Below, in pieces: positions 1 to 39,960 of a stretch of DNA of 39,960 bases. This stretch comes from a virus. Where the stretch lies: positions 1 through 39,960 of IMG/VR virus record IMGVR_UViG_3300044706_000011. The stretch is one strand, 5' to 3'. The notes below the pieces were generated by a model. It saw nothing but the letters and a program-made list of their open reading frames with translations, was not told the origin of the DNA and ran no database searches. The position numbers and the translations under genes were made by a program. Numbering within the stretch: the stretch's first letter is position 1; each line of letters opens with the position of its first letter.

Positions 1-127
1 CAGACGCCGGGCTACCAGTTCACGCTCCAGCAGGGCAACAAGGCGCTTGACAATGCGATGGCGGCAAAGGGTCTGAGCTTGTCCGGCGCGCAGTTGAAGG
101 GCCTCGATGCCTATAACACGGGCCTCG
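1..127. repeat. Terminal overlap identical to 39834-39960 (closure of a circular or circularly permuted genome, unique length 39,833 bp)
   Basis: Direct comparison of the two window ends. The CDS that starts at 39516 continues in phase into 1-507. Confidence 0.95.
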
Positions 128-507
128 CAAGTAACACGTTCCAGCAGCAGTACGAAAATGCCCTGAACAACTACAAGACGAACTACGGGCAAGCTGCAGA
201 CCAGTACAACCGGACGGCAAATCTCGTGAGCCTTGGTCAGAACGCAGCCGCTGGCGTGGGCAATGCCGGCCTACAGACTGCATCAAGCATCGGCAACAAC
301 ATCACGAGCGGCGCGAATGCACTTGCTGCCGGCCAGATGGGTTCTGCAAACGCATTGAGTGGCGGCTTATCAGGGCTCGGGGGTGCGGGGATGCTGTATT
401 CGATGTTAAAGGGGAATACGCCTGCGGCCAGCGGTGTTTATGTGCCCGAATCCAGTCTGCCGGCGCTGCAGATGCCGACGATGAACCAATTCAGCATGGG
501 AGGCTGA
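1..507 (+). CDS. Internal virion / ejection-type protein, C-terminal part of a wrap-around CDS (N-terminus at 39516-39960; about 274 aa in total)
   Basis: Frame 1 is open from base 1 and in phase with 39516 across the overlap. Gly/Ala/Gln/Asn-rich low-complexity protein, first of three consecutive virion proteins before the tailspike. Confidence 0.75.
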   Translation, partial: QTPGYQFTLQQGNKALDNAMAAKGLSLSGAQLKGLDAYNTGLASNTFQQQYENALNNYKTNYGQAADQYNRTANLVSLGQNAAAGVGNAGLQTASSIGNNITSGANALAAGQMGSANALSGGLSGLGGAGMLYSMLKGNTPAASGVYVPESSLPALQMPTMNQFSMGG

Positions 508-508
508 C

Positions 509-1996
509 ATGCCGCTCGATCCATCGATCCCGCTGCAAGTACAGACGCCGAGCCCATTTGCGGCCCTACAGCAGCCGATCCAAACCGCCGCGACCCTCCA
601 AGGGCTGCGGCAGAATCAAACGCGCCTGAACGCGAATCAGGCCATTTCTGACGCCTATCGGCAGTCGGTTGACCCGAACACGGGCGAGGTGGACTTCGGC
701 AAGCTCCAGGCTCTCGCAAGCCAGAACGGTGCCGGCGCGTTCCTGCCCGAGTTCATGGGGCAAATCGCGACCCAACGCAACTCGCAACTCCAGTATGAGA
801 CCGGCCAGTTGGAGCAGGCTTTGAAGCAGCAGCAAGCGCTGCGCAGCACGGTTGGCTCCGTCGCCCTCGATCCGAACTTGGGCAAGACGGACATGTCGCA
901 GCACATCGCACAGCAGATCGTCGGCTTAGTTCAGAGTGGCGTTCTTCCGCAGGCCATGGCCATTCGTGAACTGAAGAGCATCCCGGGTGATCCTGCATTG
1001 CAGGCTGCATGGGTACGCACTCACCTGATGAACTCCCTGAGCGGCGAAGCTAAGATCAAGGCTCTTATGCCGCAAGTTCAGGCGATCAACACGGGCGGCG
1101 CGACGAATGTAGTGGCTATCAACCCGATGACCGGCGAACCAACTGTGACCGGTACGATGCAAAACACCGTGTCGCCGGACACGCTCGTGCAAAACGTAGA
1201 AACGATTGATCCGGTCACGGGTCGGCGTTACGCCATCACCAAGGGACAGCAACTTGCCGGACAAGGTGGCTCAGGTGGCGCGCCGCAGGGTCAAGGCTAC
1301 AACGGCCGATATCAGCAAGGCGGTGTTCCAGGTGGGATCCTGACGTCTCTCGGACCAAGCGAGCAATCCGCATTGACCTCACAAGGCACCACGTCCAATA
1401 CGGCCGCTCAGGATCTACACAACGCTGCAGCTGATGTGCCGATGCGTCTGAACTTGCTCCAGCAGGCGCGTGACAGTCTCGCCGGCATCAACACCGGCCC
1501 AGGTTCTGACTGGCGGAACACGGCCAAATCGTTCTTCAATGCCCTGGCTCCGGACATGGCCAAGAAGATCGGATGGACCGGCGACGTGCAGAATTACGAC
1601 GAGTTCAAGAAGATCCTCACGAACTACGCTTCATCGGTCTCGGGCTCGCTCGGTTCGGGCACGGATGCGCGCCTGAACGCGGCTATTACCGGCAATGCTA
1701 ACCCGAACATCTCGAAGCTGGCGAACGAGGACATCCTCGCGAAGACGATGGCTGCCGAGAAGATGCGCGCGGCGCAGGACTACGCTTTCCAGAACTCGGG
1801 GCTGACGACGGACAAGTTCAACCAGTGGCAGTCCCAGTGGAACAAGGCCGTAAATCCTGATGCCTTCGTGTACGCATCGATGAGCCCGGAACAGCGCGCG
1901 GCGTACACCAAACGGGTGGGCACCACAAAGGCGGCGCAAACAAAGCGTGATCTGATCAACTTAACGCGTTCAGGCGTGATCGATATGGGGCAATGA
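509..1996 (+). CDS. Internal virion / ejection-type protein (495 aa)
   Basis: ATG lies 1 nt after the upstream stop and there is an ATGA overlap with the next gene. Gln-rich, positioned between virion proteins. No enzymatic motif recognised. Confidence 0.7.
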   Translation: MPLDPSIPLQVQTPSPFAALQQPIQTAATLQGLRQNQTRLNANQAISDAYRQSVDPNTGEVDFGKLQALASQNGAGAFLPEFMGQIATQRNSQLQYETGQLEQALKQQQALRSTVGSVALDPNLGKTDMSQHIAQQIVGLVQSGVLPQAMAIRELKSIPGDPALQAAWVRTHLMNSLSGEAKIKALMPQVQAINTGGATNVVAINPMTGEPTVTGTMQNTVSPDTLVQNVETIDPVTGRRYAITKGQQLAGQGGSGGAPQGQGYNGRYQQGGVPGGILTSLGPSEQSALTSQGTTSNTAAQDLHNAAADVPMRLNLLQQARDSLAGINTGPGSDWRNTAKSFFNALAPDMAKKIGWTGDVQNYDEFKKILTNYASSVSGSLGSGTDARLNAAITGNANPNISKLANEDILAKTMAAEKMRAAQDYAFQNSGLTTDKFNQWQSQWNKAVNPDAFVYASMSPEQRAAYTKRVGTTKAAQTKRDLINLTRSGVIDMGQ

Positions 1997-4239
1997 TGGC
2001 GAACTACGATGACATCATTGAAGCGGCGGCCCGACAGAACAACGTCGATCCGGGCCTGATTCGCGCCGTCATTCAGACCGAATCGAGCGGCAATCCGAAG
2101 GCTGTATCGAGCAAGGGCGCCGTGGGTCTCGGTCAGCTGATGCCGGCGACCGCAAAGTCACTGGGCGTTTCTGATCCGACCGACCCGAAGCAGGCCATCC
2201 CTGCGATTGCCGCGCTGCTGAACGAGAACCTGACGCGCTACGGCAACGTGCAGGACGCCTTGCGCGCGTATCACGGCGGCACGGACCAGAAAAACTGGGG
2301 GCCGTTGACGCAAGCTTACCCACAGAAGGTGCTTTCCAATATTGGAAGGGGCCAGCCTGCGGCTGTGCAAACGCTTCCAGGCATTCCTCAGCGCAGTCAG
2401 GGCGCAGATGCATTGAATCTGAGCGATGAGGAAATTCTCAACGCATTTCCAGAAGCAGGGCAGCAGCAGGCGAAGGGGCGCCAGGCGACAAGTCAGGGAA
2501 CGTCGCCGGGGAGCCTTACAGATGAGCAGATCCTAGCCGCCTTCCCAGAAGCGTCAGGTGCCACTTCGCAAAGATCGGGGGCGCCTAAGCTGGTTGCCCA
2601 ACAACAGCCGCAGCCTGGAGCGCTCAAATCCTTTTTCGCTGGCGTAGGCAAAGGTATCGGCTCTACCGTGCAAGGCGCCGAGCAGCTTATAGGCCACGGC
2701 CTGCAAGCGCTCAAAGATGTGGGACCGACGCCCAGCATGCTCGGGATTGCATCGACCTTGGGCGGCTTGATGTTTGGCGAGCGCCCCGAGACGTTCCTGC
2801 ATAAAGCTGGAGCATCAATGGTCGCAGATGCAAACAAAGGCATCAGCAACTTGAACACGCAGATTGCCCCATATTCGCAGGCGCATCCAGTTGCCACTAC
2901 TGCCGGCAATATTAGCGGCTCGGTCGCTGCAACTTTGCCGCTGACGATGGCCGCTCCAATCGCAAATACCTACCGCGGAGCCGCAGGAATTGGTGCGCTT
3001 ACAGGAGGCGCGTCAGGGGCCGCTACCCCTGTTGAAGGTGGCAACGACTTCTGGGGTGACAAAGCCCAACAGGTCGGCCTCGGCGCGCTCACTGGCGGCG
3101 TGGCGTCGCCTGTGCTGCGCGGCTTGAGCCGCTTGATCTCACCACAGGTATCGCCTGACGTCAAAGCGCTGATGGATCGCGGCGTAACGCCGACGCCGGG
3201 ACAGATCCTAGGCGGTGGCTTCGCGCGCACGGAAGAGAAGCTGTCGAGCGTTCCCTACCTCGGCGACATGATCAAGAACGCCCAGCAGCGAGCGGTCCAG
3301 CAGTTCAACGCCGCAGCATACAACGAAGCTCTCGCGCCGATCGGTGAGAAGTTCACAGGCAAAGTCGGGCAGGAAGGTATCGAGCAAGTCGCCAACAAGA
3401 TCAGTGCTGCGTACAACGAAGTGCTGCCGAAGATGCAATTCAAGATCGACCCGCAGTTCCATGCGGACGTGATGAATCTGAGCTCGATGGCGCAAGGGCT
3501 GCCGAAGGCGCAGCAGGATCAATTTGTGAAGATCCTGAAAACGCAGATTTTCGATAAGCTCGGCCCGCAACAGAACATGGACGGTCAGACACTCAAAGGA
3601 GTGCAGAGCGAGCTCGCGAAAGCCGCCAAGGGGTATCTGGGCGACTCCTCGTATGACCAACGCCAGCTTGGCGCTGCGGTGAGCGCGTTAAAGGATGCGG
3701 TGGAAGGCAATCTAGCGCGCGTGAATTCGCCGGATCTTGTGCGGAAGTTAGCAAACGCCAATCAGGCATGGGCAAACTTCGCACGTATTCGGGCTGCGGG
3801 TGCATCACAAGGTGCGATGAACAATGAAGGCGTGTTCACGGCTGGTCAGCTGCAAAACGCTGTCCGAAGCGCCGATAAATCAGTCGGCAAGGGTGCTACG
3901 GCGACTGGCAACGCACTGATGCAGGATTTGTCGGGCGCAGGCCAACGTGTTCTCGGATCGAAGTACCCCGACAGCGGCACTGCGGGCCGTGGGTTGATGT
4001 CGCTGCTGGCTCCAGGCTCTATCGGGGCCGGTATGATGGCAGCACCGACCACCACGCTAATGACGCTTGGCGGTATCGGTGCGGGATCGCTACCATATAC
4101 CCAGCTAGGCCAGCGGGCGGCCGCGAAGGTTCTTACATCGCGCCCACAGCTTGCCCAGCCGGTAGGCAAAGCGATATCCAAGCTCGGTCCTGTAGTCGTA
4201 CCCGGCGCGCTTCCTGCGCTCCTCTCTGGCGGCCAGTAG
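1993..4239 (+). CDS. Internal virion protein with N-terminal soluble lytic transglycosylase (SLT) domain (748 aa)
   Basis: N-terminus IQTESSGNPKAVSSKGAVGLGQLMPATA ... AYHGG matches SLT catalytic-Glu and GLMQ-type motifs. The long Gly/Ala-rich remainder ends in hydrophobic segments. Confidence 0.85.
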   Translation: MMANYDDIIEAAARQNNVDPGLIRAVIQTESSGNPKAVSSKGAVGLGQLMPATAKSLGVSDPTDPKQAIPAIAALLNENLTRYGNVQDALRAYHGGTDQKNWGPLTQAYPQKVLSNIGRGQPAAVQTLPGIPQRSQGADALNLSDEEILNAFPEAGQQQAKGRQATSQGTSPGSLTDEQILAAFPEASGATSQRSGAPKLVAQQQPQPGALKSFFAGVGKGIGSTVQGAEQLIGHGLQALKDVGPTPSMLGIASTLGGLMFGERPETFLHKAGASMVADANKGISNLNTQIAPYSQAHPVATTAGNISGSVAATLPLTMAAPIANTYRGAAGIGALTGGASGAATPVEGGNDFWGDKAQQVGLGALTGGVASPVLRGLSRLISPQVSPDVKALMDRGVTPTPGQILGGGFARTEEKLSSVPYLGDMIKNAQQRAVQQFNAAAYNEALAPIGEKFTGKVGQEGIEQVANKISAAYNEVLPKMQFKIDPQFHADVMNLSSMAQGLPKAQQDQFVKILKTQIFDKLGPQQNMDGQTLKGVQSELAKAAKGYLGDSSYDQRQLGAAVSALKDAVEGNLARVNSPDLVRKLANANQAWANFARIRAAGASQGAMNNEGVFTAGQLQNAVRSADKSVGKGATATGNALMQDLSGAGQRVLGSKYPDSGTAGRGLMSLLAPGSIGAGMMAAPTTTLMTLGGIGAGSLPYTQLGQRAAAKVLTSRPQLAQPVGKAISKLGPVVVPGALPALLSGGQ

Positions 4240-4355
4240 GCAGCGGATTTCGTAGACAACGGACGTGCCAACAGCCGTCCCGATAGCGTGAATTAGTTGT
4301 TCGGTTTTCATAGGTAAGGCGATCCTTTAATCGTCGTTCTGTCGTTAAGCGGTCT

Positions 4356-4398
4356 CCCTAGGCAAGAGGCAAAGGCAATCCTTTTCTCTTGCTTAGGG
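4356..4398 (+). promoter_or_regulatory. 13-bp stem / 17-nt loop hairpin in the 165-nt spacer upstream of the tailspike gene
   Basis: ccctaggcaagag (4356-4368) pairs with ctcttgcttaggg (4386-4398) with one G.U valid on the + strand. The 3' arm ends 6 nt before the ATG at 4405. Confidence 0.4.
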
Positions 4399-4404
4399 CA
4401 CGAC

Positions 4405-6234
4405 ATGACCGCCTTCCTTCTGCCAAACGCGAAGCAGCAATTTTTTGACACCAACGGCCGTCCACTCGCAGGCGGGAGTGTCTATTTTTACATACCCAAC
4501 ACCTCTACCTTCAAGAATACTTGGCAGGATGCGGGTGAGACTATCCTCAACACAAACCCTGTCGTCCTCGACTCGAACGGACAGGCGATCATCTACGGCG
4601 ATGGTCAGTATCGGCAGGTCGTCTACGATGTCCACGGCAACCTCATTTGGGACAAGCTGACTGATTCTCCGGTGTCTAGCTCGGCATTGTCCAGCACTAT
4701 CGGTGCCGGTGGCGCGGCCAACATCGGGTTCGACGGGAATACGCTCGCCCAGCAATTCGCGTCTCGCGTCAACCGAGTGGTGGATTCGATTGGTGCGCTC
4801 CGAGCCTTGAACAAGCTTGTCTACACGCGTGCCTACGTCTTCGGCTATTACGCCGCGGGAGATGGTGGTGGTGGTGCGTACTACATGGACGCGAACGACA
4901 CGACCAGCTCCGACAACGGTGGCACGATCATCGTCGCGAACGACGGCGGACGCTGGAAGCTGCAGCCTGGTGGCCTTGTGAGCCCGCGTACCTTCGGCGC
5001 AAAGGGCGACGGCACGACTGACGACACCGATGCGCTGAATCGCTGGGCACTCTATCTGCTGGGCGGTAACGTTGCGGCGAACCAGCACATGGGCTACGGC
5101 TGCGCCGGCACGTACAAGGTCACAGGCGCCGGCTGGCAGATCGGCATTGGTGACTATATGCCGAACCTGATCACGGACGGCGCCGACCAGTTCTGCATCA
5201 CTGGCACCGTGTCCCCACTCGTCACGATCTTCGCAACTGGCGGCTCGGGCCAACTTCCAACCGTCACATGGAGCGGTATCAGGCTGAATGGTGTGACCAA
5301 CACTGGCACGAACGAAGGTGTGCGCGTAGCCGGCGCCTGCTTCTTTACGGGCCACGGCTGGCACTTCGACAATCTCGGCATCGGCATCCGCTACTACAAC
5401 CTCGCTGCAGGCTCGTTCACGGAAGGCGTCGTTTTCGAGGACGCGCTTTTCAATCGGTCTGTTACCACGTGGGTGCGGTACTCGGTGGGTGCGGGCGACG
5501 GCTCGTTCCGCAATTCCGGCCTGCGCAATTTCAAGGGTAATCTGGGCGAGACTGCTGGCCCGGCGATCCTTATTGACAGCGGATGCGTGCCCTACTTCGC
5601 ACCGATGAGCGGCACCATCTGGAACTACAACGCCGATGGCATTTTCATCCGCAACAATTCGACGCAGGTGCCACTCATCGGCGACATTGACACGGAAACG
5701 CAAGGCAGCAACACCAACAAGCTGACGCTGGCTGACAACGCTGGTACCGGACAAACGTTCCTGAAAGGTAGCGTGGGAGTCTGGAACTACGGATCACCCA
5801 ACATCCACCTCGGCAAGCTGATCGAGAACGCCAACTACTTTAATGCGAACACTGGAGAGGGCCAGATGTTCCAGGCTGACGCTATGAGCGGTCAAATCGT
5901 GTCCACGGCTCTTGGTCAGCAATTCAAGGTCCCCATTGTCCCCGGCGTGACGAAACCATTCCAGCAATGGTCCGCCATCCTTACCGTCTGCGTGACTTAC
6001 ACGAACGGCTACTACTGGCAAGGCATGTATACCGTCTTGCCCGGTGCCACGGATGCGATTATCAACTGTAACGCTCTGCCTGGTGGTGGCCTTGTGAACA
6101 ACACCGGCACGTTCGGGCCCGTGACGAATAGTCAAGGCAACGATGGAACGGCGTGGTTCGATAACGGCCTTCTCCCGGCGGGATCCAAGCTGTCCTACAC
6201 GGTCAAGTACCAATACGGTCTCATACCGCAGTAA
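4405..6234 (+). CDS. Tailspike / tail fibre with pectate-lyase-like right-handed beta-helix (probable polysaccharide depolymerase)
   Basis: FGAKGDGTTDDTDALNRW motif typical of pectate_lyase_3-type tailspikes. N-terminal FFDTNGRPLAGGSVYFY adaptor-like motif. 609 aa. Confidence 0.85.
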   Translation: MTAFLLPNAKQQFFDTNGRPLAGGSVYFYIPNTSTFKNTWQDAGETILNTNPVVLDSNGQAIIYGDGQYRQVVYDVHGNLIWDKLTDSPVSSSALSSTIGAGGAANIGFDGNTLAQQFASRVNRVVDSIGALRALNKLVYTRAYVFGYYAAGDGGGGAYYMDANDTTSSDNGGTIIVANDGGRWKLQPGGLVSPRTFGAKGDGTTDDTDALNRWALYLLGGNVAANQHMGYGCAGTYKVTGAGWQIGIGDYMPNLITDGADQFCITGTVSPLVTIFATGGSGQLPTVTWSGIRLNGVTNTGTNEGVRVAGACFFTGHGWHFDNLGIGIRYYNLAAGSFTEGVVFEDALFNRSVTTWVRYSVGAGDGSFRNSGLRNFKGNLGETAGPAILIDSGCVPYFAPMSGTIWNYNADGIFIRNNSTQVPLIGDIDTETQGSNTNKLTLADNAGTGQTFLKGSVGVWNYGSPNIHLGKLIENANYFNANTGEGQMFQADAMSGQIVSTALGQQFKVPIVPGVTKPFQQWSAILTVCVTYTNGYYWQGMYTVLPGATDAIINCNALPGGGLVNNTGTFGPVTNSQGNDGTAWFDNGLLPAGSKLSYTVKYQYGLIPQ

Positions 6235-6261
6235 TCCCCTTCTCAACCACGAAAGGCAAAC

Positions 6262-6369
6262 ATGAAACATCTGACCATGGCAACCGGAGCAGGCGGCGGC
6301 AAGCAACGACCGCCCGAAGAAAAGACCATCCCGACGAAAACCACGCCGACCAAGAAGACGAAGAAATGA
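6262..6369 (+). CDS. Hypothetical 35-aa highly basic peptide (MKHLTMATGAGGGKQRPPEEKTIPTKTTPTKKTKK)
   Basis: GAAAGG SD-like sequence 6 nt upstream. Stop overlaps the next start (ATGA). Confidence 0.35.
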   Translation: MKHLTMATGAGGGKQRPPEEKTIPTKTTPTKKTKK

Positions 6370-6770
6370 ACTCGTGGAGATCGCGCTGCGCGGCCGCATT
6401 GATGATCCTGCTGGCGACATACGCGCACGGCTGGGCAACAGCCGAGCTACCGAACGCCCCAGTGGACATGCTGCTGTTCCACGGAAGCGCCGCCCTCGTC
6501 GATCTCCTCCTGTTGTACGCCGCGCCGGCCGTTCTTCGTGGACGACTGTGCGCGGACTCGCAAAAGCTGCTGCTGGCGTCGATTGTCGGGAACTTCGCCG
6601 GCTGGTTGCTGTACATGGCCTACGTCTCGCCCATCTTCTACAACGTGTACATGGTGGCCCTGACGTATGCCCAACTGCTTCGACTGATAATCCCCGACCG
6701 CCATGCTGATCCTCTTGGGCTCGATCTGGTTTGCCATCCTGATCATCTCGGCGGCAGCCACCATCATTGA
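6366..6770 (+). CDS. Membrane protein with about four TMDs (lysis-cassette associated; holin-like or other)
   Basis: Four hydrophobic stretches (e.g. LLFHGSAALVDLLLLYAAPAVL, LLLASIVGNFAGWLLYMAYV). First gene of the lysis block and overlaps the next ORF. Confidence 0.6.
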   Translation: MNSWRSRCAAALMILLATYAHGWATAELPNAPVDMLLFHGSAALVDLLLLYAAPAVLRGRLCADSQKLLLASIVGNFAGWLLYMAYVSPIFYNVYMVALTYAQLLRLIIPDRHADPLGLDLVCHPDHLGGSHHH

Positions 6771-7030
6771 AAGACAGAACCATGCACGAACCAGAAACCG
6801 TCCGATCCGCGATCGAAGCCGCGGCAAGTAATCCGAAGGTGGCCACCATCGTGGCGGCCAGTACGACCGCTATCGGCGCTGCTACGAAGCTTGAGGCCCT
6901 GCAGGGATGGCTATCCGTCGTCTCAATGGGCGTCGGCATCGCCACCGCCCTCGTGGTGCTAGGCATTCAACTGATCCGGCTAGAGAAAGCGTGGCGCGAA
7001 CGTGCGCAGCCAGGAAAGGATGACCAATGA
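6767..7030 (+). CDS. Putative holin / antiholin (87 aa; alternative ATG at 6782)
   Basis: Strong TMD WLSVVSMGVGIATALVVLGIQLI followed by a charged C-terminus RLEKAWRERAQPGKDDQ. Lies upstream of the endolysin. Confidence 0.65.
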   Translation: MKDRTMHEPETVRSAIEAAASNPKVATIVAASTTAIGAATKLEALQGWLSVVSMGVGIATALVVLGIQLIRLEKAWRERAQPGKDDQ

Positions 7031-7266
7031 GCCTTCTTGACCACCTCCGCGCCGCTCGCAAGTCCTTCACCATGTGGCTTAATGGCGTCTTGTTGATCGT
7101 ATATCCATTCGCCGACTCGATCATCTCGGGCATCCATGACCACCTGCCAGAACTCGCCCCGTACCTGCCAGCGAACGTGTTCCAAGCCGTAGGGCTGGCC
7201 CTTGTCATCTACAACATCGTGCATGGTGCTCATGCGGCTGCGAAAGCGGCGAAGGCGGCACAATGA
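7027..7266 (+). CDS. Putative holin (79 aa, two TMDs)
   Basis: TMDs WLNGVLLIVYPFADSIISGI and VFQAVGLALVIYNIVHGA with a Lys/Ala-rich C-terminus. ATGA overlaps on both sides. Confidence 0.7.
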   Translation: MSLLDHLRAARKSFTMWLNGVLLIVYPFADSIISGIHDHLPELAPYLPANVFQAVGLALVIYNIVHGAHAAAKAAKAAQ

Positions 7267-7721
7267 CGCCGGCCGACATGAAACCATCCGGGGCCTGCCG
7301 CGCGCTCGTGCGCCAGTTCGAAGGATGCCGACTGCAGGCATACCTAGATTCGGCTGGCGTCCCGACCATCGGCGTCGGCCACACTCGCGGCGTGAAGATG
7401 GGCGACCGCTGCTCTCAAGCTCAGGCCGATCTCTGGCTCACGCAGGATTTGGAGGACGCAGGAGCGGCCGTTGCGTCGCTCGTCAAGGTGCCGTTGACAC
7501 AGGGTCAGTTCGATGCACTGACGTCGTTCGTGTTCAACTTCGGCGCCAAGAAGTTCGGTACGTCTACGTTGCTAAGGCTGCTCAACAAGGGGGACTACAA
7601 AGGCGCAGCTGGACAGTTCAAGCTCTGGATTCACGCCGACAACAAGGTCGAGCCAGGTCTCGTGAAGCGCCGAGCAGCCGAAGAGCAGCTTTTTCTCAAC
7701 GATGTGCGGGTGACGCCATGA
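7263..7721 (+). CDS. Endolysin, GH24 T4-type lysozyme (soluble, no SAR/TMD)
   Basis: E-x8-D-x5-T catalytic triad in RQFEGCRLQAYLDSAGVPTIGVGHT. 152 aa. Confidence 0.9.
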   Translation: MTPADMKPSGACRALVRQFEGCRLQAYLDSAGVPTIGVGHTRGVKMGDRCSQAQADLWLTQDLEDAGAAVASLVKVPLTQGQFDALTSFVFNFGAKKFGTSTLLRLLNKGDYKGAAGQFKLWIHADNKVEPGLVKRRAAEEQLFLNDVRVTP

Positions 7722-8221
7722 CCGCGCTCGAGCGTCTCGCCATCGCCGCCTTCACGCTCGTGGCTATCCTGCTTGGCGCCGTCTTCGGCATGAAGCACTA
7801 CGGTACCGAACGATACGACGAAGGCTATGCGGCTGCCGTCGCTGCTGGCAAAGCACAACACGACCGTGACGCCGCTGCTGCACTCAAAACCGAATCCGAC
7901 CTGCGCGCCAAGTTGGCTACGCGGGACGCAGACGCCCAACGAAAGGAACAAGAACATGCTCAAGAACTCGCTGATGCTCAGCGCCGTGTGCGCGCTGGCG
8001 TTGATCGGCTGCGCTGCCCAGCCAGTCCCGTACAGCCCTCCGCCGCGGCCCCAGATCGACCCGTTGCCGCCGGATCTGCAGTTGACGGAGGAGGACCGGA
8101 AATTGTGCCGGAGGATGCTGCAGAGATTCTCGGCGACGGAGCGGCAGTTGCAAGCCTCGTGTCACGATACGAACGTGTGGTCGAGCGCTTCGAAGAGTGC
8201 CGGGCAGTGAATGCGAAGTGA
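7718..8221 (+). CDS. Rz: Rz-type inner-membrane spanin (i-spanin)
   Basis: ATGA overlap with the endolysin stop. N-terminal TMD LAIAAFTLVAILLGAVFG, then an Ala/Arg/Glu-rich coiled-coil region. Confidence 0.85.
   Translation: MTALERLAIAAFTLVAILLGAVFGMKHYGTERYDEGYAAAVAAGKAQHDRDAAAALKTESDLRAKLATRDADAQRKEQEHAQELADAQRRVRAGVDRLRCPASPVQPSAAAPDRPVAAGSAVDGGGPEIVPEDAAEILGDGAAVASLVSRYERVVERFEECRAVNAK
7956..8210 (+). CDS. Rz1: Rz1-type outer-membrane lipoprotein spanin (o-spanin), embedded in the +1 frame of Rz
   Basis: Signal peptide with lipobox LIGC (MLKNSLMLSAVCALALIGCAAQ). Pro-rich mature part. GAAAGGA SD upstream. Lies entirely inside Rz. Confidence 0.85.
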   Translation: MLKNSLMLSAVCALALIGCAAQPVPYSPPPRPQIDPLPPDLQLTEEDRKLCRRMLQRFSATERQLQASCHDTNVWSSASKSAGQ

Positions 8222-8224
8222 GGT

Positions 8225-8368
8225 TGTGGTGGACGGTGCTGTGTTCTCCGGCATTCCATCGCATGAGTTTGCACCTCATGGTCAGGACGGGACACTCATA
8301 GCCCCTATCAGGGTTGCGCCGCCTTGCGAGCGGCTTCCCTGGGCGCGTCAGCCCGCGCATTCACCACA
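8225..8368 (-). ncRNA. Module C: third copy of the conserved-termini / variable-core element (see 15783-15908 and 16094-16214)
   Basis: Left end tgtggtggacggtgctgtgttctccggc and right end gcgtcagcccgcgcattcaccaca match modules A and B (right end 22/24 identical to B). The termini form the UGUGGUG/CACCACA closing helix. Confidence 0.5.
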
Positions 8369-8435
8369 CGACTGCTGACTGCCTGAGCTTTTGGGGCGCC
8401 AGTGGTACTCAGTAAGGCGATCCAATCAGCATGCG

Positions 8436-8458
8436 TGTGGTGCCGGACTTTCACCGGC
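8436..8458 (-). repeat. Isolated Y-type hairpin (tgtggtgccggactttcaccggc) related to the module left ends
   Basis: Same GGTG-GCCGG-N-CCGGC architecture as 8225-8252, 15783-15808 and 16094-16120. Confidence 0.4.
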
Positions 8459-8569
8459 ATGCCGTTTATCCCGAAGTTACGCGGTCACACTGCAAAGCCC
8501 GATGCTTTCGCAGAGCGGGTACGCGTCCATTATATACCCCAATTCAGCAGCCTCGGCATGAGATATTTT

Positions 8570-8798
8570 GCTCCGCAAACGCCAGATTCCGCGAAAACTG
8601 AGGGGCATGTAAAAGGCTCAGTTCGTTAACTTTGCGGAGCGGATTTCACGCTAAAACCCGCATGGTTGACGCATTTCTATATGAGCTTAGAAGGCTGATG
8701 CTCTATCCAACTGAGCTATGGGCAGGGTGTTGATTTATAAAGGTTTTCAGCGATTTCTAAAACTTGCTGCGCTCCGCAAGTAGTAGCTTGCTCCGCAA
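8570..8798. repeat. Four GCTCCGCAA(A) repeats flanking the att core: candidate integrase arm-type sites
   Basis: Copies at 8570-8578 (+), 8632-8640 (inverted), 8771-8779 (+) and 8790-8798 (+). Two lie on each side of the tRNA fragment, next to the int stop. Confidence 0.55.
8684..8723 (-). other. attP core candidate: 40-nt fragment identical in form to the 5' part of a tRNA-Arg(UCU) (acceptor, D arm, anticodon stem and loop)
   Basis: Minus strand reads GCCCATAGCTCAGTTGGATAGAGCATCAGCCTTCTAAGCT. tRNA likeness stops after the anticodon loop and no T arm follows. Sits between the lysis genes and int. Confidence 0.7.
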
Positions 8799-8799
8799 A

Positions 8800-9828
8800 T
8801 CACCTCACCGGAGTCACGATTTTACCACGGCGTAAGTAGTGTTTTCGAGTGGTCTTGACGCTATCGTGGCCCAGCAGATCGCTGGCAGCCTGCTCGCCTC
8901 GTTTGATTGAGGTGTCGTCCGCTGCCTTCGCCCGCAGGTCGTAAAACCAGAATTCCTTGATGGCATCGGCAAGTTCTGGATGCTTCTCGGCTGCCGCTGC
9001 TTTTGCCGCGGTGAACTGGTCTCGCAGGATCTGCTTCGTCATCGGCTGGCCGTCCCGAACCATCAGAATCTGTGCATGGACAGTCTTATGGTTGGCCTTC
9101 CGCGCCTTTATGCGCTCGATCAGGTCGGCCAACTCTCCGACTATGGCAATCCGCAGGCGCTTGCCTGTCTTGCCCTGTGCAACCGCCAATGTCCCGTCTT
9201 CAATGTCGTCCATGCGTGCCTTAAGGGCGTCGCCCGGCCGTTGTCCGGTCAGGTATGAGAAATCCATAGCTTCCTGCAGTGCTTCGCTAGCATGGGATCG
9301 CACGGCGGCGTACACCTCATCTGTGATGTACACCTCCCGCTTCTTGAGAGAGTGTCCATCGACTCCTCGGCACGGATTTTCCGCATCAGTGTACCCCCAT
9401 CGACGAGCGCGGTTCCAGAGGGCCGAGAACAGCCGCTTACAGCGATTCGCCGTGGTCGGTTTGTCCTTGTGCTTCTTCAGGAAATCATCGATTGTGATAG
9501 GCTTGATCTGGCTGAGAGAAAATTCAGCGAATTCGGCCTGCAGGTGCTTCATATCGGACTTGTGCGTGGCCTGGGTACTGGTAGCCAGCGTTGGCAGCAC
9601 TTCAGCAACATATTTAACGATCACGTCGCCAAATGTCGGCTCGGCTGTCTTTTCGATCTGGTTCAGCTCGGCATACCGGCGCAACGCCATGAAATAGTCA
9701 TCGCCAAGAGGGATTTCTTTGCGAGGCTTTGCCCCGGTATCGAAGTAGTAATAGACCCTCCCACTGCGCTGCACACGTTTGCGCATGTGCTTCGGCAGGT
9801 TCATATGTTTTGTTGATTTGCGTCCCAT
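8800..9828 (-). CDS. int: Tyrosine integrase (site-specific recombinase)
   Basis: C-terminal HDLRAKAADD ... LLGHDSVKTTRKHYLRR (R-H-R-Y type motifs). ATG at 9828 lies 4 nt after the xis-like stop; the ORF-track start at 9867 is a TTG. Confidence 0.9.
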   Translation of the reverse strand: MGRKSTKHMNLPKHMRKRVQRSGRVYYYFDTGAKPRKEIPLGDDYFMALRRYAELNQIEKTAEPTFGDVIVKYVAEVLPTLATSTQATHKSDMKHLQAEFAEFSLSQIKPITIDDFLKKHKDKPTTANRCKRLFSALWNRARRWGYTDAENPCRGVDGHSLKKREVYITDEVYAAVRSHASEALQEAMDFSYLTGQRPGDALKARMDDIEDGTLAVAQGKTGKRLRIAIVGELADLIERIKARKANHKTVHAQILMVRDGQPMTKQILRDQFTAAKAAAAEKHPELADAIKEFWFYDLRAKAADDTSIKRGEQAASDLLGHDSVKTTRKHYLRRGKIVTPVR

Positions 9829-9832
9829 TTTC

Positions 9833-10036
9833 TTACAGTATTCGTGCGACAGGCTTTGGCTCGGCAACCATCTGTTTGCGCCCTTCGATCGCAGCAGATG
9901 GCACTACCGGCTTGCCTGCTGCATTCACGTGGAACGGCAAGCCCATACGGCGCAGAGCTTCTATCTGCTTCGACTTGATCTTACGGCCGGTCAGTTCGGC
10001 CAGTTCATCCGGCGTCAAAAACATAGCCATCTTCAT
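9833..10036 (-). CDS. Excisionase-like small DNA-binding protein (DUF4224-type)
   Basis: MKMAMFLTPDELAELTGRKIKSKQIEALRRMGLPFHVNAAGKPVV pattern. Immediately upstream of int. AGGAAGGA SD. Confidence 0.7.
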   Translation of the reverse strand: MKMAMFLTPDELAELTGRKIKSKQIEALRRMGLPFHVNAAGKPVVPSAAIEGRKQMVAEPKPVARIL

Positions 10037-10218
10037 CTCCCATTCCTTCCTACTGCCGACAGAACCGCGACGGTTAGAACTCCTGCTGCGAAATGTGTCA
10101 CAGCAGCCCACAACGGCCAGCGGTCATACATGAATGTCCCACCGATCATGAGTCCGCACCACAGACACAAAGCAAATCCATTGATCACACGAAAGAACTC
10201 TCGCCAATCGAAATTCAT
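10033..10218 (-). CDS. Small membrane protein (61 aa, two TMDs)
   Basis: GGAGGAG SD 6 nt upstream of the ATG at 10218. TMDs INGFALCLWCGLMIGGTF and LWAAVTHFAAGVLTVAVLSAV. ATGA overlap with xis. Confidence 0.6.
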   Translation of the reverse strand: MNFDWREFFRVINGFALCLWCGLMIGGTFMYDRWPLWAAVTHFAAGVLTVAVLSAVGRNGR

Positions 10219-10355
10219 GCCTTCTCCTCCGCGTGTTTCTTTAAAGTCGAAGAAGGCCACGGGCACTTGCTCAACGAGTGATCCCCACCGCAGCGAGTGC
10301 ACTGCGGCACGGTCCAGATGTCCCACATCAGGCGCATCAGTGTCACGATCCACAT
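10215..10355 (-). CDS. Hypothetical 46-aa Cys-containing peptide (CxxC ... C)
   Basis: GGAGGA upstream and an ATGA overlap with the next gene. TVPQCTRCGGDHSLSKCPWP resembles a zinc knuckle. Confidence 0.45.
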   Translation of the reverse strand: MWIVTLMRLMWDIWTVPQCTRCGGDHSLSKCPWPSSTLKKHAEEKA

Positions 10356-10666
10356 GCGTCCTCCGGCGTCGGAGAGGCGTCGATCATCGCTTGCCAGCAC
10401 TGTTCGGCGTCGCGCCGGGTTGCCTGATCGTCCCCTTTCATCCAGAGCAAGCGAACGCCAGCCATGCACATATCCTCTGTCGGCTCGATCGGCACAAGCT
10501 TCCACCCATCCGGTGCACCAGCCAGTCGAGCGCCCCATGCGTCGATGTGGGCGATGAGGGCGTCGTATGCGGCTGGCGCCTTCAGGATGTCGGCGTTTCT
10601 CCAGGCATTCATCAGGTTCGCGAACTCTAAGGTTCGAATGCTCTGCGGTTTCAGTTCATCAGACAT
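10343..10666 (-). CDS. Hypothetical protein (107 aa)
   Basis: GAGGAG SD 7 nt upstream of the ATG at 10666. The longer ORF-track version upstream looks non-coding. Confidence 0.65.
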   Translation of the reverse strand: MSDELKPQSIRTLEFANLMNAWRNADILKAPAAYDALIAHIDAWGARLAGAPDGWKLVPIEPTEDMCMAGVRLLWMKGDDQATRRDAEQCWQAMIDASPTPEDACGS

Positions 10667-10898
10667 TGATCTGCTCCTCATCGTCAGGTTTCCCATCGCC
10701 GCAGTGGGGGCACCAGTACGTGCCGTGTCCAGGTTCATCGGGATCTTCCTTGAAGTTGTCGGGCCACTCTTCGCGCGGCAGCACGATGCTTTGCCCGATG
10801 GTCGCGCCAGGGATCTTGTAAAAGCAGGTATGCGGAGCGACGCCATACGAGGGGAAACACGGCAGCCCATCTGGATCAGTGCAGAATTCGCAGCTCAT
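10659..10898 (-). CDS. Hypothetical Cys-rich protein (79 aa)
   Basis: AAGGAG SD. CxxC at both ends (MSCEFC ... CPHCG), suggesting a zinc ribbon. Confidence 0.65.
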   Translation of the reverse strand: MSCEFCTDPDGLPCFPSYGVAPHTCFYKIPGATIGQSIVLPREEWPDNFKEDPDEPGHGTYWCPHCGDGKPDDEEQINV

Positions 10899-11593
10899 TC
10901 TTGCTCTCCTTTCTCTTCTTTCTGTTCGCTGGACAGCGGCGGTGCGGCGTAGAGGGCGCGCAGTTCCGCGATCTCGGCATCACGAGCTTTGGCTTGGCAC
11001 TTCGGGCAATAATGGATGCCCCCGTACCATTCGTCGCCGCATCGAGGACCTCCTCCATGATGGCCGCCTTCAACAGCACCACACCCTGTCACGCGCTCCT
11101 GCCACGTCTTCACGCCCTGCGCAGCTTGTGGCGGCATGTCGTCCGAAGGAATATGCACTTTCTGCATAGTGCTTTGATGGAGGGCGGCTGCTACTGCGTC
11201 ACGGGCGTATTGGCGCATCTGGTCGGTGGTGAACAGCGGGCCGGATTCAAGAACCGGCGCGACCTGCAAGAAGTCTGCCGTGTCGCTTTCCTCGCTGCAA
11301 ACGAACTCGACGGCGCCCTCGGGCAGTTCCGGCAGTCCGTCCTCACCTATGGATGCGGACGGAGTGCGGCGGTTCCATGCTGCAGCAGCGCTCGCTTTTG
11401 CCTTCGCGGCGCCTTCGCTGGAGTAATCATCATCGAATGCCGTCGTCGTGACGCCGCATTTCGTGCAGCACACGCCGTATTTGGCGGGGTAATAACCCCA
11501 CGATCCGGGCGTGTGCTTCATCTCGGCTGGGGCGCCGTCAAACGGGCACGGTTGCAGTTCCGGCTCGCGTTCGGCATCGATGTTCTCAGCCAT
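10895..11593 (-). CDS. Lar-like (restriction-alleviation family) N-terminal domain fused to a C-terminal zinc-ribbon region (232 aa)
   Basis: LQPCPFDGAPAEMKH ... VCCTKCGVTT ... AAAWNRR matches the Lar-family pattern. C-terminus has CGDEWYGGIHYCPKC. GGAGAG SD. Confidence 0.6.
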   Translation of the reverse strand: MAENIDAEREPELQPCPFDGAPAEMKHTPGSWGYYPAKYGVCCTKCGVTTTAFDDDYSSEGAAKAKASAAAAWNRRTPSASIGEDGLPELPEGAVEFVCSEESDTADFLQVAPVLESGPLFTTDQMRQYARDAVAAALHQSTMQKVHIPSDDMPPQAAQGVKTWQERVTGCGAVEGGHHGGGPRCGDEWYGGIHYCPKCQAKARDAEIAELRALYAAPPLSSEQKEEKGEQE

Positions 11594-11822
11594 TGGTGAT
11601 CTCTCCGTTGATTTCTGCAATAGCACAACGTGCCACATACTCTTTCGCTGTAAGCTGGTTTGCGCTGCATCCGTACTCGCACGCCAGCATGTCGGTCTTG
11701 TTGACCCACACTCCGTTTTCCATAATGGAGCCGTGGCCACATGGGCTGTAATACGCCTGCCCGCAGTTACATATGGGTCGGCCATTTGCGTACCGCTTGA
11801 TAAGGGTTTCCCACGCGGTCAT
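11586..11822 (-). CDS. Hypothetical Cys-rich protein (78 aa)
   Basis: GGGAGG SD. Overlaps both neighbours (ATGA and 8 nt). Confidence 0.65.
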   Translation of the reverse strand: MTAWETLIKRYANGRPICNCGQAYYSPCGHGSIMENGVWVNKTDMLACEYGCSANQLTAKEYVARCAIAEINGEITNG

Positions 11823-12586
11823 GATTGCTCGCCTCCCTTACGGCTGGCTGCAATTGCGGCGTCGATGGTCTCGTCGATCTCTTTCTTACTCGCCGACCAG
11901 TCAACGGTGATGCGGTAGCCCTCACTGCACGCGAACTGATACCGCTCCGCATCCTTCGCGTCTGCTGCGCTGGTGGCGGGGGATTGGTCGGCCAACTTAT
12001 CTGCCAGCAGGTCGATGTAGCGCACCAATTCGCTAATTTCTGCCGCTTGCTCGATCAGCAGTTCGCCGGCACGACGCACGTATACATCGCCGTCGTCGGC
12101 CTGATAGCCCTCGGCATAGATGTCGGCGTCCCTGTCGGCGCCGCCGCCTTCGCACATACCCCACAGGATCTGGGCCAGCTTATGCGCTTCGCCCGCATTG
12201 GCAGCGTCAGCTTTCCCCGTCGCGTCGGAAGGCGATACAGCGTAGTTCCAGAACATCGCGCGCAGCGACTCAATGCAGTTCGCAGCTTGGATGAGTACTG
12301 AGGCATCCACCGCCTTGACTGGGTGAAAAACATCATTCGTTGCAAGCCTTCGCAAGCGCTTAGCAATGTCATCGAACTTCGCTGACTCGGCTTGGTCGAT
12401 GCCTGCCGGTGCGGTGCTCGTGTTCTTCGTGTCGGTCATGGTGATCGCCTCAGTCTTCCAAAACAGTTCGTATTCGAGGGCATGCACTTGGTTCTTGAGT
12501 GCTGCGTTTTCGTGGGCCTTTGCCGCCAGTTCCTTCGCGAGCTCCTTTGGCGTGCGTTCCTTCAGGAGCCAGTCGGCGAGGCTCAC
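11819..12586 (-). CDS. Hypothetical protein (255 aa from a GTG start; alternative ATG at 12439)
   Basis: GTGA overlap with the upstream gene. Coiled-coil N-terminus and acidic central region. Confidence 0.65.
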   Translation of the reverse strand: MSLADWLLKERTPKELAKELAAKAHENAALKNQVHALEYELFWKTEAITMTDTKNTSTAPAGIDQAESAKFDDIAKRLRRLATNDVFHPVKAVDASVLIQAANCIESLRAMFWNYAVSPSDATGKADAANAGEAHKLAQILWGMCEGGGADRDADIYAEGYQADDGDVYVRRAGELLIEQAAEISELVRYIDLLADKLADQSPATSAADAKDAERYQFACSEGYRITVDWSASKKEIDETIDAAIAASRKGGEQS

Positions 12587-12852
12587 GCTTCGCTCCCACG
12601 TTGGCCGTTCTCATTGCTGGCGGCCGGACCTTTGGCACGCACGCGGAAGTGTCCCGCTTTTGTTTTCTCGTTGTTGGCGTGTTCCTCGTTACAGAACAGA
12701 AGTGCGCGTCCGTAGCGCATGTCCATGACGCCATACATGCCAGCGTCGTTTGCCCAGCCCGCAAGCTCGAACGCAAATTGCGGCACGTGTGGCAGAGTGA
12801 CTTCCTTCTTTTCGCCGCAATGCCAGCAAACGAGATTTGCGATGATGCTCAT
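12583..12852 (-). CDS. Hypothetical protein (89 aa)
   Basis: AAGGAG SD. CWHCG motif. ATGA-type overlaps. Confidence 0.65.
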   Translation of the reverse strand: MSIIANLVCWHCGEKKEVTLPHVPQFAFELAGWANDAGMYGVMDMRYGRALLFCNEEHANNEKTKAGHFRVRAKGPAASNENGQRGSEA

Positions 12853-13400
12853 TCGGTTTCTCCTTCCTTGCTGGCGGCCGGGGCTTCGGCCTTGATCGCG
12901 CGCTCCAACATGTCAGTGATCAGGATGAATGCCGCCTCCGCCTGTGCGGGCGTGCTGTAGTGCAGAGTGAAGCGGCCTTCCAGATCGTCTGGTCCGCTCG
13001 CGAAGAAGCCGCTTTCGTAGCCTTCGCTCAGCTTTGCTAGCGCCTCGTTGCGCGCCTCTTCGCTGTACGAGAGGCGAACCTCGCGCTCGATGGCACGTGC
13101 GAATTTCAGCCAGCCTGGAGGCAATCTAGTCGGGACCTCGTACGTGATCGATGTCAGGGCCGAGAGAATCTGCTCGTCGGTCAGTTCGGCCTGCGCATGT
13201 ACTGCTGGCACGGCATCGTCAGACGGCAGCACCTTCGCAATCATCTTCAGCGTGCCAGCGACTACGTACTGCTGCGGGTCGGTGTTAGGGATTGCTGCCA
13301 CTGCTCCGTCAGTGCACATGTAGGCAAGCCACGCTTCAGCAGCATTTGTCACGTTCTGAACGAGCTTCTTGCGCATCTCGTTGAATTCTTTTTCGCTCAT
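12849..13400 (-). CDS. Hypothetical protein (183 aa)
   Basis: Clean ORF with purine-rich SD and high third-position GC. Confidence 0.7.
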   Translation of the reverse strand: MSEKEFNEMRKKLVQNVTNAAEAWLAYMCTDGAVAAIPNTDPQQYVVAGTLKMIAKVLPSDDAVPAVHAQAELTDEQILSALTSITYEVPTRLPPGWLKFARAIEREVRLSYSEEARNEALAKLSEGYESGFFASGPDDLEGRFTLHYSTPAQAEAAFILITDMLERAIKAEAPAASKEGETE

Positions 13401-13412
13401 GCTCTTCTTTCG

Positions 13413-13757
13413 TTAGATGATTTTTGCTTCAATGCGCCGGGTAGCTTCAAGTGTTTGCCATGCTGAGAACTTCGCCTGCGCTGCGGTGATCAGCCAGCGC
13501 AAGGACTCCTCTTTCTCGACGGCAGCCTTCAGACCATCCAGCACTTCCAGATACTCCGGATGCGCGTATGCCTCTCGTTCCTGCGCGACGGCCGACTTGT
13601 GACCATCGATCTCGGCTTGCCGCATTAGGAGCGCCTTCTTCGATTTCCGAAATTCTTCCAAGTGAACGCGGTCAGCCTTGGCCTGCGCATATTCGGATGC
13701 GTGATCTCGAATGAAATCGAGCACCTTAAAGACGTCGATCTTGACGTCCTGTGTCAT
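13413..13757 (-). CDS. Hypothetical coiled-coil protein (114 aa)
   Basis: ATGA overlap with the upstream gene at 13754-13757. The ORF-track extension to 13859 lies inside the upstream CDS. Confidence 0.65.
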   Translation of the reverse strand: MTQDVKIDVFKVLDFIRDHASEYAQAKADRVHLEEFRKSKKALLMRQAEIDGHKSAVAQEREAYAHPEYLEVLDGLKAAVEKEESLRWLITAAQAKFSAWQTLEATRRIEAKII

Positions 13758-14053
13758 GGCCGCTTGCCCCATGCCGGCTGTCGCAGGGCCGCACGCTGCT
13801 TCGCCAGTTCTTCGATCTCGGCCACGCACGCGTCCATCAGCGTGAGAGTGTTGCGGCATCCTTCCAGCAAATCCTCGACTCTCTCTGGCACGTCGTCGCT
13901 ATCCGGCTGCATCCGGCGAAGAATCTGGGCTGCAGAGGCACCAAGTTGACCGCACAGCTTCGACAGGGCGAGCTTGGCATCCTCATGGGCGCCACGAACT
14001 GTCGAATAGCGGCCACGTGCGATCATGAGTTCATCGTCGGTCAGGTCGATCAT
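13754..14053 (-). CDS. Hypothetical protein (99 aa)
   Basis: ATGA overlaps with erf and with the next gene. Confidence 0.65.
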   Translation of the reverse strand: MIDLTDDELMIARGRYSTVRGAHEDAKLALSKLCGQLGASAAQILRRMQPDSDDVPERVEDLLEGCRNTLTLMDACVAEIEELAKQRAALRQPAWGKRP

Positions 14054-14667
14054 GCTTGCTCCGCGAGTTGTTGGTTGAGCTGTGCCTTGCGCTCGCTGGC
14101 GTGCTTCTGGAGCGCTTCTTTGCTGGCCGGGTACATGGCCACTGCTGCTTTCAGGTGCTCGCCGATCTCTTTGATCGTAGCGGCACCCTTGATGGCGTTG
14201 ACAGCATTCGCAAGGCCAACGCTGTCAGGCTGCGCGCGCACTTCGTGAACCTCGGCATCTGCATCGATGCTGGTTTCCTCGGTCGGGATGCAGAAGGCTT
14301 GGAATGCTGCGTACTTGTATGCTGCGCTCATCGCCTTGTTCGTGGCTTTGTCGCCGCTATCCATCGCTTCGCCGAACGTGGACACAGTGTGCTTGCTGCC
14401 ATCTTCAGCGCTCACCAGATCGAACTCGGCTTGCACCGTCACGTAGAACAGCGCGTTGCCCTTGGCGTTCGTGCGCTCAACGCATTCGCGCTTGATGCAA
14501 CGAGGCAGAACGCACAGCTTGTGCTTGGCCAGTAACGGAGCCAGAGCGTTGTACACAGCGTCGATGCCGCGGAAGTTGAAGCCCTGCGCCTGGTTTCGGC
14601 TGTCTTTGGAGATACCGCGTGCAGCCAGTTCGGCGGCGACTTCTGCGATTGCTTGGTAAACTTTCAT
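14050..14667 (-). CDS. erf: ERF-family single-strand annealing recombinase
   Basis: GFNFRGIDAVYNALAPLLAKH ... GEAMDSGDKATNKAMSAAYKYAAFQAFCIPT matches conserved ERF (P22 Erf family) blocks. Confidence 0.85.
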   Translation of the reverse strand: MKVYQAIAEVAAELAARGISKDSRNQAQGFNFRGIDAVYNALAPLLAKHKLCVLPRCIKRECVERTNAKGNALFYVTVQAEFDLVSAEDGSKHTVSTFGEAMDSGDKATNKAMSAAYKYAAFQAFCIPTEETSIDADAEVHEVRAQPDSVGLANAVNAIKGAATIKEIGEHLKAAVAMYPASKEALQKHASERKAQLNQQLAEQA

Positions 14668-14674
14668 GGTGTCC

Positions 14675-14851
14675 TCAGAATGGGATCAGGTCATCGTCCA
14701 AGTGGTGATCAGTGCTCGCCTCGTACTGCGGAACATGTTCGTCGTGCCAGTGAAGCATTTCCTCTGCTTGCTCGTCCTCGGTCATGCCATCAATGTACGC
14801 ATCCCTCAGATTGCGCTTGGCATGGGCTGCTTGGCTGTATTTGCGTTTCAA
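14675..14851 (-). CDS. Small acidic protein ending in an SSB C-terminal-tip motif (..HHLDDDLIPF). 58 aa from TTG 14851 or 36 aa from ATG 14785.
   Basis: Hand translation. The TTG start overlaps the upstream stop (TTGA). The stop lies 7 nt before erf, whose GAGGA SD is in the gap. No OB-fold-sized body. Confidence 0.5.
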   Translation of the reverse strand: MKRKYSQAAHAKRNLRDAYIDGMTEDEQAEEMLHWHDEHVPQYEASTDHHLDDDLIPF

Positions 14852-14961
14852 CTCGGTCTCCAGATAGCGGTTTGGTCAGCGTCATCCAGCTCCTGCACTT
14901 CCGCTACGATGAACAGGAATGCAGCGAGGAATACGAGGGCTTGGGCTATGTTTCGAATCAT
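14848..14961 (-). CDS. 37-aa single-TMD peptide (MIRNIAQALVFLAAFLFIVAEVQELDDADQTAIWRPS)
   Basis: ATGA overlap with the upstream gene stop at 14958-14961. Below the ORF-track size cutoff. Confidence 0.45.
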   Translation of the reverse strand: MIRNIAQALVFLAAFLFIVAEVQELDDADQTAIWRPS

Positions 14962-15266
14962 GGCTCGTCTTTCGGCGGCTTCATGCCCTTGATGTTTCCG
15001 AGCTTGTCTTGCGCACGTTGAAGCATCCGCCTGGCTTTGGTCAGTTCGTTTTCAGCCTTAGCAAGCAGATAGCTTTTGGCCGCTTCCCATGTATCGTGAT
15101 ACTGCGCAAATTCAGAGTTCTTAGCTTCGCGACGCTCACCCTTTTCGTCCTTGGACCAGACTCTGCTGTTTCTGGCCAAATAGACTGATGCTTCGGTCTC
15201 TCGTAAAACTTCCACTCGTTCAATCTTGTTGTCGCCCCAGCCAGTCTTATATTTCACGATGCTCAC
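14958..15266 (-). CDS. Hypothetical protein (102 aa from GTG 15266)
   Basis: GGAAGGA SD 8 nt upstream of the GTG. The ORF-track start at 15332 is a TTG without an SD. Confidence 0.6.
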   Translation of the reverse strand: MSIVKYKTGWGDNKIERVEVLRETEASVYLARNSRVWSKDEKGERREAKNSEFAQYHDTWEAAKSYLLAKAENELTKARRMLQRAQDKLGNIKGMKPPKDEP

Positions 15267-15355
15267 GGCAAAATTCCTTCCATAATTCCAGCAATCAAGA
15301 TCACCACGCCCAGCCCAGTCATGCCGAACCAAGGCCGCGCATCAGTCCATTCCAT
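15263..15355 (-). CDS. 30-aa single-TMD peptide (MEWTDARPWFGMTGLGVVILIAGIMEGILP; alternative ATG at 15379)
   Basis: Stop overlaps the downstream GTG start (GTGA). Weak SD. Confidence 0.35.
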   Translation of the reverse strand: MEWTDARPWFGMTGLGVVILIAGIMEGILP

Positions 15356-15408
15356 CCCGTCCAGCAGTAAGCAGTCCATTAGGCTGCGGCGCGCGATGCG
15401 GGCGGCGA

Positions 15409-15624
15409 TCATGGTTGCACCTCGACAGGCTCGATCAGGTCGAATTCAGACTCCTCGCCATGGAACCAGTACGAGCCAGTAGGGCTGAAAATAGACGCGC
15501 GGTCGCCCCAATACGCGATGATGTTGTCGCTACCAGCAGCCGACGCATAGACTGTGGCTACATCGCCGCCACGCATGCGCCAAGTGCTGCCAGGCTCAAA
15601 GGTCAAATTGTTCTCGGATGCCAT
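15409..15624 (-). CDS. Hypothetical protein (71 aa)
   Basis: AGGAG SD 8 nt upstream. First CDS downstream of the ORF-free island. Confidence 0.65.
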   Translation of the reverse strand: MASENNLTFEPGSTWRMRGGDVATVYASAAGSDNIIAYWGDRASIFSPTGSYWFHGEESEFDLIEPVEVQP

Positions 15625-15668
15625 CGCTGCTGCTCCTGTTCTGTCCGGCGCCGCCGGCGGTTGGTTTA

Positions 15669-15692
15669 TTGGTGCCGGTTACGCTCTCCGGC
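15669..15692 (-). repeat. Y-type hairpin copy (minus sense GCCGG-AGAGCGUAA-CCGGC-ACCA) near the 3' end of the island
   Basis: Plus strand ttggtgccggttacgctctccggc resembles the module left ends. Confidence 0.4.
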
Positions 15693-15782
15693 GCCGCGCA
15701 GGTACTACAAGGCTTGGGTTTCGCCTCCCTGTCGGCCGTTTTGCCTTCGTTGCGGTTCAACTGAACGGACCGAACTCTCCGC

Positions 15783-15908
15783 TGTGGTGGCCGGTGCTGA
15801 TCTCCGGCTTATCTGGTCCATCCGTTACGGCCCCTTCTGCTCATTTGGGGTATGGCTTCACCCACTATTGCCAGCATCACGATCGCATCAGCCTGCGAAT
15901 TCACCACA
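15783..15908 (-). ncRNA. Module A: about 126-nt element with conserved inverted termini and a unique core
   Basis: Left end tgtggtggccggtgctgatctccggc (15783-15808), right end gcatcagcctgcgaattcaccaca (15885-15908). Minus-sense UGUGGUG/CACCACA closing helix. GCCGG-N9-CCGGC hairpin whose loop AUCAGC complements the upstream GCUGAU. Confidence 0.55.
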
Positions 15909-15910
15909 GA

Positions 15911-16014
15911 ACAAGGGGCTGGATTCGAACCAGCGACCTCCTGTAACATCGACCACCTGTTTTCACCCGGGCAGATCGCCAATGTCAGGCGCCCTACCTC
16001 TGGGCTACCCTTGC
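15911..16014 (-). ncRNA. tRNA-shaped RNA element (104 nt) with acceptor, D and T arms but a 50-nt rod in place of the anticodon stem-loop
   Basis: Minus sense reads GCAAGGG-TA-GCCC-AGAGGTA-GGGC-G-[50 nt]-AGGTC-GCTGG-TTCGAAT-CCAGC-CCCTTGT. The acceptor extends to 12 bp (15906-16019). No anticodon loop can be drawn and no CCA is encoded. Confidence 0.7.
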
Positions 16015-16093
16015 TCTGTAGGGGCTCCTTACGGGAGCCAATCGGCGGCACTAACTTTCTCCGCCCGCCACAACAGTTATCGATTGCTGCTCG

Positions 16094-16214
16094 TGTGGTA
16101 GCCGGTGCTGAATTTCCGGCATACGGATCCTTATCCGCTTGTTCCCGTCCCTGACTACCCACCGTTTGGAACCGTGGTCCGCCAGTTGGCGCATCAGCCT
16201 GCGCATTCACCACA
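16094..16214 (-). ncRNA. Module B: second copy of the conserved-termini / variable-core element
   Basis: Left end tgtggtagccggtgctgaatttccggc (16094-16120), right end gcatcagcctgcgcattcaccaca (16191-16214; 23/24 identical to A). The closing helix contains a G.U that would be an A-C mismatch on the + strand. Confidence 0.55.
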
Positions 16215-16290
16215 TGACGAGCACCTGTCCGGGCGTCCCCTTTAAGACAGGCCGCGACCAAGTGCCGCGTTCCTAGGATTGCTCGTCATG
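16213..16290 (-). ncRNA. 78-nt element closed by a perfect 11-bp helix, directly 5' of module B (same position as the tRNA-shaped element relative to module A)
   Basis: Minus sense CATGACGAGCA ... TGCTCGTCATG encloses two hairpins (CGCGG-CACTTGG-TCGCG and CCTGTC-N16-GACAGG). Confidence 0.5.
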
Positions 16291-16811
16291 TGATGACTGG
16301 CTTACGACCAGTCAGGCGAGCTATTCCCGTAATTCGCGCCGTAGTCTTTCGGCGTTGCAGCGGTTTGATGCATCCATGTGTCGATGCTTATTCGTGGCCA
16401 ACACATGGCGCACATCACGGGCTTTTCCCCTCGCGCTACCGAAGGATTGAAAGGTGCAACGCGCCACATTTGTTCAGTGCCGTTCTGTTCTCGGCCGTCA
16501 GGGCATTTCAGATCCCGCTGCGTCGATTTCCTGACCCGACATCAGGGCAAGCCTTGCGTTGTACGTCGGTGCAAGGCGATCCGTTAGCCGTATTACTTAC
16601 CCCGGCTCCGGGCGATTAGGTGCAGGCTCTTCCCCTGCTTGGCGATGCTCACCTGAGTCATCGCGTTGCCCGCGCTGCCACTTGGCTGCGGGCCGGCGGC
16701 CGACCAGGCGTTAGTTCATATATGCACTATGGGATTTGCTGTAACTTCGCATATCGCCTCCTGTCAGTAGTTGAGTCCTCGTTCATCGCTTGGGACCATC
16801 GCGCAAAAACT

Positions 16812-17015
16812 TCAGTCGTGTTTACTACTCATCCTTTGCATGAGGGCTCTGTGAATTTCAGTCCCATTGCTCCTGTACGGGATATCAAACTGCGCCTCCC
16901 ACTCTCGACGCCTGCGGTCGTCCTCCATCGCATACGCAACCGTGTACGCATCGCCTTCGTCGTCCTCGCGCCGCTGACGTGCGCTGTAGCCGAAGTCGTC
17001 GTAGTGGCGAGACAT
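16812..17015 (-). CDS. Hypothetical acidic/basic small protein (67 aa)
   Basis: The ATG at 17015 overlaps the upstream stop (TGATG). Last CDS before the ORF-free island. Confidence 0.55.
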   Translation of the reverse strand: MSRHYDDFGYSARQRREDDEGDAYTVAYAMEDDRRRREWEAQFDIPYRSNGTEIHRALMQRMSSKHD

Positions 17016-17122
17016 CAGAAGCAGCCCAGCAGGAACAGAACGCCGACGATGATCACGGCAACTGAGAAGACAGTTATGCCGTCTACGATCAGGTCGTGTG
17101 CGGTGTAGCGGTTGTGTTCCAT
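17015..17122 (-). CDS. 35-aa single-TMD peptide (MEHNRYTAHDLIVDGITVFSVAVIIVGVLFLLGCF)
   Basis: GGAGG SD 8 nt upstream. Starts 2 nt after the upstream stop. Confidence 0.5.
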   Translation of the reverse strand: MEHNRYTAHDLIVDGITVFSVAVIIVGVLFLLGCF

Positions 17123-17124
17123 GG

Positions 17125-17487
17125 TCAGGCCTCCGACACACCTAGAGCTGCACGTGCTTCCTCGGGCCAGTAGGTGCTTTCGTTCCAATTCGGCGTTTCG
17201 CTTTCCATGCGAAAGCACGGGATTTCTTCGCCATCAATTTCAAGAACTGGAGTGGCCCACGTAGACGCAAGATATGTGTACGTGTTCTCTTTCGGAACCG
17301 GAATACCATCGCGCCAGATCGTGCCCGAGGTCCATTCCATGTCGCTCGACAGGCCGGCGACGGCCTCAGCCGGATTGCGCTCAGCAATGATCTGTGCGGC
17401 CTTGATCCAGTCGAAGACCATCCGCTCACGGAAGCGGTTCGCTTCGCCCATTGCAAATGCTGTCAGTGTGTCCATTCTGTTCTCCAT
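17125..17487 (-). CDS. Hypothetical protein (120 aa; alternative ATG at 17475)
   Basis: Clean ORF. GGAGAA precedes the second ATG. Confidence 0.7.
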   Translation of the reverse strand: MENRMDTLTAFAMGEANRFRERMVFDWIKAAQIIAERNPAEAVAGLSSDMEWTSGTIWRDGIPVPKENTYTYLASTWATPVLEIDGEEIPCFRMESETPNWNESTYWPEEARAALGVSEA

Positions 17488-17535
17488 GCCCTACTGGGCG
17501 GTAACTGCCCGCAGTAGCGGGCGCGGTTGATCAGT

Positions 17536-17940
17536 TCAGTACTCCGGGCGAGCAACGATAAGGAAGCCACCGTAGTAGCCGTTGTGCTCGTTGTGGCTTG
17601 CCATCGTGAGGACGCCTTTGCTCGTCTGTATTTCGAGGAACTGCACCTCGTGCTCACCGTACTTGTCGTAGATGCCGGGCGCGTCTTTGATCTCAGCGCC
17701 CAGAAGCTTCGAGCCGACGTAGTCACCCAGCTTGTCGTCGGTGCACATGTAGCGCTTCTCGCAGCACGACTGGCCGTTATCGAATAGCTTCATGCGCGAG
17801 CCGTCGTCGAACGTGAAATGCAGTGCATCGTCATCGCCGAGCGACAGTGCGGTGATCGTTTTGCCGACGGCGGCGGTGAAGGTCTCGACCGTTTCTGCGT
17901 TACCGCCAAGCTGGCCGAGCATGACTCCCATTCCTAGCAT
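17536..17940 (-). CDS. Hypothetical protein (134 aa), first gene of the early-left operon
   Basis: GGAG SD. Lies 44 nt downstream of the predicted PL start. HNEHNGYYGGF motif of unknown function. Confidence 0.75.
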   Translation of the reverse strand: MLGMGVMLGQLGGNAETVETFTAAVGKTITALSLGDDDALHFTFDDGSRMKLFDNGQSCCEKRYMCTDDKLGDYVGSKLLGAEIKDAPGIYDKYGEHEVQFLEIQTSKGVLTMASHNEHNGYYGGFLIVARPEY

Positions 17941-17990
17941 CTTCTGCTCCTATCGGTTCGCCCTTCCGGGCTTGGTTGCGATGTAGAGCT

Positions 17991-18019
17991 ATATTAGCCC
18001 ACGGCTAATTGGAGTGCAA
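17991..18019 (-). promoter_or_regulatory. PL candidate: TTGCAC-17 nt-TAATAT (minus strand)
   Basis: -35 at 18019-18014 and -10 at 17996-17991. Overlapped by operator OL1. Same -10/operator arrangement as PR. Confidence 0.6.
17993..18009. promoter_or_regulatory. Operator OL1: perfect palindrome ATTAGCC-CAC-GGCTAAT
   Basis: 17-bp dyad with the same half-sites as OR1. Confidence 0.7.
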
Positions 18020-18026
18020 GCGATAT

Positions 18027-18043
18027 TTTCGCCAAAGGCTAAT
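18027..18043. promoter_or_regulatory. Operator OL2 (imperfect): TTTCGCC-AAA-GGCTAAT
   Basis: One perfect half-site, the other 5/7. 17 nt from OL1. Confidence 0.5.
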
Positions 18044-18106
18044 ATTTTCGATGGCAAGCTGTTGCGCTTGAGATGCGATCAAGCTGTTTAGGCGGCACGC
18101 CCGAGC

Positions 18107-18129
18107 ACCTGGACGCAAAAAAGCCGCGT
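18107..18129 (-). terminator. Rho-independent terminator after the moron gene (minus strand)
   Basis: Minus sense GCCGCG-CACGA-CGCGGC followed by TTTTTT. Confidence 0.75.
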
Positions 18130-18167
18130 CGTGCGCGGCATTGAAGGAGGGGGCTACGGGGATGGGA

Positions 18168-18416
18168 TCAGTTCAAAGGATTCCCTAACTTGCTAAGCAT
18201 CTCATCTATCGACTCAGACGGCTCTTTAGGCATCATCATCAGAATGTCATCCAGGCGACGATTGGTAGCCTCGGCATTCTCTACTAGTGACTGGCCGGCG
18301 CGATTAGCGGCATTGATACTCTGTTGCAATCTGTCAACAGAAGTGCGGAGTCCTCTCAGTTCCCAGAGTATGCAAAAAAGTACGGCACAAATGAGGTAAA
18401 CAGGAAATTCTGTCAT
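18168..18416 (-). CDS. AT-rich moron: 82-aa N-terminally anchored membrane protein between the repressor and PL (candidate lysogen-expressed exclusion factor)
   Basis: TMD FPVYLICAVLFCILW. Coiled-coil remainder. Visibly lower GC than its neighbours. Has its own downstream terminator. Confidence 0.65.
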   Translation of the reverse strand: MTEFPVYLICAVLFCILWELRGLRTSVDRLQQSINAANRAGQSLVENAEATNRRLDDILMMMPKEPSESIDEMLSKLGNPLN

Positions 18417-18535
18417 TTTACAAATTGGTTAGCTGTTAATAGAATCGTCCGACAATGCAATTGACCTAGCGCAAAATACTGTGCGGGTGTACAGTTGTTT
18501 GGTGCCAATTCTTGGCAGCCCATCCCCAAGAGATT

Positions 18536-18562
18536 TCAAAAGAGGCGCACAGAGACGGCGCC
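18536..18562 (-). terminator. Possible terminator downstream of the repressor gene (minus strand)
   Basis: Minus sense GGCGC-N9-GCGCC followed by TCTTTTG. Confidence 0.4.
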
Positions 18563-18720
18563 GTAACATAAGCCACCATGAGACTAAGTCTCACTAGGAG
18601 ATGCCGATGCAGAACTTCCCAGAGATACGAGAGATGTACGCCCAAATGAATGATGTCGGCCGGTCATACCTTGTCGGGATGGCCCGCCAAATCCTACGCA
18701 GTTTCCCAAGGAAAGATGTG

Positions 18721-19143
18721 TCATCTCCTCATGCTGAGCAAGTCATCGATGTCCATGCTCTCAATAACAAGCCGAACTGCGTCGTCTATGAGTTCCCGTT
18801 GATCGGAGTTCGCCAGACGGTAGACCGCAAGAAGACGGATCTCCGTTGAGGCTTCCTCAAGAATCTTTCGTAGAGCCACTGTTTGGGTGGTCTCTACGAG
18901 AGACACCTCCTGATGTTCAACGTCCATCCATCCTTCCGGCAGCCCCAAAGTCTTCTCAATCTCTCTACATGATCCACTGCTGATCACTCGTGGCTTACCA
19001 GTCACGGAATGAGTAGAGGCGTTCAACCATTGGCTCACCTGGGACTGGCCCTTTTGTAGCCGATCAGCGAGCCCCTGCACTCCTCCAGATTCATCTCGTA
19101 GGCGTCGTAAGTTATCGCGCCGTACATCTTCGATTTTTTTCAT
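18721..19143 (-). CDS. cI: CI-like repressor with N-terminal HTH and no S24 peptidase domain (140 aa from ATG 19143; GTG 19161 possible)
   Basis: GLADRLQKGQSQVSQWLN HTH-like segment. Divergent from the cro-like gene across operator-bearing DNA. The predicted PRM start coincides with ATG 19143. Confidence 0.8.
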   Translation of the reverse strand: MKKIEDVRRDNLRRLRDESGGVQGLADRLQKGQSQVSQWLNASTHSVTGKPRVISSGSCREIEKTLGLPEGWMDVEHQEVSLVETTQTVALRKILEEASTEIRLLAVYRLANSDQRELIDDAVRLVIESMDIDDLLSMRR

Positions 19144-19149
19144 TTTTGC

Positions 19150-19178
19150 ATTAGACGCCACGTTGGCTAAATGTTGAA
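19150..19178 (-). promoter_or_regulatory. PRM candidate: TTCAAC-17 nt-TCTAAT (minus strand), predicting a leaderless cI mRNA
   Basis: -35 at 19178-19173 and -10 at 19155-19150. The ATG at 19143 is 7 nt after the -10. Confidence 0.5.
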
Positions 19179-19194
19179 TTCGCCAATGGCTAAC
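19178..19194. promoter_or_regulatory. Operator OR2 (imperfect): ATTCGCC-AAT-GGCTAAC
   Basis: Related to the ATTAGCC-N3-GGCTAAT dyad. Abuts the PRM -35. Confidence 0.5.
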
Positions 19195-19201
19195 AACATG
19201 C

Positions 19202-19230
19202 TTGCGTTGCCATTAGCCTTGGGCTAATAT
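19202..19230 (+). promoter_or_regulatory. PR candidate: TTGCGT-17 nt-TAATAT, predicting a leaderless cro mRNA
   Basis: -35 at 19202-19207 and -10 at 19225-19230. The cro ATG at 19237 is 7 nt after the -10 and no SD is present. Confidence 0.55.
19212..19228. promoter_or_regulatory. Operator OR1: perfect palindrome ATTAGCC-TTG-GGCTAAT
   Basis: 17-bp dyad overlapping the PR spacer and -10. Confidence 0.7.
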
Positions 19231-19236
19231 GGATGC

Positions 19237-19479
19237 ATGAACCTGTCTACCTACCTTTCTCAGCAGCGAGGCCGAAAAGCAGCCTTGGCAAAAGCCATCG
19301 GCGTGCATGCCCCTGACATCAGTCGGTGGATCGCTGGCGTACGGCCGATTCCGTCCAAATACGGCGCAGCTATCGAGGCCGCCACCGGAGGCATCGTCAC
19401 ACGCAAAGACCTGTTCCCGAACGACTGGCGAAGCATCTGGCCCGAGCTGGAGCGTCGCCGTTCGCCTAAACCGCAGTAA
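19237..19479 (+). CDS. cro: Cro-like HTH regulator (YdaS/Cro-type)
   Basis: RKAALAKAIGVHAPDISRWIAGVRPIP HTH. Divergent from cI. Confidence 0.8.
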   Translation: MNLSTYLSQQRGRKAALAKAIGVHAPDISRWIAGVRPIPSKYGAAIEAATGGIVTRKDLFPNDWRSIWPELERRRSPKPQ

Positions 19480-19546
19480 CCCCCTTTAGCACCAGAAGCA
19501 CCAGAAGTCCAATCCTAGTAAACCCGCAACACCAAGGAGAAGCACC

Positions 19547-19801
19547 ATGTTTTACAACCCTGAAGCCCGTTACGACACGATCGAGATTTGCGTGAACCCG
19601 CAGGAGAAGAGCGACGCTAAGGCGCACTGCAAAGCTCTCGGTATCGGCTTGTCCACGTGGTATCGCGGACTGGGAAATGCCGAGCTCCAGCGGCATGGTA
19701 AGTCGGCATCGCATCCGAAGGAATCCCGGCACTGCCCGGGTGTGGGGCGACCGGCAAACCGTGCTGGCGGCGCGAAGGGAGCAATGCGGAGGCATCTTTG
19801 A
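19547..19801 (+). CDS. Hypothetical small protein in the cII position (84 aa)
   Basis: Strong AAGGAG SD. No confident motif. Confidence 0.6.
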   Translation: MFYNPEARYDTIEICVNPQEKSDAKAHCKALGIGLSTWYRGLGNAELQRHGKSASHPKESRHCPGVGRPANRAGGAKGAMRRHL

Positions 19802-19882
19802 TCTGCATGGCTTTCGCTTGCGAGGTCAGGAGACGCCAAAAAATAGCCCGGTCAAAAGCCGGAACCAAGAGGGAAAAGAACC

Positions 19883-20080
19883 TTGACAACTCAAACCGAA
19901 GAACCAGACGTGACGAAATTACTGTCGATGACTGACAACGTGGTGATCCGCGATCGCGAGTACGGAGCGGCTCGAAAAACGAGCGCCGAGAATCGCGAAT
20001 ACGGTCGGCTTCACAAGAGCATCACTGATCTGGCAAAAGTCGCGGCCAAGCTCCGCAAGGCCTGCGAGAAGGAGTCGTGA
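19883..20080 (+). CDS. Hypothetical protein (65 aa from a TTG start; ATG at 19928 possible)
   Basis: ORF with a weak SD that overlaps the next gene's start. Confidence 0.45.
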   Translation: MTTQTEEPDVTKLLSMTDNVVIRDREYGAARKTSAENREYGRLHKSITDLAKVAAKLRKACEKES

Positions 20081-20304
20081 TGGACGGACCAATTATCAAG
20101 CGCGAGACGATTCAAAAACTCGGCGCCGAAGCATACGACAAGGGCCGCGGCATCGACGACCACGGCATGAATCCTGGCTCCGCTGCTATCGCTGATTGGC
20201 GCTTGGGCTGGATCGAACGACGTGCCGAGGTCCGTGCTCAAGAGGCCCAAGCCACTGCAGAAATGGTGCTCGCTCTCGCAATCGCGATGGAGTGCCCGCC
20301 ATGA
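20080..20304 (+). CDS. Hypothetical protein (74 aa)
   Basis: AGGAG lies 5 nt upstream of the ATG at 20080. ATGA overlap downstream. Confidence 0.65.
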   Translation: MDGPIIKRETIQKLGAEAYDKGRGIDDHGMNPGSAAIADWRLGWIERRAEVRAQEAQATAEMVLALAIAMECPP

Positions 20305-20795
20305 GCAAGTCAAAAAAACCACGCAAGCAGTATCGCCCAAAGGGAACGTGCGACAACCCGCTCGGTATCTTCGGCGGCATGGGCGATACCCACCGCGACC
20401 ATCTGCGTCGCATCCAGACGCTGAATCACCTTGCGATGGTCGAAATGGCGCAAGGCCGGGGCACCCGCGAGCAGTGGAACCGCATCGTCGGCGCCATCAA
20501 CATCGCGAACGTCATGTGCGAAATGGGCATCGGCGACGAGTTCCGTCACGCTGTCCTGAAGGCTCGTGATGCCCTTTTGAACGTCGGCAAGCGTGCTGTC
20601 CTCAACGACGACCGCTTCATCTTTACCGGCGCCGAACTTACCTCCATCAACCTGGGCTTGGATTGCCATGATGCGCAGCTCGAGAACGTGCGCGCCATCG
20701 ACGTCGATCGTGCCGCAGACGAGGTTATGCGCCGCGTACGAAACCGCATCAACAGCACGAGCGTGACACGTGAACTGCATCCGGAGGCCGCATGA
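20301..20795 (+). CDS. Hypothetical protein (164 aa)
   Basis: ATGA overlaps on both sides. Basic N-terminus MSKSKKPRKQYRPKG. Confidence 0.7.
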   Translation: MSKSKKPRKQYRPKGTCDNPLGIFGGMGDTHRDHLRRIQTLNHLAMVEMAQGRGTREQWNRIVGAINIANVMCEMGIGDEFRHAVLKARDALLNVGKRAVLNDDRFIFTGAELTSINLGLDCHDAQLENVRAIDVDRAADEVMRRVRNRINSTSVTRELHPEAA

Positions 20796-21010
20796 TTGCC
20801 TACGAAGCCATCGGCCCCAATGCTAACGGCGATTTCATCATCGCTTACCCGACGCCAGGCGCTCCTCATGTCATGACGGCGGCTGGCTGCGCGTCGAGCA
20901 AGGACGCAGCAGAGCGCGAATGCGCACGTCTGAACGAAGCCCAGGTTGTCGACAAGCGCGAAGCGTTGGTTCGCGACGCAAACATGATCGTCCGGGACAA
21001 GGAGCGCTGA
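20792..21010 (+). CDS. Hypothetical protein (72 aa)
   Basis: ATGA overlap. Precedes the replication initiator. Confidence 0.6.
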   Translation: MIAYEAIGPNANGDFIIAYPTPGAPHVMTAAGCASSKDAAERECARLNEAQVVDKREALVRDANMIVRDKER

Positions 21011-21012
21011 CG

Positions 21013-22056
21013 GTGGCAACTCCCCAGCTCGAGGACGGTCACGTCCGAATTGCAAACGAACTGCTCGAGGCGATTCTCGGCTTCGGCTTTTCGCAGCGCG
21101 AGCTGCTTGTACTGCTGACCATCATCCGCAAGACGTACGGCTTCAACAAGAAGGAGGATGACATGTCTGCCTCGCAGATCGGCGCCGTATGCGGCATGGC
21201 CCGTCAGCACGTCACGACGACCTTGAACGCGCTGGTGGCCCGCAATGTCATTGCGAAGCGTCCGGGCCAGTTCGGAATGATTATCGGCGTGCAGAAGGAC
21301 CACTGCAAATGGGTGTCGATCGAGCAAATGAAAGGTGCAGCAGATAGTCCCAAATCGGGACTAGTCCAAGATCGGGACATGTCCCAAATCGGGACAGATG
21401 GTAGTCCCGAATCGGGACAGGTCGATAGTCCCAAATCGGGACACACAAAAGACAACCTTCCAAAAGACAACCACCAAAAGACAAATTCTTGCGCTCCGAC
21501 GTCGGGCAGCGAGGCTGGAAGCGAAACCCTAGCAGACCGCAAAGGTCGGGCCATGATGGGCGAACGCTTTGAGCGCTTCTACGCTGCCTACCCTCGCAAG
21601 AAGTCTCGAGCAGCGGCCGAAAAGGCGTTTGCCAAGCTGAATCCGGACGATGACGCCCTCGAGCAAATGCTGACGGCTATTGCTCGCACTCTGGCATCTG
21701 GCGAGTGGGCCGACCCGAAGTTCATCCCCTACCCGGCTACCTGGCTGAACGCTGGTGGCTGGATGGACGAAGTGCAGACCGCTTACCAGCCCGAGGAGGT
21801 CGAGGTCATCGAGGCGTTCAACGGCGCCTTGGGTGAGCAGCTGGGCGTCGTCACCCTGACGCCGTTCATCGCCAACCGTGCTGCCGCCATCCGCGACTTC
21901 CGCACGTTCTCGAGCAAGCCGGGTTTCGTTGAGCGCTTCTTCCCTTGGGTGCGCGACAACGCCAAGTTTCCGCCTAGCGTCGGTTTTGATTGGGTCATCA
22001 GCCGCCATGGTTACGCCAACCTGACCAGCGGTCAACACAGCAGAAAAGCAGCATGA
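21013..22056 (+). CDS. Replication initiator, lambda O-like (phage_rep_O N-terminal domain) carrying the origin iterons
   Basis: LEDGHVRIANELLEAILGFGFSQRELLVLLTIIRKTYGFNKKED ... winged-helix pattern. GTG start with AAGGAG SD. ATGA overlap with dnaB. Confidence 0.8.
   Translation: MATPQLEDGHVRIANELLEAILGFGFSQRELLVLLTIIRKTYGFNKKEDDMSASQIGAVCGMARQHVTTTLNALVARNVIAKRPGQFGMIIGVQKDHCKWVSIEQMKGAADSPKSGLVQDRDMSQIGTDGSPESGQVDSPKSGHTKDNLPKDNHQKTNSCAPTSGSEAGSETLADRKGRAMMGERFERFYAAYPRKKSRAAAEKAFAKLNPDDDALEQMLTAIARTLASGEWADPKFIPYPATWLNAGGWMDEVQTAYQPEEVEVIEAFNGALGEQLGVVTLTPFIANRAAAIRDFRTFSSKPGFVERFFPWVRDNAKFPPSVGFDWVISRHGYANLTSGQHSRKAA
21347..21485. repeat. Origin of replication candidate: five 15-bp palindromic iterons GTCCCAAATCGGGAC plus three CAAAAGACAA repeats
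   Basis: Iterons at 21347, 21364, 21381, 21404 and 21428 (spacing 17/17/23/24), followed by an A-rich repeat tract. All lie inside the O-like gene. Confidence 0.8.
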
Positions 22057-23417
22057 GCGAACAGAACTCCATCCCGCATTCGATCGAAGCCGAGCAAGCC
22101 GTCTTGGGCGCACTCCTGCGCTTCAACGACTGCATCGACAAGCTTGGCGACCTGCAGGCCAAGCACTTCTACCGAGAGGATCATCGCACGATCTATTCGC
22201 AGATCGTACGTCTGATCTCGCAGCACGAACCAGCCGACGTTATCACCGTCTACGGCGCTCTCGAGCAAATCGGCAAAGCCGAGGAAGTTGGCGGTCTGGC
22301 ATACCTGAACTCGATGGCACAGAGCACGCCGTCCGCCGCCAATGTCGGCCAGTACGCTCGAGTCGTCTCCGACCGCGCCCTGCTCCGCGGCGTCATGTAC
22401 GTAGCCGACTCGATCAATGCCCTGGCGCAGAACCCGAAGGGCAAGAATGCCGACGAAGTGCTCGATTCGATGCAGTCTCTGGTCAGCACATTGGCTGAGC
22501 GCCGTGTACGCAACGAACCGCGCATGGTGCGTGAAATCCTGCATGAAGTCATCGAAGGCATCGGTAAGCGCGCCGAGGGCCACCAGTACGCCATGCCGAC
22601 CGGTATCGAGGGAATCGATCGTCTCCTCAACGGAGGAGCCAGGCCGGGCAATCTGATCATCGTTGCTGGGCGCCCCTCAATGGGCAAGACAGCGCTTACC
22701 TCCGACATGGGCCTGAATATGGCCGAGAACCTGAGTGTCCTGAACTTCAGTATGGAGATGGAGGGCAGAGAGATAGCCAGCCGGGCCTTGGCCAACCGTG
22801 GTCGCGTCGCGCTTGAAAAGATTATGGGCGAGATCCCCGGCAACGATGACAACGCGTGGTCTGGCGTCACGACAGGCACGATGAAGCTTAACGATCTTCG
22901 TTTCGCTATTGATGACACGGCCGCGATCTCGCTGCTCGAGCTGCGTATGAAGGCGAAAGCTTGGAAGAGAAAGCATGGACTCGACGTGATCATCGTGGAT
23001 TACATCGGCCTTATGACTGGTGGAGAAGGCGATACGCGCTCTGCTCAAATCGGCTTCTTCTCTCGTGGGCTCAAGGCGCTCGCCAAGGAATTAGGCATTG
23101 CCGTGATCTGCCTGGCGCAGTTGAACCGGAACGTTGATGGACGCTCCGACCACAAACCGATGCTTTCCGACCTACGCGATTCTGGAGAGATCGAGCAAGA
23201 CGCGGACGTCGTGATGTTCGTCCATCGCGCGGAGATGTACGACCCCGAGAACGAAGAGATCAAAGGCTATGCCGAGGTCTTGGTTCGGAAGAACCGTAGC
23301 GGCAGGCTCGGCGATGTACCGCTCAAGTTCGACGGCGCAATCTGCCGATTCAGTGACTGGAGAGGGAGCGTCCCAACCATCTCGAGCAAGGGTCGCAGCT
23401 CGAGATTCGATGGGTGA
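22053..23417 (+). CDS. dnaB: Replicative DNA helicase DnaB
   Basis: IPHSIEAEQAVLGALL N-terminal signature. Walker A GRPSMGKTAL. Typical C-terminal RecA-like blocks (DYIGLM, LAQLNR). Confidence 0.92.
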   Translation: MSEQNSIPHSIEAEQAVLGALLRFNDCIDKLGDLQAKHFYREDHRTIYSQIVRLISQHEPADVITVYGALEQIGKAEEVGGLAYLNSMAQSTPSAANVGQYARVVSDRALLRGVMYVADSINALAQNPKGKNADEVLDSMQSLVSTLAERRVRNEPRMVREILHEVIEGIGKRAEGHQYAMPTGIEGIDRLLNGGARPGNLIIVAGRPSMGKTALTSDMGLNMAENLSVLNFSMEMEGREIASRALANRGRVALEKIMGEIPGNDDNAWSGVTTGTMKLNDLRFAIDDTAAISLLELRMKAKAWKRKHGLDVIIVDYIGLMTGGEGDTRSAQIGFFSRGLKALAKELGIAVICLAQLNRNVDGRSDHKPMLSDLRDSGEIEQDADVVMFVHRAEMYDPENEEIKGYAEVLVRKNRSGRLGDVPLKFDGAICRFSDWRGSVPTISSKGRSSRFDG

Positions 23418-23626
23418 TCAACATGAGCCGCCCTACCGCCCCCTGCGTCCTCTGCACCCACTTCCATCGCCACGCAGAAGCCCCACCAGCACACGGCTAC
23501 TGCGAAGGCTACGAGAGGTTCAGGCGCCACGACGACACGAACGAGGCATGTCCTCTGTGGAATCGGGCGAAGGACGAACAGAGGCGTAGGGCTTGGGCAG
23601 AACAACAACCGAAGGAGAGAAATTGA
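23414..23626 (+). CDS. Hypothetical Cys/His-rich small protein (70 aa; ATG at 23423 possible)
   Basis: GTGA overlap with dnaB. CVLCTHFHRH ... C ... C motif. Confidence 0.55.
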   Translation: MINMSRPTAPCVLCTHFHRHAEAPPAHGYCEGYERFRRHDDTNEACPLWNRAKDEQRRRAWAEQQPKERN

Positions 23627-24438
23627 ATGAGCTGGCTCTTTTCGCAGGCGCTGGTGGAGGAATACTCGGAGGGCACCTCCTTGGATGGCGAACCGTCTGC
23701 GCAGTTGAACGTGACGCCTACGCAGCACAAGTTCTGGCGCAACGACAAAACGATAGATGCCTCCGACCTTTCCCGATTTGGTCTGACGTTACGACTTTTG
23801 ACGGCCGCCCGTGGCGCGGAATTGTTGATGTCGTATCTGGCGGCTTTCCGTGCCAGGACATCAGCGCAGCAGGAACTGGCGTCGGGATCACCGGGAGGCG
23901 CAGCGGACTTTGGAGCCACCAGAAACGGATCATTCGCGAAGTACGACCACGCTTCGTCTACGTGGAGAACAGTCCAATGCTCACTTCTCGGGGACTCGGA
24001 CGAGTTCTCGGAGACCTGGCCGAGATGGGGTTCTATGTCGAATGGGGTGTCGTATCTGCGGCCGATACCGGCGCTCCCCATCTGCGCGACCGAATCTGGA
24101 TTATGGCCTACGCCGACGGTATGCGGGAATTACAACCGGAAAGGTGCCAGCAAGACCAGTGGCGATGGGCTGGCGACCGCGGTTCGTATGTGGCGAACTC
24201 CGAACGCATCGGATGCGGACAAGTGGAGCAAGCAGAGTCTGGAAGAACGAAAGGCGAAGGGGCAGCAGATCCGGTTAAACACTCAGGTTTCCCCAGACGG
24301 CTCCCAAGCTGGCCTTCTGAATCCGGACTGGATCGAGTGGCTGATGGGGTGGCCCACCGGGTGGACCGAATTAAAGCCCTTGGAAATGGACAAGTTCCAA
24401 GAGTGGCAGCAGCAGCATGGAGGATTTTAACGACATGA
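23623..24438 (+). CDS. DNA (cytosine-5) methyltransferase (TTG start)
   Basis: Motif I LFAGAGGG, motif IV GGFPCQDIS, motif VI VYVENSP, motif VIII HLRDRIWI, motif X LGNGQVP. AGGAG 5 nt upstream of TTG 23623. Its stop overlaps the next small ORF (ATGA). Confidence 0.85.
   Translation: MNELALFAGAGGGILGGHLLGWRTVCAVERDAYAAQVLAQRQNDRCLRPFPIWSDVTTFDGRPWRGIVDVVSGGFPCQDISAAGTGVGITGRRSGLWSHQKRIIREVRPRFVYVENSPMLTSRGLGRVLGDLAEMGFYVEWGVVSAADTGAPHLRDRIWIMAYADGMRELQPERCQQDQWRWAGDRGSYVANSERIGCGQVEQAESGRTKGEGAADPVKHSGFPRRLPSWPSESGLDRVADGVAHRVDRIKALGNGQVPRVAAAAWRILTT
23627..24430 (+). CDS. Alternative +1-frame ORF (267 codons, ATG start) co-extensive with the methyltransferase gene; coding status unresolved
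   Basis: Stop-free from 4 nt after the MTase start to 8 nt before its stop. Trp-rich with WPTP and EWLMGWPTGWT strings. See findings. Confidence 0.3.
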   Translation: MSWLFSQALVEEYSEGTSLDGEPSAQLNVTPTQHKFWRNDKTIDASDLSRFGLTLRLLTAARGAELLMSYLAAFRARTSAQQELASGSPGGAADFGATRNGSFAKYDHASSTWRTVQCSLLGDSDEFSETWPRWGSMSNGVSYLRPIPALPICATESGLWPTPTVCGNYNRKGASKTSGDGLATAVRMWRTPNASDADKWSKQSLEERKAKGQQIRLNTQVSPDGSQAGLLNPDWIEWLMGWPTGWTELKPLEMDKFQEWQQQHGGF

Positions 24439-24521
24439 CCCACCGCCAAATCATCCTAGAACGCCTAGCAGCCAAGTGTTTCACCATGCTCATGATGCGC
24501 TTAGGCGTGAAGCAGAAGTAG
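24435..24521 (+). CDS. Hypothetical 28-aa peptide
   Basis: ATGA overlap with the MTase stop. No other support. Confidence 0.3.
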   Translation: MTHRQIILERLAAKCFTMLMMRLGVKQK

Positions 24522-24564
24522 ATACCAACCGCGCGAAGGCGCAGACAACGAAAGGAATGCAGAC

Positions 24565-24843
24565 ATGACCGAACAACAATTCGCCTACTGGCTCCAAGGC
24601 TTCGCTGAACTGAATCCGCAGCCGCCGACCGCCGAGCAATGGCAATCGATCCGCGAGCATCTGGCGACCGTCTTTAAAAAGGTTACGCCGGAAGTCCAGA
24701 ATCGCCAGATGGCACTTGACTCAATCAAGAACAATGGTCTTCAAGATTATCTTGACCGTCAAAAGCAATCACAAAATCCATACGTTCCGAAAGCTCCGGA
24801 TCAGCCGTACTACCTCGGCCAGCCCGGTGGAATTATCTGCTGA
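24565..24843 (+). CDS. Hypothetical protein (92 aa)
   Basis: GAAAGGA SD. Lower third-position GC than the structural genes. Confidence 0.65.
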   Translation: MTEQQFAYWLQGFAELNPQPPTAEQWQSIREHLATVFKKVTPEVQNRQMALDSIKNNGLQDYLDRQKQSQNPYVPKAPDQPYYLGQPGGIIC

Positions 24844-24900
24844 CCTACCACCCCGCCCGGCCAGTACCGGGCGTACGACAACTACGGGAGAAACTGATAG

Positions 24901-25137
24901 ATGGCAAGGAAACTGACGAAGTGGTTCCACGCAGACATGAAGCCAACACGAATTGGCGTTTATGAGACCAAAGACGGCGGAATGGAGGGAACAGGTTTTC
25001 AGTACTGGGATGGTAAAAGCTGGCAGTTCTGGGGCTATTCGGCTGAGGATGCATTTCTTTGCCGGAATAAAGGCAAGTCAATTTTCCAGAACGTCCAATG
25101 GCGCGGACTCGCCAGCGATCCGGAGAAGTCGGCATGA
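24901..25137 (+). CDS. Hypothetical protein (78 aa)
   Basis: GGGAG SD. ATGA overlap downstream. Confidence 0.65.
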   Translation: MARKLTKWFHADMKPTRIGVYETKDGGMEGTGFQYWDGKSWQFWGYSAEDAFLCRNKGKSIFQNVQWRGLASDPEKSA

Positions 25138-25370
25138 CCATCCTCCAATCAATTCTCGCGGGCCTTGTCGTCATTGGCATCCTTCTTTACACCGGGCCTG
25201 CTTTCATAGATCGAGCAGGCAAAAAGACACATGAAAGCGCACTTAACCCGTGGCTTTACAAGGACCAAGTGACTGGCTGCGAATATCTCGCGAGCAGAAA
25301 CGATAGCGCGCTCGCGCCCCGCATCGCTGCCGACGGCAAGACGCACATGGGCTGCGGGGTAAAGCCATGA
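25134..25370 (+). CDS. Hypothetical N-terminally anchored membrane protein (78 aa)
   Basis: TMD ILQSILAGLVVIGILLY. ATGA overlaps on both sides. Confidence 0.6.
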   Translation: MTILQSILAGLVVIGILLYTGPAFIDRAGKKTHESALNPWLYKDQVTGCEYLASRNDSALAPRIAADGKTHMGCGVKP

Positions 25371-25501
25371 CGATCATGATCCCTACATGGCTGCTTTGGA
25401 CACTTGGGCTCTGCATTGGCATCCCCGTTATTGTCGCCATCCTTTTCTTGGCGTGGCTTGGATGGGTAGCCATGCATTGGGCTGGGAGTCCATTCCGATG
25501 A
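25367..25501 (+). CDS. 44-aa two-TMD peptide (MTIMIPTWLLWTLGLCIGIPVIVAILFLAWLGWVAMHWAGSPFR)
   Basis: ATGA overlaps on both sides. Below the ORF-track cutoff. Confidence 0.45.
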   Translation: MTIMIPTWLLWTLGLCIGIPVIVAILFLAWLGWVAMHWAGSPFR

Positions 25502-25920
25502 ATAGCTCATTCACCCGCACCACGACGCTCAAGCGAACGGGGATGAAGCGCAAGCCGCTCGGCCAGCGTGAGCCTGTGCTCAAGTCAACCAGCAAGCTCA
25601 AGTCGCGGAGCATCAAGGGTCGCGCTCCGACTGTAGCTGAGCGCGAGCGCATGGACAAGATCGCTGAAATCGGATGCATCGCCTGCTTCCACGAAGGTAT
25701 CTACAACCCGCATGTCAGCTTGCATCACATCGACGGGCGCACGAAGCCGGACGCACACATGCTTGTGCTTCCTCTCTGCGCGCCGCACCATCAGCAAGAC
25801 GACACCGATCCGCTGCAGCGCCCGAGCGTTCACGGCCGCAAGAAGACGTTCACTGCGCGCTACGGCACCGAGATGGAATTGCTGGCTGAATGCCTCGTAC
25901 TGATTGGGGAGACGGCATGA
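25498..25920 (+). CDS. HNH/His-Me finger nuclease of the P1 Ref-like (recombination enhancement) type
   Basis: Basic N-terminus, then IGCIACFHEG ... SLHHIDGR ... LPLCAPHH. Confidence 0.65.
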   Translation: MNSSFTRTTTLKRTGMKRKPLGQREPVLKSTSKLKSRSIKGRAPTVAERERMDKIAEIGCIACFHEGIYNPHVSLHHIDGRTKPDAHMLVLPLCAPHHQQDDTDPLQRPSVHGRKKTFTARYGTEMELLAECLVLIGETA

Positions 25921-26432
25921 GAGACAGTATGAGAATCCTCGCACTTGATCCCGGGCCGAAAGAAACGGGTTACTGCGTCTACGACAATGGCGACGTACTC
26001 GTGGCTGGTGTCATGGATAACCTTGAGATGTTGGACTATTTGCGAGTACGTTCCAGTCTGCACGCACTTGGATGCCGCCTTTGCATCGAAATGATCGCAT
26101 CCTACGGCATGCCTGTTGGCCGCGAAGTGTTCGAAACCTGTGTCTGGATCGGGCGCTTCCAGCAGGCGTGGCATTCTCCCAGCGCGGTTGAACTGGTCTA
26201 CCGCAAGGACGTGAAGCTTCATCTGTGCGGCACCACGAAGGCAAAAGACCCTAACGTGCGCCAAGCGCTGCTTGACCTTTTCCCGCCTACTGGTGGTGGC
26301 AAGACCCCACAAATCGGCACCAAGAAGCAGCCCGGCCCTCTGTATGGCGTTTCGAGTCACGCATGGCCTGCGTTGGGCGTCGCAATCACCGCAGCGGCCA
26401 AGCTGCGCGCGCTGAAGGAGAAAGCAAAGTGA
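25917..26432 (+). CDS. RuvC-like Holliday junction resolvase (phage type)
   Basis: MRILALDPGPKETGY (catalytic Asp context), CIEMIASYG, SSHAWPALGVA. ATGA overlap with the upstream gene. Confidence 0.6.
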   Translation: MRDSMRILALDPGPKETGYCVYDNGDVLVAGVMDNLEMLDYLRVRSSLHALGCRLCIEMIASYGMPVGREVFETCVWIGRFQQAWHSPSAVELVYRKDVKLHLCGTTKAKDPNVRQALLDLFPPTGGGKTPQIGTKKQPGPLYGVSSHAWPALGVAITAAAKLRALKEKAK

Positions 26433-26623
26433 ACAGACTCCTAACGAAAGACGAAATGGACAAGGAATTTATGGCTCTCATTAAGAACGGAGCCAAAGAT
26501 CTCGGCGTCCCTGAAATGGCCGTCGCAATCGTCTTTGGAGCGATGTGCGGTGCCCCCTTATCTGACGCTGATATGCAGTGGGCGGCTGACGAGATTTCGA
26601 AGGCAGCAAAGGAGAAAGCATGA
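26429..26623 (+). CDS. Hypothetical protein (64 aa, GTG start)
   Basis: GTGA overlap upstream and ATGA downstream. Confidence 0.5.
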   Translation: MNRLLTKDEMDKEFMALIKNGAKDLGVPEMAVAIVFGAMCGAPLSDADMQWAADEISKAAKEKA

Positions 26624-26844
26624 AGCATTGTGTCGACTGCAAACATTACGACCTTGCGAATGGCGTTGGTTTCGAGAAATGCCGTGCGCCTCACAACAAG
26701 TTTACGGAGAACCCAATATCTGGCGAACGCAAGCAAATTTGGCCATATTGCGAAACGCATCGAGCCCTATCGTTCCCGTTCTACATATTCGCGAAGGTTT
26801 GCGGCAGTTCTGGGCGTTGGTTTGAGCCAAAGGAAACCACATGA
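26620..26844 (+). CDS. Hypothetical Cys-rich protein (74 aa)
   Basis: CVDCKH ... C ... C pattern. ATGA overlaps. Confidence 0.6.
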   Translation: MKHCVDCKHYDLANGVGFEKCRAPHNKFTENPISGERKQIWPYCETHRALSFPFYIFAKVCGSSGRWFEPKETT

Positions 26845-26969
26845 TCCCCGCCATCATCGTTCTAGCCATCTGGCTAGCCCTCTCTCCCTTCATTGGCTGG
26901 CTATGGGGCCGCTTCGTTCGCGTAGGGATGGTGGAGCTGCATAAGGAAGATAAGGAGACGCCGCCTTGA
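26841..26969 (+). CDS. 42-aa single-TMD peptide (MIPAIIVLAIWLALSPFIGWLWGRF...)
   Basis: ATGA overlap upstream. Its stop overlaps the next ATG (TGATG). Confidence 0.45.
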   Translation: MIPAIIVLAIWLALSPFIGWLWGRFVRVGMVELHKEDKETPP

Positions 26970-27238
26970 TGTCGCCTATTCGAAAGCTTTTATTCCAATG
27001 GGCCGCTCACCGCATTGCATCGGCCAATAGTCTTCCTGCGGACGTTCAACGCGTTATCGAAGAAATAAATCGACTTGATCCAGAATCAGCTCAAGTGATC
27101 GAATTGGAATATTGCGATCCTCGGCCGCAGAAAACAAAGGCGGCAACGCTTCGCATGTCGCGGCAGATGTTTTCTGCCAAGCTAAGGTGGATCCACGATC
27201 ATTTGGCATTCTTACTGTGGGGAAACTCAATGTCATGA
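26969..27238 (+). CDS. Putative late-gene transcription regulator (sigma-70 region-4-like HTH; in the Q position)
   Basis: Last early-right gene before the late operon. ESAQVIELEYCD ... KAATLRMSRQMFSAKLRWIHDHL resembles a region-4 HTH. Confidence 0.4.
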   Translation: MSPIRKLLFQWAAHRIASANSLPADVQRVIEEINRLDPESAQVIELEYCDPRPQKTKAATLRMSRQMFSAKLRWIHDHLAFLLWGNSMS

Positions 27239-27277
27239 CAAATTAGTTCTCGCCTCCGTTTACATGGATCACTAACA

Positions 27278-27305
27278 TTGAAGCTGTGGGCCATTGCGCC
27301 TTAAT
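27278..27305 (+). promoter_or_regulatory. Weak late-promoter candidate TTGAAG-16 nt-CTTAAT
   Basis: Only sigma-70-like match in the 81-nt gap between the regulator and the late genes. Confidence 0.2.
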
Positions 27306-27325
27306 CAGTTTTAATCGGGGTGATC

Positions 27326-27505
27326 ATGAGCGGTCTCGGTAAAGGTCAAGAAGGCAATCCCAAATACGCGGCCAACTGCGCCCGCGAATCGCGCGAAGCA
27401 AAAGCGGGCACTTTTCATGGCGGCACTCCGCCGAGCGGCCCACGTCCTGAACCGGTACGAATCAACGGCATCCGCGCACCGAAAGACCGTGGCCTGAGCA
27501 AGTAA
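27326..27505 (+). CDS. Hypothetical basic protein (59 aa)
   Basis: GKGQEGNP motif resembles the small-terminase N-terminal KGQSGNP motif at 28326. First ORF of the late operon. Confidence 0.5.
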   Translation: MSGLGKGQEGNPKYAANCARESREAKAGTFHGGTPPSGPRPEPVRINGIRAPKDRGLSK

Positions 27506-27507
27506 TC

Positions 27508-27876
27508 ATGGTCGATTCCCGCCTTCTCATTACGCCGCTGATGATGGTTCAGGAACTGGCGGACGTTATGGGCGAGGATGGCCGCTATGCGGTCCGAAGA
27601 GCCTACAACATCATCGAAGATGGATTTCACGTTCTCTGGTTTCACGATGGCTTGATGGTGAACGTGAAGCCATCTTTTGGCACCCTTGATGCGTCCCTTC
27701 CAAGATCGCGTGCACTGTCTCTTGATGACTATTCCACAGAGTTCATTTCTCCTGTCGCCGCAAGGATGAAAAGCAGAGACGGCAAAAAGATCTCGTGGGA
27801 CTACTTCGCCAATGGGCTCATGACGAAAGATTGCGACAAAGAATTCTTCGCGTATATGGACGTGAAACATGGCTGA
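27508..27876 (+). CDS. Hypothetical protein (122 aa), lower GC
   Basis: Clean ORF starting 2 nt after the upstream stop. Confidence 0.65.
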   Translation: MVDSRLLITPLMMVQELADVMGEDGRYAVRRAYNIIEDGFHVLWFHDGLMVNVKPSFGTLDASLPRSRALSLDDYSTEFISPVAARMKSRDGKKISWDYFANGLMTKDCDKEFFAYMDVKHG

Positions 27877-28084
27877 ACTCAAAGCAAAAGCCCGCAACAA
27901 GCTGCCGAAATCCGAATTCGGCATGCCTGGCGAGCGCAAATATCCGATGCCAGATAAGAGCCATGCGCGTAACGCGAAAGCTCGTGCAAGCCAAATGGAA
28001 AAGGCCGGAAAGCTTTCTGAGTCGTCCAAGGCAAAGATCGATGCGAAAGCGGATCGCGTGCTTGGTAAGGGCAAGAAGAAATGA
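27869..28084 (+). CDS. Hypothetical Lys-rich protein (71 aa)
   Basis: KLPKSEFGMPGERKYPMPDKSHARNAKARA pattern seen in small phage proteins. Overlaps both neighbours. Confidence 0.6.
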   Translation: MAELKAKARNKLPKSEFGMPGERKYPMPDKSHARNAKARASQMEKAGKLSESSKAKIDAKADRVLGKGKKK

Positions 28085-28323
28085 GCCTTCTTACTCCTAG
28101 CCTGATTGCCAAGGAAAGATTCGAGCGCGAAAGAAAAGCGTTGGAAGCGCTCCGCGTTGCATATCAAGAGCAACGGCTTCACGTTCAGATTGCATATTCC
28201 GAATGGCAATGTATCGAGGAATGTTTCCGCAATGAAAGGGATGACGCCACAGGATTAATCCGGCGCGTACGTGTGGACAAAGACAGTCCGAGCTCCCTTG
28301 AATTAACTGAAAGCAATATTTAG
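28081..28323 (+). CDS. Hypothetical coiled-coil protein (80 aa)
   Basis: ATGA overlap upstream. Confidence 0.55.
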   Translation: MSLLTPSLIAKERFERERKALEALRVAYQEQRLHVQIAYSEWQCIEECFRNERDDATGLIRRVRVDKDSPSSLELTESNI

Positions 28324-28325
28324 CA

Positions 28326-28613
28326 ATGCCATTCGCAAAAGGACAATCAGGCAATCCCGGTGGCCGTGCAAAACGCACGCAGGAGGAGCTTGACCTTATC
28401 GAAGCGTGCAAGAAACGCACGCCGCAGGCATTAGATGTAATCAGCCAGATCATGGAAAGCGGCGAGAACGAGCGTAATCGCTTGTCGGCCGCTGAATACA
28501 TCATCGACCGCGCTTATGGCAAAGCGGTGCAGCAAACGGAATTGACTGGCAAAGGCGGCGAGCCTTTCACCATTCAGATTGTGCGGTTTGGCGATGGCAA
28601 TCCAACTGCCTAA
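28326..28613 (+). CDS. terS: Putative small terminase subunit
   Basis: N-terminal FAKGQSGNPGGRAKRT motif. Overlaps the terL start by 20 nt. Confidence 0.55.
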   Translation: MPFAKGQSGNPGGRAKRTQEELDLIEACKKRTPQALDVISQIMESGENERNRLSAAEYIIDRAYGKAVQQTELTGKGGEPFTIQIVRFGDGNPTA

Positions 28614-29928
28614 TAACTGGAAGCCGCGCGATTACCAGATGGACGCATGGCGATATCTGGAGAATGGCGGCCGCCATTGTGAGGTGGTTTGGCATCGAAG
28701 AAGTGGGAAAGATGAATTGGGGTTGCATTGGACGGCAGTAGCGGCTTTCCAGAGGAAAGGAACCTACTGGTACATGCTGCCCCTCGCCTCGCAAGCCAAG
28801 AAAGCGATCTGGAACGCGGTGAACCCGCACACAGGCCGCAAGAGGATCGACGAGGCGTTTCCTGAAGCCATTCGGAAGCGGCAGAACGATCAGGAGATGT
28901 ACATCGAATTCGTCAACGGGAGTACGTGGCAAGTGGTTGGCTCTGACAACTTCAACTCGCTGGTTGGTTCGCCGCCGATTGGCTTGGTCTATTCGGAATG
29001 GGCGCTGTCCAATCCTGCGGCCAAGGCATATCTGCGTCCGATCCTGGCTGAGAACGGAGGCTGGCAGATCTTCAACACAACACCTCGCGGCAAGAACCAC
29101 GCATTCCGCACGCTCCAAGGTGCCAAGGAAGATCCGAGCGCATTCGCCCAAGTGCTGACCGCCAAGGACACGGGCGTGCTCACTGACGAGCAGTTAGACA
29201 AGCTGCTGGCCGAGTACATCACGGACTACGGCGAGACGCTCGGCACTGCGTACTTCGAACAGGAGTTCCTGTGCAGCTTCGAGACGCCTGTGATGGGCGC
29301 CGTGTACGCGAAGGAGCTGCGCGAGGCTGGATCGCGCATCCGCAACGTGCCATACGACCCGACCAAACCCGTCAGCATCTTCTGGGACTTGGGCCGGGCC
29401 GACAAGACGGCCATCTGGTTCTGCCAACTGGCGCCGTTCGAATACCGCGTCATCGACTACATGGAAGGAGTGGGAAAGCACATTGGCGAGTACATCGTCG
29501 ATCTGCAGGCCAAGCGCTACGTCTATGGCGATTGCTGGCTGCCTCACGATGCTAACAACGAGCTGCTGGCCGCTGAACGCACCGTCGCACAACAGCTGCG
29601 TGCCGCTGGCTTCAAGACGCGCACCGTGCCCAAGACGTCAGTTGACACGCGCATCGAGGCTGCACGCCTCATCCTGCCGCTGTGCTACTTCGACGAGCGC
29701 AAGACGGAACTGGGCATGGACGCCCTGCGCAACTACCGCTATCGCGTGGACGAAGACACGAAGCAGTTCAGCAACGAGCCACTGCACGACTGGGCCTCGC
29801 ACGCTGCCGACGCGTTTGGCTACATGGCCATCGCACTGAAGGAGCCGAAGAAAGAGACGCGCAACTTCCAGACGACGCCGCGTCGCCCGCTCAACCTTGG
29901 CCGCTCGATGGGCGGGAGCTGGATGTGA
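28594..29928 (+). CDS. terL: Large terminase subunit
   Basis: P-loop-like VVWHRRSGKDE. C-terminal nuclease-type region (CWLPHDA ... DWASHAADAFGY). Lies upstream of the portal. Confidence 0.88.
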   Translation: MAIQLPNNWKPRDYQMDAWRYLENGGRHCEVVWHRRSGKDELGLHWTAVAAFQRKGTYWYMLPLASQAKKAIWNAVNPHTGRKRIDEAFPEAIRKRQNDQEMYIEFVNGSTWQVVGSDNFNSLVGSPPIGLVYSEWALSNPAAKAYLRPILAENGGWQIFNTTPRGKNHAFRTLQGAKEDPSAFAQVLTAKDTGVLTDEQLDKLLAEYITDYGETLGTAYFEQEFLCSFETPVMGAVYAKELREAGSRIRNVPYDPTKPVSIFWDLGRADKTAIWFCQLAPFEYRVIDYMEGVGKHIGEYIVDLQAKRYVYGDCWLPHDANNELLAAERTVAQQLRAAGFKTRTVPKTSVDTRIEAARLILPLCYFDERKTELGMDALRNYRYRVDEDTKQFSNEPLHDWASHAADAFGYMAIALKEPKKETRNFQTTPRRPLNLGRSMGGSWM

Positions 29929-29930
29929 CC

Positions 29931-30218
29931 ATGCATATCGCACTCGATTACGACGGCACCTACACCGCAGATCCGAAGCTGTGGAGCGCATTTGTCGCGC
30001 TTGCGAAGGTACAAGGGCACCGTGTCTCCATTGTCACGATGCGCTACGACGGCGGGGCCGAGGTATTGGCGCCGTCGATCTGTGATCAGGTTGATGATGT
30101 CATCTACACCGGTCGCAAAGCCAAGGCTGAATATGTGAAGGCCCAAGGCGAGCACGTGGATGTCTGGATCGACGACAAGCCGCGCTTCATCCTTGAAGAC
30201 GCATGGGTGGGGGACTGA
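29931..30218 (+). CDS. Mini HAD-like protein (95 aa)
   Basis: IALDYDGTYT (DxDxT motif I), IVTMR (motif II-like), VWIDDKP (motif IV-like). Wedged between terL and the portal. Confidence 0.5.
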   Translation: MHIALDYDGTYTADPKLWSAFVALAKVQGHRVSIVTMRYDGGAEVLAPSICDQVDDVIYTGRKAKAEYVKAQGEHVDVWIDDKPRFILEDAWVGD

Positions 30219-32383
30219 TGGCCGAACGCGCAAAAGACATCGTCGCCCGCGCTCACAAGCGCTTCAAGCTCTGCGTCGAATGGGAGCAGGACACGCGCCA
30301 GCGGTTCAAGGACGACATCCGCTTTCTGTACGCTGACTCCGACAATCAGGAGCAGTGGAACGCCGCGGTGCGTGCGCGTCGCCAGATCCAAGACCAGCCA
30401 ATGGTCACGATCAACAAGACGCACACGCACTGGCTGCACGTCGTCAACGAGGGCAAGGAGAACAAGCCGTCCGTCGTCGTGCATCCGACCGGCGATGCAG
30501 CCACGTACGAAGCTGCGCAGATCATCGAGGGCATCGTCCGGCACATCGAGTACATCTCGGACGCGCAGACGGCCTATGACAAGGCGCGTGAGTTCCAAGT
30601 CGGTGGCGGCATCGGCTACTGGCGCATCGTCACGGACTACGCGGACGAGGACAGCTTCGACCAAGAGATTTACATCCGTCAGGTGCCCGATCCGCTGTCG
30701 GTCTATCTCGACCCGCACATCAAGAACGAGGACGGCTCTGACGCTCGCTTCGGCTTCGTGTTCGACGACATGCCGCGCGATAAGGCTGAGGCCAAGTTCG
30801 GCACGATCCTGAAGAACCAGACGTTCGGTGATGGTGCGCTGTCGTGGAATCGTCGTGACACCGTGCGCGTGGCTGAATACTACGAGGTCACTGAGTCCAA
30901 GGAGTGGCTGTACGCCATCGAAGGTGACAATGGCGTGGAGTACGTGCGCGAGTCGGACATCCCGCAGGAAGCGCGCGCGATGCTGAAGGCTGCCTATGAC
31001 TCCGGTAATGCACAGCGCCGTCGCGTGGACAAGCGCATCGTCAAGCATTACCTGATCGTTGGCGACGAGATCGCCGAGTCCAGCACGTGGGCAGGCAAAT
31101 ACATCCCGATCATCCGCGTGCCGGGTGAAGAGGTCGTGATGGAGGGCCGCTTGGACCGCAAGGGCCTTGTGCGCTATCTGAAGGACGCTCAGCGCGCCTA
31201 CAACTACAACGCATCTGCCGCGCTGGAGTTTGGTGCCCTGCAAAGCAAATCGCCGTACATGGCGCCTGTGGAGGCTATCGAGGGACTGGAGAACTACTGG
31301 GCCACGGCGAACACGCAGAACCATGCGTTCCTGCCGTATAACCACGCGGATGAACAGGGCAATCCGATCCCATCTCCGCAGCGTCAGGAGCCCCCGTCTA
31401 CCGCCCCGGTGTACATGGACGGGATGCAGACGGCAGAGCGTGAACTGATGATGGCGTCCGGCCAGTACGAAGCCACATTCAGCGAACAGGGCAACGAGAT
31501 TTCGGGCGTGTCGATTGAGCGCCGGCAGAAACAAGGCTCGCGTGTCACGTTCCACTTCAAGGACAAGGAAGCGAAGGCCATTCGCTTCACTGGCAAGCAG
31601 CTGATTGACCTGATCCCGAAAATCTACGATACGAAGCGCATCATCCGCATCCTGGCTGAGAACGGCGATGAGCAGCAGATCCAGATCGATCCGATGCAAA
31701 AGACCGCGCTCCAGCAGAACAAGGACGACGGTGAGGCAAAGGTGATGGCCATCTTCAACCCGAACGTCGGCAAGTACGACGTGGTGGCGAAGGCTGGCCC
31801 GAACTTCGAGACGCGCCGCGAAGATGCTTTCAACGCGATGACGCAGCTGCTGGCGTCTGCTCCCGAACTGGCGCAGGTCATCGGCGATCTGTACATGGGC
31901 AATGCTGACTTCCCCGCTGCCGACAAGCTGCAGGAGCGTATGCGCAACTGGATCAAGGCGATTAATCCTGGCGCGATTGGTGAAGGCCCGTCGCCGCAAG
32001 AGCAGGCGCTCCAGCAGCAGCTCCAGCAGGCCATGCAGGTCATCCAGCATCTGCAGCAGGAACTGCAGGACAAGACGAAGGCGCAGGAGATGGAGAAGCA
32101 GCGCCTCGACATGGACGCGCTGAACCACCTTGCCCTGCGCATGGAGAACGATCGCGAGACGCTCGTTCAGTCGTTCAAGGCCGAGACGGACCGCATGAAG
32201 GCTCTCTTGGCCGCTCTCGATCCCGAGCAGACACACGCCATCGTGCGCAAGACCATCCAAGAGATGCTCACCGCGCCGAACCCCGCAAAAAACCTATCAG
32301 AAGATCGCATGGACCCGGACGCTGCATACGCAGAAGGCATGGGGACCGTGCTCGCACCACTAGAAGCCAACCAGGGAGCCTAA
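30218..32383 (+). CDS. Portal protein (721 aa)
   Basis: Size and position after terL. Long C-terminal Gln/Glu-rich helical region as in P22-type portals. TGATG overlap upstream. Confidence 0.85.
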   Translation: MAERAKDIVARAHKRFKLCVEWEQDTRQRFKDDIRFLYADSDNQEQWNAAVRARRQIQDQPMVTINKTHTHWLHVVNEGKENKPSVVVHPTGDAATYEAAQIIEGIVRHIEYISDAQTAYDKAREFQVGGGIGYWRIVTDYADEDSFDQEIYIRQVPDPLSVYLDPHIKNEDGSDARFGFVFDDMPRDKAEAKFGTILKNQTFGDGALSWNRRDTVRVAEYYEVTESKEWLYAIEGDNGVEYVRESDIPQEARAMLKAAYDSGNAQRRRVDKRIVKHYLIVGDEIAESSTWAGKYIPIIRVPGEEVVMEGRLDRKGLVRYLKDAQRAYNYNASAALEFGALQSKSPYMAPVEAIEGLENYWATANTQNHAFLPYNHADEQGNPIPSPQRQEPPSTAPVYMDGMQTAERELMMASGQYEATFSEQGNEISGVSIERRQKQGSRVTFHFKDKEAKAIRFTGKQLIDLIPKIYDTKRIIRILAENGDEQQIQIDPMQKTALQQNKDDGEAKVMAIFNPNVGKYDVVAKAGPNFETRREDAFNAMTQLLASAPELAQVIGDLYMGNADFPAADKLQERMRNWIKAINPGAIGEGPSPQEQALQQQLQQAMQVIQHLQQELQDKTKAQEMEKQRLDMDALNHLALRMENDRETLVQSFKAETDRMKALLAALDPEQTHAIVRKTIQEMLTAPNPAKNLSEDRMDPDAAYAEGMGTVLAPLEANQGA

Positions 32384-33100
32384 ATGGAAGATCAAGTCAT
32401 CACACAACAGGAACCAGTGCCGCAGTCTGCCGATTCGACTGAGCAGCCTGCACCTCAACCGCAAGCGACTGAAGAGCCGCAAGAGAAGAAGTCCGAGGCG
32501 CCCGATTGGGCCATTCGTCGCATGGCGGAGATCACGGCAAAGCGTCGCGAGGCCGAAGCCGAAGCAGCACGCTGGCGTGAGATCGCCGAACGCGCACAGG
32601 CTGCTGGCCACGATGATCAGCAGACGCCCGCGCCGCAGCAGAACGTGGATCAACTGGCTCGCGCCTACGCCGAGAACATGCGCGCGCAGGAGCGTGAGCG
32701 CGAGCGTCTGGCGCAGATCGAGATGGCCGGCCGTAAGGAGTTCGGCGCCGAGTTCGACACGGCTCTGATGAACCTGAATGCCGCTGGTGTCGGTGGCCCG
32801 GAGTTCCTGAAGGTGATCGCCGAGATCCCGGATGCACAGAAGGTCGTGACGTGGCTCGGGAAGCACAGCAACCTCGATGAAGCTGTGCGCATCAGTGGCC
32901 TCAATCCGATCCAGATGGGGATCGAGCTCACCAAGCTGGCCGGCAAAGCGTCGAAAGAGATGACGAAACAGGTGTCGAAGGCCCCTCCTCCGGTGCAGCA
33001 CATCGAGGGCGGCTCGTCGGCATCGGACCAAGTTGAACCAGCGGTCGGCTCGAAAGAGTGGTTCAAATGGCGGAATGAACACGCGCGCAAGCGCCGTTAA
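32384..33100 (+). CDS. Scaffolding protein
   Basis: Lies between the portal and the capsid gene. Highly charged, Ala/Glu/Gln-rich and predicted helical. Confidence 0.65.
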   Translation: MEDQVITQQEPVPQSADSTEQPAPQPQATEEPQEKKSEAPDWAIRRMAEITAKRREAEAEAARWREIAERAQAAGHDDQQTPAPQQNVDQLARAYAENMRAQERERERLAQIEMAGRKEFGAEFDTALMNLNAAGVGGPEFLKVIAEIPDAQKVVTWLGKHSNLDEAVRISGLNPIQMGIELTKLAGKASKEMTKQVSKAPPPVQHIEGGSSASDQVEPAVGSKEWFKWRNEHARKRR

Positions 33101-33242
33101 GAAGCACCGCAGTACTCACCGCGCAAGCGGGTAAGCAGGCGTAGGCAAGCCGTTAATTGTCGTGTGGCCCGTTAAGCAGTCTCCGCAGGGCAGAGACGAA
33201 ACGCGAGCAATCGCATTTTTCTTTGCCTTCACGGAGACCCTC

Positions 33243-34442
33243 ATGGCTAACAGCCTGCTTACCATTAACATGATCACCAACGAGGCGGTGCGCCTGTTCA
33301 CTCAGACGAACGCCTTCCTTCGCACCGTCAACAAGCAGTACGACGACCAGTTCGCACGCGACGGCGCGAAGATCGGTAACACCCTGCGCATCCGTCTGCC
33401 GAACGACTACGTGGTCAACACGGGCCCGGCGATCACGCCGCAAGGCACGAACGAGCAGAACACCACGCTGACCGTCGCGACGCAGAAGAACGTGCCGGTG
33501 TCCTTTGGTACGGCCGAACGCACGATGTCCTTGGACGACTACAGCGAGCGCATTCTGGCGCCGGCTGTGAACCGTCTGGCGGCATCGGTGGCCTCGGACC
33601 TGATGAACGTGGCCAACGCTGCCTCCAACATCGCGCCGAATATCAGCGGTGGCAATCTGGTCTCGCCTAACGCTACGACCTGGCTGCAAGCGGGCGCCCT
33701 GCTCGATCAAACGCTGTCGCCGCGCATGGATCGCAAGATCATCATGGACCCGCTGACCCAAGCGCGTACTGTGGGTTCGCTGACCGGCCTGTTCAACCCG
33801 CAACGCAAGATCAGCGAGCAGTACGAGTCGGGCATGATCACGACCGACACGCTGGGCTTCGACTGGATGATGGACCAGACGACCAAGGTCCACACGGTCG
33901 GTACGTTCACCGCGGGCACCGTCAACGGCGCCGGCCAAACCGGCAACACGCTAACCGTCAACGCCATCACTGGCACGCTGAAGCAAGGCGACATCATCAC
34001 CATCGCTGGCGTGGACGCGATCAACCGCCTGACCGGCGACGATCTGGGCGTGCTGAATCAGTTTGTCGTGACGGCTGACGTGGCATCTGGCGCAACGTCG
34101 ATCCCGATCTATCCGGCCATCGTCCCGGCGCCGGCCGCGTTCAACACCGTCACCGCTTCGCCGGCCAACGGTGCAGCGATCTCGCTGGTGATGACTGCTG
34201 GTTCGAAGTACCGTCAGAACCTGGCCTACTACCCCGAAGCCTTCACGCTGGCGACCGCCGATCTGGTCATGCCGACGTCGGGTGTGGTCGAGTCGGCGCG
34301 CGCAGAGTTCGACGGCGTGGCCATGCGGATGATCACCGCGTACGACGTGATGAGCGACAACCTCATCACCCGTATGGACATCCTGTACGGCTATGCGGCG
34401 ATCCGTCCGGAGTGGGCGGTCATCGTTCCGGACGTGCTGTAA
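33243..34442 (+). CDS. Major capsid protein (P22 coat-protein-like)
   Basis: GGAGAC SD before ATG 33243. Length and blocks such as GDIITIAGVDAINRLTGDDLGVLNQFVVTADV parallel P22 gp5. Followed by a strong terminator. Confidence 0.85.
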   Translation: MANSLLTINMITNEAVRLFTQTNAFLRTVNKQYDDQFARDGAKIGNTLRIRLPNDYVVNTGPAITPQGTNEQNTTLTVATQKNVPVSFGTAERTMSLDDYSERILAPAVNRLAASVASDLMNVANAASNIAPNISGGNLVSPNATTWLQAGALLDQTLSPRMDRKIIMDPLTQARTVGSLTGLFNPQRKISEQYESGMITTDTLGFDWMMDQTTKVHTVGTFTAGTVNGAGQTGNTLTVNAITGTLKQGDIITIAGVDAINRLTGDDLGVLNQFVVTADVASGATSIPIYPAIVPAPAAFNTVTASPANGAAISLVMTAGSKYRQNLAYYPEAFTLATADLVMPTSGVVESARAEFDGVAMRMITAYDVMSDNLITRMDILYGYAAIRPEWAVIVPDVL

Positions 34443-34465
34443 CGCTTTCTCCCTGGGTAGTACTT

Positions 34466-34491
34466 GGGCCGGTTTCGGCCGGCCCTTTTTT
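34466..34491 (+). terminator. Rho-independent terminator after the capsid gene
   Basis: GGGCCGG-TTTCGG-CCGGCCC followed by TTTTTT. Confidence 0.8.
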
Positions 34492-34512
34492 AAAACACTG
34501 AGTGAGGAAGCG

Positions 34513-34761
34513 ATGCATCCGAACATGCGTAATTTCACCGCCCAATACGTCTACCGGGAATTCCCGAAGTGGGTCGAATTGGCGAACGGCGAGCGGATCA
34601 TCGTCCATAACGCCGACGAGGAAGCTGCAGCAATTGGTCCGGGACCGGCCCCCGCACGTGAGGCGCTTTTCGAAGAGGCGCGCTCGCTGGGCCTGAACCC
34701 GCATCACCGCACGGGCGAGGAAAAGCTCGTGCAGATGATCAAAGAAGCGCGGGGTGAGTGA
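34513..34761 (+). CDS. Hypothetical virion-module protein (82 aa)
   Basis: GAGGAA SD. TGATG overlap downstream. Confidence 0.6.
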   Translation: MHPNMRNFTAQYVYREFPKWVELANGERIIVHNADEEAAAIGPGPAPAREALFEEARSLGLNPHHRTGEEKLVQMIKEARGE

Positions 34762-36005
34762 TGGCCACTTTCAACAACAGTGCGGCATACTCGATCCTGA
34801 ACACGCAAAAAGGCACCTACTACGTTCAGGGCGGCCACTACTTCGTGCCGGCGACATTTGTTGACCTGGGCACGACCGCGCCGAGCGATTACCAGTCGCT
34901 GAGCAGCGAGCGCTCCGACAAGGTGAGCATCACTGGCGGTGCGCTGGATGGCGTTACTGTCGGTCCGAACTCGACCATCAATGCGACGTTCAGCGGCACG
35001 GTGAGCAACGGTACGATTACCGGGTCAACCATCACTGGCGGCACGATCAACGGCACGCCGATTGGTCAGAGCACGCCGGCCGCAGGTGCATTCCTTGGCC
35101 TGAACGCGACGAGTGCCAGCATTCTCGGTCCATGCAGTGGCGAGGGCGTTAGTTCCACCGTGAACGGCCTGCCTGCCAGCATCACGAATACCGGACCGTC
35201 GCTGGACGCATCGCCGACGTCTGCCTCCCTGACGCTTTACGATTCGACGCGCACGGCGAACAACAAAACCGCCGATGTGTCATGGTTCGGCGGCGTGTTG
35301 TCGCTGCGTCTCAAGAATGATGCTGGCTCGTCGGCTACGGCTGCGCTTTCCGTGACTGGCGGTCAAGCTGCGGGCATCAGCGGCATCACGTCGAATAGCG
35401 GCAGTGGGGCTTGGACGCACACGGGAGACTTCGCCGCATCTGGTGTAGTGAGCGCCGGTATTCAGAGTTCGGCAAATGCACTTCAGTTGCTTGGATCATC
35501 TGGCGCAGCTGATACGCAAATTCGTACGGTTGGCACTTCGGCTGACATCTCGATCCAAGTATCGGCTAAGGGGGCCGGTTCGGTAAAGCTGCAATCGCCG
35601 ACTTCTGTGACCAGCTCGACTGGCTCTGTCCTATCCGTAGATACTACTGATGCCAACGGTAGCTTCATAAAGCTGTCGAACAGCGGCACGGTTATGGGCT
35701 ATTACGGTTCCGGCAAAGCATTGGCGAGCGGTGGCCTGCTCACCGACCTTTCGATTCGTTCAGAAACGGGCGTCATTCTGTTTGCGAAAGGTAGTGCGGT
35801 TCAGACTCGCATCGACGCAAGTGGCACTGTGACTCTGTCACCCGGCTTTACGGTTGCTGGTCTTCCTGCTGCTTCGACTGCCCTGAAGGGAGCGCGCGCA
35901 TTCGTTACCGATGCCAATAACCCGGTGTGGAATAACCCGGTTGCCGGCAGCGGGTCGAACACGGTGCCTGTCTTCTGCAACGGTAACGCGTGGGTCTGCG
36001 GGTAA
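34761..36005 (+). CDS. Fibre-like / surface protein, Gly/Ser/Thr-rich (414 aa)
   Basis: ITGGALDGVTVG ... ITGGTINGTPIGQSTPAAGAF fibre-type repeats. C-terminal GARAFVTDA ... VPVFCNGNAWVCG. Confidence 0.7.
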   Translation: MATFNNSAAYSILNTQKGTYYVQGGHYFVPATFVDLGTTAPSDYQSLSSERSDKVSITGGALDGVTVGPNSTINATFSGTVSNGTITGSTITGGTINGTPIGQSTPAAGAFLGLNATSASILGPCSGEGVSSTVNGLPASITNTGPSLDASPTSASLTLYDSTRTANNKTADVSWFGGVLSLRLKNDAGSSATAALSVTGGQAAGISGITSNSGSGAWTHTGDFAASGVVSAGIQSSANALQLLGSSGAADTQIRTVGTSADISIQVSAKGAGSVKLQSPTSVTSSTGSVLSVDTTDANGSFIKLSNSGTVMGYYGSGKALASGGLLTDLSIRSETGVILFAKGSAVQTRIDASGTVTLSPGFTVAGLPAASTALKGARAFVTDANNPVWNNPVAGSGSNTVPVFCNGNAWVCG

Positions 36006-36008
36006 ATC

Positions 36009-36752
36009 ATGACTGTCCCGCTCCCGACCACGCCATCCGACCTGATCACGCTCGCGCTCAAAACCGCGAACGTGGTCGGGGTCGGCCAGACTCCTAGCGC
36101 AGAGGACATGAACGATGCGTTCAACCTGTTGAACATGATGATGGCGCAGCTGCAGCGCCGTCGCTACATGATCTATCAGCTTGTGACTGTATCGAAGCAG
36201 GCCACGGGAGCGCAATCGTACACGGTGGGACCCGGTGGGGACTTCGACATCCCGCGCCCTGCGAAACTGGAGTCGGCCTACTTCCGCCAGAACCAGAATA
36301 CGCCGCTGCCGGTGGACTACCCGTTCACGATCCTGCGCGCGATGGAGGACTACAACCGCATCTCCATCAAGAACCTGAACTCGTTCCCACAGGTGATCTA
36401 CTACGATCCGGGCGTTCCGATGGGGACGATCTATCCGTGGCCGATCCCGAGCAATCAGTACACGATCTTCCTGACCGTGATGCAGCAGTTGCAGCAGTTC
36501 GCGACGATCAACGACACGATCACGCTGCCGCCTGAGTACAACGCGGCATTGTTGTGGAATCTCGTGCTGGAACTGGGCGTCATGTACGGGCTGCCCGAGA
36601 ACCCGCGGGCCGAGAAGAAGGCCGAGGCATCGCTTCGGATCATCGAAGAAGCGAACGCGCAAATCCCATTGCTGCAGATGCCGACAGCTCTCCGAAAAGC
36701 TGCTGGTACATACAACATTTACGGGGATTACTACATCGGGGGCATCTCATAA
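36009..36752 (+). CDS. Putative head-to-tail adaptor / tail accessory protein (247 aa)
   Basis: Positioned before the gp10-like hub protein. TAATG overlap downstream. Confidence 0.5.
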   Translation: MTVPLPTTPSDLITLALKTANVVGVGQTPSAEDMNDAFNLLNMMMAQLQRRRYMIYQLVTVSKQATGAQSYTVGPGGDFDIPRPAKLESAYFRQNQNTPLPVDYPFTILRAMEDYNRISIKNLNSFPQVIYYDPGVPMGTIYPWPIPSNQYTIFLTVMQQLQQFATINDTITLPPEYNAALLWNLVLELGVMYGLPENPRAEKKAEASLRIIEEANAQIPLLQMPTALRKAAGTYNIYGDYYIGGIS

Positions 36753-38182
36753 TGGCGCGCTTTGCCCTCACCGTCGGCGCCTACGAGGCTCGCAGCATCA
36801 TCGCTGCGGCTCAGCGCTGCGTGAACTTGTACCCGGAGCGTAATCCGGAAGGCTCGCCCTTCCCGTTCACGTATTACCCAACGCCTGGTCTCACGCTGCT
36901 CACGGCCGTGACGCCGACAACGGGCAATGGCTGGCGCGGGCTATGGGCTGCATCCAATGGCCAGTTGTACGGTGTATGCGGCTCGTCGGTCTATGCGATT
37001 TCGTCTTCGTGGGTCGCCACGAAACTGGGCGATCTGCAAACGGTCGCAGGCCCAGTTTCCGTGACGGACAACGGCAACTACGCGCTGATCGTCGATGGAT
37101 CGCTCAAGGGCTATTCGATCACCTTGGTGGGGAATGTGTTTTCCGTGATCACCGATCCGGCGTTCTTAGGCGGCATCACGGTTGACTACATGGACGGGTT
37201 TTTCATCGTGAACAACCCGAACACCCAGCAGTTCTACGTCTCTCTGGCCAACGAACTGAAGTTCGACGCCACTGACTTCGCTTCAAAGTCGGGCTACTCG
37301 GACAAGTTGATCGGGCTCGGTGTATCGCGTCGCTATCTGTACCTGTTCGGCGCGACGACGACGGAAATCTGGTTCAACGCTGGGGACGCAACATTCTCGT
37401 TCGAACGGATGCCGGGTGTGTTCATGCAGTACGGCTGCATGGCAGCGGCAACTATCGCGCAGATGGACGGTGAGTTTTTCTGGCTCGCTGAATCTGCACA
37501 GGGCCGCGCCATCGTTTGCAAGACGAACCAGTTCACCGCACAGAAAGTCTCGACGTTCGCACTGGACAATGAGCTTGCTGGCTATCCCACTCTGGATGAT
37601 GCACAGGGATTCACCTACCAGATGGGCGGCCACTTCTTCTACGTGCTGAACTTCCCGACCGCGAACAAGACGTGGCAGTACGACCTGAGCACGGGCCAGT
37701 GGAACGAGCTTGTTTGGCTTGACACAAACGGTAACGAGAACCGCCACCGGGCTAGCTGCCATGCCTCGATCTACGACACTTCCGTCGTGGGCGATTGGCA
37801 GAACGGAAACCTGTACGCATGGGACATGGACAACTACACGGACAACAGCCGGCCCATCCCGCGCATCCGTTCGTTCGCCCATTCGACCGATGACAACTCG
37901 GACCGCATCCGCTATCGCGAGTTCATCGCGAACATGGAAGCAGGTAACGGAGACGGTTCGCATGATCCTGTGCCGGTGTTCCTGCGCTGGAGCGATACGC
38001 GCGGTAAAACGTGGGGCAACGCCATCAGCACGACGCTGGGAGCCGAGGGTGAATACCTGACGTCTCTTCAATTCCAACGCCTCGGCATGGCCCGCGATCG
38101 CGTGTTCGAACTGTCGTGGTCTGCGCCGGTCAAGACCGCGCTCTTGGGCGCATGGGTGCAATCGGAGTCGAACAACCAATGA
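36752..38182 (+). CDS. Tail hub protein, P22 gp10-like (packaged-DNA stabilisation / tail tube B type; 476 aa)
   Basis: Size, position and beta-propeller-like repeat pattern comparable to P22 gp10. The ORF-track start at 36554 lies inside the upstream gene. Confidence 0.6.
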   Translation: MARFALTVGAYEARSIIAAAQRCVNLYPERNPEGSPFPFTYYPTPGLTLLTAVTPTTGNGWRGLWAASNGQLYGVCGSSVYAISSSWVATKLGDLQTVAGPVSVTDNGNYALIVDGSLKGYSITLVGNVFSVITDPAFLGGITVDYMDGFFIVNNPNTQQFYVSLANELKFDATDFASKSGYSDKLIGLGVSRRYLYLFGATTTEIWFNAGDATFSFERMPGVFMQYGCMAAATIAQMDGEFFWLAESAQGRAIVCKTNQFTAQKVSTFALDNELAGYPTLDDAQGFTYQMGGHFFYVLNFPTANKTWQYDLSTGQWNELVWLDTNGNENRHRASCHASIYDTSVVGDWQNGNLYAWDMDNYTDNSRPIPRIRSFAHSTDDNSDRIRYREFIANMEAGNGDGSHDPVPVFLRWSDTRGKTWGNAISTTLGAEGEYLTSLQFQRLGMARDRVFELSWSAPVKTALLGAWVQSESNNQ

Positions 38183-38814
38183 GTACTTACGCCGCCGACG
38201 TCCCGCTGATCAACGTCCCGTTCGTGCGTCCGGATGGCCGTGTGAGCGAGGCATGGTTCATGTTCCTGATCCAGCTTTTCCGCCGTACAGGTGGCGCGGA
38301 TGGAACCGCGCTCGATGATGTGGCCATCAATGTAGCAACGCTGGCTGACGATCCTGCCATCGCCGTTCTTTCGCAGGCGCTAGCAGACATCAATGTCCAA
38401 CTCCAGATCGCGCCAGACGCAGCGCAGGATGCGCTTTTGAAGGCCCAGCGCACGATCCAGGACGCGATCATCGACCAGCTAACACCACTCGACCCGATCC
38501 GCTCGATGGCCTATCAGGACGCATCAAACGTGAAGATCACGGGCGGCACGATCGATAACACCTCAATCGGACAGACGACAGCAGCCGCGGCGAAATTCAC
38601 CACCGTCGAGGCATCCGGGCAGATCACATCTACCGTCGCAACTGGCACGGCGCCTTTCGTCGTGGCGAGTACGACGCTAGTACCTAACCTCCACGTGGCG
38701 ACAGCGGACAGCCTTGGGACGCCCGGAGCCTATCCGGCCGACGCAACTGACCTACCGTCCGTGATCGCGCTCGCGAACTACATCAAGAGCCGCAACATTT
38801 CGAAGGGAGTTTGA
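38179..38814 (+). CDS. Tail fibre/needle-like protein (211 aa)
   Basis: ATGA overlap. ITGGTIDNTSIGQTTAAAAKFT motif shared with the protein at 34761-36005. Confidence 0.6.
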   Translation: MSTYAADVPLINVPFVRPDGRVSEAWFMFLIQLFRRTGGADGTALDDVAINVATLADDPAIAVLSQALADINVQLQIAPDAAQDALLKAQRTIQDAIIDQLTPLDPIRSMAYQDASNVKITGGTIDNTSIGQTTAAAAKFTTVEASGQITSTVATGTAPFVVASTTLVPNLHVATADSLGTPGAYPADATDLPSVIALANYIKSRNISKGV

Positions 38815-39161
38815 CCTTGACGATTACCGCAAAACAGATGGTAGCGCCGCAGCCACTGACGGATGCTGATGCAGCGTATTACACGGTGCCAGCGAATACG
38901 ACGGGCGTTATCAAGCGCGCGACGTTCACGAACACGAGCGCAGGTGCGGTCACGATCACGGCCAACATCGTTGCTGCTGGGGGCTCGTCGTCTGCCGCAA
39001 ACCGCGTGATCGACCCGCAGGACACCGTGCTCTCACCGGGGCAAACCTATGTGGCCCCCGAACTGTCCGGCAAGACGATGCCGGCCGGGACGATGGTTCG
39101 AATGCTTGCCAGTGTTACGGGAGTGGTGACGGCAGCCGTGGATGGAGTGGAGATCGTCTGA
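38811..39161 (+). CDS. Hypothetical virion-module protein (116 aa, TTG start)
   Basis: TTGA overlap upstream and TGATG downstream. Confidence 0.55.
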   Translation: MTLTITAKQMVAPQPLTDADAAYYTVPANTTGVIKRATFTNTSAGAVTITANIVAAGGSSSAANRVIDPQDTVLSPGQTYVAPELSGKTMPAGTMVRMLASVTGVVTAAVDGVEIV

Positions 39162-39526
39162 TGACGCCGGCCGAATGCATCTACGAATCGGTAAAGGACA
39201 GCATCTCGCTGCCCTTCGATGCATTCGTGCTCGCGACAGGCGATTGGAAGTTCATCCCGGTGATGGAAGGTGGCCAGATGATCGGCGCCGTGATGAAGAA
39301 GGACAACGAGCTGCATGTTGGCTTCGTGCGTCAGGGAGCATGCATTCGTGACCACATCCGGCGAATCCTCGGTGATGTTCTGGCTACGTACGGTTCTGCA
39401 GTGACGATGGTTCGCAAGTCGAACGCGCGTGGGTTGAGGTTTTGCGAGCGCCTCGGATTCGAAAAGACTCATGAGGAAAACGGCGTCGTTTTCATGAAAT
39501 GCTTGAGGTGCAAATATGTTCAGTAG
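39161..39526 (+). CDS. Hypothetical protein with a weak GNAT-like C-terminal motif (121 aa)
   Basis: ARGLRFCERLGFEKTHEENGVVFMKC resembles the GNAT beta4-alpha3 end, but the functional call is weak. Confidence 0.6.
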   Translation: MTPAECIYESVKDSISLPFDAFVLATGDWKFIPVMEGGQMIGAVMKKDNELHVGFVRQGACIRDHIRRILGDVLATYGSAVTMVRKSNARGLRFCERLGFEKTHEENGVVFMKCLRCKYVQ

Positions 39527-39960
39527 GTATCGGCAAAAAGCGTTAGGCGATGCGCGCCTGATGGACCCGGCAACGGCCGTTCTTGGCGCTGCTGGCGCGG
39601 GGGTCGTAGGCAGCGTGCTCGGATCGAACGCATCGAAGGATGCGGCGCAGACTGGCGCCAATGCTACCAACCACGCCTCCGACCTGCAGATGCAGCAGTT
39701 CCAGCAGATGCAGCAGAATCTGGCGCCGTACATGCAGCTTGGTACGTCATCTATCCCTATGCTGCAGCAGATGCTGAGCGGCTCGCGCCTGAACACGCCA
39801 TTCTCGTTCAATCCGACGATGGAGCAACTGGAGCAGACGCCGGGCTACCAGTTCACGCTCCAGCAGGGCAACAAGGCGCTTGACAATGCGATGGCGGCAA
39901 AGGGTCTGAGCTTGTCCGGCGCGCAGTTGAAGGGCCTCGATGCCTATAACACGGGCCTCG
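39516..39960 (+). CDS. N-terminal part of the wrap-around internal virion protein (continues at base 128 of the circle, ends at 507)
   Basis: ATG 39516 with GAGGTG SD. Open to the window end and in phase with 1-507 through the 127-bp overlap. Confidence 0.75.
   Translation, partial: MFSRYRQKALGDARLMDPATAVLGAAGAGVVGSVLGSNASKDAAQTGANATNHASDLQMQQFQQMQQNLAPYMQLGTSSIPMLQQMLSGSRLNTPFSFNPTMEQLEQTPGYQFTLQQGNKALDNAMAAKGLSLSGAQLKGLDAYNTGL
39834..39960. repeat. Second copy of the terminal overlap (equals bases 1-127)
   Basis: Base-for-base identity with the window start. Confidence 0.95.

Follow-up and report, generated by a model that had tools for sequence, protein, structure and literature searches.

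Small proteins with a C-terminal [IL]PF tip encoded directly upstream of phage annealing recombinases: a putative accessory family with an SSB-tail-like end

The phage genome analysed here encodes, directly upstream of erf, a mini-protein of 58 aa that belongs to a family of small proteins found in front of single-strand annealing recombinases and mostly ending in a free PF. Our tentative reading, to which we give a probability of about 40%, is that of a recombinase accessory protein which would dock by its C-terminal tip into the SSB-tail pocket of its own recombinase. The window, by which we mean the whole stretch of 39,960 nucleotides that was analysed (IMG/VR virus record IMGVR_UViG_3300044706_000011), is the nearly complete genome (40 kb) of a temperate phage that encodes an integrase; no ssb was found in it by tblastn.

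The 58-aa ORF with its stop codon is located at 14675-14851 on the minus strand and is translated as (M)KRKYSQAAHAKRNLRDAYIDGMTEDEQAEEMLHWHDEHVPQYEASTDHHLDDDLIPF*; the stretch with the C-terminal tip reads ..TDHHLDDDLIPF. The features of the window referred to below are the following:

14675 to 14851, minus strand: mini-protein gene, encoding an N module (KRKY basic helix, acidic helix, WHDEH) and then a 19-aa acidic tail with the tip
14678 to 14698, minus strand: codons of the tip D-D-D-L-I-P-F, with the stop codon directly 3'
14849 to 14861, minus strand: translation start region, with GGAG at 14861-14858, a 6-nt spacer and TTG at 14851-14849
14665 to 14677, minus strand: junction to erf, with the stop codon TGA (14677-14675), the 7-nt gap GGACACC and the erf ATG (14667)
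14248 to 14667, minus strand: Erf annealing core, residues 1-140 (Pfam ERF, E=2.4e-22)
14053 to 14220, minus strand: Erf C-terminal domain, last 56 aa, VGLANAVNAIKGAA..HLKAAVAMYP..KHASERKAQL..AEQA; candidate docking site for the tip
13754 to 14053, minus strand: 99-aa ORF overlapping the erf stop (ATGA), a recurrent neighbour of the module

A small ORF adjoining erf and ending in DDDLIPF without an OB fold had been described in a sequence-only reading of this DNA, and it was read here in the same form, with 58 aa and without any Pfam SSB match. For its start two alternatives had been named, a TTG overlapping (in TTGA) with the stop codon TGA of the 37-aa ORF before it, or an internal ATG at 14785, which would give 36 aa. 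Both start codons are present. As an ATG is found in the homologues of the loci L001 and L009 at the codon where the window has TTG, and as residues 2-13 are invariant among the closest six homologues, the 58-aa form is the conserved one, and not the 36-aa form. The position of the stop codon 7 nt 5' of the erf start, with a Shine-Dalgarno sequence in the gap, was found as described before; the motif GAGGA straddles the stop codon of the small ORF and the gap. In ten related loci the distance from the stop codon to the recombinase ATG is 7-11 nt. When all stop-to-stop frames with 25 aa or more are taken from the six reading frames of the window, only the small ORF has a PF end.

A word-indexed search revealed six other clusters of 58-63 aa which are 69-89% identical to the mini-protein, and an exhaustive HMMER profile search gave four further, more distant members. 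With a profile built from 14 diverse members 103 clusters were recovered, which together with the earlier matches amounts to a family of about 106 clusters with lengths of 46-99 aa. The HMM and sequence searches for small erf-adjacent ORFs with a similar tip, which the sequence-only reading had proposed, were therefore productive. Pairwise dN/dS values among homologues range from 0.13 to 0.38, at dS values from 0.2 to saturation. Judged by these substitution ratios, the small ORF is a real gene under purifying selection. Since only the last 6-7 residues resemble an SSB C-terminus (SSB-Ct), one could regard the ORF as the decayed 3' remnant of an ssb gene or as a chance ORF. However, the ~106 clusters are all short, they share a conserved N module which is not of OB type, none of the homologues contains an OB fold, and no homologous locus carries a full ssb at this position. 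Together with the purifying selection and the negative Pfam search for SSB this makes such an origin extremely improbable, and the truncated ssb remnant that the earlier reading had taken into account does not hold.

The mini-protein has no above-threshold match in Pfam, PHROGs, NCBIfam, PADLOC or the PDB sequences; its sole Pfam match at E<=1 is a sub-threshold one to DUF5663. It does not contain the OB-fold domain of about 100 aa that characterizes the SSB family (PF00436). Neither the mini-protein nor its long form nor the Erf C-terminal domain has a match in 50,697 records of isolated phages, and two scans of representative genomes revealed no family member. Some family members are found in chromosomes of Massilia sp., including CP012640.2. 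Full-text literature searches revealed no account of a natural free-standing SSB-tail mimic, nor of this family of mini-proteins.

The family is built from modules. The N module comprises the KRKY basic helix, an acidic stretch and DWHDE; it can be followed by a middle element, ADALQQYEE.A.RR, then by a proline-rich stretch, and the C module has the consensus W.P.MTEQER..HEQYV...[LI]PF. N-only, C-only and combined forms all occur. For the mini-protein of the window AF2 predicts, with low confidence (pLDDT 61), helices at residues 7-12 and 25-39 and a coil from 40 to 58, so that the DDDLIPF end would terminate a disordered linker with an acidic [IL]PF-COOH tip.

The tip was compared in the first distinct homologues collected from readable loci. 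The Pro at position -2 and the Phe at -1 are invariant in these (22/22), and 21 of the 22 have Leu or Ile at -3. In the whole family 90 of the 106 clusters have a PF end (73 LPF, 12 IPF and 5 other xPF), and this PF always directly precedes the stop codon. The other 16 clusters consist of the N module and a Gln-rich tail without PF. Such an end is rare: all fetched loci together contain 5,747 distinct frames with a length of 40 aa or more, and only 59 of them have PF at the end. About 27 of the 59 are SSBs whose genes lie 3' of erf, about 23 are members of the family described here, 3 represent a second small family upstream of erf and about 6 are noise; the background rate of PF ends is about 0.1%. 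The [IL]PF-COOH end, which on these counts is the most conserved element of the family, fits an SSB-tail-like docking peptide.

The three members of the second family are small ORFs directly 5' of erf (L046 1290-1481, L072 1248-1460 and L102 1196-1480) and are unrelated to the mini-proteins. They end in ..RYFLGGCPF, ..RYFLPTGNEPF and ..QYFLPNGKEPF, the latter two of the type ..YFLPxGxEPF. Small proteins of this slot may therefore have come to a free PF end repeatedly.

Like SSB-Ct, the mini-protein has a free C-terminal Phe, a Pro before it and Ile or Leu before that, which corresponds to the aliphatic residue at -3 of an SSB-Ct-type docking peptide. Its tip likewise ends a predicted disordered segment, and it shares operons with phage SSBs whose tips vary in a similar way. 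The likeness to the SSB tip that the sequence-only reading had put forward is thus borne out for the [IL]PF end, but not for the exact spacing of the E. coli DDDIPF, because the tip of the mini-protein (DDD-L-IPF) contains an extra Leu and is one residue longer. Acidic residues just upstream of the tip are a further likeness, which is limited to the window and the short subfamily to which it belongs; there the last nine positions hold 2-3 acidic residues and the tips are DDDLIPF, DDETIPF, DEHKLPF and DEQQLPF. The long and C-only forms are commoner and end in ..EQYV[RK][ED]N[ND]LPF, with 0-2 acidic residues near the tip and often a K or R at -7. Most members of the family end in ..RENNLPF or ..KEQNLPF and have, in contrast to SSB-Ct, only 0-1 acidic residue near the tip, whereas a DDD run is typical only of the short subfamily. 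Mimicry of SSB-Ct in the strict sense, as it was suggested before, is therefore confined to the short subfamily. In contrast to SSB, the mini-protein has no OB fold, no DNA-binding body and no sign of a tetramer.

The genomic context was read for about a third of the ~106 clusters. In every locus with a readable neighbour (~35 distinct contigs) the family gene lies directly 5' of a recombinase gene, at distances between an overlap of 4 nt and a gap of 27 nt (-4 to 27 nt); two loci have one inserted gene, an HNH endonuclease gene in L035 and another ORF in L028. This fixed position suggests co-translation of the partners. The coupling to erf noted in the earlier reading applies to the window, where erf follows directly, but the general partners are single-strand annealing recombinases of seven families:

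Erf of phrog_155: window, L003/5, L011, L012, L026, L049
Erf of phrog_2324: L018-22, L033, L034, L041
phrog_3290: L001, L013, L023, L027-31, L039
Sak: L009
Sak4: Massilia sp. prophage L126-128, L136, L141
phrog_1366 (Sak4-related ATPase): L133, L134, L137, L138, L142
RecT with a RecE-like exonuclease after it: L124, in which the small protein has only the N module and no tip

Also the C-only forms stand in front of recombinases. The tip-bearing members examined have no exonuclease gene beside the recombinase. In L124 (4001-6704) the 52-aa N-only member, which ends in ..NNNQRSQE, overlaps the start of the RecT-like gene, and a 585-aa RecE-like exonuclease gene comes next. This single locus hints that the tip is dispensable where a dedicated exonuclease is present.

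The gene downstream of the mini-protein gene encodes an Erf protein (Pfam PF04404, E=2.4e-22; phrog_155, E=1.1e-36). Related Erf cores in IMG/VR are 71-83% identical and have many different C-terminal domains attached. [quoted passage not shown] Neither the mini-protein nor the 99-aa gene further downstream is conserved to this degree, and with dS values of 0.7-1.3 and an omega of about 0.1-0.2 the domain is under purifying selection. A conservation merely due to the recency of the whole block was considered and is ruled out by these dS values and by the downstream gene, which is only ~50% identical. AF2 predicts a three-helix bundle for this domain (pLDDT 86). When the predicted domain was compared with the PDB by Foldseek, all matches were generic three-helix bundles without any at E<=0.001, and neither the Redbeta C-terminal domain nor Orf was among the top matches; we therefore do not propose that the domain is homologous to that of Redbeta.

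With the Erf C-terminal domain alone as query, 18 loci were retrieved from IMG/VR and the JGI metagenomes. Sixteen of these reach far enough upstream, and all 16 encode an [IL]PF mini-protein upstream of the recombinase. The tip is also found with recombinases which lack this C-terminal domain, namely in L049 and in the Sak4 loci. On the basis of these loci the pairing of the tip with the Erf C-terminal domain appears strong but not exclusive, and since the tip occurs with other C-terminal domains and with Sak4, a single recombinase pocket shared by all partners is an assumption.

Recombinase genes of different families end in ..QQLAEQA (window 14050-14070, minus strand, as well as L001-L043, L133 and L138). 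A GGAG lies within the codons of this end, and the start codon that follows overlaps the stop codon in the sequence ATGA. As both would serve the next gene, the conservation of ..LAEQA is probably a DNA-level constraint of translational coupling and not a protein motif.

A full SSB is encoded just downstream in 30 of 80 loci with a related Erf core; the tips of these neighbouring SSBs include DDDIPF, DDQKIPF, DDSDIPF, DYDVPF, DDAPPF and DDDLPF. Where ssb is present in homologous loci, it is a separate gene and located downstream. Loci with the same Erf C-terminal domain as the window contain no ssb within the sequence covered. L009, L049 and L127 encode the tip protein and a full SSB with its own tip in the same locus; in L009 and L127 both genes belong to one operon. 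The idea that the tip protein is a general stand-in for a missing phage ssb is ruled out by these three loci, and the mini-protein is therefore not a strict substitute for SSB.

The position upstream of erf corresponds to that of Arf of phage P22, which the sequence-only reading had not mentioned. Arf is annotated as an Erf cofactor (accessory recombination function), the molecular function of which is still unknown (PMC12315714). Like the mini-protein, Arf (47 aa) is small and acidic and is encoded immediately 5' of erf in the early-left operon. In contrast, there is no detectable homology between the two (hhalign probability 0.08%), Arf ends in ..WDEFAGYYS and not in PF, and Arf-type proteins go together with a different Erf C-terminal domain. 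The isolated-phage relatives of the Erf core of the window have Arf homologues or other small acidic ORFs in the arf slot. In P22 a small hydrophobic ORF, kil, precedes arf. The window has in the equivalent place of the kil-arf-erf order a hydrophobic 37-aa ORF (MIRNIAQALVFLAAFLFIVAEVQELDDADQTAIWRPS; 14848-14961, minus strand), which overlaps the start of the mini-protein gene and the start of which overlaps the stop of an upstream 124-aa ORF (ATGA). This 37-aa ORF is kept in L026, L028 and L035.

Other proteins of such operons comprise lambda Gam, P22 Abc2, Mu Gam-like proteins and Orf/NinB. They share with the mini-protein the operon and a general tuning of the processing of host DNA ends; they differ in that no relation in sequence or fold to the mini-protein exists. 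Mu Gam-like and NinB genes are neighbours in several related loci, and no homologue of NinB or Mu Gam was found in the window. Homologues of the 99-aa ORF, with ~50% identity, are encoded downstream of the recombinase in L001, L003, L019 and L009; L023 and L127 have a Mu Gam-like gene in its place. The 99-aa ORF has no match in Pfam, PHROG, NCBIfam or PADLOC.

The window contains some further features. Its terminase is at most 48% identical to the terminases of Acetobacter, Bradyrhizobium and Stenotrophomonas phages. Residues 73-145 of the ORF at 10895-11785 (minus strand) match a Lar-like restriction alleviation protein (phrog_599, E=8.8e-08). In an ORF-poor region of ~1.2 kb (about 15625-16810) of the early-left operon a match to the tRNA model of Rfam was found at 15910-16014 (minus strand), which has 51.8 bits (threshold 29), covers the whole model and is 105 nt long. 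This tRNA-like element has 42 nt in place of the 9-nt anticodon loop, i.e. an insertion of ~33 nt. ARAGORN identified no tRNA in the window.

The partner proteins of SSB take up its C-terminal ..IPF-COOH in a hydrophobic pocket with basic residues. Recombinases of phages are among the proteins with such a site. The C-terminal three-helix bundle of Redbeta binds an SSB-Ct peptide with a Kd of about 11 uM, the exchange F177A abolishes this binding, and the same surface accepts Phe94 of lambda Exo (PMC6393309). [quoted passage not shown] Both Redbeta and Sak4 offer a pocket for the Phe of a partner or for an SSB tail, and this pocket is needed for recombination (PMC6393309, PMC5928155); the window compares with a predicted three-helix C-terminal domain of Erf. 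There the ligand is SSB or an exonuclease, whereas here it would be a free-standing mini-protein. Because Redbeta and Sak4 bind SSB tails (PMC6393309, PMC5928155), a partner recombinase is at least as likely a target as a host nuclease or helicase.

We infer both the docking function of the tip and the pocket concerned. Given an invariant free [IL]PF end and a presumed co-translation with whatever recombinase is present, the mini-protein would most simply be explained as an accessory factor whose end occupies an SSB-tail pocket. In this explanation the mini-protein would be an accessory protein of the single-strand-annealing recombination module of the phage, in the position of P22 Arf, composed of an N-terminal helical module and a disordered acidic tail, whose ..DDDLIPF-COOH would dock in the manner of an SSB tail. 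The C-terminal Phe would enter, together with its carboxylate, a hydrophobic pocket with a basic rim, the likeliest one being the SSB-tail site of the recombinase translated from the same message, in the window presumably the three-helix C-terminal domain of Erf. By this the mini-protein would replace or gate the handshake with the SSB tail which annealing proteins need on SSB-coated DNA. The pocket of the own recombinase is placed first because the gene order is fixed and translation is coupled, because the tip co-occurs with the C-terminal domain, and because phage recombinases tolerate weakly acidic tips, as in NDYPPF. Against it stand the tips of most family members, which are weakly acidic (NNLPF) and unlike the canonical SSB-Ct, the sixteen clusters which are entirely tip-less, and the co-occurrence with SSB in L009, L049 and L127.

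A pocket on a host partner of SSB is about as defensible as one on the own recombinase, and the indifference of the family to the type of recombinase is explained equally well by such a host enzyme. Two forms of this idea, both already proposed in the sequence-only reading, have to be considered. In one of them, which we regard as rather unlikely, the tip would be a decoy that competes with the tails of host SSB for the pockets of ExoI, RecJ, RecQ, PriA, chi or RecO, and would in this way, during recombination of the phage, shield 3' single-stranded ends or impair repair by the host. The variety of recombinases agrees with a host target shared by all pathways, the tips of the short subfamily (DDDLIPF, DDETIPF, DEHKLPF) lie within the variation of phage SSB tips (DDQKIPF, DDSDIPF, DDDLPF), recombination modules often include anti-nuclease genes, of which the Mu Gam-like genes of L023 and L127 are examples, and the window itself lacks ssb. 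However, most tips of the family are weakly acidic with a K or R at -7 and match the basic ridges of known SSB-Ct pockets poorly, a monomeric peptide would have to beat a tetrameric SSB, and in L009 and L127 it would compete with the SSB of the phage itself; moreover, neither the strict position before the recombinase nor the conserved N module is explained by a decoy. The other form, to which we give still less weight and which we hold to be unlikely, is a bridging adaptor: the N-terminal or middle module would be bound to the recombinase or to DNA, and through the tip a host enzyme that binds SSB, e.g. the RecJ/RecQ resection pair, would be brought to a recombinase without exonuclease. The modular build with N-only, C-only and combined forms would suit an adaptor, and so would the basic N terminus and disordered acidic tail, which echo the layout of SSB, and the one N-only member of known context, which precedes RecT and a RecE-like exonuclease while the tip-bearing members examined have no adjacent exonuclease. 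The N-only evidence is however that of a single locus, and the C-only forms in front of recombinases imply that the N module is not a universal recombinase-binding part.

Finally, [IL]PF could be a docking motif from outside SSB biology, directed to the beta sliding clamp or another host hub, with a convergent likeness to SSB-Ct. The non-acidic family consensus ..EQYV[RK][ED]N[ND]LPF would agree with that. Proteins that bind the clamp use hydrophobic C-terminal peptides of the L-x-F type, such as QL[SD]LF, or QLSLPL in Hda. By inspection, the tips have no Q-L at the positions of the clamp motif and only L-P-F resembles the end of it, so that a beta-clamp-binding motif finds no support; in addition, PF-COOH is in these loci otherwise almost exclusive to SSBs, and the genomic context is that of SSB-dependent recombination. 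A target of this kind is therefore quite improbable. An N-like arginine-rich motif was also considered for the basic N terminus and likewise finds no support by inspection.

Returning to the accessory protein that would dock to its own recombinase, a broader claim can be attached to it, which we consider doubtful: that the family represents the first natural free-standing SSB-tail module, i.e. modular mini-proteins which would give any annealing recombinase an SSB-tail handshake, or which would wire it to, or shield it from, the interactome of host SSB. If this is true, such a module would be a plug-in factor that frees recombinases from the SSB of host or phage. Recombineering is driven by annealing recombinases (Redbeta, RecT, Erf, Sak, Sak4), and what limits their transfer between species is the contact with the C-terminal residues of the host SSB. 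A tail-bearing mini-protein that travels with the recombinase could be a natural modulator of this contact and might serve as a simple co-factor for better recombineering in new hosts. If the target were a host enzyme, the mini-protein would represent the first natural peptide to mimic the SSB tail, an interface that is already pursued as an antibacterial target. For the biology of these phages, the docking of such a protein to its recombinase would offer a first mechanistic access to the 'Arf slot', whose proteins have been without a known function since 1991.

Follow-up and report, generated by a model that had tools for sequence, protein, structure and literature searches.

What interrupts the early-left operon of virus record IMGVR_UViG_3300044706_000011 at positions 15625-16811, where 1.19 kb without an evident gene separates closely packed minus-strand genes? 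The window analyzed here is the whole stretch of DNA (39,960 nt, positions 1 to 39,960 of the IMG/VR record), and the original prediction, made from its letters alone, read this island as a single large, structured, non-coding RNA locus of no named family, expressed in the minus sense. The packing of the flanking minus-strand genes was as described, with neighbors abutting or overlapping, for example, at 15409-15624/15263-15412 and 14958-15332/14848-14961.

The island is non-coding. Every ORF in it, on either strand, was searched against Pfam and PHROGs and none found a match, although two details of the earlier coding analysis were wrong. The longest minus-sense ORF, given as 55 codons, is in fact a TTG-initiated ORF of 150 codons at 15809-16261(-), which is very unlikely to be a coding gene because it runs across the tRNA-like element and both repeated modules described below, and because the related locus L139 lacks 16475-16022. 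Similarly, the statement that no ORF is preceded by a Shine-Dalgarno (SD) sequence overlooks an AGGAGG ahead of a 13-codon ORF at 16752-16711 (MRSYSKSHSAYMN). The alternative of a decayed pseudogene was checked and found no support, since homologous phages carry RNA elements at this locus instead of an intact gene. When the island was compared to Rfam 15, both at the gathering score and at E values up to 10, only the tRNA model matched (hits to YrlA, mir-9338, and SNORA47 were at chance level), in support of a minus-sense, structured RNA locus without a named family.

The dense structure claimed for the island is above chance overall, but the excess is confined mainly to 15900-16400. The mean folding z-score was -1.85 for the minus strand, compared to -0.71 for the plus strand, in support of the predicted minus-strand bias, and +0.18 in the flanks; by region, values ranged from -4.2 to -6.3 in 15900-16400 and from -0.4 to -1.5 (weak) in 16400-16811, with better-than-chance folding limited to about 500 nt of the island. 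All three hairpins named in advance (GCCTTGC-N13-GCAAGGC, TGACTGG-N7-CCAGTCA, and CCATGTG-N21-CACATGG) were found in the sequence. The sequence of the candidate promoter, TTACAG-16-TATATG, does occur at 16744-16717, although a promoter scan did not call it. Read in the minus sense, the island divides into the following parts (helices P0 to P4 and covariance model R1 are introduced below):

16476-16811, minus strand: cassette U, the 5' part of the island, 94% identical to L139
16752-16711, minus strand: 13-codon mini-ORF of cassette U, with a perfect SD
about 16577-16551, minus strand: hairpin GCCTTGC-N13-GCAAGGC of cassette U
16300-16475, minus strand: 5' part of a window-specific cassette, with hairpins CCATGTG-N21-CACATGG and TGACTGG-N7-CCAGTCA and a 55-codon ORF without SD
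16211-16292, minus strand: P0 domain of unit A, a 9-13-bp helix around two hairpins
16094-16214, minus strand: module A, insert of 69 nt (R1 score 73.4 bits, E 1.7e-18), whose fold shows P1, P2, and P4
16022-16093, minus strand: spacer at the end of the window-specific cassette, with two hairpins, one being GGCUCCCGUAAGGAGCC (fold z -0.6, not significant)
15910-16014, minus strand: tRNA look-alike with normal acceptor stem, D arm, and T arm (GGUUCGAAUCC), its anticodon loop replaced
15783-15908, minus strand: module B, insert of 74 nt (R1 score 77 bits), beginning 2 nt past the tRNA look-alike
15625-15782, minus strand: 3' spacer and 5' UTR of the 71-amino-acid gene at 15409-15624, shared with L139

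The tRNA-shaped element was confirmed by the Rfam tRNA model (RF00005), which it matches over its full length (positions 1-71) with 51.8 bits (gathering score 29). It shares the 7-bp acceptor stem, D arm, and T arm of canonical tRNA but lacks the 5-bp anticodon stem and 7-nt loop, in place of which stands an extended hairpin with a 12-nt loop, with 42 nt where the model expects 9. ARAGORN called no tRNA here, no CCA is encoded (CUG follows the discriminator U), and the element folds with a z-score of -3.6. A leader ACAGA (16019-16015) is complementary to a trailer UCUGU (15910-15906), and this trailer runs into the first nucleotides of module B. The counterparts in the related loci L131 and L139 score 51.2 and 51.8 bits, respectively, with differences that mostly preserve pairing via G-U; in a pattern search these two were the only further instances among viral contigs, and none was found in species genomes.

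The two copies of a repeated module of about 125 nt were also confirmed, as the motif GGTGAATNCGCAGGCTGATGCG occurs three times in the window against zero expected. The third occurrence marks a further copy outside the flagged interval, beyond an integrase gene and an attP-like region:

8435-8490, minus strand: candidate degenerate module (low confidence), a P4-like hairpin GCCGG-UGAAAGU-CCGGC on GUGUG/CACAC, without P2
8373-8431, minus strand: P0 domain of unit C, UGCUGAUUG paired with CAGUCAGCA, stopping 4 nt ahead of module C
8225-8368, minus strand: module C (R1 score 57.5 bits)

All three modules belong to one widespread family, whose frame is composed of a 7-bp closing stem (P1), AAU, a hairpin GCGCA-GGCUGA-UGCGC (P2), an insert of 24-165 nt, and a hairpin GCCGG-AGAUCAGCA-CCGGC (P4) on the closing stem. 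The covariance model R1 encodes this order, with a P4 loop ending in CAGCR and P4 abutting the 3' strand of P1, and all three window copies conform to it; in module C, an A-U pair of P2 is replaced by G-C, a compensatory change. The degenerate element at 8435-8490 was not detected by R1, and its interior GCGUAACUUCGGGAUAAAC recurs in the insert of a module from locus L133. Ahead of module A, the predicted 78-nt element proved real: UGACGAGCA (16288-16280) pairs with UGCUCGUCA (16223-16215) in a helix extendable to 13 bp, the domain runs directly into the module, and 200-nt windows over it gave z-scores of -6.3 and -4.5. Such an arrangement is common, with a covarying helix ending about 2 nt ahead of the module in 57% of contexts, compared to 29% of controls, and most modules have upstream of them a domain closed by a helix, in many cases an aberrant tRNA look-alike. 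The family is absent from Rfam 15, and Rfam searches of 26 related loci returned nothing across the modules; nor was a description found in the accessible literature by exact motif strings and keywords.

The covariation that the original prediction proposed to look for was found. Across 39 diverse modules, 99% of cells pair and seven pairs show double changes, values equaled by none of 500 shuffles, and this supports all three helices of the frame. Covariation also supports a loop-loop contact between GCUG of P2 and CAGC of P4. The P4 loop retains CAGC or CAGU at any loop length, P2 loops reading GGCCGA are accompanied by CGGC in P4 in 3/3 modules, and the one GGUUGA module has CAAC, although three unique modules with a GGAUGA loop show no compensating change in P4.

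Between these conserved hairpins the inserts are unrelated among modules, with 144 clusters among 182 inserts, a median length of 74 nt, and a minimum of 24 nt. One insert (L083) is a tRNA D- and T-arm fragment, and that of L093/L104 is similar to 16S helix 11 across 29 nt. Searches for base pairing between inserts and their own ±1.5-kb flanks showed no excess: the longest complementary run averaged 8.1 nt in a module's own flanks and 7.2 nt in the flanks of other modules, with overlapping distributions and no long matches peculiar to an insert's own flanks. Within the window, the insert of module B found one marginal 14-nt match (35174-35187). Inserts are weakly structured (z -0.9), and the idea that each forms a single anticodon-arm-like helix was rejected, as this was seen in 15% of cases against 20% in shuffles and there is no common closing helix. 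We also rejected the idea of inserts as mimics of host RNAs, since the 182 inserts match an rrn operon no more than chance. Given no excess flank complementarity, no common closing helix, and weak structure, there is no positive evidence that the inserts act as a payload.

Comparison with related loci shows how the island is put together. A blastn search with 15400-17000 found no match among deposited phages, and the whole window yielded a single 139-nt match, to Burkholderia phage KL4; a search for relatives by flanking proteins returned one locus, without any island. The island of L131 comprises only one hairpin, the tRNA look-alike, and one module, positions 16033-16022 being common to it and the window. 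Locus L139 retains the tRNA look-alike and a module without 16475-16022. Cassette U is absent from L131, and its match to L139 is one alignment block that includes the upstream gene; its pattern in metagenomes gave chance coding matches only and no additional relatives. The stretch 16300-16475 is missing from L139, L131, and all other fetched loci, and its 55-codon ORF has no Pfam or PHROG match. Module B has homologues in L131 and L139 whose inserts are unrelated across all three, and one in L233 that shares the insert (77% identity over 125 nt). At the 3' end, the terminal 50-75 nt or so of 15625-15782 are common to L131, L077, L025, and L132, and the final 55 nt or so, an CCGCCGGCGGCGCCGG palindrome and ribosome-binding site, are also seen after modules in other phages. 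Because cassettes are independently present or absent in L131 and L139, the island is a mosaic of small RNA units rather than one large RNA, and the single structured RNA of the original prediction was not borne out; the module, moreover, recurs at 8225-8368 and singly in hundreds of other phages.

This very wide spread had been overlooked. At least 120 viral contigs, along with 114 genomes representing species of gamma-, beta-, and some alphaproteobacteria, contain the exact 21-nt frame motif, and one module variant is present in 1592 of 5426 complete E. coli genomes (~29%). Copies lie in the ban leader of phage P1, in e14 of E. coli K-12, in mEp460, and in Stx2 phages, with single units standing alone in most phages. 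The leader of the P1 ban operon carries, in order, a dicF-like region, trnA, trnT, tRNA-like domains, and two modules. Annotated ORFs lie over some copies: ymfH of e14 begins at the first base of the module on the same strand, and plp and upl of P1 overlap modules on the opposite strand. Modules are always on the same strand as their recurrent neighbors (cI-like repressors 22/22, Q proteins 14/14, Rz spanins 18/18). In 22 loci the module follows a cI-like repressor and PL; in 14-18 it is found between Q and the lysis genes. They are associated with tRNAs, as a same-strand tRNA follows within 60 nt in 13 of 194 contexts (one has a tRNA upstream), modules occur within or beside phage tRNA arrays at tRNA-like spacings of 6-20 nt, and aberrant tRNA look-alikes stand immediately ahead of modules in several unrelated phages.

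We propose, with about as much confidence as doubt, that the island is an array of small RNA units, transcribed together within the early-left operon, each folding on its own and processed by host tRNA enzymes. Each unit would consist of a helix-closed 5' domain followed, 0-4 nt on, by a module (about 65-200 nt), the 5' domain of unit B being the tRNA look-alike without an anticodon loop. The module itself resembles tRNA in outline, its 7-bp closing stem sitting on the 5-bp 3' hairpin like an acceptor stem on a T arm, its 5' hairpin replacing the D arm, and its replaceable insert occupying the position of the anticodon arm, while pairing of the P2 and P4 loops (GCUG with CAGC) could provide an elbow-like contact. 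Host tRNA-maturation enzymes would then excise the units, with RNase P cutting 5' of the acceptor-like stems and RNase E or Z, together with exonucleases, trimming the 3' side to leave stable small RNAs. In these, the almost unvarying frame would act as a scaffold and be the surface that is recognized, and specificity would reside in the hypervariable insert. Recognition of the modules by RNase P is inferred by analogy of shape only, because neither module (16214-16094 and 15908-15783) scores against the Rfam tRNA model at E values up to 10. Loops and junctions are nearly invariant across distant hosts, more so than a passive scaffold would require, which points to a specific partner. Such an array leaves 16811-16300, some 40% of the island, unaccounted for.

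The genomic context of the modules also lends itself to a different explanation, in which the unit is a cis-acting transcription element that acts on elongating RNA polymerase in the manner of HK022 put RNA or of a nut or rrn site with boxA, or shields a long untranslated stretch from Rho, so that terminators would be read through in early, late, and tRNA-array transcription. Modules head antiterminated operons (the 22 loci on the PL side and the 14-18 between Q and lysis), an intrinsic terminator follows within 70 nt in 16% of contexts versus 3.8% of controls, tRNAs lie downstream 13 times and upstream once, and binding to RNA polymerase or Nus factors would be in keeping with the strict sequence conservation among proteobacteria. 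In addition, UGCUCUUU, a sequence identical to the rrn boxA core, stands 11-12 nt ahead of the module in 65 of 241 contexts (27%) compared to a background of 1.65%. This sequence, however, forms the 3' side of helix P0, where it is paired and covaries with the opposite strand, and the window copies have GUGCUCG, UGUUCU, or nothing in its place. Modules also occur in tandem and deep within operons (here 1.2 kb from a PL-like promoter) and downstream of Q, where an RNA antiterminator would be redundant, while in the 7-kb E. coli loci no second copy was found on the PR side; the fold, moreover, differs from that of put RNA (PMC9378689), and HK022 offers at best a match of 17.8 bits. We regard this explanation as unlikely. 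Improbable, too, is that the units are mere mRNA punctuation, cis-only processing or stability signals that divide the polycistronic transcript and guard the ends so formed without releasing any trans-acting RNA. Their intergenic position (in 32 of 194 contexts an SD and start codon follow within about 80 nt), their tRNA-like shape and adjacency to tRNAs, and the seemingly unconstrained inserts (144 clusters among 182) would all suit such a role. Shape would suffice for it, yet the 21-nt sequence is identical across phages of alpha-, beta-, and gammaproteobacterial hosts, many copies sit at a terminator or amid tRNAs with no mRNA to guard, and the median insert stays at 74 nt instead of shrinking to the 24-nt minimum.

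That the whole 1.19 kb forms one integrally folded large RNA of the GOLLD or ROOL kind is largely refuted by the mosaic relatives, and we consider it very improbable. The island is long and structured with a tRNA-like element adjacent, GOLLD and ROOL are themselves phage-borne and often lie beside tRNAs, and complementary loops might pair between molecules; against this, GOLLD, ROOL, raiA, OLE, and HEARO are unmatched at E values up to 10, cassettes come and go independently in L131 and L139, most phages have single units, and 16400-16811 is barely structured. Hardly credible, finally, is a feature at the level of DNA, with frames acting as recombination linkers or single-stranded DNA hairpins for module exchange, or a decayed coding sequence. 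Close relatives do swap whole modules with unrelated inserts, for which conserved frames may be homology anchors, and several database records place annotated ORFs across modules (ymfH on the same strand as the module, plp and upl on the opposite one). Nevertheless, compensatory changes and G-U pairs fit the transcribed strand only, folding is stronger there, and module orientation always agrees with the operon, while the island ORFs match no protein family and relatives have RNA elements in place of a gene.

If the array of small RNA units is correct, annotation has missed a strongly conserved structured RNA in phages and prophages that are among the best studied (P1, e14, mEp460, Stx2), partly beneath the hypothetical-protein ORFs ymfH, plp, and upl. 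An identical 21-nt core in phages of alpha-, beta-, and gammaproteobacteria suggests, from sequence conservation, a universal host partner. Its recurrent association with tRNA look-alikes without an anticodon loop touches on why phages carry tRNA-like genes unable to decode, and also on the role of long untranslated leaders in early and late phage operons. The module is a new family for Rfam and genome annotation, and a scaffold of natural origin able to accommodate inserts from 24 to over 160 nt. It is conceivable, though rather unlikely, that these units represent an undescribed pan-proteobacterial class of phage RNA, a tRNA-shaped scaffold with hypervariable RNA payloads matured by the tRNA machinery, accompanied by anticodon-less tRNA decoys for use in conflict (e.g., to sequester a host factor or a tRNA-targeting defense) or assembled into multimers through their loops. 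Were this true, P1, Stx phages, and E. coli K-12 would share a new interaction, between RNA and protein or between RNAs, defined by the conserved frame.

Several known systems share features with these units. At nut and rrn sites, a single-stranded boxA (YGCUCUUUA) lies beside a hairpin downstream of an early promoter; the boxA-core-identical UGCUCUUU precedes many enterobacterial modules, but it is base-paired there in P0, and as the 3' strand of a covarying helix it weakens a boxA/nut reading. The put RNA comprises two stem-loops of about 70 nt that bind the zinc-binding domain of the RNA polymerase beta' subunit (PMC9378689). Put of HK022, like nut and rrn sites, resembles the module in lying downstream of PL and ahead of terminators. 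The fold of put differs from that of the module; the module motif is absent from HK022 22000-30000 (8 kb), the best score of the model on the whole HK022 genome (17.8 bits, E 0.033) is not convincing, and identity with put was rejected on these grounds. Prophage small RNAs of the Q-holin region have been described as short base-pairing RNAs with Rfam models. The module occupies the same niches as PasD/STnc100, StxS, and DicF, namely, the Q-to-lysis intergenic region and early operon leaders, and a dicF-like region lies in the same P1 leader as the modules (bioRxiv 10.64898/2026.05.13.724894); the Rfam models of these three had no match here.

Closer in shape is tRNA itself, of which the module has the topology, with a closing stem stacked on a 3' hairpin and two paired loops; it differs in its 9-nt 3' loop, Watson-Crick loop pairing, lack of CCA, and absence of a tRNA-model score. 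The bacterial Y-RNA-like YrlA (RF02553) has a tRNA-like domain and is also a tRNA mimic, but its match here was 17.5 bits against a gathering score of 69 (E 2.2), its model places the T-arm-like hairpin before the D-arm-like one whereas the element here has the normal order, and no Ro-like gene (rsr) was noted among the neighbors examined. C4 of phages P1 and P7 and CI of P4 are small RNAs processed by RNase P from phage operon transcripts, with a closing stem and variable specificity regions. The module is likewise a small structured RNA of phage operons with a closing stem and a variable part, and C4 and isrK are present in the same E. coli prophages, but it has no match to the C4 model (RF01695, clan CL00128) at E values up to 10. 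Local antisense action in the C4/CI mode was rejected, as inserts lack excess complementarity to neighboring sequence. None of the GOLLD, ROOL, raiA, OLE, and HEARO models matched 15300-17100 at E values up to 10 or the window at the gathering score. Like GOLLD, ROOL, and YrlA, the RNAs described here are phage-borne, ornate, and adjoin tRNA genes; here, by contrast, the units are small, modular, and individually mobile.

The island (15625-16811, minus strand) lies in a gene setting that fits the early-left operon of a temperate phage, and the original prediction that adjoining minus-strand genes overlap was borne out, by a few bases each. The setting comprises:

18721-19161, repressor-like gene
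18139-18123, minus strand, strong intrinsic terminator (GCCGCG-CACGA-CGCGGC plus U6), immediately upstream of the PL-like promoter and closing a small ORF located downstream of the repressor gene
about 18023-17995, minus strand, PL-like promoter TTGCAC-17-TAATAT, read by eye and absent from the promoter scan list
ending at 16812, minus strand, short gene upstream of the island, its start probably an ATG near 17015, judging from the homologue in the related viral contig L139
15409-15624, minus strand, 71-aa gene downstream of the island
14050-14667, Erf-like recombinase
8800-9867, integrase

Comparison with L139 also suggests that the real genes within 17015-17218 and 16812-17015 (minus strand) are shorter than the longest ORFs; one would encode a 35-aa hydrophobic peptide (MEHNRYTAHDLIVDGITVFSVAVIIVGVLFLLGCF) and the other a 67-aa protein starting MSRHYDD. 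The island itself is non-coding, and no ORF on either strand matched Pfam or PHROGs. Two supporting details of the original prediction did not hold: the longest minus-sense ORF is not 55 codons, as a TTG-initiated ORF of 150 codons runs through 15809-16261 (minus), crossing the tRNA-like element and both repeats over a span partly absent in relatives, and the supposed lack of any ORF preceded by a Shine-Dalgarno (SD) sequence overlooked a 13-codon ORF at 16752-16711 (minus; peptide MRSYSKSHSAYMN) with a perfect AGGAGG at 5-nt spacing. The latter, located in the part of the island termed cassette U (16811-16476) and identical in L139, encloses the previously proposed internal promoter; it may represent a leader peptide or have arisen by chance. 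When sliding 200-nt windows were folded against dinucleotide shuffles, mean z was -1.85 on the minus and -0.71 on the plus strand of the island, compared to +0.18 and +0.24 in the flanks; the signal came from 15900-16400 (z -4.2, -6.3 and -4.5) and was weak in 16400-16811.

The only Rfam family reaching gathering score across the whole window was tRNA, at 15910-16014 (minus strand, 51.8 bits), with normal acceptor, D and T arms in the Rfam alignment. At the anticodon-loop position, however, 42 nt replace the expected 9 and fold as an extended hairpin (z -3.6), and ARAGORN called no tRNA here: the element is a tRNA-shaped RNA incapable of decoding. Homologues in L131, a second related contig, and in L139 score 51.2 and 51.8 bits, respectively, and differences among the three copies mostly keep base pairs: the acceptor stem changes G1-U72 to G1-C72, the T stem G-C to G-U, and the long arm both G-U to A-U and G-C to G-U. 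The exception is a single A-C mismatch in L139, at the base of the inner stem. The G-U pairs are compatible with the transcribed strand only.

The two repeats of about 125 nt, modules A and B, share their ends and differ in their middles, and their common 5' motif GGTGAATNCGCAGGCTGATGCG recurs once more in the window, at 8344-8365 (minus). Our covariance model, R1, recovered all three modules, and usually one, sometimes two or three copies per related locus:

15783-15908, minus strand, module B, 77 bits
16094-16214, minus strand, module A, 73.4 bits
8225-8368, minus strand, module C, 57.5 bits

The frame has five parts: a 7-bp closing helix P1 (most commonly UGUGGUG/CACCACA, its outer three pairs freely variable), an AAU linker, helix P2 (GCGCA-GGCUGA-UGCGC), an insert, and helix P4 (GCCGG-AGAUCAGCA-CCGGC) adjoining the 3' strand of P1. 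Loops and junctions are near-invariant. Among 39 diverse modules, pairing is kept in 99% of cells, with double changes at seven pairs, and no shuffle or register shift came near these values; the fold is tRNA-like in topology and strand-specific, matching the transcribed strand. Inserts are only weakly structured and span 24-165 nt (median 74); the 182 unique sequences form 144 similarity clusters, and in them we found no local antisense targets, no common fold and no general likeness to rRNA or tRNA. Individual inserts do resemble known RNAs: one (L083 3946-4054) is a piece of a tRNA comprising its D and T arms (34 bits with the Rfam tRNA model), and another (L093 4571-4686 and L104 595-710) shares 25/29 nt with E. 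coli 16S rRNA 254-282; such matches are no commoner than chance across the 182. The module B insert begins with 14 nt (UCGUGAUGCUGGCA, 15894-15881, minus) that perfectly complement the plus-strand transcript at 35174-35187, inside ORF 34758-36005, a match with about 0.02 expected for this single query and marginal after multiple testing.

GCUG in the P2 loop complements the CAGC of the P4 loop, which varies from 8 to 16 nt and keeps CAGC/CAGU beside its 3' stem. As initial searches had fixed the P2 loop, its variants were sought separately. Loop GGCCGA (three unique modules) is compensated by P4 CGGC in 3/3 (U-A to C-G), GGUUGA is compensated by CAAC in one unique module (C-G to U-A) and faces CAGC as a U-G wobble in another, and GGAUGA (three unique modules) faces CAGC or CAGU with no compensation. 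A type-2 module of the same architecture (UGUGGUGAAUGCG-GCYNAG-CGCA ... CCGGG-AGGCA-CCCGG-CACCACA), found about 250 nt downstream of a module of the first sequence type (type-1) in several enterobacterial phages, likewise has complementary loops in other letters (GCY versus GGC). Together, the loop variants and the type-2 complementarity make the predicted P2-P4 contact well supported; it may form within one molecule, like the tRNA elbow, or between molecules.

A further helix, P0, has its 3' strand ending about 2 nt short of helix P1 and closes a 5' domain of 40-200 nt that often contains a T-arm-like hairpin. With at least 9/10 pairs, P0 occurs in 57% of contexts versus 29% of controls, and it covaries (GGUAAGAGCA/UGCUCUUUCC, GUUGAGAACA/UGUUCUCAAC, GACAAGGACA/UGUCCUUCUC and many unrelated pairs); covariation backs helices P0, P1, P2 and P4 as well as the loop contact. 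In several unrelated phages the P0 domain is itself an aberrant, Rfam-recognized tRNA look-alike, of 64 nt with the anticodon arm nearly deleted in L130 (44.9 bits), 126 nt in L138 (40.9 bits), and 105 nt in L131, L139 and the window. The window holds three units of 5' domain plus module:

unit A, minus strand, 5' domain 16292-16211 (the "78-nt element" of the original prediction) and module A
unit B, minus strand, the tRNA look-alike 16014-15910 and module B
unit C, minus strand, 5' domain 8431-8373 and module C

In units A and B the first bases of helix P1 compete with the outermost P0 pairs. Unit C is complete and lies beyond the integrase gene (8225-8490 region, minus; module 8368-8225), next to a possible degenerate module at 8490-8435 (minus). 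A promoter-like TATATAAT near 8530 precedes both, suggesting that unit C is separately expressed, moron-like, beside the attachment region. Directly after the integrase stop, an attP-like region (about 8560-8790, minus) carries four copies of TTGCGGAGC, one inverted, resembling arm-type integrase sites, and a fragment of about 40 nt (about 8723-8684) that by eye reads like the 5' part of tRNA-Arg(UCU).

Related phages show that the units are modular. In L131 a protein gene is directly followed by a small hairpin, the tRNA look-alike, only one module and a homologue of the 71-aa gene. L139 shares 94% identity with the window over 17133-16476, then lacks 16475-16022, whose first part, 16475-16300, is specific to the window, resumes at the tRNA look-alike and matches at 84% down to 15622. 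In the three phages the modules after the look-alike carry unrelated inserts (about 74, 45 and 100 nt) and frames that differ in part, indicating that whole modules are exchanged. L125, more distantly related and retrieved via the flanking 120-aa protein, has ordinary ORFs and no island. These mosaic relatives are evidence against both a single integrated large RNA, as originally proposed, and a decayed gene.

Motif GGTGAATNCGCAGGCTGATGCG has exact matches in at least 120 IMG/VR contigs and in 114 species-representative genomes, the latter including Enterobacterales, Aeromonas, Pseudomonas, Halomonadaceae, Moraxellaceae, Xanthomonadales, many Burkholderiales, Gallionella, Thauera, a few Alphaproteobacteria and some MAGs from other phyla. 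Of 5426 complete E. coli genomes, 1592 have one enterobacterial variant, which is also found in 83 deposited phages (mEp460 and Stx2 phages among them), either unannotated or under "hypothetical protein". No Rfam 15 family matched the window's modules at E up to 10, or those of 26 related loci at gathering score, and full-text search for the motif strings found no paper. As far as these searches extend, the module represents an undescribed RNA family, tRNA-like in architecture and belonging to none of the named families tested.

The units are located in phage leaders and operons with strong transcription. Clustering and PHROGs annotation of flanking ORFs at 120 viral loci revealed two recurrent settings, downstream of a cI-like repressor (PL leader; 22 loci, an E. 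coli example included) and between the Q antiterminator and holin/endolysin/Rz genes (14-18 loci), with the module always on the operon strand. We give an even chance to the reading that tRNA-processing machinery would release the units so that stable RNAs accumulate, the frame would provide a scaffold and a surface recognized by a conserved host component, and the insert, if it has any role, would confer specificity. Modules and tRNAs or tRNA look-alikes are physically linked; a standard tRNA follows within 60 nt downstream in 13 of 194 unique contexts.

The main rival, that the units act in cis on transcription through antitermination or Rho protection, draws on modules placed ahead of terminators and tRNA arrays: across the same contexts, an intrinsic terminator lies within 70 nt downstream in 16%, versus 3.8% in controls. 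It draws too on the boxA-like UGCUCUUU; many enterobacterial loci (e.g., L122 3499-3512, L091, L040) have (G)UGCUCUUUCCGU, identical to the rrn boxA core over 8 nt, at a constant distance upstream of the module, and the window has GUGCUCGUCA at this position (16224-16215). However, (G)UGCUCUUUCCGU pairs with upstream GGUAAGAGCA, so the boxA-like sequence is tied up within P0, copies occur in tandem and distant from promoters, and the fold is unlike put RNA (PMC9378689), which weakens a cis role, a reading we consider improbable. Upstream, T-runs lie within 22 nt of the unit in 12/48 loci with the enterobacterial P0 form, those inspected being terminator hairpins in Q/lysis contexts. Downstream, an SD and start codon follow within about 80 nt in 32/194 contexts. 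Lower still rank pure mRNA punctuation, a single large RNA, and explanations at the DNA level or through coding.

Besides its very wide spread and striking conservation, the family occurs in classic model phages, and it can be examined directly in E. coli. The e14 element of K-12 carries a type-2 module (NC_000913.3 about 1201263-1201381, minus; L127 6264-6382), at whose first base the ymfH annotation begins on the same strand. A further conserved piece of pre-module domains, ACGGG(N)YCAUAWCCCAAUCYAC, forms a T-arm-like hairpin with a UUCAUAU-type loop in the L091, L030 and L122 leaders and in phage P1 (L266 14050-14600 and 14730-15080); its strict pattern occurs in 4/235 upstream regions against a 0.1% background. 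In phage P1 (NC_005856), the type-1 (69819-69916, plus, 64.7 bits) and type-2 (70080-70199, plus, 29.4 bits) modules lie on the strand opposite the annotated plp and upl, which, like ymfH, may be spurious ORF calls or overlap RNA genes. There, the C1-controlled ban operon leader holds an array of the same kind as the window's, in the order promoter, dicF-like region, trnA, trnT, tRNA-like P0 domains, type-1 module, type-2 module and tciA.

Follow-up and report, generated by a model that had tools for sequence, protein, structure and literature searches.

Does a tRNA-shaped element that has no anticodon loop, encoded in a temperate phage, represent a broken tRNA gene, or is it part of an RNA with another role? 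We addressed this question for the IMG/VR virus record IMGVR_UViG_3300044706_000011, in a stretch of 39,960 nucleotides that is referred to here as the window. The original prediction, made from the letters and open reading frames, described an element with the acceptor, D and T arms of a tRNA and a long helix where the anticodon arm should sit, and it proposed as roles an RNase P/Z punctuation signal, a decoy for defense nucleases, or a tmRNA- or Y-RNA-style mimic.

A tRNA-shaped domain with a rod in place of the anticodon arm

On direct reading, the minus-strand letters of the element are exactly those transcribed in the original prediction. The Rfam tRNA model (RF00005) aligns to 15910-16014 (-) and scores 51.8 bits (E = 2.1e-8), where the gathering threshold is 29; the alignment covers all of model positions 1-71, and a 42-nt insertion replaces 9 positions of the anticodon loop region. 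The MFE fold of the 114-nt element is a cloverleaf at -53.4 kcal/mol (z = -4.64), and none of 200 shuffled sequences folds as well. This cloverleaf comprises a 12-bp acceptor-like helix, U8-A9, a 4-bp D stem with the loop AGAGGUA, G26 and the rod, followed on the 3' side by a 5-nt variable loop (AGGUC) and the T arm GCUGG-UUCGAAU-CCAGC. The nucleotides of the tRNA L-shape can also be read directly and are complete (U8, A14, G15/C48, G18G19, G26/A44, G53-C61, U54/A58, and C56). The model match and the fold therefore bear out the acceptor, the D and T arms, the 5-nt variable loop and U8-A9 as they had been predicted. The acceptor had been described as extendable to 12 bp, which is the length of the folded helix, and the helix is unbroken, with no interruption at the canonical 7-bp acceptor boundary. 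As anticipated, no CCA is encoded at the 3' end, which continues straight into module A: the last 2 nt of the acceptor-like helix on its 3' side are also the first 2 nt of the module A outer stem. Judged by its sequence and predicted fold, the domain is genuine and tRNA-derived.

In the MFE fold the rod has 50 nt and 17 bp. Its first helix of 4 bp is followed by a 2-nt bulge (UA) on the 3' strand and a second helix of 8 bp; beyond a 1x1 G.G mismatch come the last 5 bp, capped by a 12-nt loop that includes the self-complementary CCCGGG. A rod capped by a 12-nt loop had been foreseen, but its inner part had been drawn as 4 bp, an A/UUA internal loop and 13 positions, where the fold pairs A35 with U74 and leaves the UA bulge. 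A 5-bp anticodon stem with a 7-nt loop, U33 and an anticodon was found neither in the RF00005 alignment, which has its insertion there, nor in the MFE fold, nor by ARAGORN. The standard ARAGORN search called no tRNA or tmRNA gene across the whole window, in line with the expectation of a pseudo or no call; with introns allowed it gave only a forced "tRNA-Phe(GAA)", in which a 19-nt intron interrupts position 29/30 and the variable arm has 20 nt. The claim that no anticodon loop can be drawn thus holds, and no standard model folds a normal one. Since no standard anticodon stem-loop is drawable, decoding is very unlikely.

Judging from the ORF map, the element and the module A copy that follows it (unit 2) form a minus-strand RNA inside 1.2 kb of untranslated sequence, which belongs to the leftward early operon of this temperate bacteriophage (Table 1). 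This block is placed between the repressor side and the Erf/integrase side, and neither promoter-like sites on either strand nor a credible minus-strand terminator were found within 15625-16811. A 150-aa ORF at 15809-16261 was rejected as a protein gene because the related phage contig L125 lacks ~470 nt of it and because the length variation in the family is incompatible with a reading frame. We also rejected a reading as an attP tRNA fragment, given that neither half of the tRNA is missing and that ~6 kb lie between it and the integrase.

Table 1. Features of the locus in window coordinates, with the evidence for each.
Feature	Position	Strand	Evidence
Stem S domain of unit 2: 114-nt tRNA-like cloverleaf with rod	15906..16019	-	Rfam tRNA 51.8 bits; z = -4.64; kept in L125 and L129
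Acceptor-like helix (stem S), 5' strand ACAGAGCAAGGG	16008..16019	-	Fold; identical in L125, L129, L155, and L186
D arm GCCC-AGAGGUA-GGGC, with G18G19	15991..16005	-	RF00005 and fold; invariant in three close copies
Rod in place of the anticodon arm, 12-nt loop CCCGGGUGAAAA	15940..15989	-	RF00005 insertion and fold
Variable loop AGGUC and T arm GCUGG-UUCGAAU-CCAGC	15918..15939	-	RF00005 and fold; T-stem covariation across lineages
Acceptor-like helix, 3' strand CCCUUGUUCUGU; last 2 nt common to the module A outer stem	15906..15917	-	Sequence, fold
Module A copy 2: outer stem GUGGUG/CACCAC, hairpin loop GGCUGA, variable middle, hairpin loop AGAUCAGCA	15784..15907	-	
Stem S domain of unit 1: ACAUGACGAGCA/UGCUCGUCAUGU around ordinary hairpins; not tRNA-like	16212..16291	-	
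Module A copy 1	16095..16213	-	
Spacer from unit 1 to the tRNA-like domain; two hairpins predicted	16020..16094	-	Fold, weak (z = -1.1)
Untranslated block of the leftward early operon, containing both units	15625..16811	-	ORF map

Stem S and module A in other phages

Sequence comparison indicates that module A is a pseudoknotted element of four helices, with pairing between its two hairpin loops; the two loops of copy 2 in the window are mutually complementary. The core of the motif, GGUGAAUnCGCAGGCUGAUGCG ... GCCGG-loop-CCGGC-CACC with complementary hairpin loops, is present in both window copies, and the motif was found in more than 120 IMG/VR contigs. The loop-loop complement is exact over at least 5 nt in 124 of 151 units, a compensatory double change is seen in L129 (like L125, a contig of a related phage), and the outer stem covaries. 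From enterobacterial phages to this phage the core is almost invariant among loci that were gathered with exact motifs, a procedure that hides variation in the core. Neither module A nor its combination with stem S is in Rfam 15, and keyword and sequence-string searches of the literature found nothing on either.

The position 5' of module A is occupied in 115 of 124 units from IMG/VR phage contigs by a helix of at least 10 bp, stem S, whose 3' strand directly adjoins module A; in unit 2 of the window and in its counterparts in L125 and L129, this helix has 12 bp and the gap to module A is 0. Inside stem S the sequence is hypervariable, with lengths from 19 to about 260 nt (median 53). In the majority of the family this slot has a plain hairpin, and the tRNA shape is thus not required for the role of the family. 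What had been noted as an extendable acceptor is the family-wide stem S, and the slot has several kinds of filling, of which the tRNA shape is one. The original interpretation therefore stands insofar as the domain is tRNA-shaped, tRNA-derived and non-decoding and adjoins module A, but it missed this family context. As the 5' hairpin domain of a widespread two-part phage ncRNA, the domain indicates that a larger RNA family exists; it is not a tRNA gene that has broken down.

Carriers of module A include HK620, mEp460, Stx2 phages, N4-like phages, and 157-kb Klebsiella phages. In mEp460 and the Stx2 phages the unit of stem S and module A lies just 3' of the repressor gene, in the pL leader; in HK620 it lies in the Q-controlled late leader, and in virulent phages in RNA islands. 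Stem S domains without module A occur before a real tRNA (L135) and before a gene (L186), from which it follows that the two halves are separable modules. Together, stem S and module A apparently constitute a widespread, previously undescribed two-domain phage ncRNA, as far as comparative sequence analysis can tell.

Two known phage RNAs occupy similar positions. Theta (minimal HDV-like) ribozymes adjoin phage tRNAs (PMC10879173), and module A is placed alike, at most a few nucleotides from the 3' end of a tRNA-shaped element of a phage, with both on one strand and in untranslated regions. In contrast to them, module A has by inspection no nested double pseudoknot and is found in Proteobacteria phages. 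Its helix order (outer stem, hairpin, variable part, and hairpin, with loop-loop pairing) is not P1-P2-P3-P1'-P4-P2', and it matches no Rfam ribozyme family; a reading as an HDV-like or theta ribozyme was accordingly rejected. The second is the put RNA of HK022, which has about 70 nt and two stems (PMC9378689); the unit of mEp460 and the Stx2 phages sits at the place (pL leader, 3' of the repressor gene) where HK022 has putL. A put-type antiterminator was nevertheless set aside, since the module A motif was not found in HK022 even at 3 mismatches and units also occur in the Q-controlled late leader of HK620 and in virulent phages. A candidate boxA in GUGCUCUUUCCGUUGU, 5' of module A, which would have suggested a nut/put-like antiterminator, was dropped because GUGCUCUUUCCGUUGU forms the 3' side of a long helix that covaries.

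Conservation and recurrence of the tRNA shape

The two related phage contigs L125 and L129 have the same cloverleaf with rod (RF00005 scores of 51.8 and 51.2 bits, respectively). Across these copies and that of the window, 7 of the 114 columns vary: five one-sided changes keep their pair, one breaks its pair, one falls in a bulge, and none fall in loops. The rod accounts for the bulge change and for three of the one-base changes in pairs (two pair-keeping, one pair-breaking). The rod loop, the D arm and the tertiary-contact nucleotides of the tRNA core are invariant in the three genomes. The block in L129 is 92.7% identical over 150 nt (about 95.6% inside the element), and the flanking genes are 69-82% identical or unalignable. 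As the three full copies are about 96% identical, their conservation could reflect recent exchange in mosaic genomes; no double-sided covariation is seen in the rod among them. In the more distant L155 and L186, the acceptor and T arm are kept and the interior has changed; L186 shares its leader, stem S and T arm with the window and has a very different interior, without D arm or rod.

Further relatives were sought from the flanks and from the block itself. A search with the upstream ORF recovered L125 as the sole relative, the RNA block is absent beside homologues of the downstream 71-aa ORF, GenBank phages gave no match to the 1.6-kb block, and a metagenome search with our first pattern returned 0 matches. 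A D-arm string search of 185,579 species genomes for a donor host tRNA yielded only chance coding matches and one unrelated tRNA-Pro, and among 47 distinct phage tRNAs there was only weak resemblance, to the tRNA-Met(CAU) of L002. A recently captured host tRNA pseudogene with an unconserved rod, which the original prediction had named as the finding that would tell against it, is not what we see: the rod is kept in L125 and L129, and the D-arm search found no donor host tRNA.

Resemblance to tRNA in this slot extends to other lineages. A T loop lies 8-30 nt 5' of module A in 55 contigs, and RF00005 matches above threshold fall exactly at the slot in seven further cases (L166, L161, L167, L138, L165, L180, and L148), with abnormal lengths of 64-126 nt and no credible anticodon loop in any of these matches. 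L167 and L138 have the same 12-nt loop in the insert hairpin, with covarying pairs around it; the slot inserts of different lineages share no common motif. According to these model matches, the stem S slot of other lineages has independently come to contain predicted tRNA-like domains in which the anticodon region is enlarged. A match in L124 and weak tmRNA or permuted-tmRNA matches in L006 and L046 were judged to be chance or T-arm-only. An acceptor/T-arm minihelix with at least 11 contiguous pairs from the T-stem junction is present in 29 of 48 units; in the acceptor/T-arm alignment, paired cells make up 95.2%, both sides have changed in 15 of the 17 pairs, and the covariation score is 1.06 compared with 0.22 for shuffles.

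Real tRNAs also accompany these units. They lie on the strand of module A in 52 cases and on the opposite strand in 1, start 6-12 nt past the 3' end of the unit in 5 units, and end just 5' of stem S in 4. In L135, stem S is followed without a gap by a real tRNA-Arg.

These observations bear on the possibility that the domain is a neutral passenger, that is, a phage tRNA gene or part of one trapped in a permissive stem S, with an anticodon arm that drifted and a cloverleaf that is merely a stable fold. We consider this unlikely. The wide range of interior lengths (19 to about 260 nt) would suit such permissiveness, as would the interior of L186, which lacks D arm and rod between the same leader, stem S and T arm; moreover, module A units sit among tRNA genes, which places donor sequences at hand, and the rod shows no double-sided covariation. 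However, drift does not readily explain why the tertiary-contact nucleotides of the tRNA core are all intact and invariant in three genomes, why tRNA-like fillings with enlarged anticodon regions recur in unrelated lineages and have covarying inserts, or why the acceptor/T-arm geometry is kept across many lineages. Nor was a close donor tRNA found, either in the 185,579 genomes searched by D arm or among the 47 phage tRNAs.

Possible roles of the domain

Our preferred reading, which we hold tentatively, is that the tRNA-shaped domain is a structural or processing handle in an untranslated stable-RNA operon. It would have no part in translation and would act in cis, as a compact, nuclease-resistant handle on which host enzymes of tRNA maturation (RNase P, RNase Z/BN, TruB/TrmA) could recognize the acceptor/T-arm stack and the elbow that they read in tRNAs. 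Such a handle could delimit and stabilize the adjoining module A RNA, and might separate the two tandem units in the way that real tRNAs flank module A units in other phages. The RNase P/Z punctuation role proposed originally would agree with finding such units embedded among the genes of phage tRNA arrays; the unbroken helix across the would-be RNase P site, however, weakens it. With 12 continuous base pairs this site would lie inside a duplex, and a site within a duplex makes a poor substrate for bacterial RNase P.

Comparison with known tRNA-shaped RNAs places the element among them and sets it apart. It shares the acceptor, D arm, variable loop, T arm and L-shape nucleotides with canonical tRNAs, including those of phages (RF00005), and it lies on the strand of phage tRNAs and in their kind of untranslated RNA island; it differs from them in having a 50-nt, 17-bp rod for the 5-bp stem and 7-nt loop, a 12-bp acceptor, and no CCA. 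Processing signals of the MALAT1/mascRNA type and mitochondrial tRNA punctuation are also tRNA folds in a longer transcript beside a functional RNA. In those systems the flanks of the acceptor end are single-stranded and cleavage by RNase P/Z is demonstrated, whereas the helix here is continuous across the site and the element is known from its sequence.

The two kinds of mimic proposed originally fared less well. As in the tRNA-like domain of tmRNA, acceptor and T arm are kept and a long helix replaces the anticodon arm; unlike tmRNA, the element has a complete D arm, a loop-closed helix, no tag reading frame and no CCA. Given also that the ARAGORN tmRNA search gave 0 genes and that position 3-70 is A-U and not G3.U70, we discarded the tmRNA-style mimic. 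The bacterial Y RNA YrlA mimics tRNA (PMC4201824). Like that RNA, the element is non-decoding and joins a T arm/D arm module to a long helix. YrlA, however, ends in a long Ro-binding helix and its acceptor-like stem is closed, while the element has tRNA topology and ends on the acceptor side. This difference and the absence of any match to Rfam Y-RNA families at E <= 5 in 13000-19500 count against a Y-RNA-style mimic.

Instead of a handle, the domain might be an integral architectural part of the RNA, an idea we regard as improbable. Stem S would stack coaxially on the module A outer stem, the elbow and rod would make tertiary or quaternary contacts, and the uncut unit of ~240 nt would work as one RNA, for example as a ribozyme, an RNA-protein particle, or an oligomer. 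Most units indeed have no gap between stem S and module A, and in the window 2 nt are common to both helices; the helix is continuous and not broken at 7 bp, the near-invariant core of module A is typical of catalytic or ligand-binding cores, and the rod loop has its self-complementary CCCGGG. Set against this are the occurrences of stem S without module A (L135, L186), which mark the halves as separable, and a lack of evidence for catalysis or oligomerization.

Similarly low is the chance that we give to a natural "tRNA scaffold", in which the rod or its loop is a functional protein- or RNA-binding hairpin that the tRNA body expresses, processes and protects. Engineered tRNA scaffolds are used for RNA expression (PMC3753655). 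Their cargo and the insert of the element occupy the same spot, the insert being built on the first 4 bp of the anticodon stem, but the element is internal and has an extended, paired acceptor. In engineered scaffolds, the cargo sits on the anticodon stem of an intact tRNA body and the product is released free and CCA-ended. The rod loop, invariant in three genomes, and the insert hairpin of L167 and L138, which covaries around its identical 12-nt loop, are what a functional hairpin would lead one to expect. The search for an antisense target of the rod loop in the window is less encouraging, as its 3 matches at no more than 2 mismatches, one of which is the element itself, are not beyond chance (2.6 expected); furthermore, inserts of different lineages have no common motif, and L186 has no rod.

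A decoy or sponge for host tRNA-targeting defense nucleases or tRNA-binding enzymes, as also suggested originally, found no support, and we rate it highly improbable. Phage tRNAs counter anticodon nucleases, and the element has an intact tRNA top half and is placed in a predicted early operon; yet the anticodon loop, which those nucleases read, is missing, the free CCA end needed by acceptor-end toxins is neither encoded nor exposed, and most family members do not have the tRNA shape. Finally, a functional tRNA gene with a spliced intron can practically be dismissed, even though the insertion lies in the anticodon arm, the usual site of tRNA introns, and ARAGORN with introns can draw a Phe(GAA) loop: the forced model requires the intron at 29/30 and the 20-nt variable arm, inspection finds a 2-nt bulge, 8 bp and a 1x1 mismatch where a 3-4-3 bulge-helix-bulge would be needed, the ~33-nt insert is far below group I size and Rfam intron models have no match in the region, and the genome is that of a temperate phage of a bacterium.

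The handle reading can be carried further, to a proposal that is possible but on balance doubtful: the tRNA-like domain and module A would together represent a very widespread class of phage stable RNA, located in leaders and tRNA islands of temperate and virulent Proteobacteria phages and matured by the tRNA-processing machinery or mimicking its substrates. Module A would then be a new functional RNA (a self-processing ribozyme, an RNA polymerase or termination modifier, or an RNA counter-defense factor), and the tRNA-shaped variants would show that the 5' domain works by tRNA mimicry. Such mimicry is a known theme, which appears here as an interchangeable domain of a larger, seemingly undescribed phage RNA, and the tRNA-shaped variants hint that the function of the 5' domain may be recognition of the acceptor/T-arm stack and elbow. 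Should module A prove catalytic or regulatory, a major class of phage RNA would be added, one that could explain the long untranslated leaders of lambdoid phages. Family members in classical E. coli phages make the RNA experimentally accessible, and one module A subtype is present in 1639 of 5426 E. coli genomes (about 30% of complete genomes).

A tRNA-shaped fold without an anticodon loop

The original prediction of a tRNA-shaped element is confirmed, its transcription being exact over all 114 nt. The Rfam tRNA model matches 15910-16014(-) with 51.8 bits and E = 2.1e-8 (gathering score 29), and 71 of 71 model positions are aligned, with a 42-nt insertion replacing nine positions of the anticodon-loop region. 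The minimum free energy (MFE) of the element is -53.4 kcal/mol (z = -4.64) and none of 200 shuffled sequences folds as well; in this fold a long helix, the rod, replaces the anticodon arm. The L-shape nucleotides are complete by direct reading (U8, A14, G15/C48, G18G19, G26/A44, G53-C61, U54/A58, and C56). The absence of an anticodon loop, also noted earlier, agrees with the insertion and with ARAGORN, which calls no tRNA or tmRNA in the whole window and gives a call for the element only if introns are allowed. Thus, the element has the sequence and structure that define a tRNA but not the anticodon arm required of one. It fails the criteria for a tmRNA (ARAGORN) and for a Y RNA (Rfam search), and is similar in design to tRNA-like processing signals.

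Features of the temperate phage, of the element and of tRNA-like slots in related loci
Feature	Position	Strand	Description
Integrase	8800-9867	-	
Erf-like annealing protein	14050-14667	-	
Trailer	15625-15783	-	3' of module A copy 2
Module A copy 2	15907-15784	-	
150-aa ORF	15809-16261	-	TTG start, judged spurious
tRNA-like element	15906-16019	-	
Rod loop	15960-15971		12 nt, CCCGGGUGAAAA
Module A copy 1	16213-16095	-	
Unit 1 stem S domain	16291-16212	-	perfect 12-16-bp stem ACAUGACGAGCA/UGCUCGUCAUGU, two ordinary hairpins inside; module A copy 1 next
Leader	16476-16811	-	~330 nt before the units
Repressor	18721-19161	-	
Cro-like regulator	19237-19479	+	divergent from repressor
Acceptor-like helix of element		-	12 bp (MFE fold)
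U8-A9 of element		-	MFE fold
D arm of element		-	4-bp stem, loop AGAGGUA (MFE fold)
G26 of element		-	between D stem and rod (MFE fold)
Rod of element		-	4 bp, UA bulge, 8 bp, G.G mismatch, 5 bp, 12-nt loop (MFE fold)
Variable loop of element		-	AGGUC (MFE fold)
T arm of element		-	GCUGG-UUCGAAU-CCAGC (MFE fold)
Slot in L166			Rfam tRNA 52.4 bits, 96 nt
Slot in L161			Rfam tRNA 44.9 bits, 64 nt
Slot in L167			Rfam tRNA 42.1 bits, 98 nt
Slot in L138			Rfam tRNA 41.7 bits, 98 nt
Slot in L165			Rfam tRNA 41.1 bits, 64 nt
Slot in L180			Rfam tRNA 40.9 bits, 126 nt
Slot in L148			Rfam tRNA 30.6 bits, 68 nt

The window is a temperate phage with a single, weak DNA-level match, to a Ralstonia phage. 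The leftward early operon includes the element, on its transcribed strand, within a 1187-nt stretch (15625-16811) that holds no credible reading frame; promoter-like sites are lacking there on both strands, as is a credible terminator on the minus strand. The 150-aa ORF overlaps both module A copies (all of copy 1, part of copy 2) and the element; it is not conserved in two related contigs, L125 and L129, and was judged spurious. The leader is 94% conserved with L125 (5342-6001), partly common to metagenome contig L186 (upstream of 1961), and without a match in Rfam. The trailer, highly conserved in L125, is conserved in part in L129 and carries GC-rich inverted repeats, GGCGCCGG ... CCGGCGGCGCC, directly before the start codon of the next gene.

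The element as the 5' domain of a composite RNA

A copy of module A flanks the element on each side. This conserved, pseudoknotted RNA has two complementary hairpin loops; the 5' and 3' parts are conserved in both copies, and the middles are unrelated. The sequence 5' of module A, once read as a boxA, proved on folding to be the 3' strand of a long helix (stem S) whose 5' strand lies 40-130 nt upstream. In 115 of 124 units (stem S domain plus module A), stem S has at least 10 bp and abuts module A directly or to within a few nucleotides, with a median of 14 bp and a median interior of 53 nt, and its sequence diverges widely between loci while pairing is kept. Two complete units are present in the window. 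In unit 2 the element itself serves as the stem S domain, with module A copy 2 after it; the 12-bp helix ACAGAGCAAGGG/CCCUUGUUCUGU is therefore stem S, its interior filled by the cloverleaf. The acceptor stem had been described as extendable, and the 12-bp helix does exist, but it is the helix found family-wide. The plain hairpins in unit 1 indicate that the slot filled by the tRNA-like domain in unit 2 can take non-tRNA structure.

A motif scan of IMG/VR recovered the module A 5' motif, GGTGAATNCGCAGGCTGATGCG, from more than 120 contigs, a lower bound. Members of the family have in common the outer stem GUGGUG/CACCAC, a first hairpin whose loop is GGCUGA, a middle hypervariable in length and sequence, and the hairpin GCCGG-AGAUCAGCA-CCGGC. 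The two loops are complementary over at least 5 nt in 124 of 151 distinct units, the exceptions being mostly off by one G.U wobble; a double change in L129 is compensatory (GGCCGA with AUCGGC), and covariation is also seen at the outer base pairs of the outer stem. The family is missing from Rfam 15 (window copies and enterobacterial members scanned), and literature searches by keyword or sequence string returned nothing; subscription journals may hold a description.

Neither the 99 GenBank phage records nor the 1639 complete E. coli genomes (of 5426) that carry one enterobacterial subtype annotate it; a related query matches HK620, CUS-3, HK633, P1-like RCS47, N4-like IME11 and 157-kb Klebsiella phages. 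The location of module A varies: in mEp460 and an Stx2 phage the repressor gene lies immediately upstream of it, and in Magnus and IME11 it occupies untranslated stretches, the Magnus copy adjoining a tRNA array. The HK620 unit (L190 2400-2690; NC_002730 ~15980-16270) has pR'/qut on one side and the annotated late terminator tQ on the other, so the Q-independent late leader transcript should include it. A put/nut-type antiterminator reading of the whole unit was weighed and set aside. The antirepressor region of mEp460 (L121 984-1172), ~2.4 kb from its module A, matches C4 antisense RNA at 83.6 bits and isrK at 67 bits, which have no relation to the present finding.

Recurrence and conservation of tRNA-like structure

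The 5' domain repeatedly takes the form of a tRNA-like acceptor/T-arm stack, at times completed to a cloverleaf whose anticodon arm is enlarged. A T-loop motif lies 8-30 nt upstream of module A in 55 viral contigs (~50 distinct), and in 29 of 48 distinct units a helix that starts at the exact T-stem junction, as in tRNA, extends for 11 or more contiguous pairs (in 36 of 48, for 7 or more). Across 28 such minihelices 95.2% of cells are paired and 15 of 17 pairs changed on both sides; the covariation score is 1.06, compared with 0.22 after shuffling and 0.11-0.22 in slid controls. These values carry a caveat, since acceptor 5' strands were chosen by complementarity; the only selection on T-stem pairs was a filter asking for 4 of 5 pairs or more. 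Seven slots match the tRNA model above threshold and exactly at the slot, and standard ARAGORN turns down all but L166, a forced 98-nt call. Between L167 and L138 the insert hairpin shows compensatory changes with an identical 12-nt loop, and L158 independently folds into a cloverleaf whose anticodon arm is long and rod-like. The majority of family members, however, have no tRNA feature in the slot.

Sub-threshold Rfam matches to permuted tmRNA (30.7 bits, E = 0.017) or the tmRNA T-arm region were seen at L006 6883-7012 and 6768-6782 and L046 2870-2887, upstream of or at stem S domains of enterobacterial-type loci; these probably reflect T-arm-only similarity.

The element is tRNA-derived, non-decoding and conserved. 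The same cloverleaf plus rod stands right before module A in L125 and L129, both IMG/VR contigs of ~39 kb, with tRNA model scores of 51.8 and 51.2 bits. Only 7 of 114 columns vary among the three copies: five are one-sided changes that keep the pair (rod, G.U to A-U and G-C to G.U; T stem, C-G to U.G; acceptor, G-C to G.U and G.U to G-C), one breaks a pair beside the G.G mismatch, and one falls in the bulge, with the D, T, variable and rod loops unchanged. No double-sided covariation occurs among these copies, so only thermodynamics and conservation back the rod pairing. The genomes are mosaic: the L129 block is 92.7% identical to the window over 150 nt, versus 69-82% for neighboring genes, where these align at all, a pattern that fits selection or recent exchange alike. 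Module A middles are completely different in all three.

Unit 1 is wholly missing from L125, which leaves ~470 nt of the window extra (unit 1 and spacer hairpins, ~16021-16476 versus L125 6000-6001); the breakpoint coincides with the 5' boundary of the tRNA-like domain. Locus L155 has the same acceptor strands with a T arm and module A, and a different D arm and hairpin-on-stem insert. L186 shares the upstream leader, stem S and T arm, without D arm or rod, and in place of module A a ribosome-binding site and a gene come after its stem S domain. In Klebsiella phage ST512-KPC3phi13.3 (MK422448; L135 1494-1642) what comes after a typical enterobacterial stem S domain, with zero gap, is not module A but a real tRNA-Arg(UCU), so stem S is an independent module able to precede a tRNA. 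Taken together, L186 and L135 indicate that stem S domains and module A are separable. The constant part within the element's lineage is the acceptor-like helix stacked on the T arm.

Relation to tRNA operons and possible roles

ARAGORN tRNAs in the fetched loci lie on the module A strand in 52 cases versus 1 opposite. A real tRNA starts 6-12 nt past the 3' end of five units, and one ends ~82-87 nt before module A, at the start of stem S, in four. This strand bias and spacing place the units in phage tRNA arrays at tRNA-like spacing, where they are presumably co-transcribed with neighboring tRNAs.

We tentatively lean towards a tRNA-shaped handle acting in cis, which would fold compactly, attract enzymes that read the tRNA top half, and thereby delimit and stabilize module A as part of an untranslated stable-RNA operon. 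The chief argument against this reading comes from the helix, which in the element runs unbroken across the canonical RNase P site. Such continuity is known to disfavor RNase P; the long helix may be cut by RNase III or not at all.

Among the alternatives, a neutral passenger in a permissive slot is unlikely, if the least so. Distinctly less probable is an integral architectural domain of a single large folded RNA, and we give as little weight to a natural tRNA scaffold displaying the rod. Engineered tRNA scaffolds are similar in design to the element. A decoy is very improbable. An intron-containing tRNA can all but be dismissed: the tRNA-Phe(GAA) forced by intron-allowed ARAGORN is not credible, as it needs a variable arm of 20 nt and a 19-nt intron at position 29/30.

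Beyond the handle itself, it is possible, if doubtful, that the units form a class of phage stable RNA, new and very widespread, in which the 5' domain acts by tRNA mimicry and module A is a new functional RNA. Mimicry of tRNA is already known; the composite of stem S and module A appears undescribed in the resources searched. Theta ribozymes of gut phages offer a precedent for a structured module abutting a tRNA-shaped element (PMC10879173). By inspection, their fold is not that of module A, which has no Rfam matches.

The rod loop includes the self-complementary hexamer CCCGGG, which would allow a kissing dimer, and UGAAAA, readable as a Phe-like anticodon loop, both probably by chance; no antisense target of this loop was found within the window. 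In L002, L066, L008, L119, L143, and L098, real phage tRNAs (Met-CAU, Ser) start 6-12 nt past the module A 3' end, and the phage tRNA nearest to the element body, with weak likeness, is the L002 tRNA-Met(CAU).

What the first reader, a model, noticed from the sequence alone, without database searches (positions are those of the whole stretch)
15783..16214. Two tandem copies of a ~125-nt module with conserved inverted termini and unrelated cores, each preceded by a long-stem element
Module A (15783-15908) and module B (16094-16214) share conserved ends. The left ends are 26-27 nt (tgtggt[g/a]gccggtgctga..t.tccggc). The right ends are 24 nt (gcatcagcctgcg[a/c]attcaccaca, 23/24 identical). The ~75-nt interiors are not alignable.

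In the minus sense the ends form three features:
- a closing helix UGUGGUG/CACCACA; in B one pair is G.U, which would be an A-C mismatch on the plus strand
- a 3' hairpin GCCGG-N9/10-CCGGC
- a possible pseudoknot, since the hairpin loop (AUCAGC / UCAGC) complements the conserved 5' GCUGAU

Each module directly follows an element closed by an 11-12-bp helix. That element is the tRNA-shaped RNA before A and the 78-nt element at 16213-16290 before B, giving a repeated [stem element + module] architecture.

Related GGTG-GCCGG-N-CCGGC hairpins also occur at 15669-15692 and 8436-8458. Conserved ends with free cores suggest a protein- or RNase-recognised scaffold carrying variable cargo, not a recently transposed MITE. 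I found no target-site duplications.
Basis: seen in the sequence. Interest (0 to 1): 0.75.

Follow-up and report, generated by a model that had tools for sequence, protein, structure and literature searches.

The report
Widespread phage RNA scaffold, variable cargo
The two repeats are genes for an unannotated but very widespread family of phage small RNAs in which a conserved, tRNA-shaped 52-nucleotide clamp, held together by a loop-loop "kiss", carries an insert that differs completely from phage to phage.

Summary
Modules A (15783-15908) and B (16094-16214) share their ends. A third copy, C, lies at 8225-8368.

A covariance model trained without the window finds exactly these three, all on the minus strand (74, 69 and 47 bits; next hit 9.7).

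They belong to a family absent from Rfam 15 and never annotated. It occurs in more than 250 GenBank phages, over 200 IMG/VR contigs, at least 1387 of 5426 complete E. coli genomes (median one copy), and in alpha-, beta- and gammaproteobacterial genomes.

The fold is: 7-bp P1, AAU, P2 (4 bp, loop AGGCUGAU), a variable core (12-370 nt, about 98 unrelated families), A(A/U), then P3 (5 bp, loop AGAUCAGCA) abutting P1.

All 16 pairs covary (94% paired against 31-45% in slid controls). The P2-P3 loop kiss covaries too (GCUGAU/AUCAGC, GUCGAU/AUCGAC, GCUAA/UUAGC).

The genes sit where phage tRNA genes sit and often fill tRNA-array slots. They are not MITEs or REPs, and not put RNA.

Best reading, an inference: a tRNA-mimicking scaffold cut out by tRNA-maturation enzymes that displays variable cargo. 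Function is untested.

The parts
15783..15908 (-). Module A, 126 nt. In RNA order: P1 5' 15908-15902; AAU 15901-15899; P2 15898-15895 with 15886-15883; loop L2 AGGCUGAU 15894-15887; core 15882-15809 (74 nt); P3 15808-15804 with 15794-15790; loop L3 AGAUCAGCA 15803-15795; P1 3' 15789-15783.
   Evidence: Covariance model R1, trained without window sequences: 73.7 bits, E 8.5e-19. Parsed; fold.
16094..16214 (-). Module B, 121 nt. P1 5' 16214-16208; AAU 16207-16205; P2 16204-16201 with 16192-16189; L2 16200-16193; core 16188-16121 (68 nt); P3 16120-16116 with 16105-16101; L3 AAAUUCAGCA 16115-16106; P1 3' UACCACA 16100-16094 (one G.U pair).
   Evidence: R1: 69.4 bits, E 1.4e-17. (fold z = -2.6).
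8225..8368 (-). Module C, 144 nt, a more diverged third copy. P1 8368-8362 with 8231-8225; P2 8358-8355 with 8346-8343; L2 GGGCUGAC 8354-8347; core 8342-8253 (90 nt); P3 GCCGG/CCGUC 8252-8248 with 8236-8232 (one mismatch); L3 AGAACACAGCA 8247-8237. It lies beyond the integrase gene and the attP-like tRNA fragment.
   Evidence: R1: 47.4 bits, E 2.4e-11 on the minus strand; the plus strand scores 9.7 bits. Fold z = -2.9.
15910..16014 (-). tRNA-shaped RNA between B and A. It has normal acceptor, D and T arms, but a 42-nt hairpin replaces the anticodon loop. It ends 2 nt before module A.
   Evidence: Rfam tRNA 51.8 bits, with a 42-nt insert between model positions 29 and 39. ARAGORN finds nothing. 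Cloverleaf with a long arm in the MFE fold.
16213..16292 (-). Hairpin element directly upstream of module B. It has a 10-bp closing helix. Its 5' arm (CAUCACA...) can extend the helix over the 5' strand of B's P1.
   Evidence: Fold -41.2 kcal/mol, z = -6.7. 20-nt arms 90% complementary (I1). Analogous abutting helices are 6.6-fold enriched upstream of family members.
15666..15692 (-). P3-like hairpin GCCGG-AGAGCGUAA-CCGGC followed by ACCAA. Possibly the remnant of a module 3' end. Not a family member by the model.
   Evidence: In the syntenic relative L018 a full module ends at this position, followed by the same 54 nt at 92.6% identity. No R1 hit.

Best explanation
**What is shown.**
- A, B and C are three genes of a large, unannotated family of phage-encoded structured small RNAs. 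They are read from the minus strand.
- Every member has the same 52-nt scaffold:
  - a 7-bp closing helix, P1;
  - the linker AAU;
  - a 4-bp hairpin P2 with the 8-nt loop AGGCUGAU;
  - an insert of any sequence and length;
  - A(A/U);
  - a 5-bp hairpin P3 with a 9-11-nt loop AGAUCAGCA, which runs straight into the 3' strand of P1.
- Six loop bases of P2 pair with six of P3.
- The insert is unrelated between members, even between close relatives.

**What is inferred.**
- The layout copies the tRNA plan: a 7-bp acceptor, a short linker, a 4-bp D-like arm, a variable domain in the anticodon position, a 5-bp T-like arm stacked on the acceptor, and a D-loop/T-loop contact replaced here by Watson-Crick pairs.
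- The genes occupy the places phage tRNA genes occupy. In the window, modules B and A flank a real tRNA scaffold whose anticodon loop is likewise replaced by a long hairpin.
- I therefore think the modules are cut out of the long early-left transcript by the tRNA-maturation machinery. RNase P would cut at the 5' end and exonucleases would trim the 3' end back to P1. The product would be a stable RNA whose clamp protects and presents the cargo domain.
- What the cargo does is unknown. One cargo family mimics 16S rRNA helix 11 and another contains a tRNA-like fold. This hints at decoys or mimics of host RNAs.
For: **Family and strand.**
- Model R1, built only from other loci, finds exactly three hits in the window, all on the minus strand.
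- It also finds members in mEp460, an Stx2a phage, HC6, Magnus, D6, JL22, phiEt88 and ep3.

**Structure.**
- 113 sequences were chosen only by their loop anchors. 93.9% of cells are paired, against 31-45% in slid controls.
- 16/16 pairs show changes on both sides, and 0/500 shuffles reach the observed values.
- P1 takes more than 20 different complementary sequences.

**Kiss.**
- GCUGAU/AUCAGC becomes GUCGAU/AUCGAC (L131, L152, L147) and GCUAA/UUAGC (L154).
- The same cargo occurs with two different kiss sequences (L113 against L131/L152).

**Cargo freedom.**
- There are 74 to about 98 unrelated cores, 12-373 nt long.
- The syntenic relative L018 has identical ends but an unrelated core.

**tRNA-like context.**
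- 23/168 modules have a true tRNA within 300 nt, and all 23 are on the same strand.
- A T-arm motif lies within 45 nt upstream in 13/168, against a 0.2% background.
- A tRNA starts 5-11 nt after the module in 8 loci and ends 3 nt before it in L031. This is array-type spacing.
- Position -1 is U in 94/165.
- The tRNA with a 42-nt arm lies between B and A.

**Cargo hints.**
- A 16S h11 mimic with compensatory swaps.
- A tRNA-like fold inside the L115 core.
Against: - There are no expression or processing data.
- Neither ARAGORN nor the Rfam tRNA model sees the modules.
- The loops lack the T-loop and D-loop consensus.
- No CCA is conserved after P1.
- In many beta- and alphaproteobacterial members, P1 continues into a helix of about 13 bp. 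This is unlike an acceptor stem.
- Only about 14% of modules are near real tRNAs. Many lie right after pL, between boxA and an N-like gene, or before holin genes. That placement would also suit a cis-acting leader element.
- A 6-bp kiss between 4- and 5-bp hairpins on one junction may be strained in cis. Covariation cannot tell cis pairing from trans pairing.
- The very strong sequence conservation of AAU, L2 and L3 across three proteobacterial classes suggests a specific partner that I have not identified.
Confidence: 0.45

Rival explanations
1. A cis-acting leader element of long antiterminated phage operons. The folded scaffold would act on the transcribing RNA polymerase or on the transcript itself. 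Possible roles are put-like antitermination, an anti-Rho function, or a 5' stabiliser or insulator. It could also be a processing site that uncouples nut from the N mRNA. On this reading the insert is merely tolerated.
For: - In mEp460 and Stx2a phages the module is the first thing after cI/pL, and a hairpin plus U-run or boxA-like CGCUCUUUUUACAA follows it.
- In another class it lies between an rrn-type boxA and the start of an N-like arginine-rich protein, clamped by an extra helix GGCUUUGG/CCAAAGCC.
- In phiEt88 it lies between Q and the holin gene.
- Terminator-like sites are 4-fold enriched within 110 nt downstream.
- Conservation across host classes fits a universal partner such as RNA polymerase.
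Against: - The validated RNA antiterminators are different RNAs. The model finds nothing in HK022 or HK639, and the HK639 putL-like sequence is unrelated.
- Modules also sit inside tRNA arrays of virulent phages and P1-like phages.
- They occur as tandem arrays: three in JL22, two in D6, two in the window.
- Some have their own extended -10 promoter and terminator, like free-standing sRNA genes.
- Module C lies after int/attP, not in a leader.
Confidence: 0.2
2. The L2-L3 pairing is intermolecular. Molecules, or neighbouring modules on one transcript, link head to tail through the two complementary loops. This would build dimers, rings or chains decorated with cargo, in the manner of phi29 pRNA rings or the kissing-loop cages of ROOL and GOLLD.
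For: - The loops complement each other but are not self-complementary. They have the classic kissing-loop layout of two 5' purines, six pairing bases and one 3' purine.
- A 6-bp kiss between very short neighbouring hairpins may be hard to form in cis (inference).
- Tandem copies share the same loops (window A and B; JL22).
- ROOL and GOLLD are also phage RNAs found next to tRNAs, and they oligomerise (PMC12286853, abstract listed).
Against: - Covariation fits cis pairing equally well.
- Cis loop-loop contacts between two short hairpins on a three-way junction are known from the purine riboswitch and the SRP Alu domain (my own knowledge).
- No oligomer data exist.
- Copy C has a weaker kiss of 4 bp.
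Confidence: 0.12
3. A ligand- or protein-binding three-way-junction aptamer of the purine-riboswitch 'tuning fork' type. The conserved junction bases (AAU and A(A/U)) would form the binding pocket, and the insert would be a tolerated expansion.
For: - Unpaired junction bases are nearly invariant: AAU in 131/165, and A at position -2 before P3 in 93/98.
- The architecture is P1 plus two parallel hairpins with a loop-loop contact.
Against: - There is no consistent downstream gene or expression platform. Downstream genes are unrelated.
- The module is present in tRNA arrays and as free-standing genes.
- An insert of up to about 370 nt in the junction strand is unusual for an aptamer.
Confidence: 0.06
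4. A DNA-level element. This could be a MITE- or REP-type repeat, or a recombination-site pair that brackets exchangeable cassettes, in the manner of integron attC.
For: - The termini are inverted 7-bp repeats.
- Cores are exchanged between close relatives while the ends stay identical (window against L018). Homologous recombination at the conserved ends could produce this.
Against: - There are one to five copies per E. coli genome (median one), in prophages and phage-plasmids. It is not scattered through chromosomes.
- There are no target-site duplications.
- The interiors are not conserved.
- Compensatory changes, including strand-specific G.U pairs, are present in three helices and in a loop-loop contact.
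- Copies are always co-oriented with tRNAs.
- There is no attC consensus and no integron integrase. Only an ordinary phage integrase is present.
Confidence: 0.03

Closest known systems
tRNA and natural tRNA mimics (viral tRNA-like structures, tmRNA tRNA-like domain, YrlA, mascRNA)
   Same: - A 7-bp closing helix continuous with a 5-bp hairpin.
- A short linker followed by a 4-bp hairpin with an 8-nt loop.
- A contact between the two hairpin loops.
- A variable domain where the anticodon arm would be.
- Genes sit in phage tRNA clusters with tRNA-type spacing, on the same strand.
   Different: - The loop contact is six Watson-Crick pairs instead of the T-loop/D-loop tertiary pairs.
- There is no T-loop or D-loop consensus, no anticodon arm (the smallest member has a 12-nt linker) and no conserved CCA.
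- tRNA finders do not detect it.
- P1 is often extended beyond 7 bp.
Engineered 'tRNA scaffold' for expressing recombinant RNA (Ponchon and Dardel; my own knowledge, not checked here)
   Same: The design principle matches: a tRNA-shaped clamp with foreign RNA inserted in place of the anticodon arm, so that the cell processes and stabilises it. The window even holds a true tRNA scaffold with a 42-nt hairpin in that position, between modules B and A.
   Different: That system is man-made and uses a real tRNA body. Here the clamp is a distinct natural sequence family. Processing and stabilisation are not shown.
HK022 put and HK639 put-like antiterminator RNAs
   Same: These are phage-encoded structured RNAs placed just downstream of early promoters in lambdoid phages that lack N. 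Some family members occupy that position.
   Different: - The sequence and fold are unrelated. put has two stem-loops and no closing helix or kiss.
- The model finds no hit in HK022 or HK639.
- put has no variable insert and is not found in tRNA arrays.
Three-way junctions with loop-loop contacts (purine riboswitch, SRP Alu 5' domain) and kissing-loop assemblies (phi29 pRNA, ROOL/GOLLD)
   Same: - A closing helix plus two short hairpins whose loops pair.
- Two complementary loops in one RNA, as in phi29 pRNA.
- A phage RNA found near tRNAs, as with ROOL and GOLLD.
   Different: - The kiss is longer (6 bp).
- The insert sits in the junction strand.
- No ligand, protein partner or oligomer is known.
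- It is far smaller than ROOL or GOLLD.
Integron attC sites, and MITE or REP repeats
   Same: Conserved inverted ends bracket a free centre. Centres are exchanged between relatives.
   Different: - This element works at the RNA level, as shown by covariation, G.U pairs and co-orientation with tRNAs.
- It is low-copy and specific to phages.
- It has no attC consensus, no integron integrase and no target-site duplications.

Membership tests
tRNA (Rfam RF00005 / ARAGORN) | Recognised as a cloverleaf by tRNA finders | tested here: not met
   ARAGORN finds no gene in the window. Rfam at E<=10 over 15500-17300 gives tRNA only for 15910-16014 and nothing for modules A or B. The gathering-threshold scan of the whole window gives the same.
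tRNA (Rfam RF00005 / ARAGORN) | 7-bp acceptor helix contiguous with a 5-bp T stem; 4-bp D stem after a 2-3-nt linker | tested here: met
   P1 is 7 bp, P3 is 5 bp with no linker to P1, and P2 is 4 bp after AAU. All 16 pairs covary. However, P1 is extended to about 13 bp in many members.
tRNA (Rfam RF00005 / ARAGORN) | T-loop (UUCRANY) and D-loop (GG) consensus; anticodon arm with a 7-nt loop | tested here: not met
   The loops are AGAUCAGCA and AGGCUGAU. The smallest member, L093, has only a 12-nt linker between P2 and P3.
tRNA (Rfam RF00005 / ARAGORN) | 3' CCA end, RNase P processing, aminoacylation | not testable with these tools
   No conserved CCA follows P1; there is only a weak A/C bias. 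U at position -1 in 57% of members fits the RNase P preference but proves nothing.
put-type antiterminator RNA (HK022 putL/putR, HK639 putL-like) | Homology to, or a shared fold with, the validated put RNAs | tested here: not met
   There is no module motif in the HK022 early region. The HK639 annotated putL-like sequence is unrelated. Model R1 has no hit in HK022, HK639 or phi80.
put-type antiterminator RNA (HK022 putL/putR, HK639 putL-like) | Position just downstream of an early promoter; promotes terminator read-through in cis | tested here: inconclusive
   The position is met in mEp460-like phages. It is not met in tRNA arrays or for module C. The activity cannot be tested.
MITE / REP repeats | High copy number scattered through host chromosomes; conserved interior; target-site duplication | tested here: not met
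   There are 1-5 copies (median 1) per E. coli genome, in prophages and P1-like plasmids. There are about 98 unrelated interiors. No duplicated flanks are present in the window.
Integron attC | R''/L''...L'/R' boxes with the GTTRRRY core; neighbouring intI and cassette ORFs | tested here: not met
   The termini are TGTGGTG/CACCACA in this subfamily and vary freely elsewhere. The only integrase is an ordinary phage tyrosine integrase. The cores are too short to code for protein.
YrlA / Y RNA-like (RF02553) | Reaches the Rfam gathering score; Ro-binding stem plus a tRNA-like domain | tested here: not met
   The best hit is 17.5 bits against a gathering score of 69, E = 2.2. It lies over the tRNA-shaped region 15965-16067, not over a module.
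Any Rfam 15 family | A match at the gathering score | tested here: not met
   No family overlaps the modules in the window. None overlaps them in 17 related loci either, where only tRNA, C4 and isrK hits occur elsewhere.

The most novel reading that the evidence does not exclude
Phages of Proteobacteria carry a natural 'RNA display cassette'. A universal tRNA-shaped clamp would hijack the host's tRNA-processing and stability pathway to express fast-evolving structured RNA cargos. These cargos would be decoys or mimics of host RNAs, such as 16S helix 11 or tRNA-like folds. They would act on host factors or anti-phage defences. Cargos would be swapped between phages by recombination at the invariant ends. 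This would be an RNA counterpart of integron cassettes or of anti-defence gene islands.
Probability: 0.25. Interest if true: 0.9.

Novelty: new variant of a known kind. Interest (0 to 1): 0.8.

Why it matters
- **Scale of the gap.** If confirmed, this is a major unannotated class of phage RNA genes. It is present in about a quarter of complete E. coli genomes, including Stx-converting phages and P1-like phage-plasmids. It is also found in phages of Klebsiella, Pseudomonas, Burkholderia, Erwinia and Aeromonas.
- **Annotation errors.** In several records, protein genes are called on the opposite strand over it. An example is 'plp' in P1-like phage JL22.
- **A clean RNA-structure problem.** It offers a covariation-proven kissing-loop junction with a free insertion site. 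The open question is whether the kiss forms in cis or in trans.
- **Possible biology.** It may be a natural precedent for the tRNA-scaffold trick used in RNA engineering.
- **A testable question.** What are about a hundred unrelated small structured RNAs doing in phage early and late transcripts, and are they weapons against host factors?

Tried and rejected
1. **Rfam.** There is no family for the modules at gathering score or at E<=10.
2. **phi80 M3 RNA** (an RNase P substrate I recalled from memory). In the phi80 record it is annotated as the oop homologue and lies elsewhere. The phi80 N leader holds only a diverged UGUGGUG...ACCACA element, and model R1 gives no hit.
3. **HK022 put and HK639 put-like RNA.** These are unrelated sequences.
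4. **A conserved partner protein.** ORFs downstream of 153 modules fall into many unrelated small clusters: N-like proteins, holins and early genes.
5. **Exact-sequence and keyword literature searches.** These gave no description of the element.
   - The Pas sRNA preprint is unrelated.
   - The 2023 catalogue of 10,006 phage candidate RNAs may list it anonymously, but its supplements are not held.
6. **A sequence-free structural descriptor** (P1/P2/P3 plus a kiss of at least 5 bp). It is not specific: 44 hits in the window against 30-43 in shuffles. I therefore claim no extra degenerate copies.
7. **Similarity of the scaffold to rRNA.** BLAST against an E. coli rrn operon matched only one cargo family, to 16S h11.
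8. **Technical failures.**
   - A fuzzy-regex scan and a first structural scan timed out.
   - An E. coli search at a strict E-value was uninformative.
   - The first Rfam multi-locus call exceeded the size limit.
Full report
**1. The observation**

Read on the minus strand, modules A (15908->15783) and B (16214->16094) begin with UGUGGUGAAU(U/G)CGCAGGCUGAUGCG. They end with GCCGGA(G/A)AU(U)CAGCACCGGC(C/U)ACCACA. Their 68-74-nt interiors do not align. Patterns made from either end are expected 0.00 and 0.04 times in shuffles of the window.

The same scans revealed a third, more diverged copy, C, at 8225-8368 in the same orientation. MFE folds of all three recover the closing helix and the 3' hairpin.

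**2. It is a family, and a very large one**

This gave 89 distinct modules of 64-214 nt.
- Scans anchored on other parts added many more contigs.
- BLAST finds the two ends in 209-251 GenBank phage records. Hosts are Klebsiella, Escherichia, Pseudomonas, Burkholderia, Erwinia, Aeromonas and others, and the phages are both temperate and virulent.
- At least 1387 of 5426 complete E. coli genomes hold it. There are 1-5 copies per genome (median 1), on chromosomes and on 90-115-kb P1-like plasmids. It is never annotated. One cargo variant alone is in 1637 genomes.
- An 18-nt piece (AAUGCGCAGGCUGAUGCG) has exact matches in more than 120 species genomes. About 70 of these are complete modules, in Gamma-, Beta- and Alphaproteobacteria. 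A few are in MAGs of other phyla and may be mis-binned.
- Rfam 15 has no matching family, in the window or in 17 related loci.
- Literature searches by exact sequence and by keyword found no description.

**3. Structure**

When the scan left P1 free, P1 turned out to be a 7-bp helix with more than 20 different but always complementary sequences. Examples are GAUGGUG/CACCAUC, CGGUCUG/CAGACCG, GAUAGUU/AACUAUC and GGAGAGG/CCUCUCC. P2 also varies in a compensatory way: GCGU/ACGC, GUGC/GCAC, GCAA/UUGC and GAGC/GCUC.

I then took 113 sequences selected only by the unpaired anchors, so that pairing was not a selection criterion:

| Measure | Result |
|---|---|
| Cells forming a standard pair | 93.9% |
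| Same, with partners slid by 1-3 columns | 31-45% |
| Pairs with changes on both sides | 16 of 16 |
| Shuffles reaching the observed values | 0 of 500 |

The loop-loop pairing covaries as well:
- GCUGAU/AUCAGC is the common state.
- GUCGAU/AUCGAC or UUCGAC occurs in L131, L152 and L147.
- GCUAA/UUAGC occurs in the L154 group.

One cargo family occurs with two different kiss sequences (L113 against L131/L152). Exceptions with one or two mismatches exist (L133, L135, L169, L170).

G.U pairs that would be A-C on the other strand support the minus-strand RNA. Examples are CGCCACA, CGCCGCA and GUCGG/CCGGC, plus B's UACCACA.

The unpaired junction bases are nearly invariant. AAU follows P1 in 131/165 sequences. 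A(A/U) precedes P3, with A at position -2 in 93/98.

A covariance model built from 39 members of other loci scores as follows in the window, all on the minus strand:

| Hit | Bits | E-value |
|---|---|---|
| A | 73.7 | 8.5e-19 |
| B | 69.4 | 1.4e-17 |
| C | 47.4 | 2.4e-11 |
| Next best | 9.7 | 1.1 |

**4. The cargo**

The stretch between P2 and P3 is 12 to about 370 nt (median 72). It falls into 74 to about 98 unrelated sequence families.

The contig L018 is syntenic with the window at about 75% identity across the int and early-left regions. It has a single 214-nt module. Its 5' end is identical to B's and its 3' end to A's, but its core is unrelated. It has no tRNA-shaped gene and no copy C. 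The cargo therefore turns over much faster than the ends.

Two cargos have a recognisable shape:
- The L077/L089/L092/L133 core matches 16S rRNA nt 254-282 (helix 11) at 26/29 positions. Two base pairs are swapped in a compensatory way.
- The L115 core contains a tRNA-like fold with a GGUUCGAUUCC T-arm.

**5. Context in the window**

PHROGs places the following genes:
- a cI-like repressor at 18721-19161 (-);
- an O-like replication gene at 20920-22056 (+);
- Erf at 14050-14667 (-);
- the integrase at 8800-9867 (-).

A and B thus lie in a 1.1-kb non-coding stretch (about 16715-15625) of the early-left operon. It is upstream of a 71-aa ORF and the recombination genes.

In RNA order the stretch contains:
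1. an 80-nt hairpin element (z = -6.7);
2. module B;
3. a 79-nt spacer;
4. a tRNA-shaped RNA;
5. module A;
6. about 90 nt;
7. a P3-like hairpin.

The tRNA-shaped RNA scores 51.8 bits with the Rfam tRNA model, but its anticodon loop is replaced by a 42-nt hairpin. ARAGORN does not call it. It is a true tRNA scaffold with an oversized arm, sitting 2 nt before module A.

C lies beyond int and beyond a 5'-half tRNA-Arg-like fragment that probably marks attP. In lambda this is the position of the sib retroregulator (my own knowledge). No sigma-70-type promoter was predicted in either region.

**6. Context elsewhere**

- *tRNAs.* 23 of 168 modules have an ARAGORN tRNA within 300 nt, always on the same strand. 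A T-arm motif lies within 45 nt upstream in 13/168, against a 0.2% background. A tRNA starts 5-11 nt after the module in 8 loci. In L031 a tRNA ends 3 nt before it, so the module fills a slot in a tRNA array.
- *P1-like phages.* The module follows tRNA-Asn and tRNA-Thr. JL22 has three modules in tandem and D6 has two. The annotated 'plp' CDS runs antisense across one of them.
- *phiEt88.* The module lies between Q and the holin gene, 13 nt before tRNA-Phe.
- *mEp460 and Stx2a phages.* It is the first element after cI/pL.
- *Another lambdoid class.* It lies between an rrn-type boxA and an N-like arginine-rich gene, clamped by an extra helix.
- *Free-standing genes.* Some copies have an extended -10 box ending 7 nt before P1 and an intrinsic terminator 4-40 nt after it. 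Terminator-like sites are 4-fold enriched downstream.
- *Upstream helix.* 31% of modules have a perfect 9-bp helix abutting their 5' end, against 4.7% of control positions. In enteric phages this is a second 'conserved ends, free centre' element, CACAACAGGUAAGAGCAUUG...CAGUGCUCUUUCCGUUGUG.
- *Partner protein.* No protein gene is consistently linked.

**7. What it is not**

- *Not a MITE or REP.* It is low-copy and phage-borne. It has no target-site duplication and no conserved interior, and selection acts at the RNA level.
- *Not an integron attC.* It has no consensus and no intI.
- *Not put.* HK022 and HK639 lack it, and the HK639 putL-like RNA is unrelated.
- *Not the phi80 M3 RNA.* That RNA is the oop homologue.
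- *Not a tRNA by any finder.* It lacks the T-loop and D-loop consensus, an anticodon arm and a CCA end.

**8. How it most likely works**

*Shown:* the fold, the kiss, the free insert, the strand, the distribution and the tRNA-like genomic niche.

*Inferred:*
- The geometry copies tRNA. There is a 7-bp helix continuous with a 5-bp hairpin, a 3-nt linker, a 4-bp hairpin, a loop-loop contact, and a variable domain in the anticodon position.
- The module sits in tRNA slots, next to tRNA scaffolds with oversized arms.
- The module is therefore probably excised by RNase P and 3' exonucleases, and persists as a stable clamp that presents its cargo.
- The cargo's rapid turnover and its occasional mimicry of host RNAs suggest decoys for host factors or defences.

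I put this at about 0.45.

The main rival, at 0.2, is a cis-acting leader element (antitermination, anti-Rho, stabiliser or processing site). The positions after pL, next to boxA and before N or holin genes favour it. So does the extreme conservation of the unpaired bases across host classes, which suggests a universal partner.

A third reading, at 0.12, is that the kiss forms in trans and builds oligomers. Covariation cannot exclude this, and the short stems may favour it.

Two facts weaken strict tRNA mimicry. P1 is extended to about 13 bp in many beta- and alphaproteobacterial members. Only 14% of modules lie near real tRNAs.

**9. Novelty and verdict**

The element is real, strongly supported as a structured RNA, very widespread and, as far as these tools show, undescribed. 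I file it as a new variant of the tRNA-mimic kind, not as a member of any known family.

If the cargo-display reading is right, it would be a new kind of system. Recognition by an RNase or protein remains to be shown.

Noticed in passing
window 15910-16014 (-): A tRNA-shaped gene scores 51.8 bits with the Rfam tRNA model, but a 42-nt hairpin replaces its anticodon loop, so it cannot decode. ARAGORN misses it. L107 has a similar 98-nt tRNA-like gene directly upstream of its module.
   Followed up: partly
window ~8686-8735 (-): The 5' half of a tRNA-Arg(UCU)-like gene (GCCCAUAGCUCAGUUGGAUAGAGCAUCAGCCUUCUAAG) lies 70-110 nt from the integrase gene. It is probably the attP core. It is unusual that the phage carries the 5' half and not the 3' half.
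   Followed up: no
window 16213-16292 (-): This 80-nt hairpin element is very stable for its composition (z = -6.7). Its 5' arm contains CAUCACA, a mimic of the P1 3' strand. Its helix can therefore extend over the 5' strand of module B's P1, giving a possible alternative pairing.
   Followed up: partly
window 16300-16715 (-): About 400 nt of further non-coding sequence lies upstream of the RNA array. It follows a 13-codon mini-ORF with a strong Shine-Dalgarno sequence (about 16751-16710). No promoter was predicted and no Rfam hit was found.
   Followed up: no
L018 (IMGVR_UViG_3300044656_000070) 1892-2157 against window 16214-15621: This syntenic relative has one module where the window has B + tRNA-like + A. 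Its ends are identical but its core is unrelated. This suggests recombination between the conserved ends, by fusion/deletion or by cargo exchange.
   Followed up: partly
L077, L089, L092, L133 module cores: This cargo family mimics 16S rRNA helix 11 (E. coli nt 254-282, 26/29 identical). Two base pairs are swapped in a compensatory way.
   Followed up: partly
L399 (Escherichia phage JL22) 2501-3310; L125 (phage D6) 2501-2965: P1-like phages carry tandem arrays of three (JL22) or two (D6) modules after tRNA-Asn and tRNA-Thr. The annotated CDSs 'plp' and gp76 lie antisense over them and may be mis-calls.
   Followed up: partly
enteric loci such as L044, L068, L027, L005, L089: about 75 nt upstream of the module: A second 'conserved ends, free centre' element occurs here: CACAACAGGUAAGAGCAUUG ... 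CAGUGCUCUUUCCGUUGUG. Its 3' arm contains a boxA-like UGCUCUUU and overlaps the start of P1. Some copies hold a T-arm.
   Followed up: partly
L174 (phage phi80) N leader, locus ~12800-12960 (-): A diverged element, UGUGGUGAAGGG...CCCACCUACCACAUCGCCAAAGC, sits just before the Shine-Dalgarno sequence of N. This is the same place as the module in other N-encoding phages. The model does not score it.
   Followed up: no
window 7202-8221 (+): This 339-aa ORF matches Rz-like spanins only in its C-terminal 130-160 residues. Module C starts 4 nt after its stop codon, on the opposite strand.
   Followed up: no
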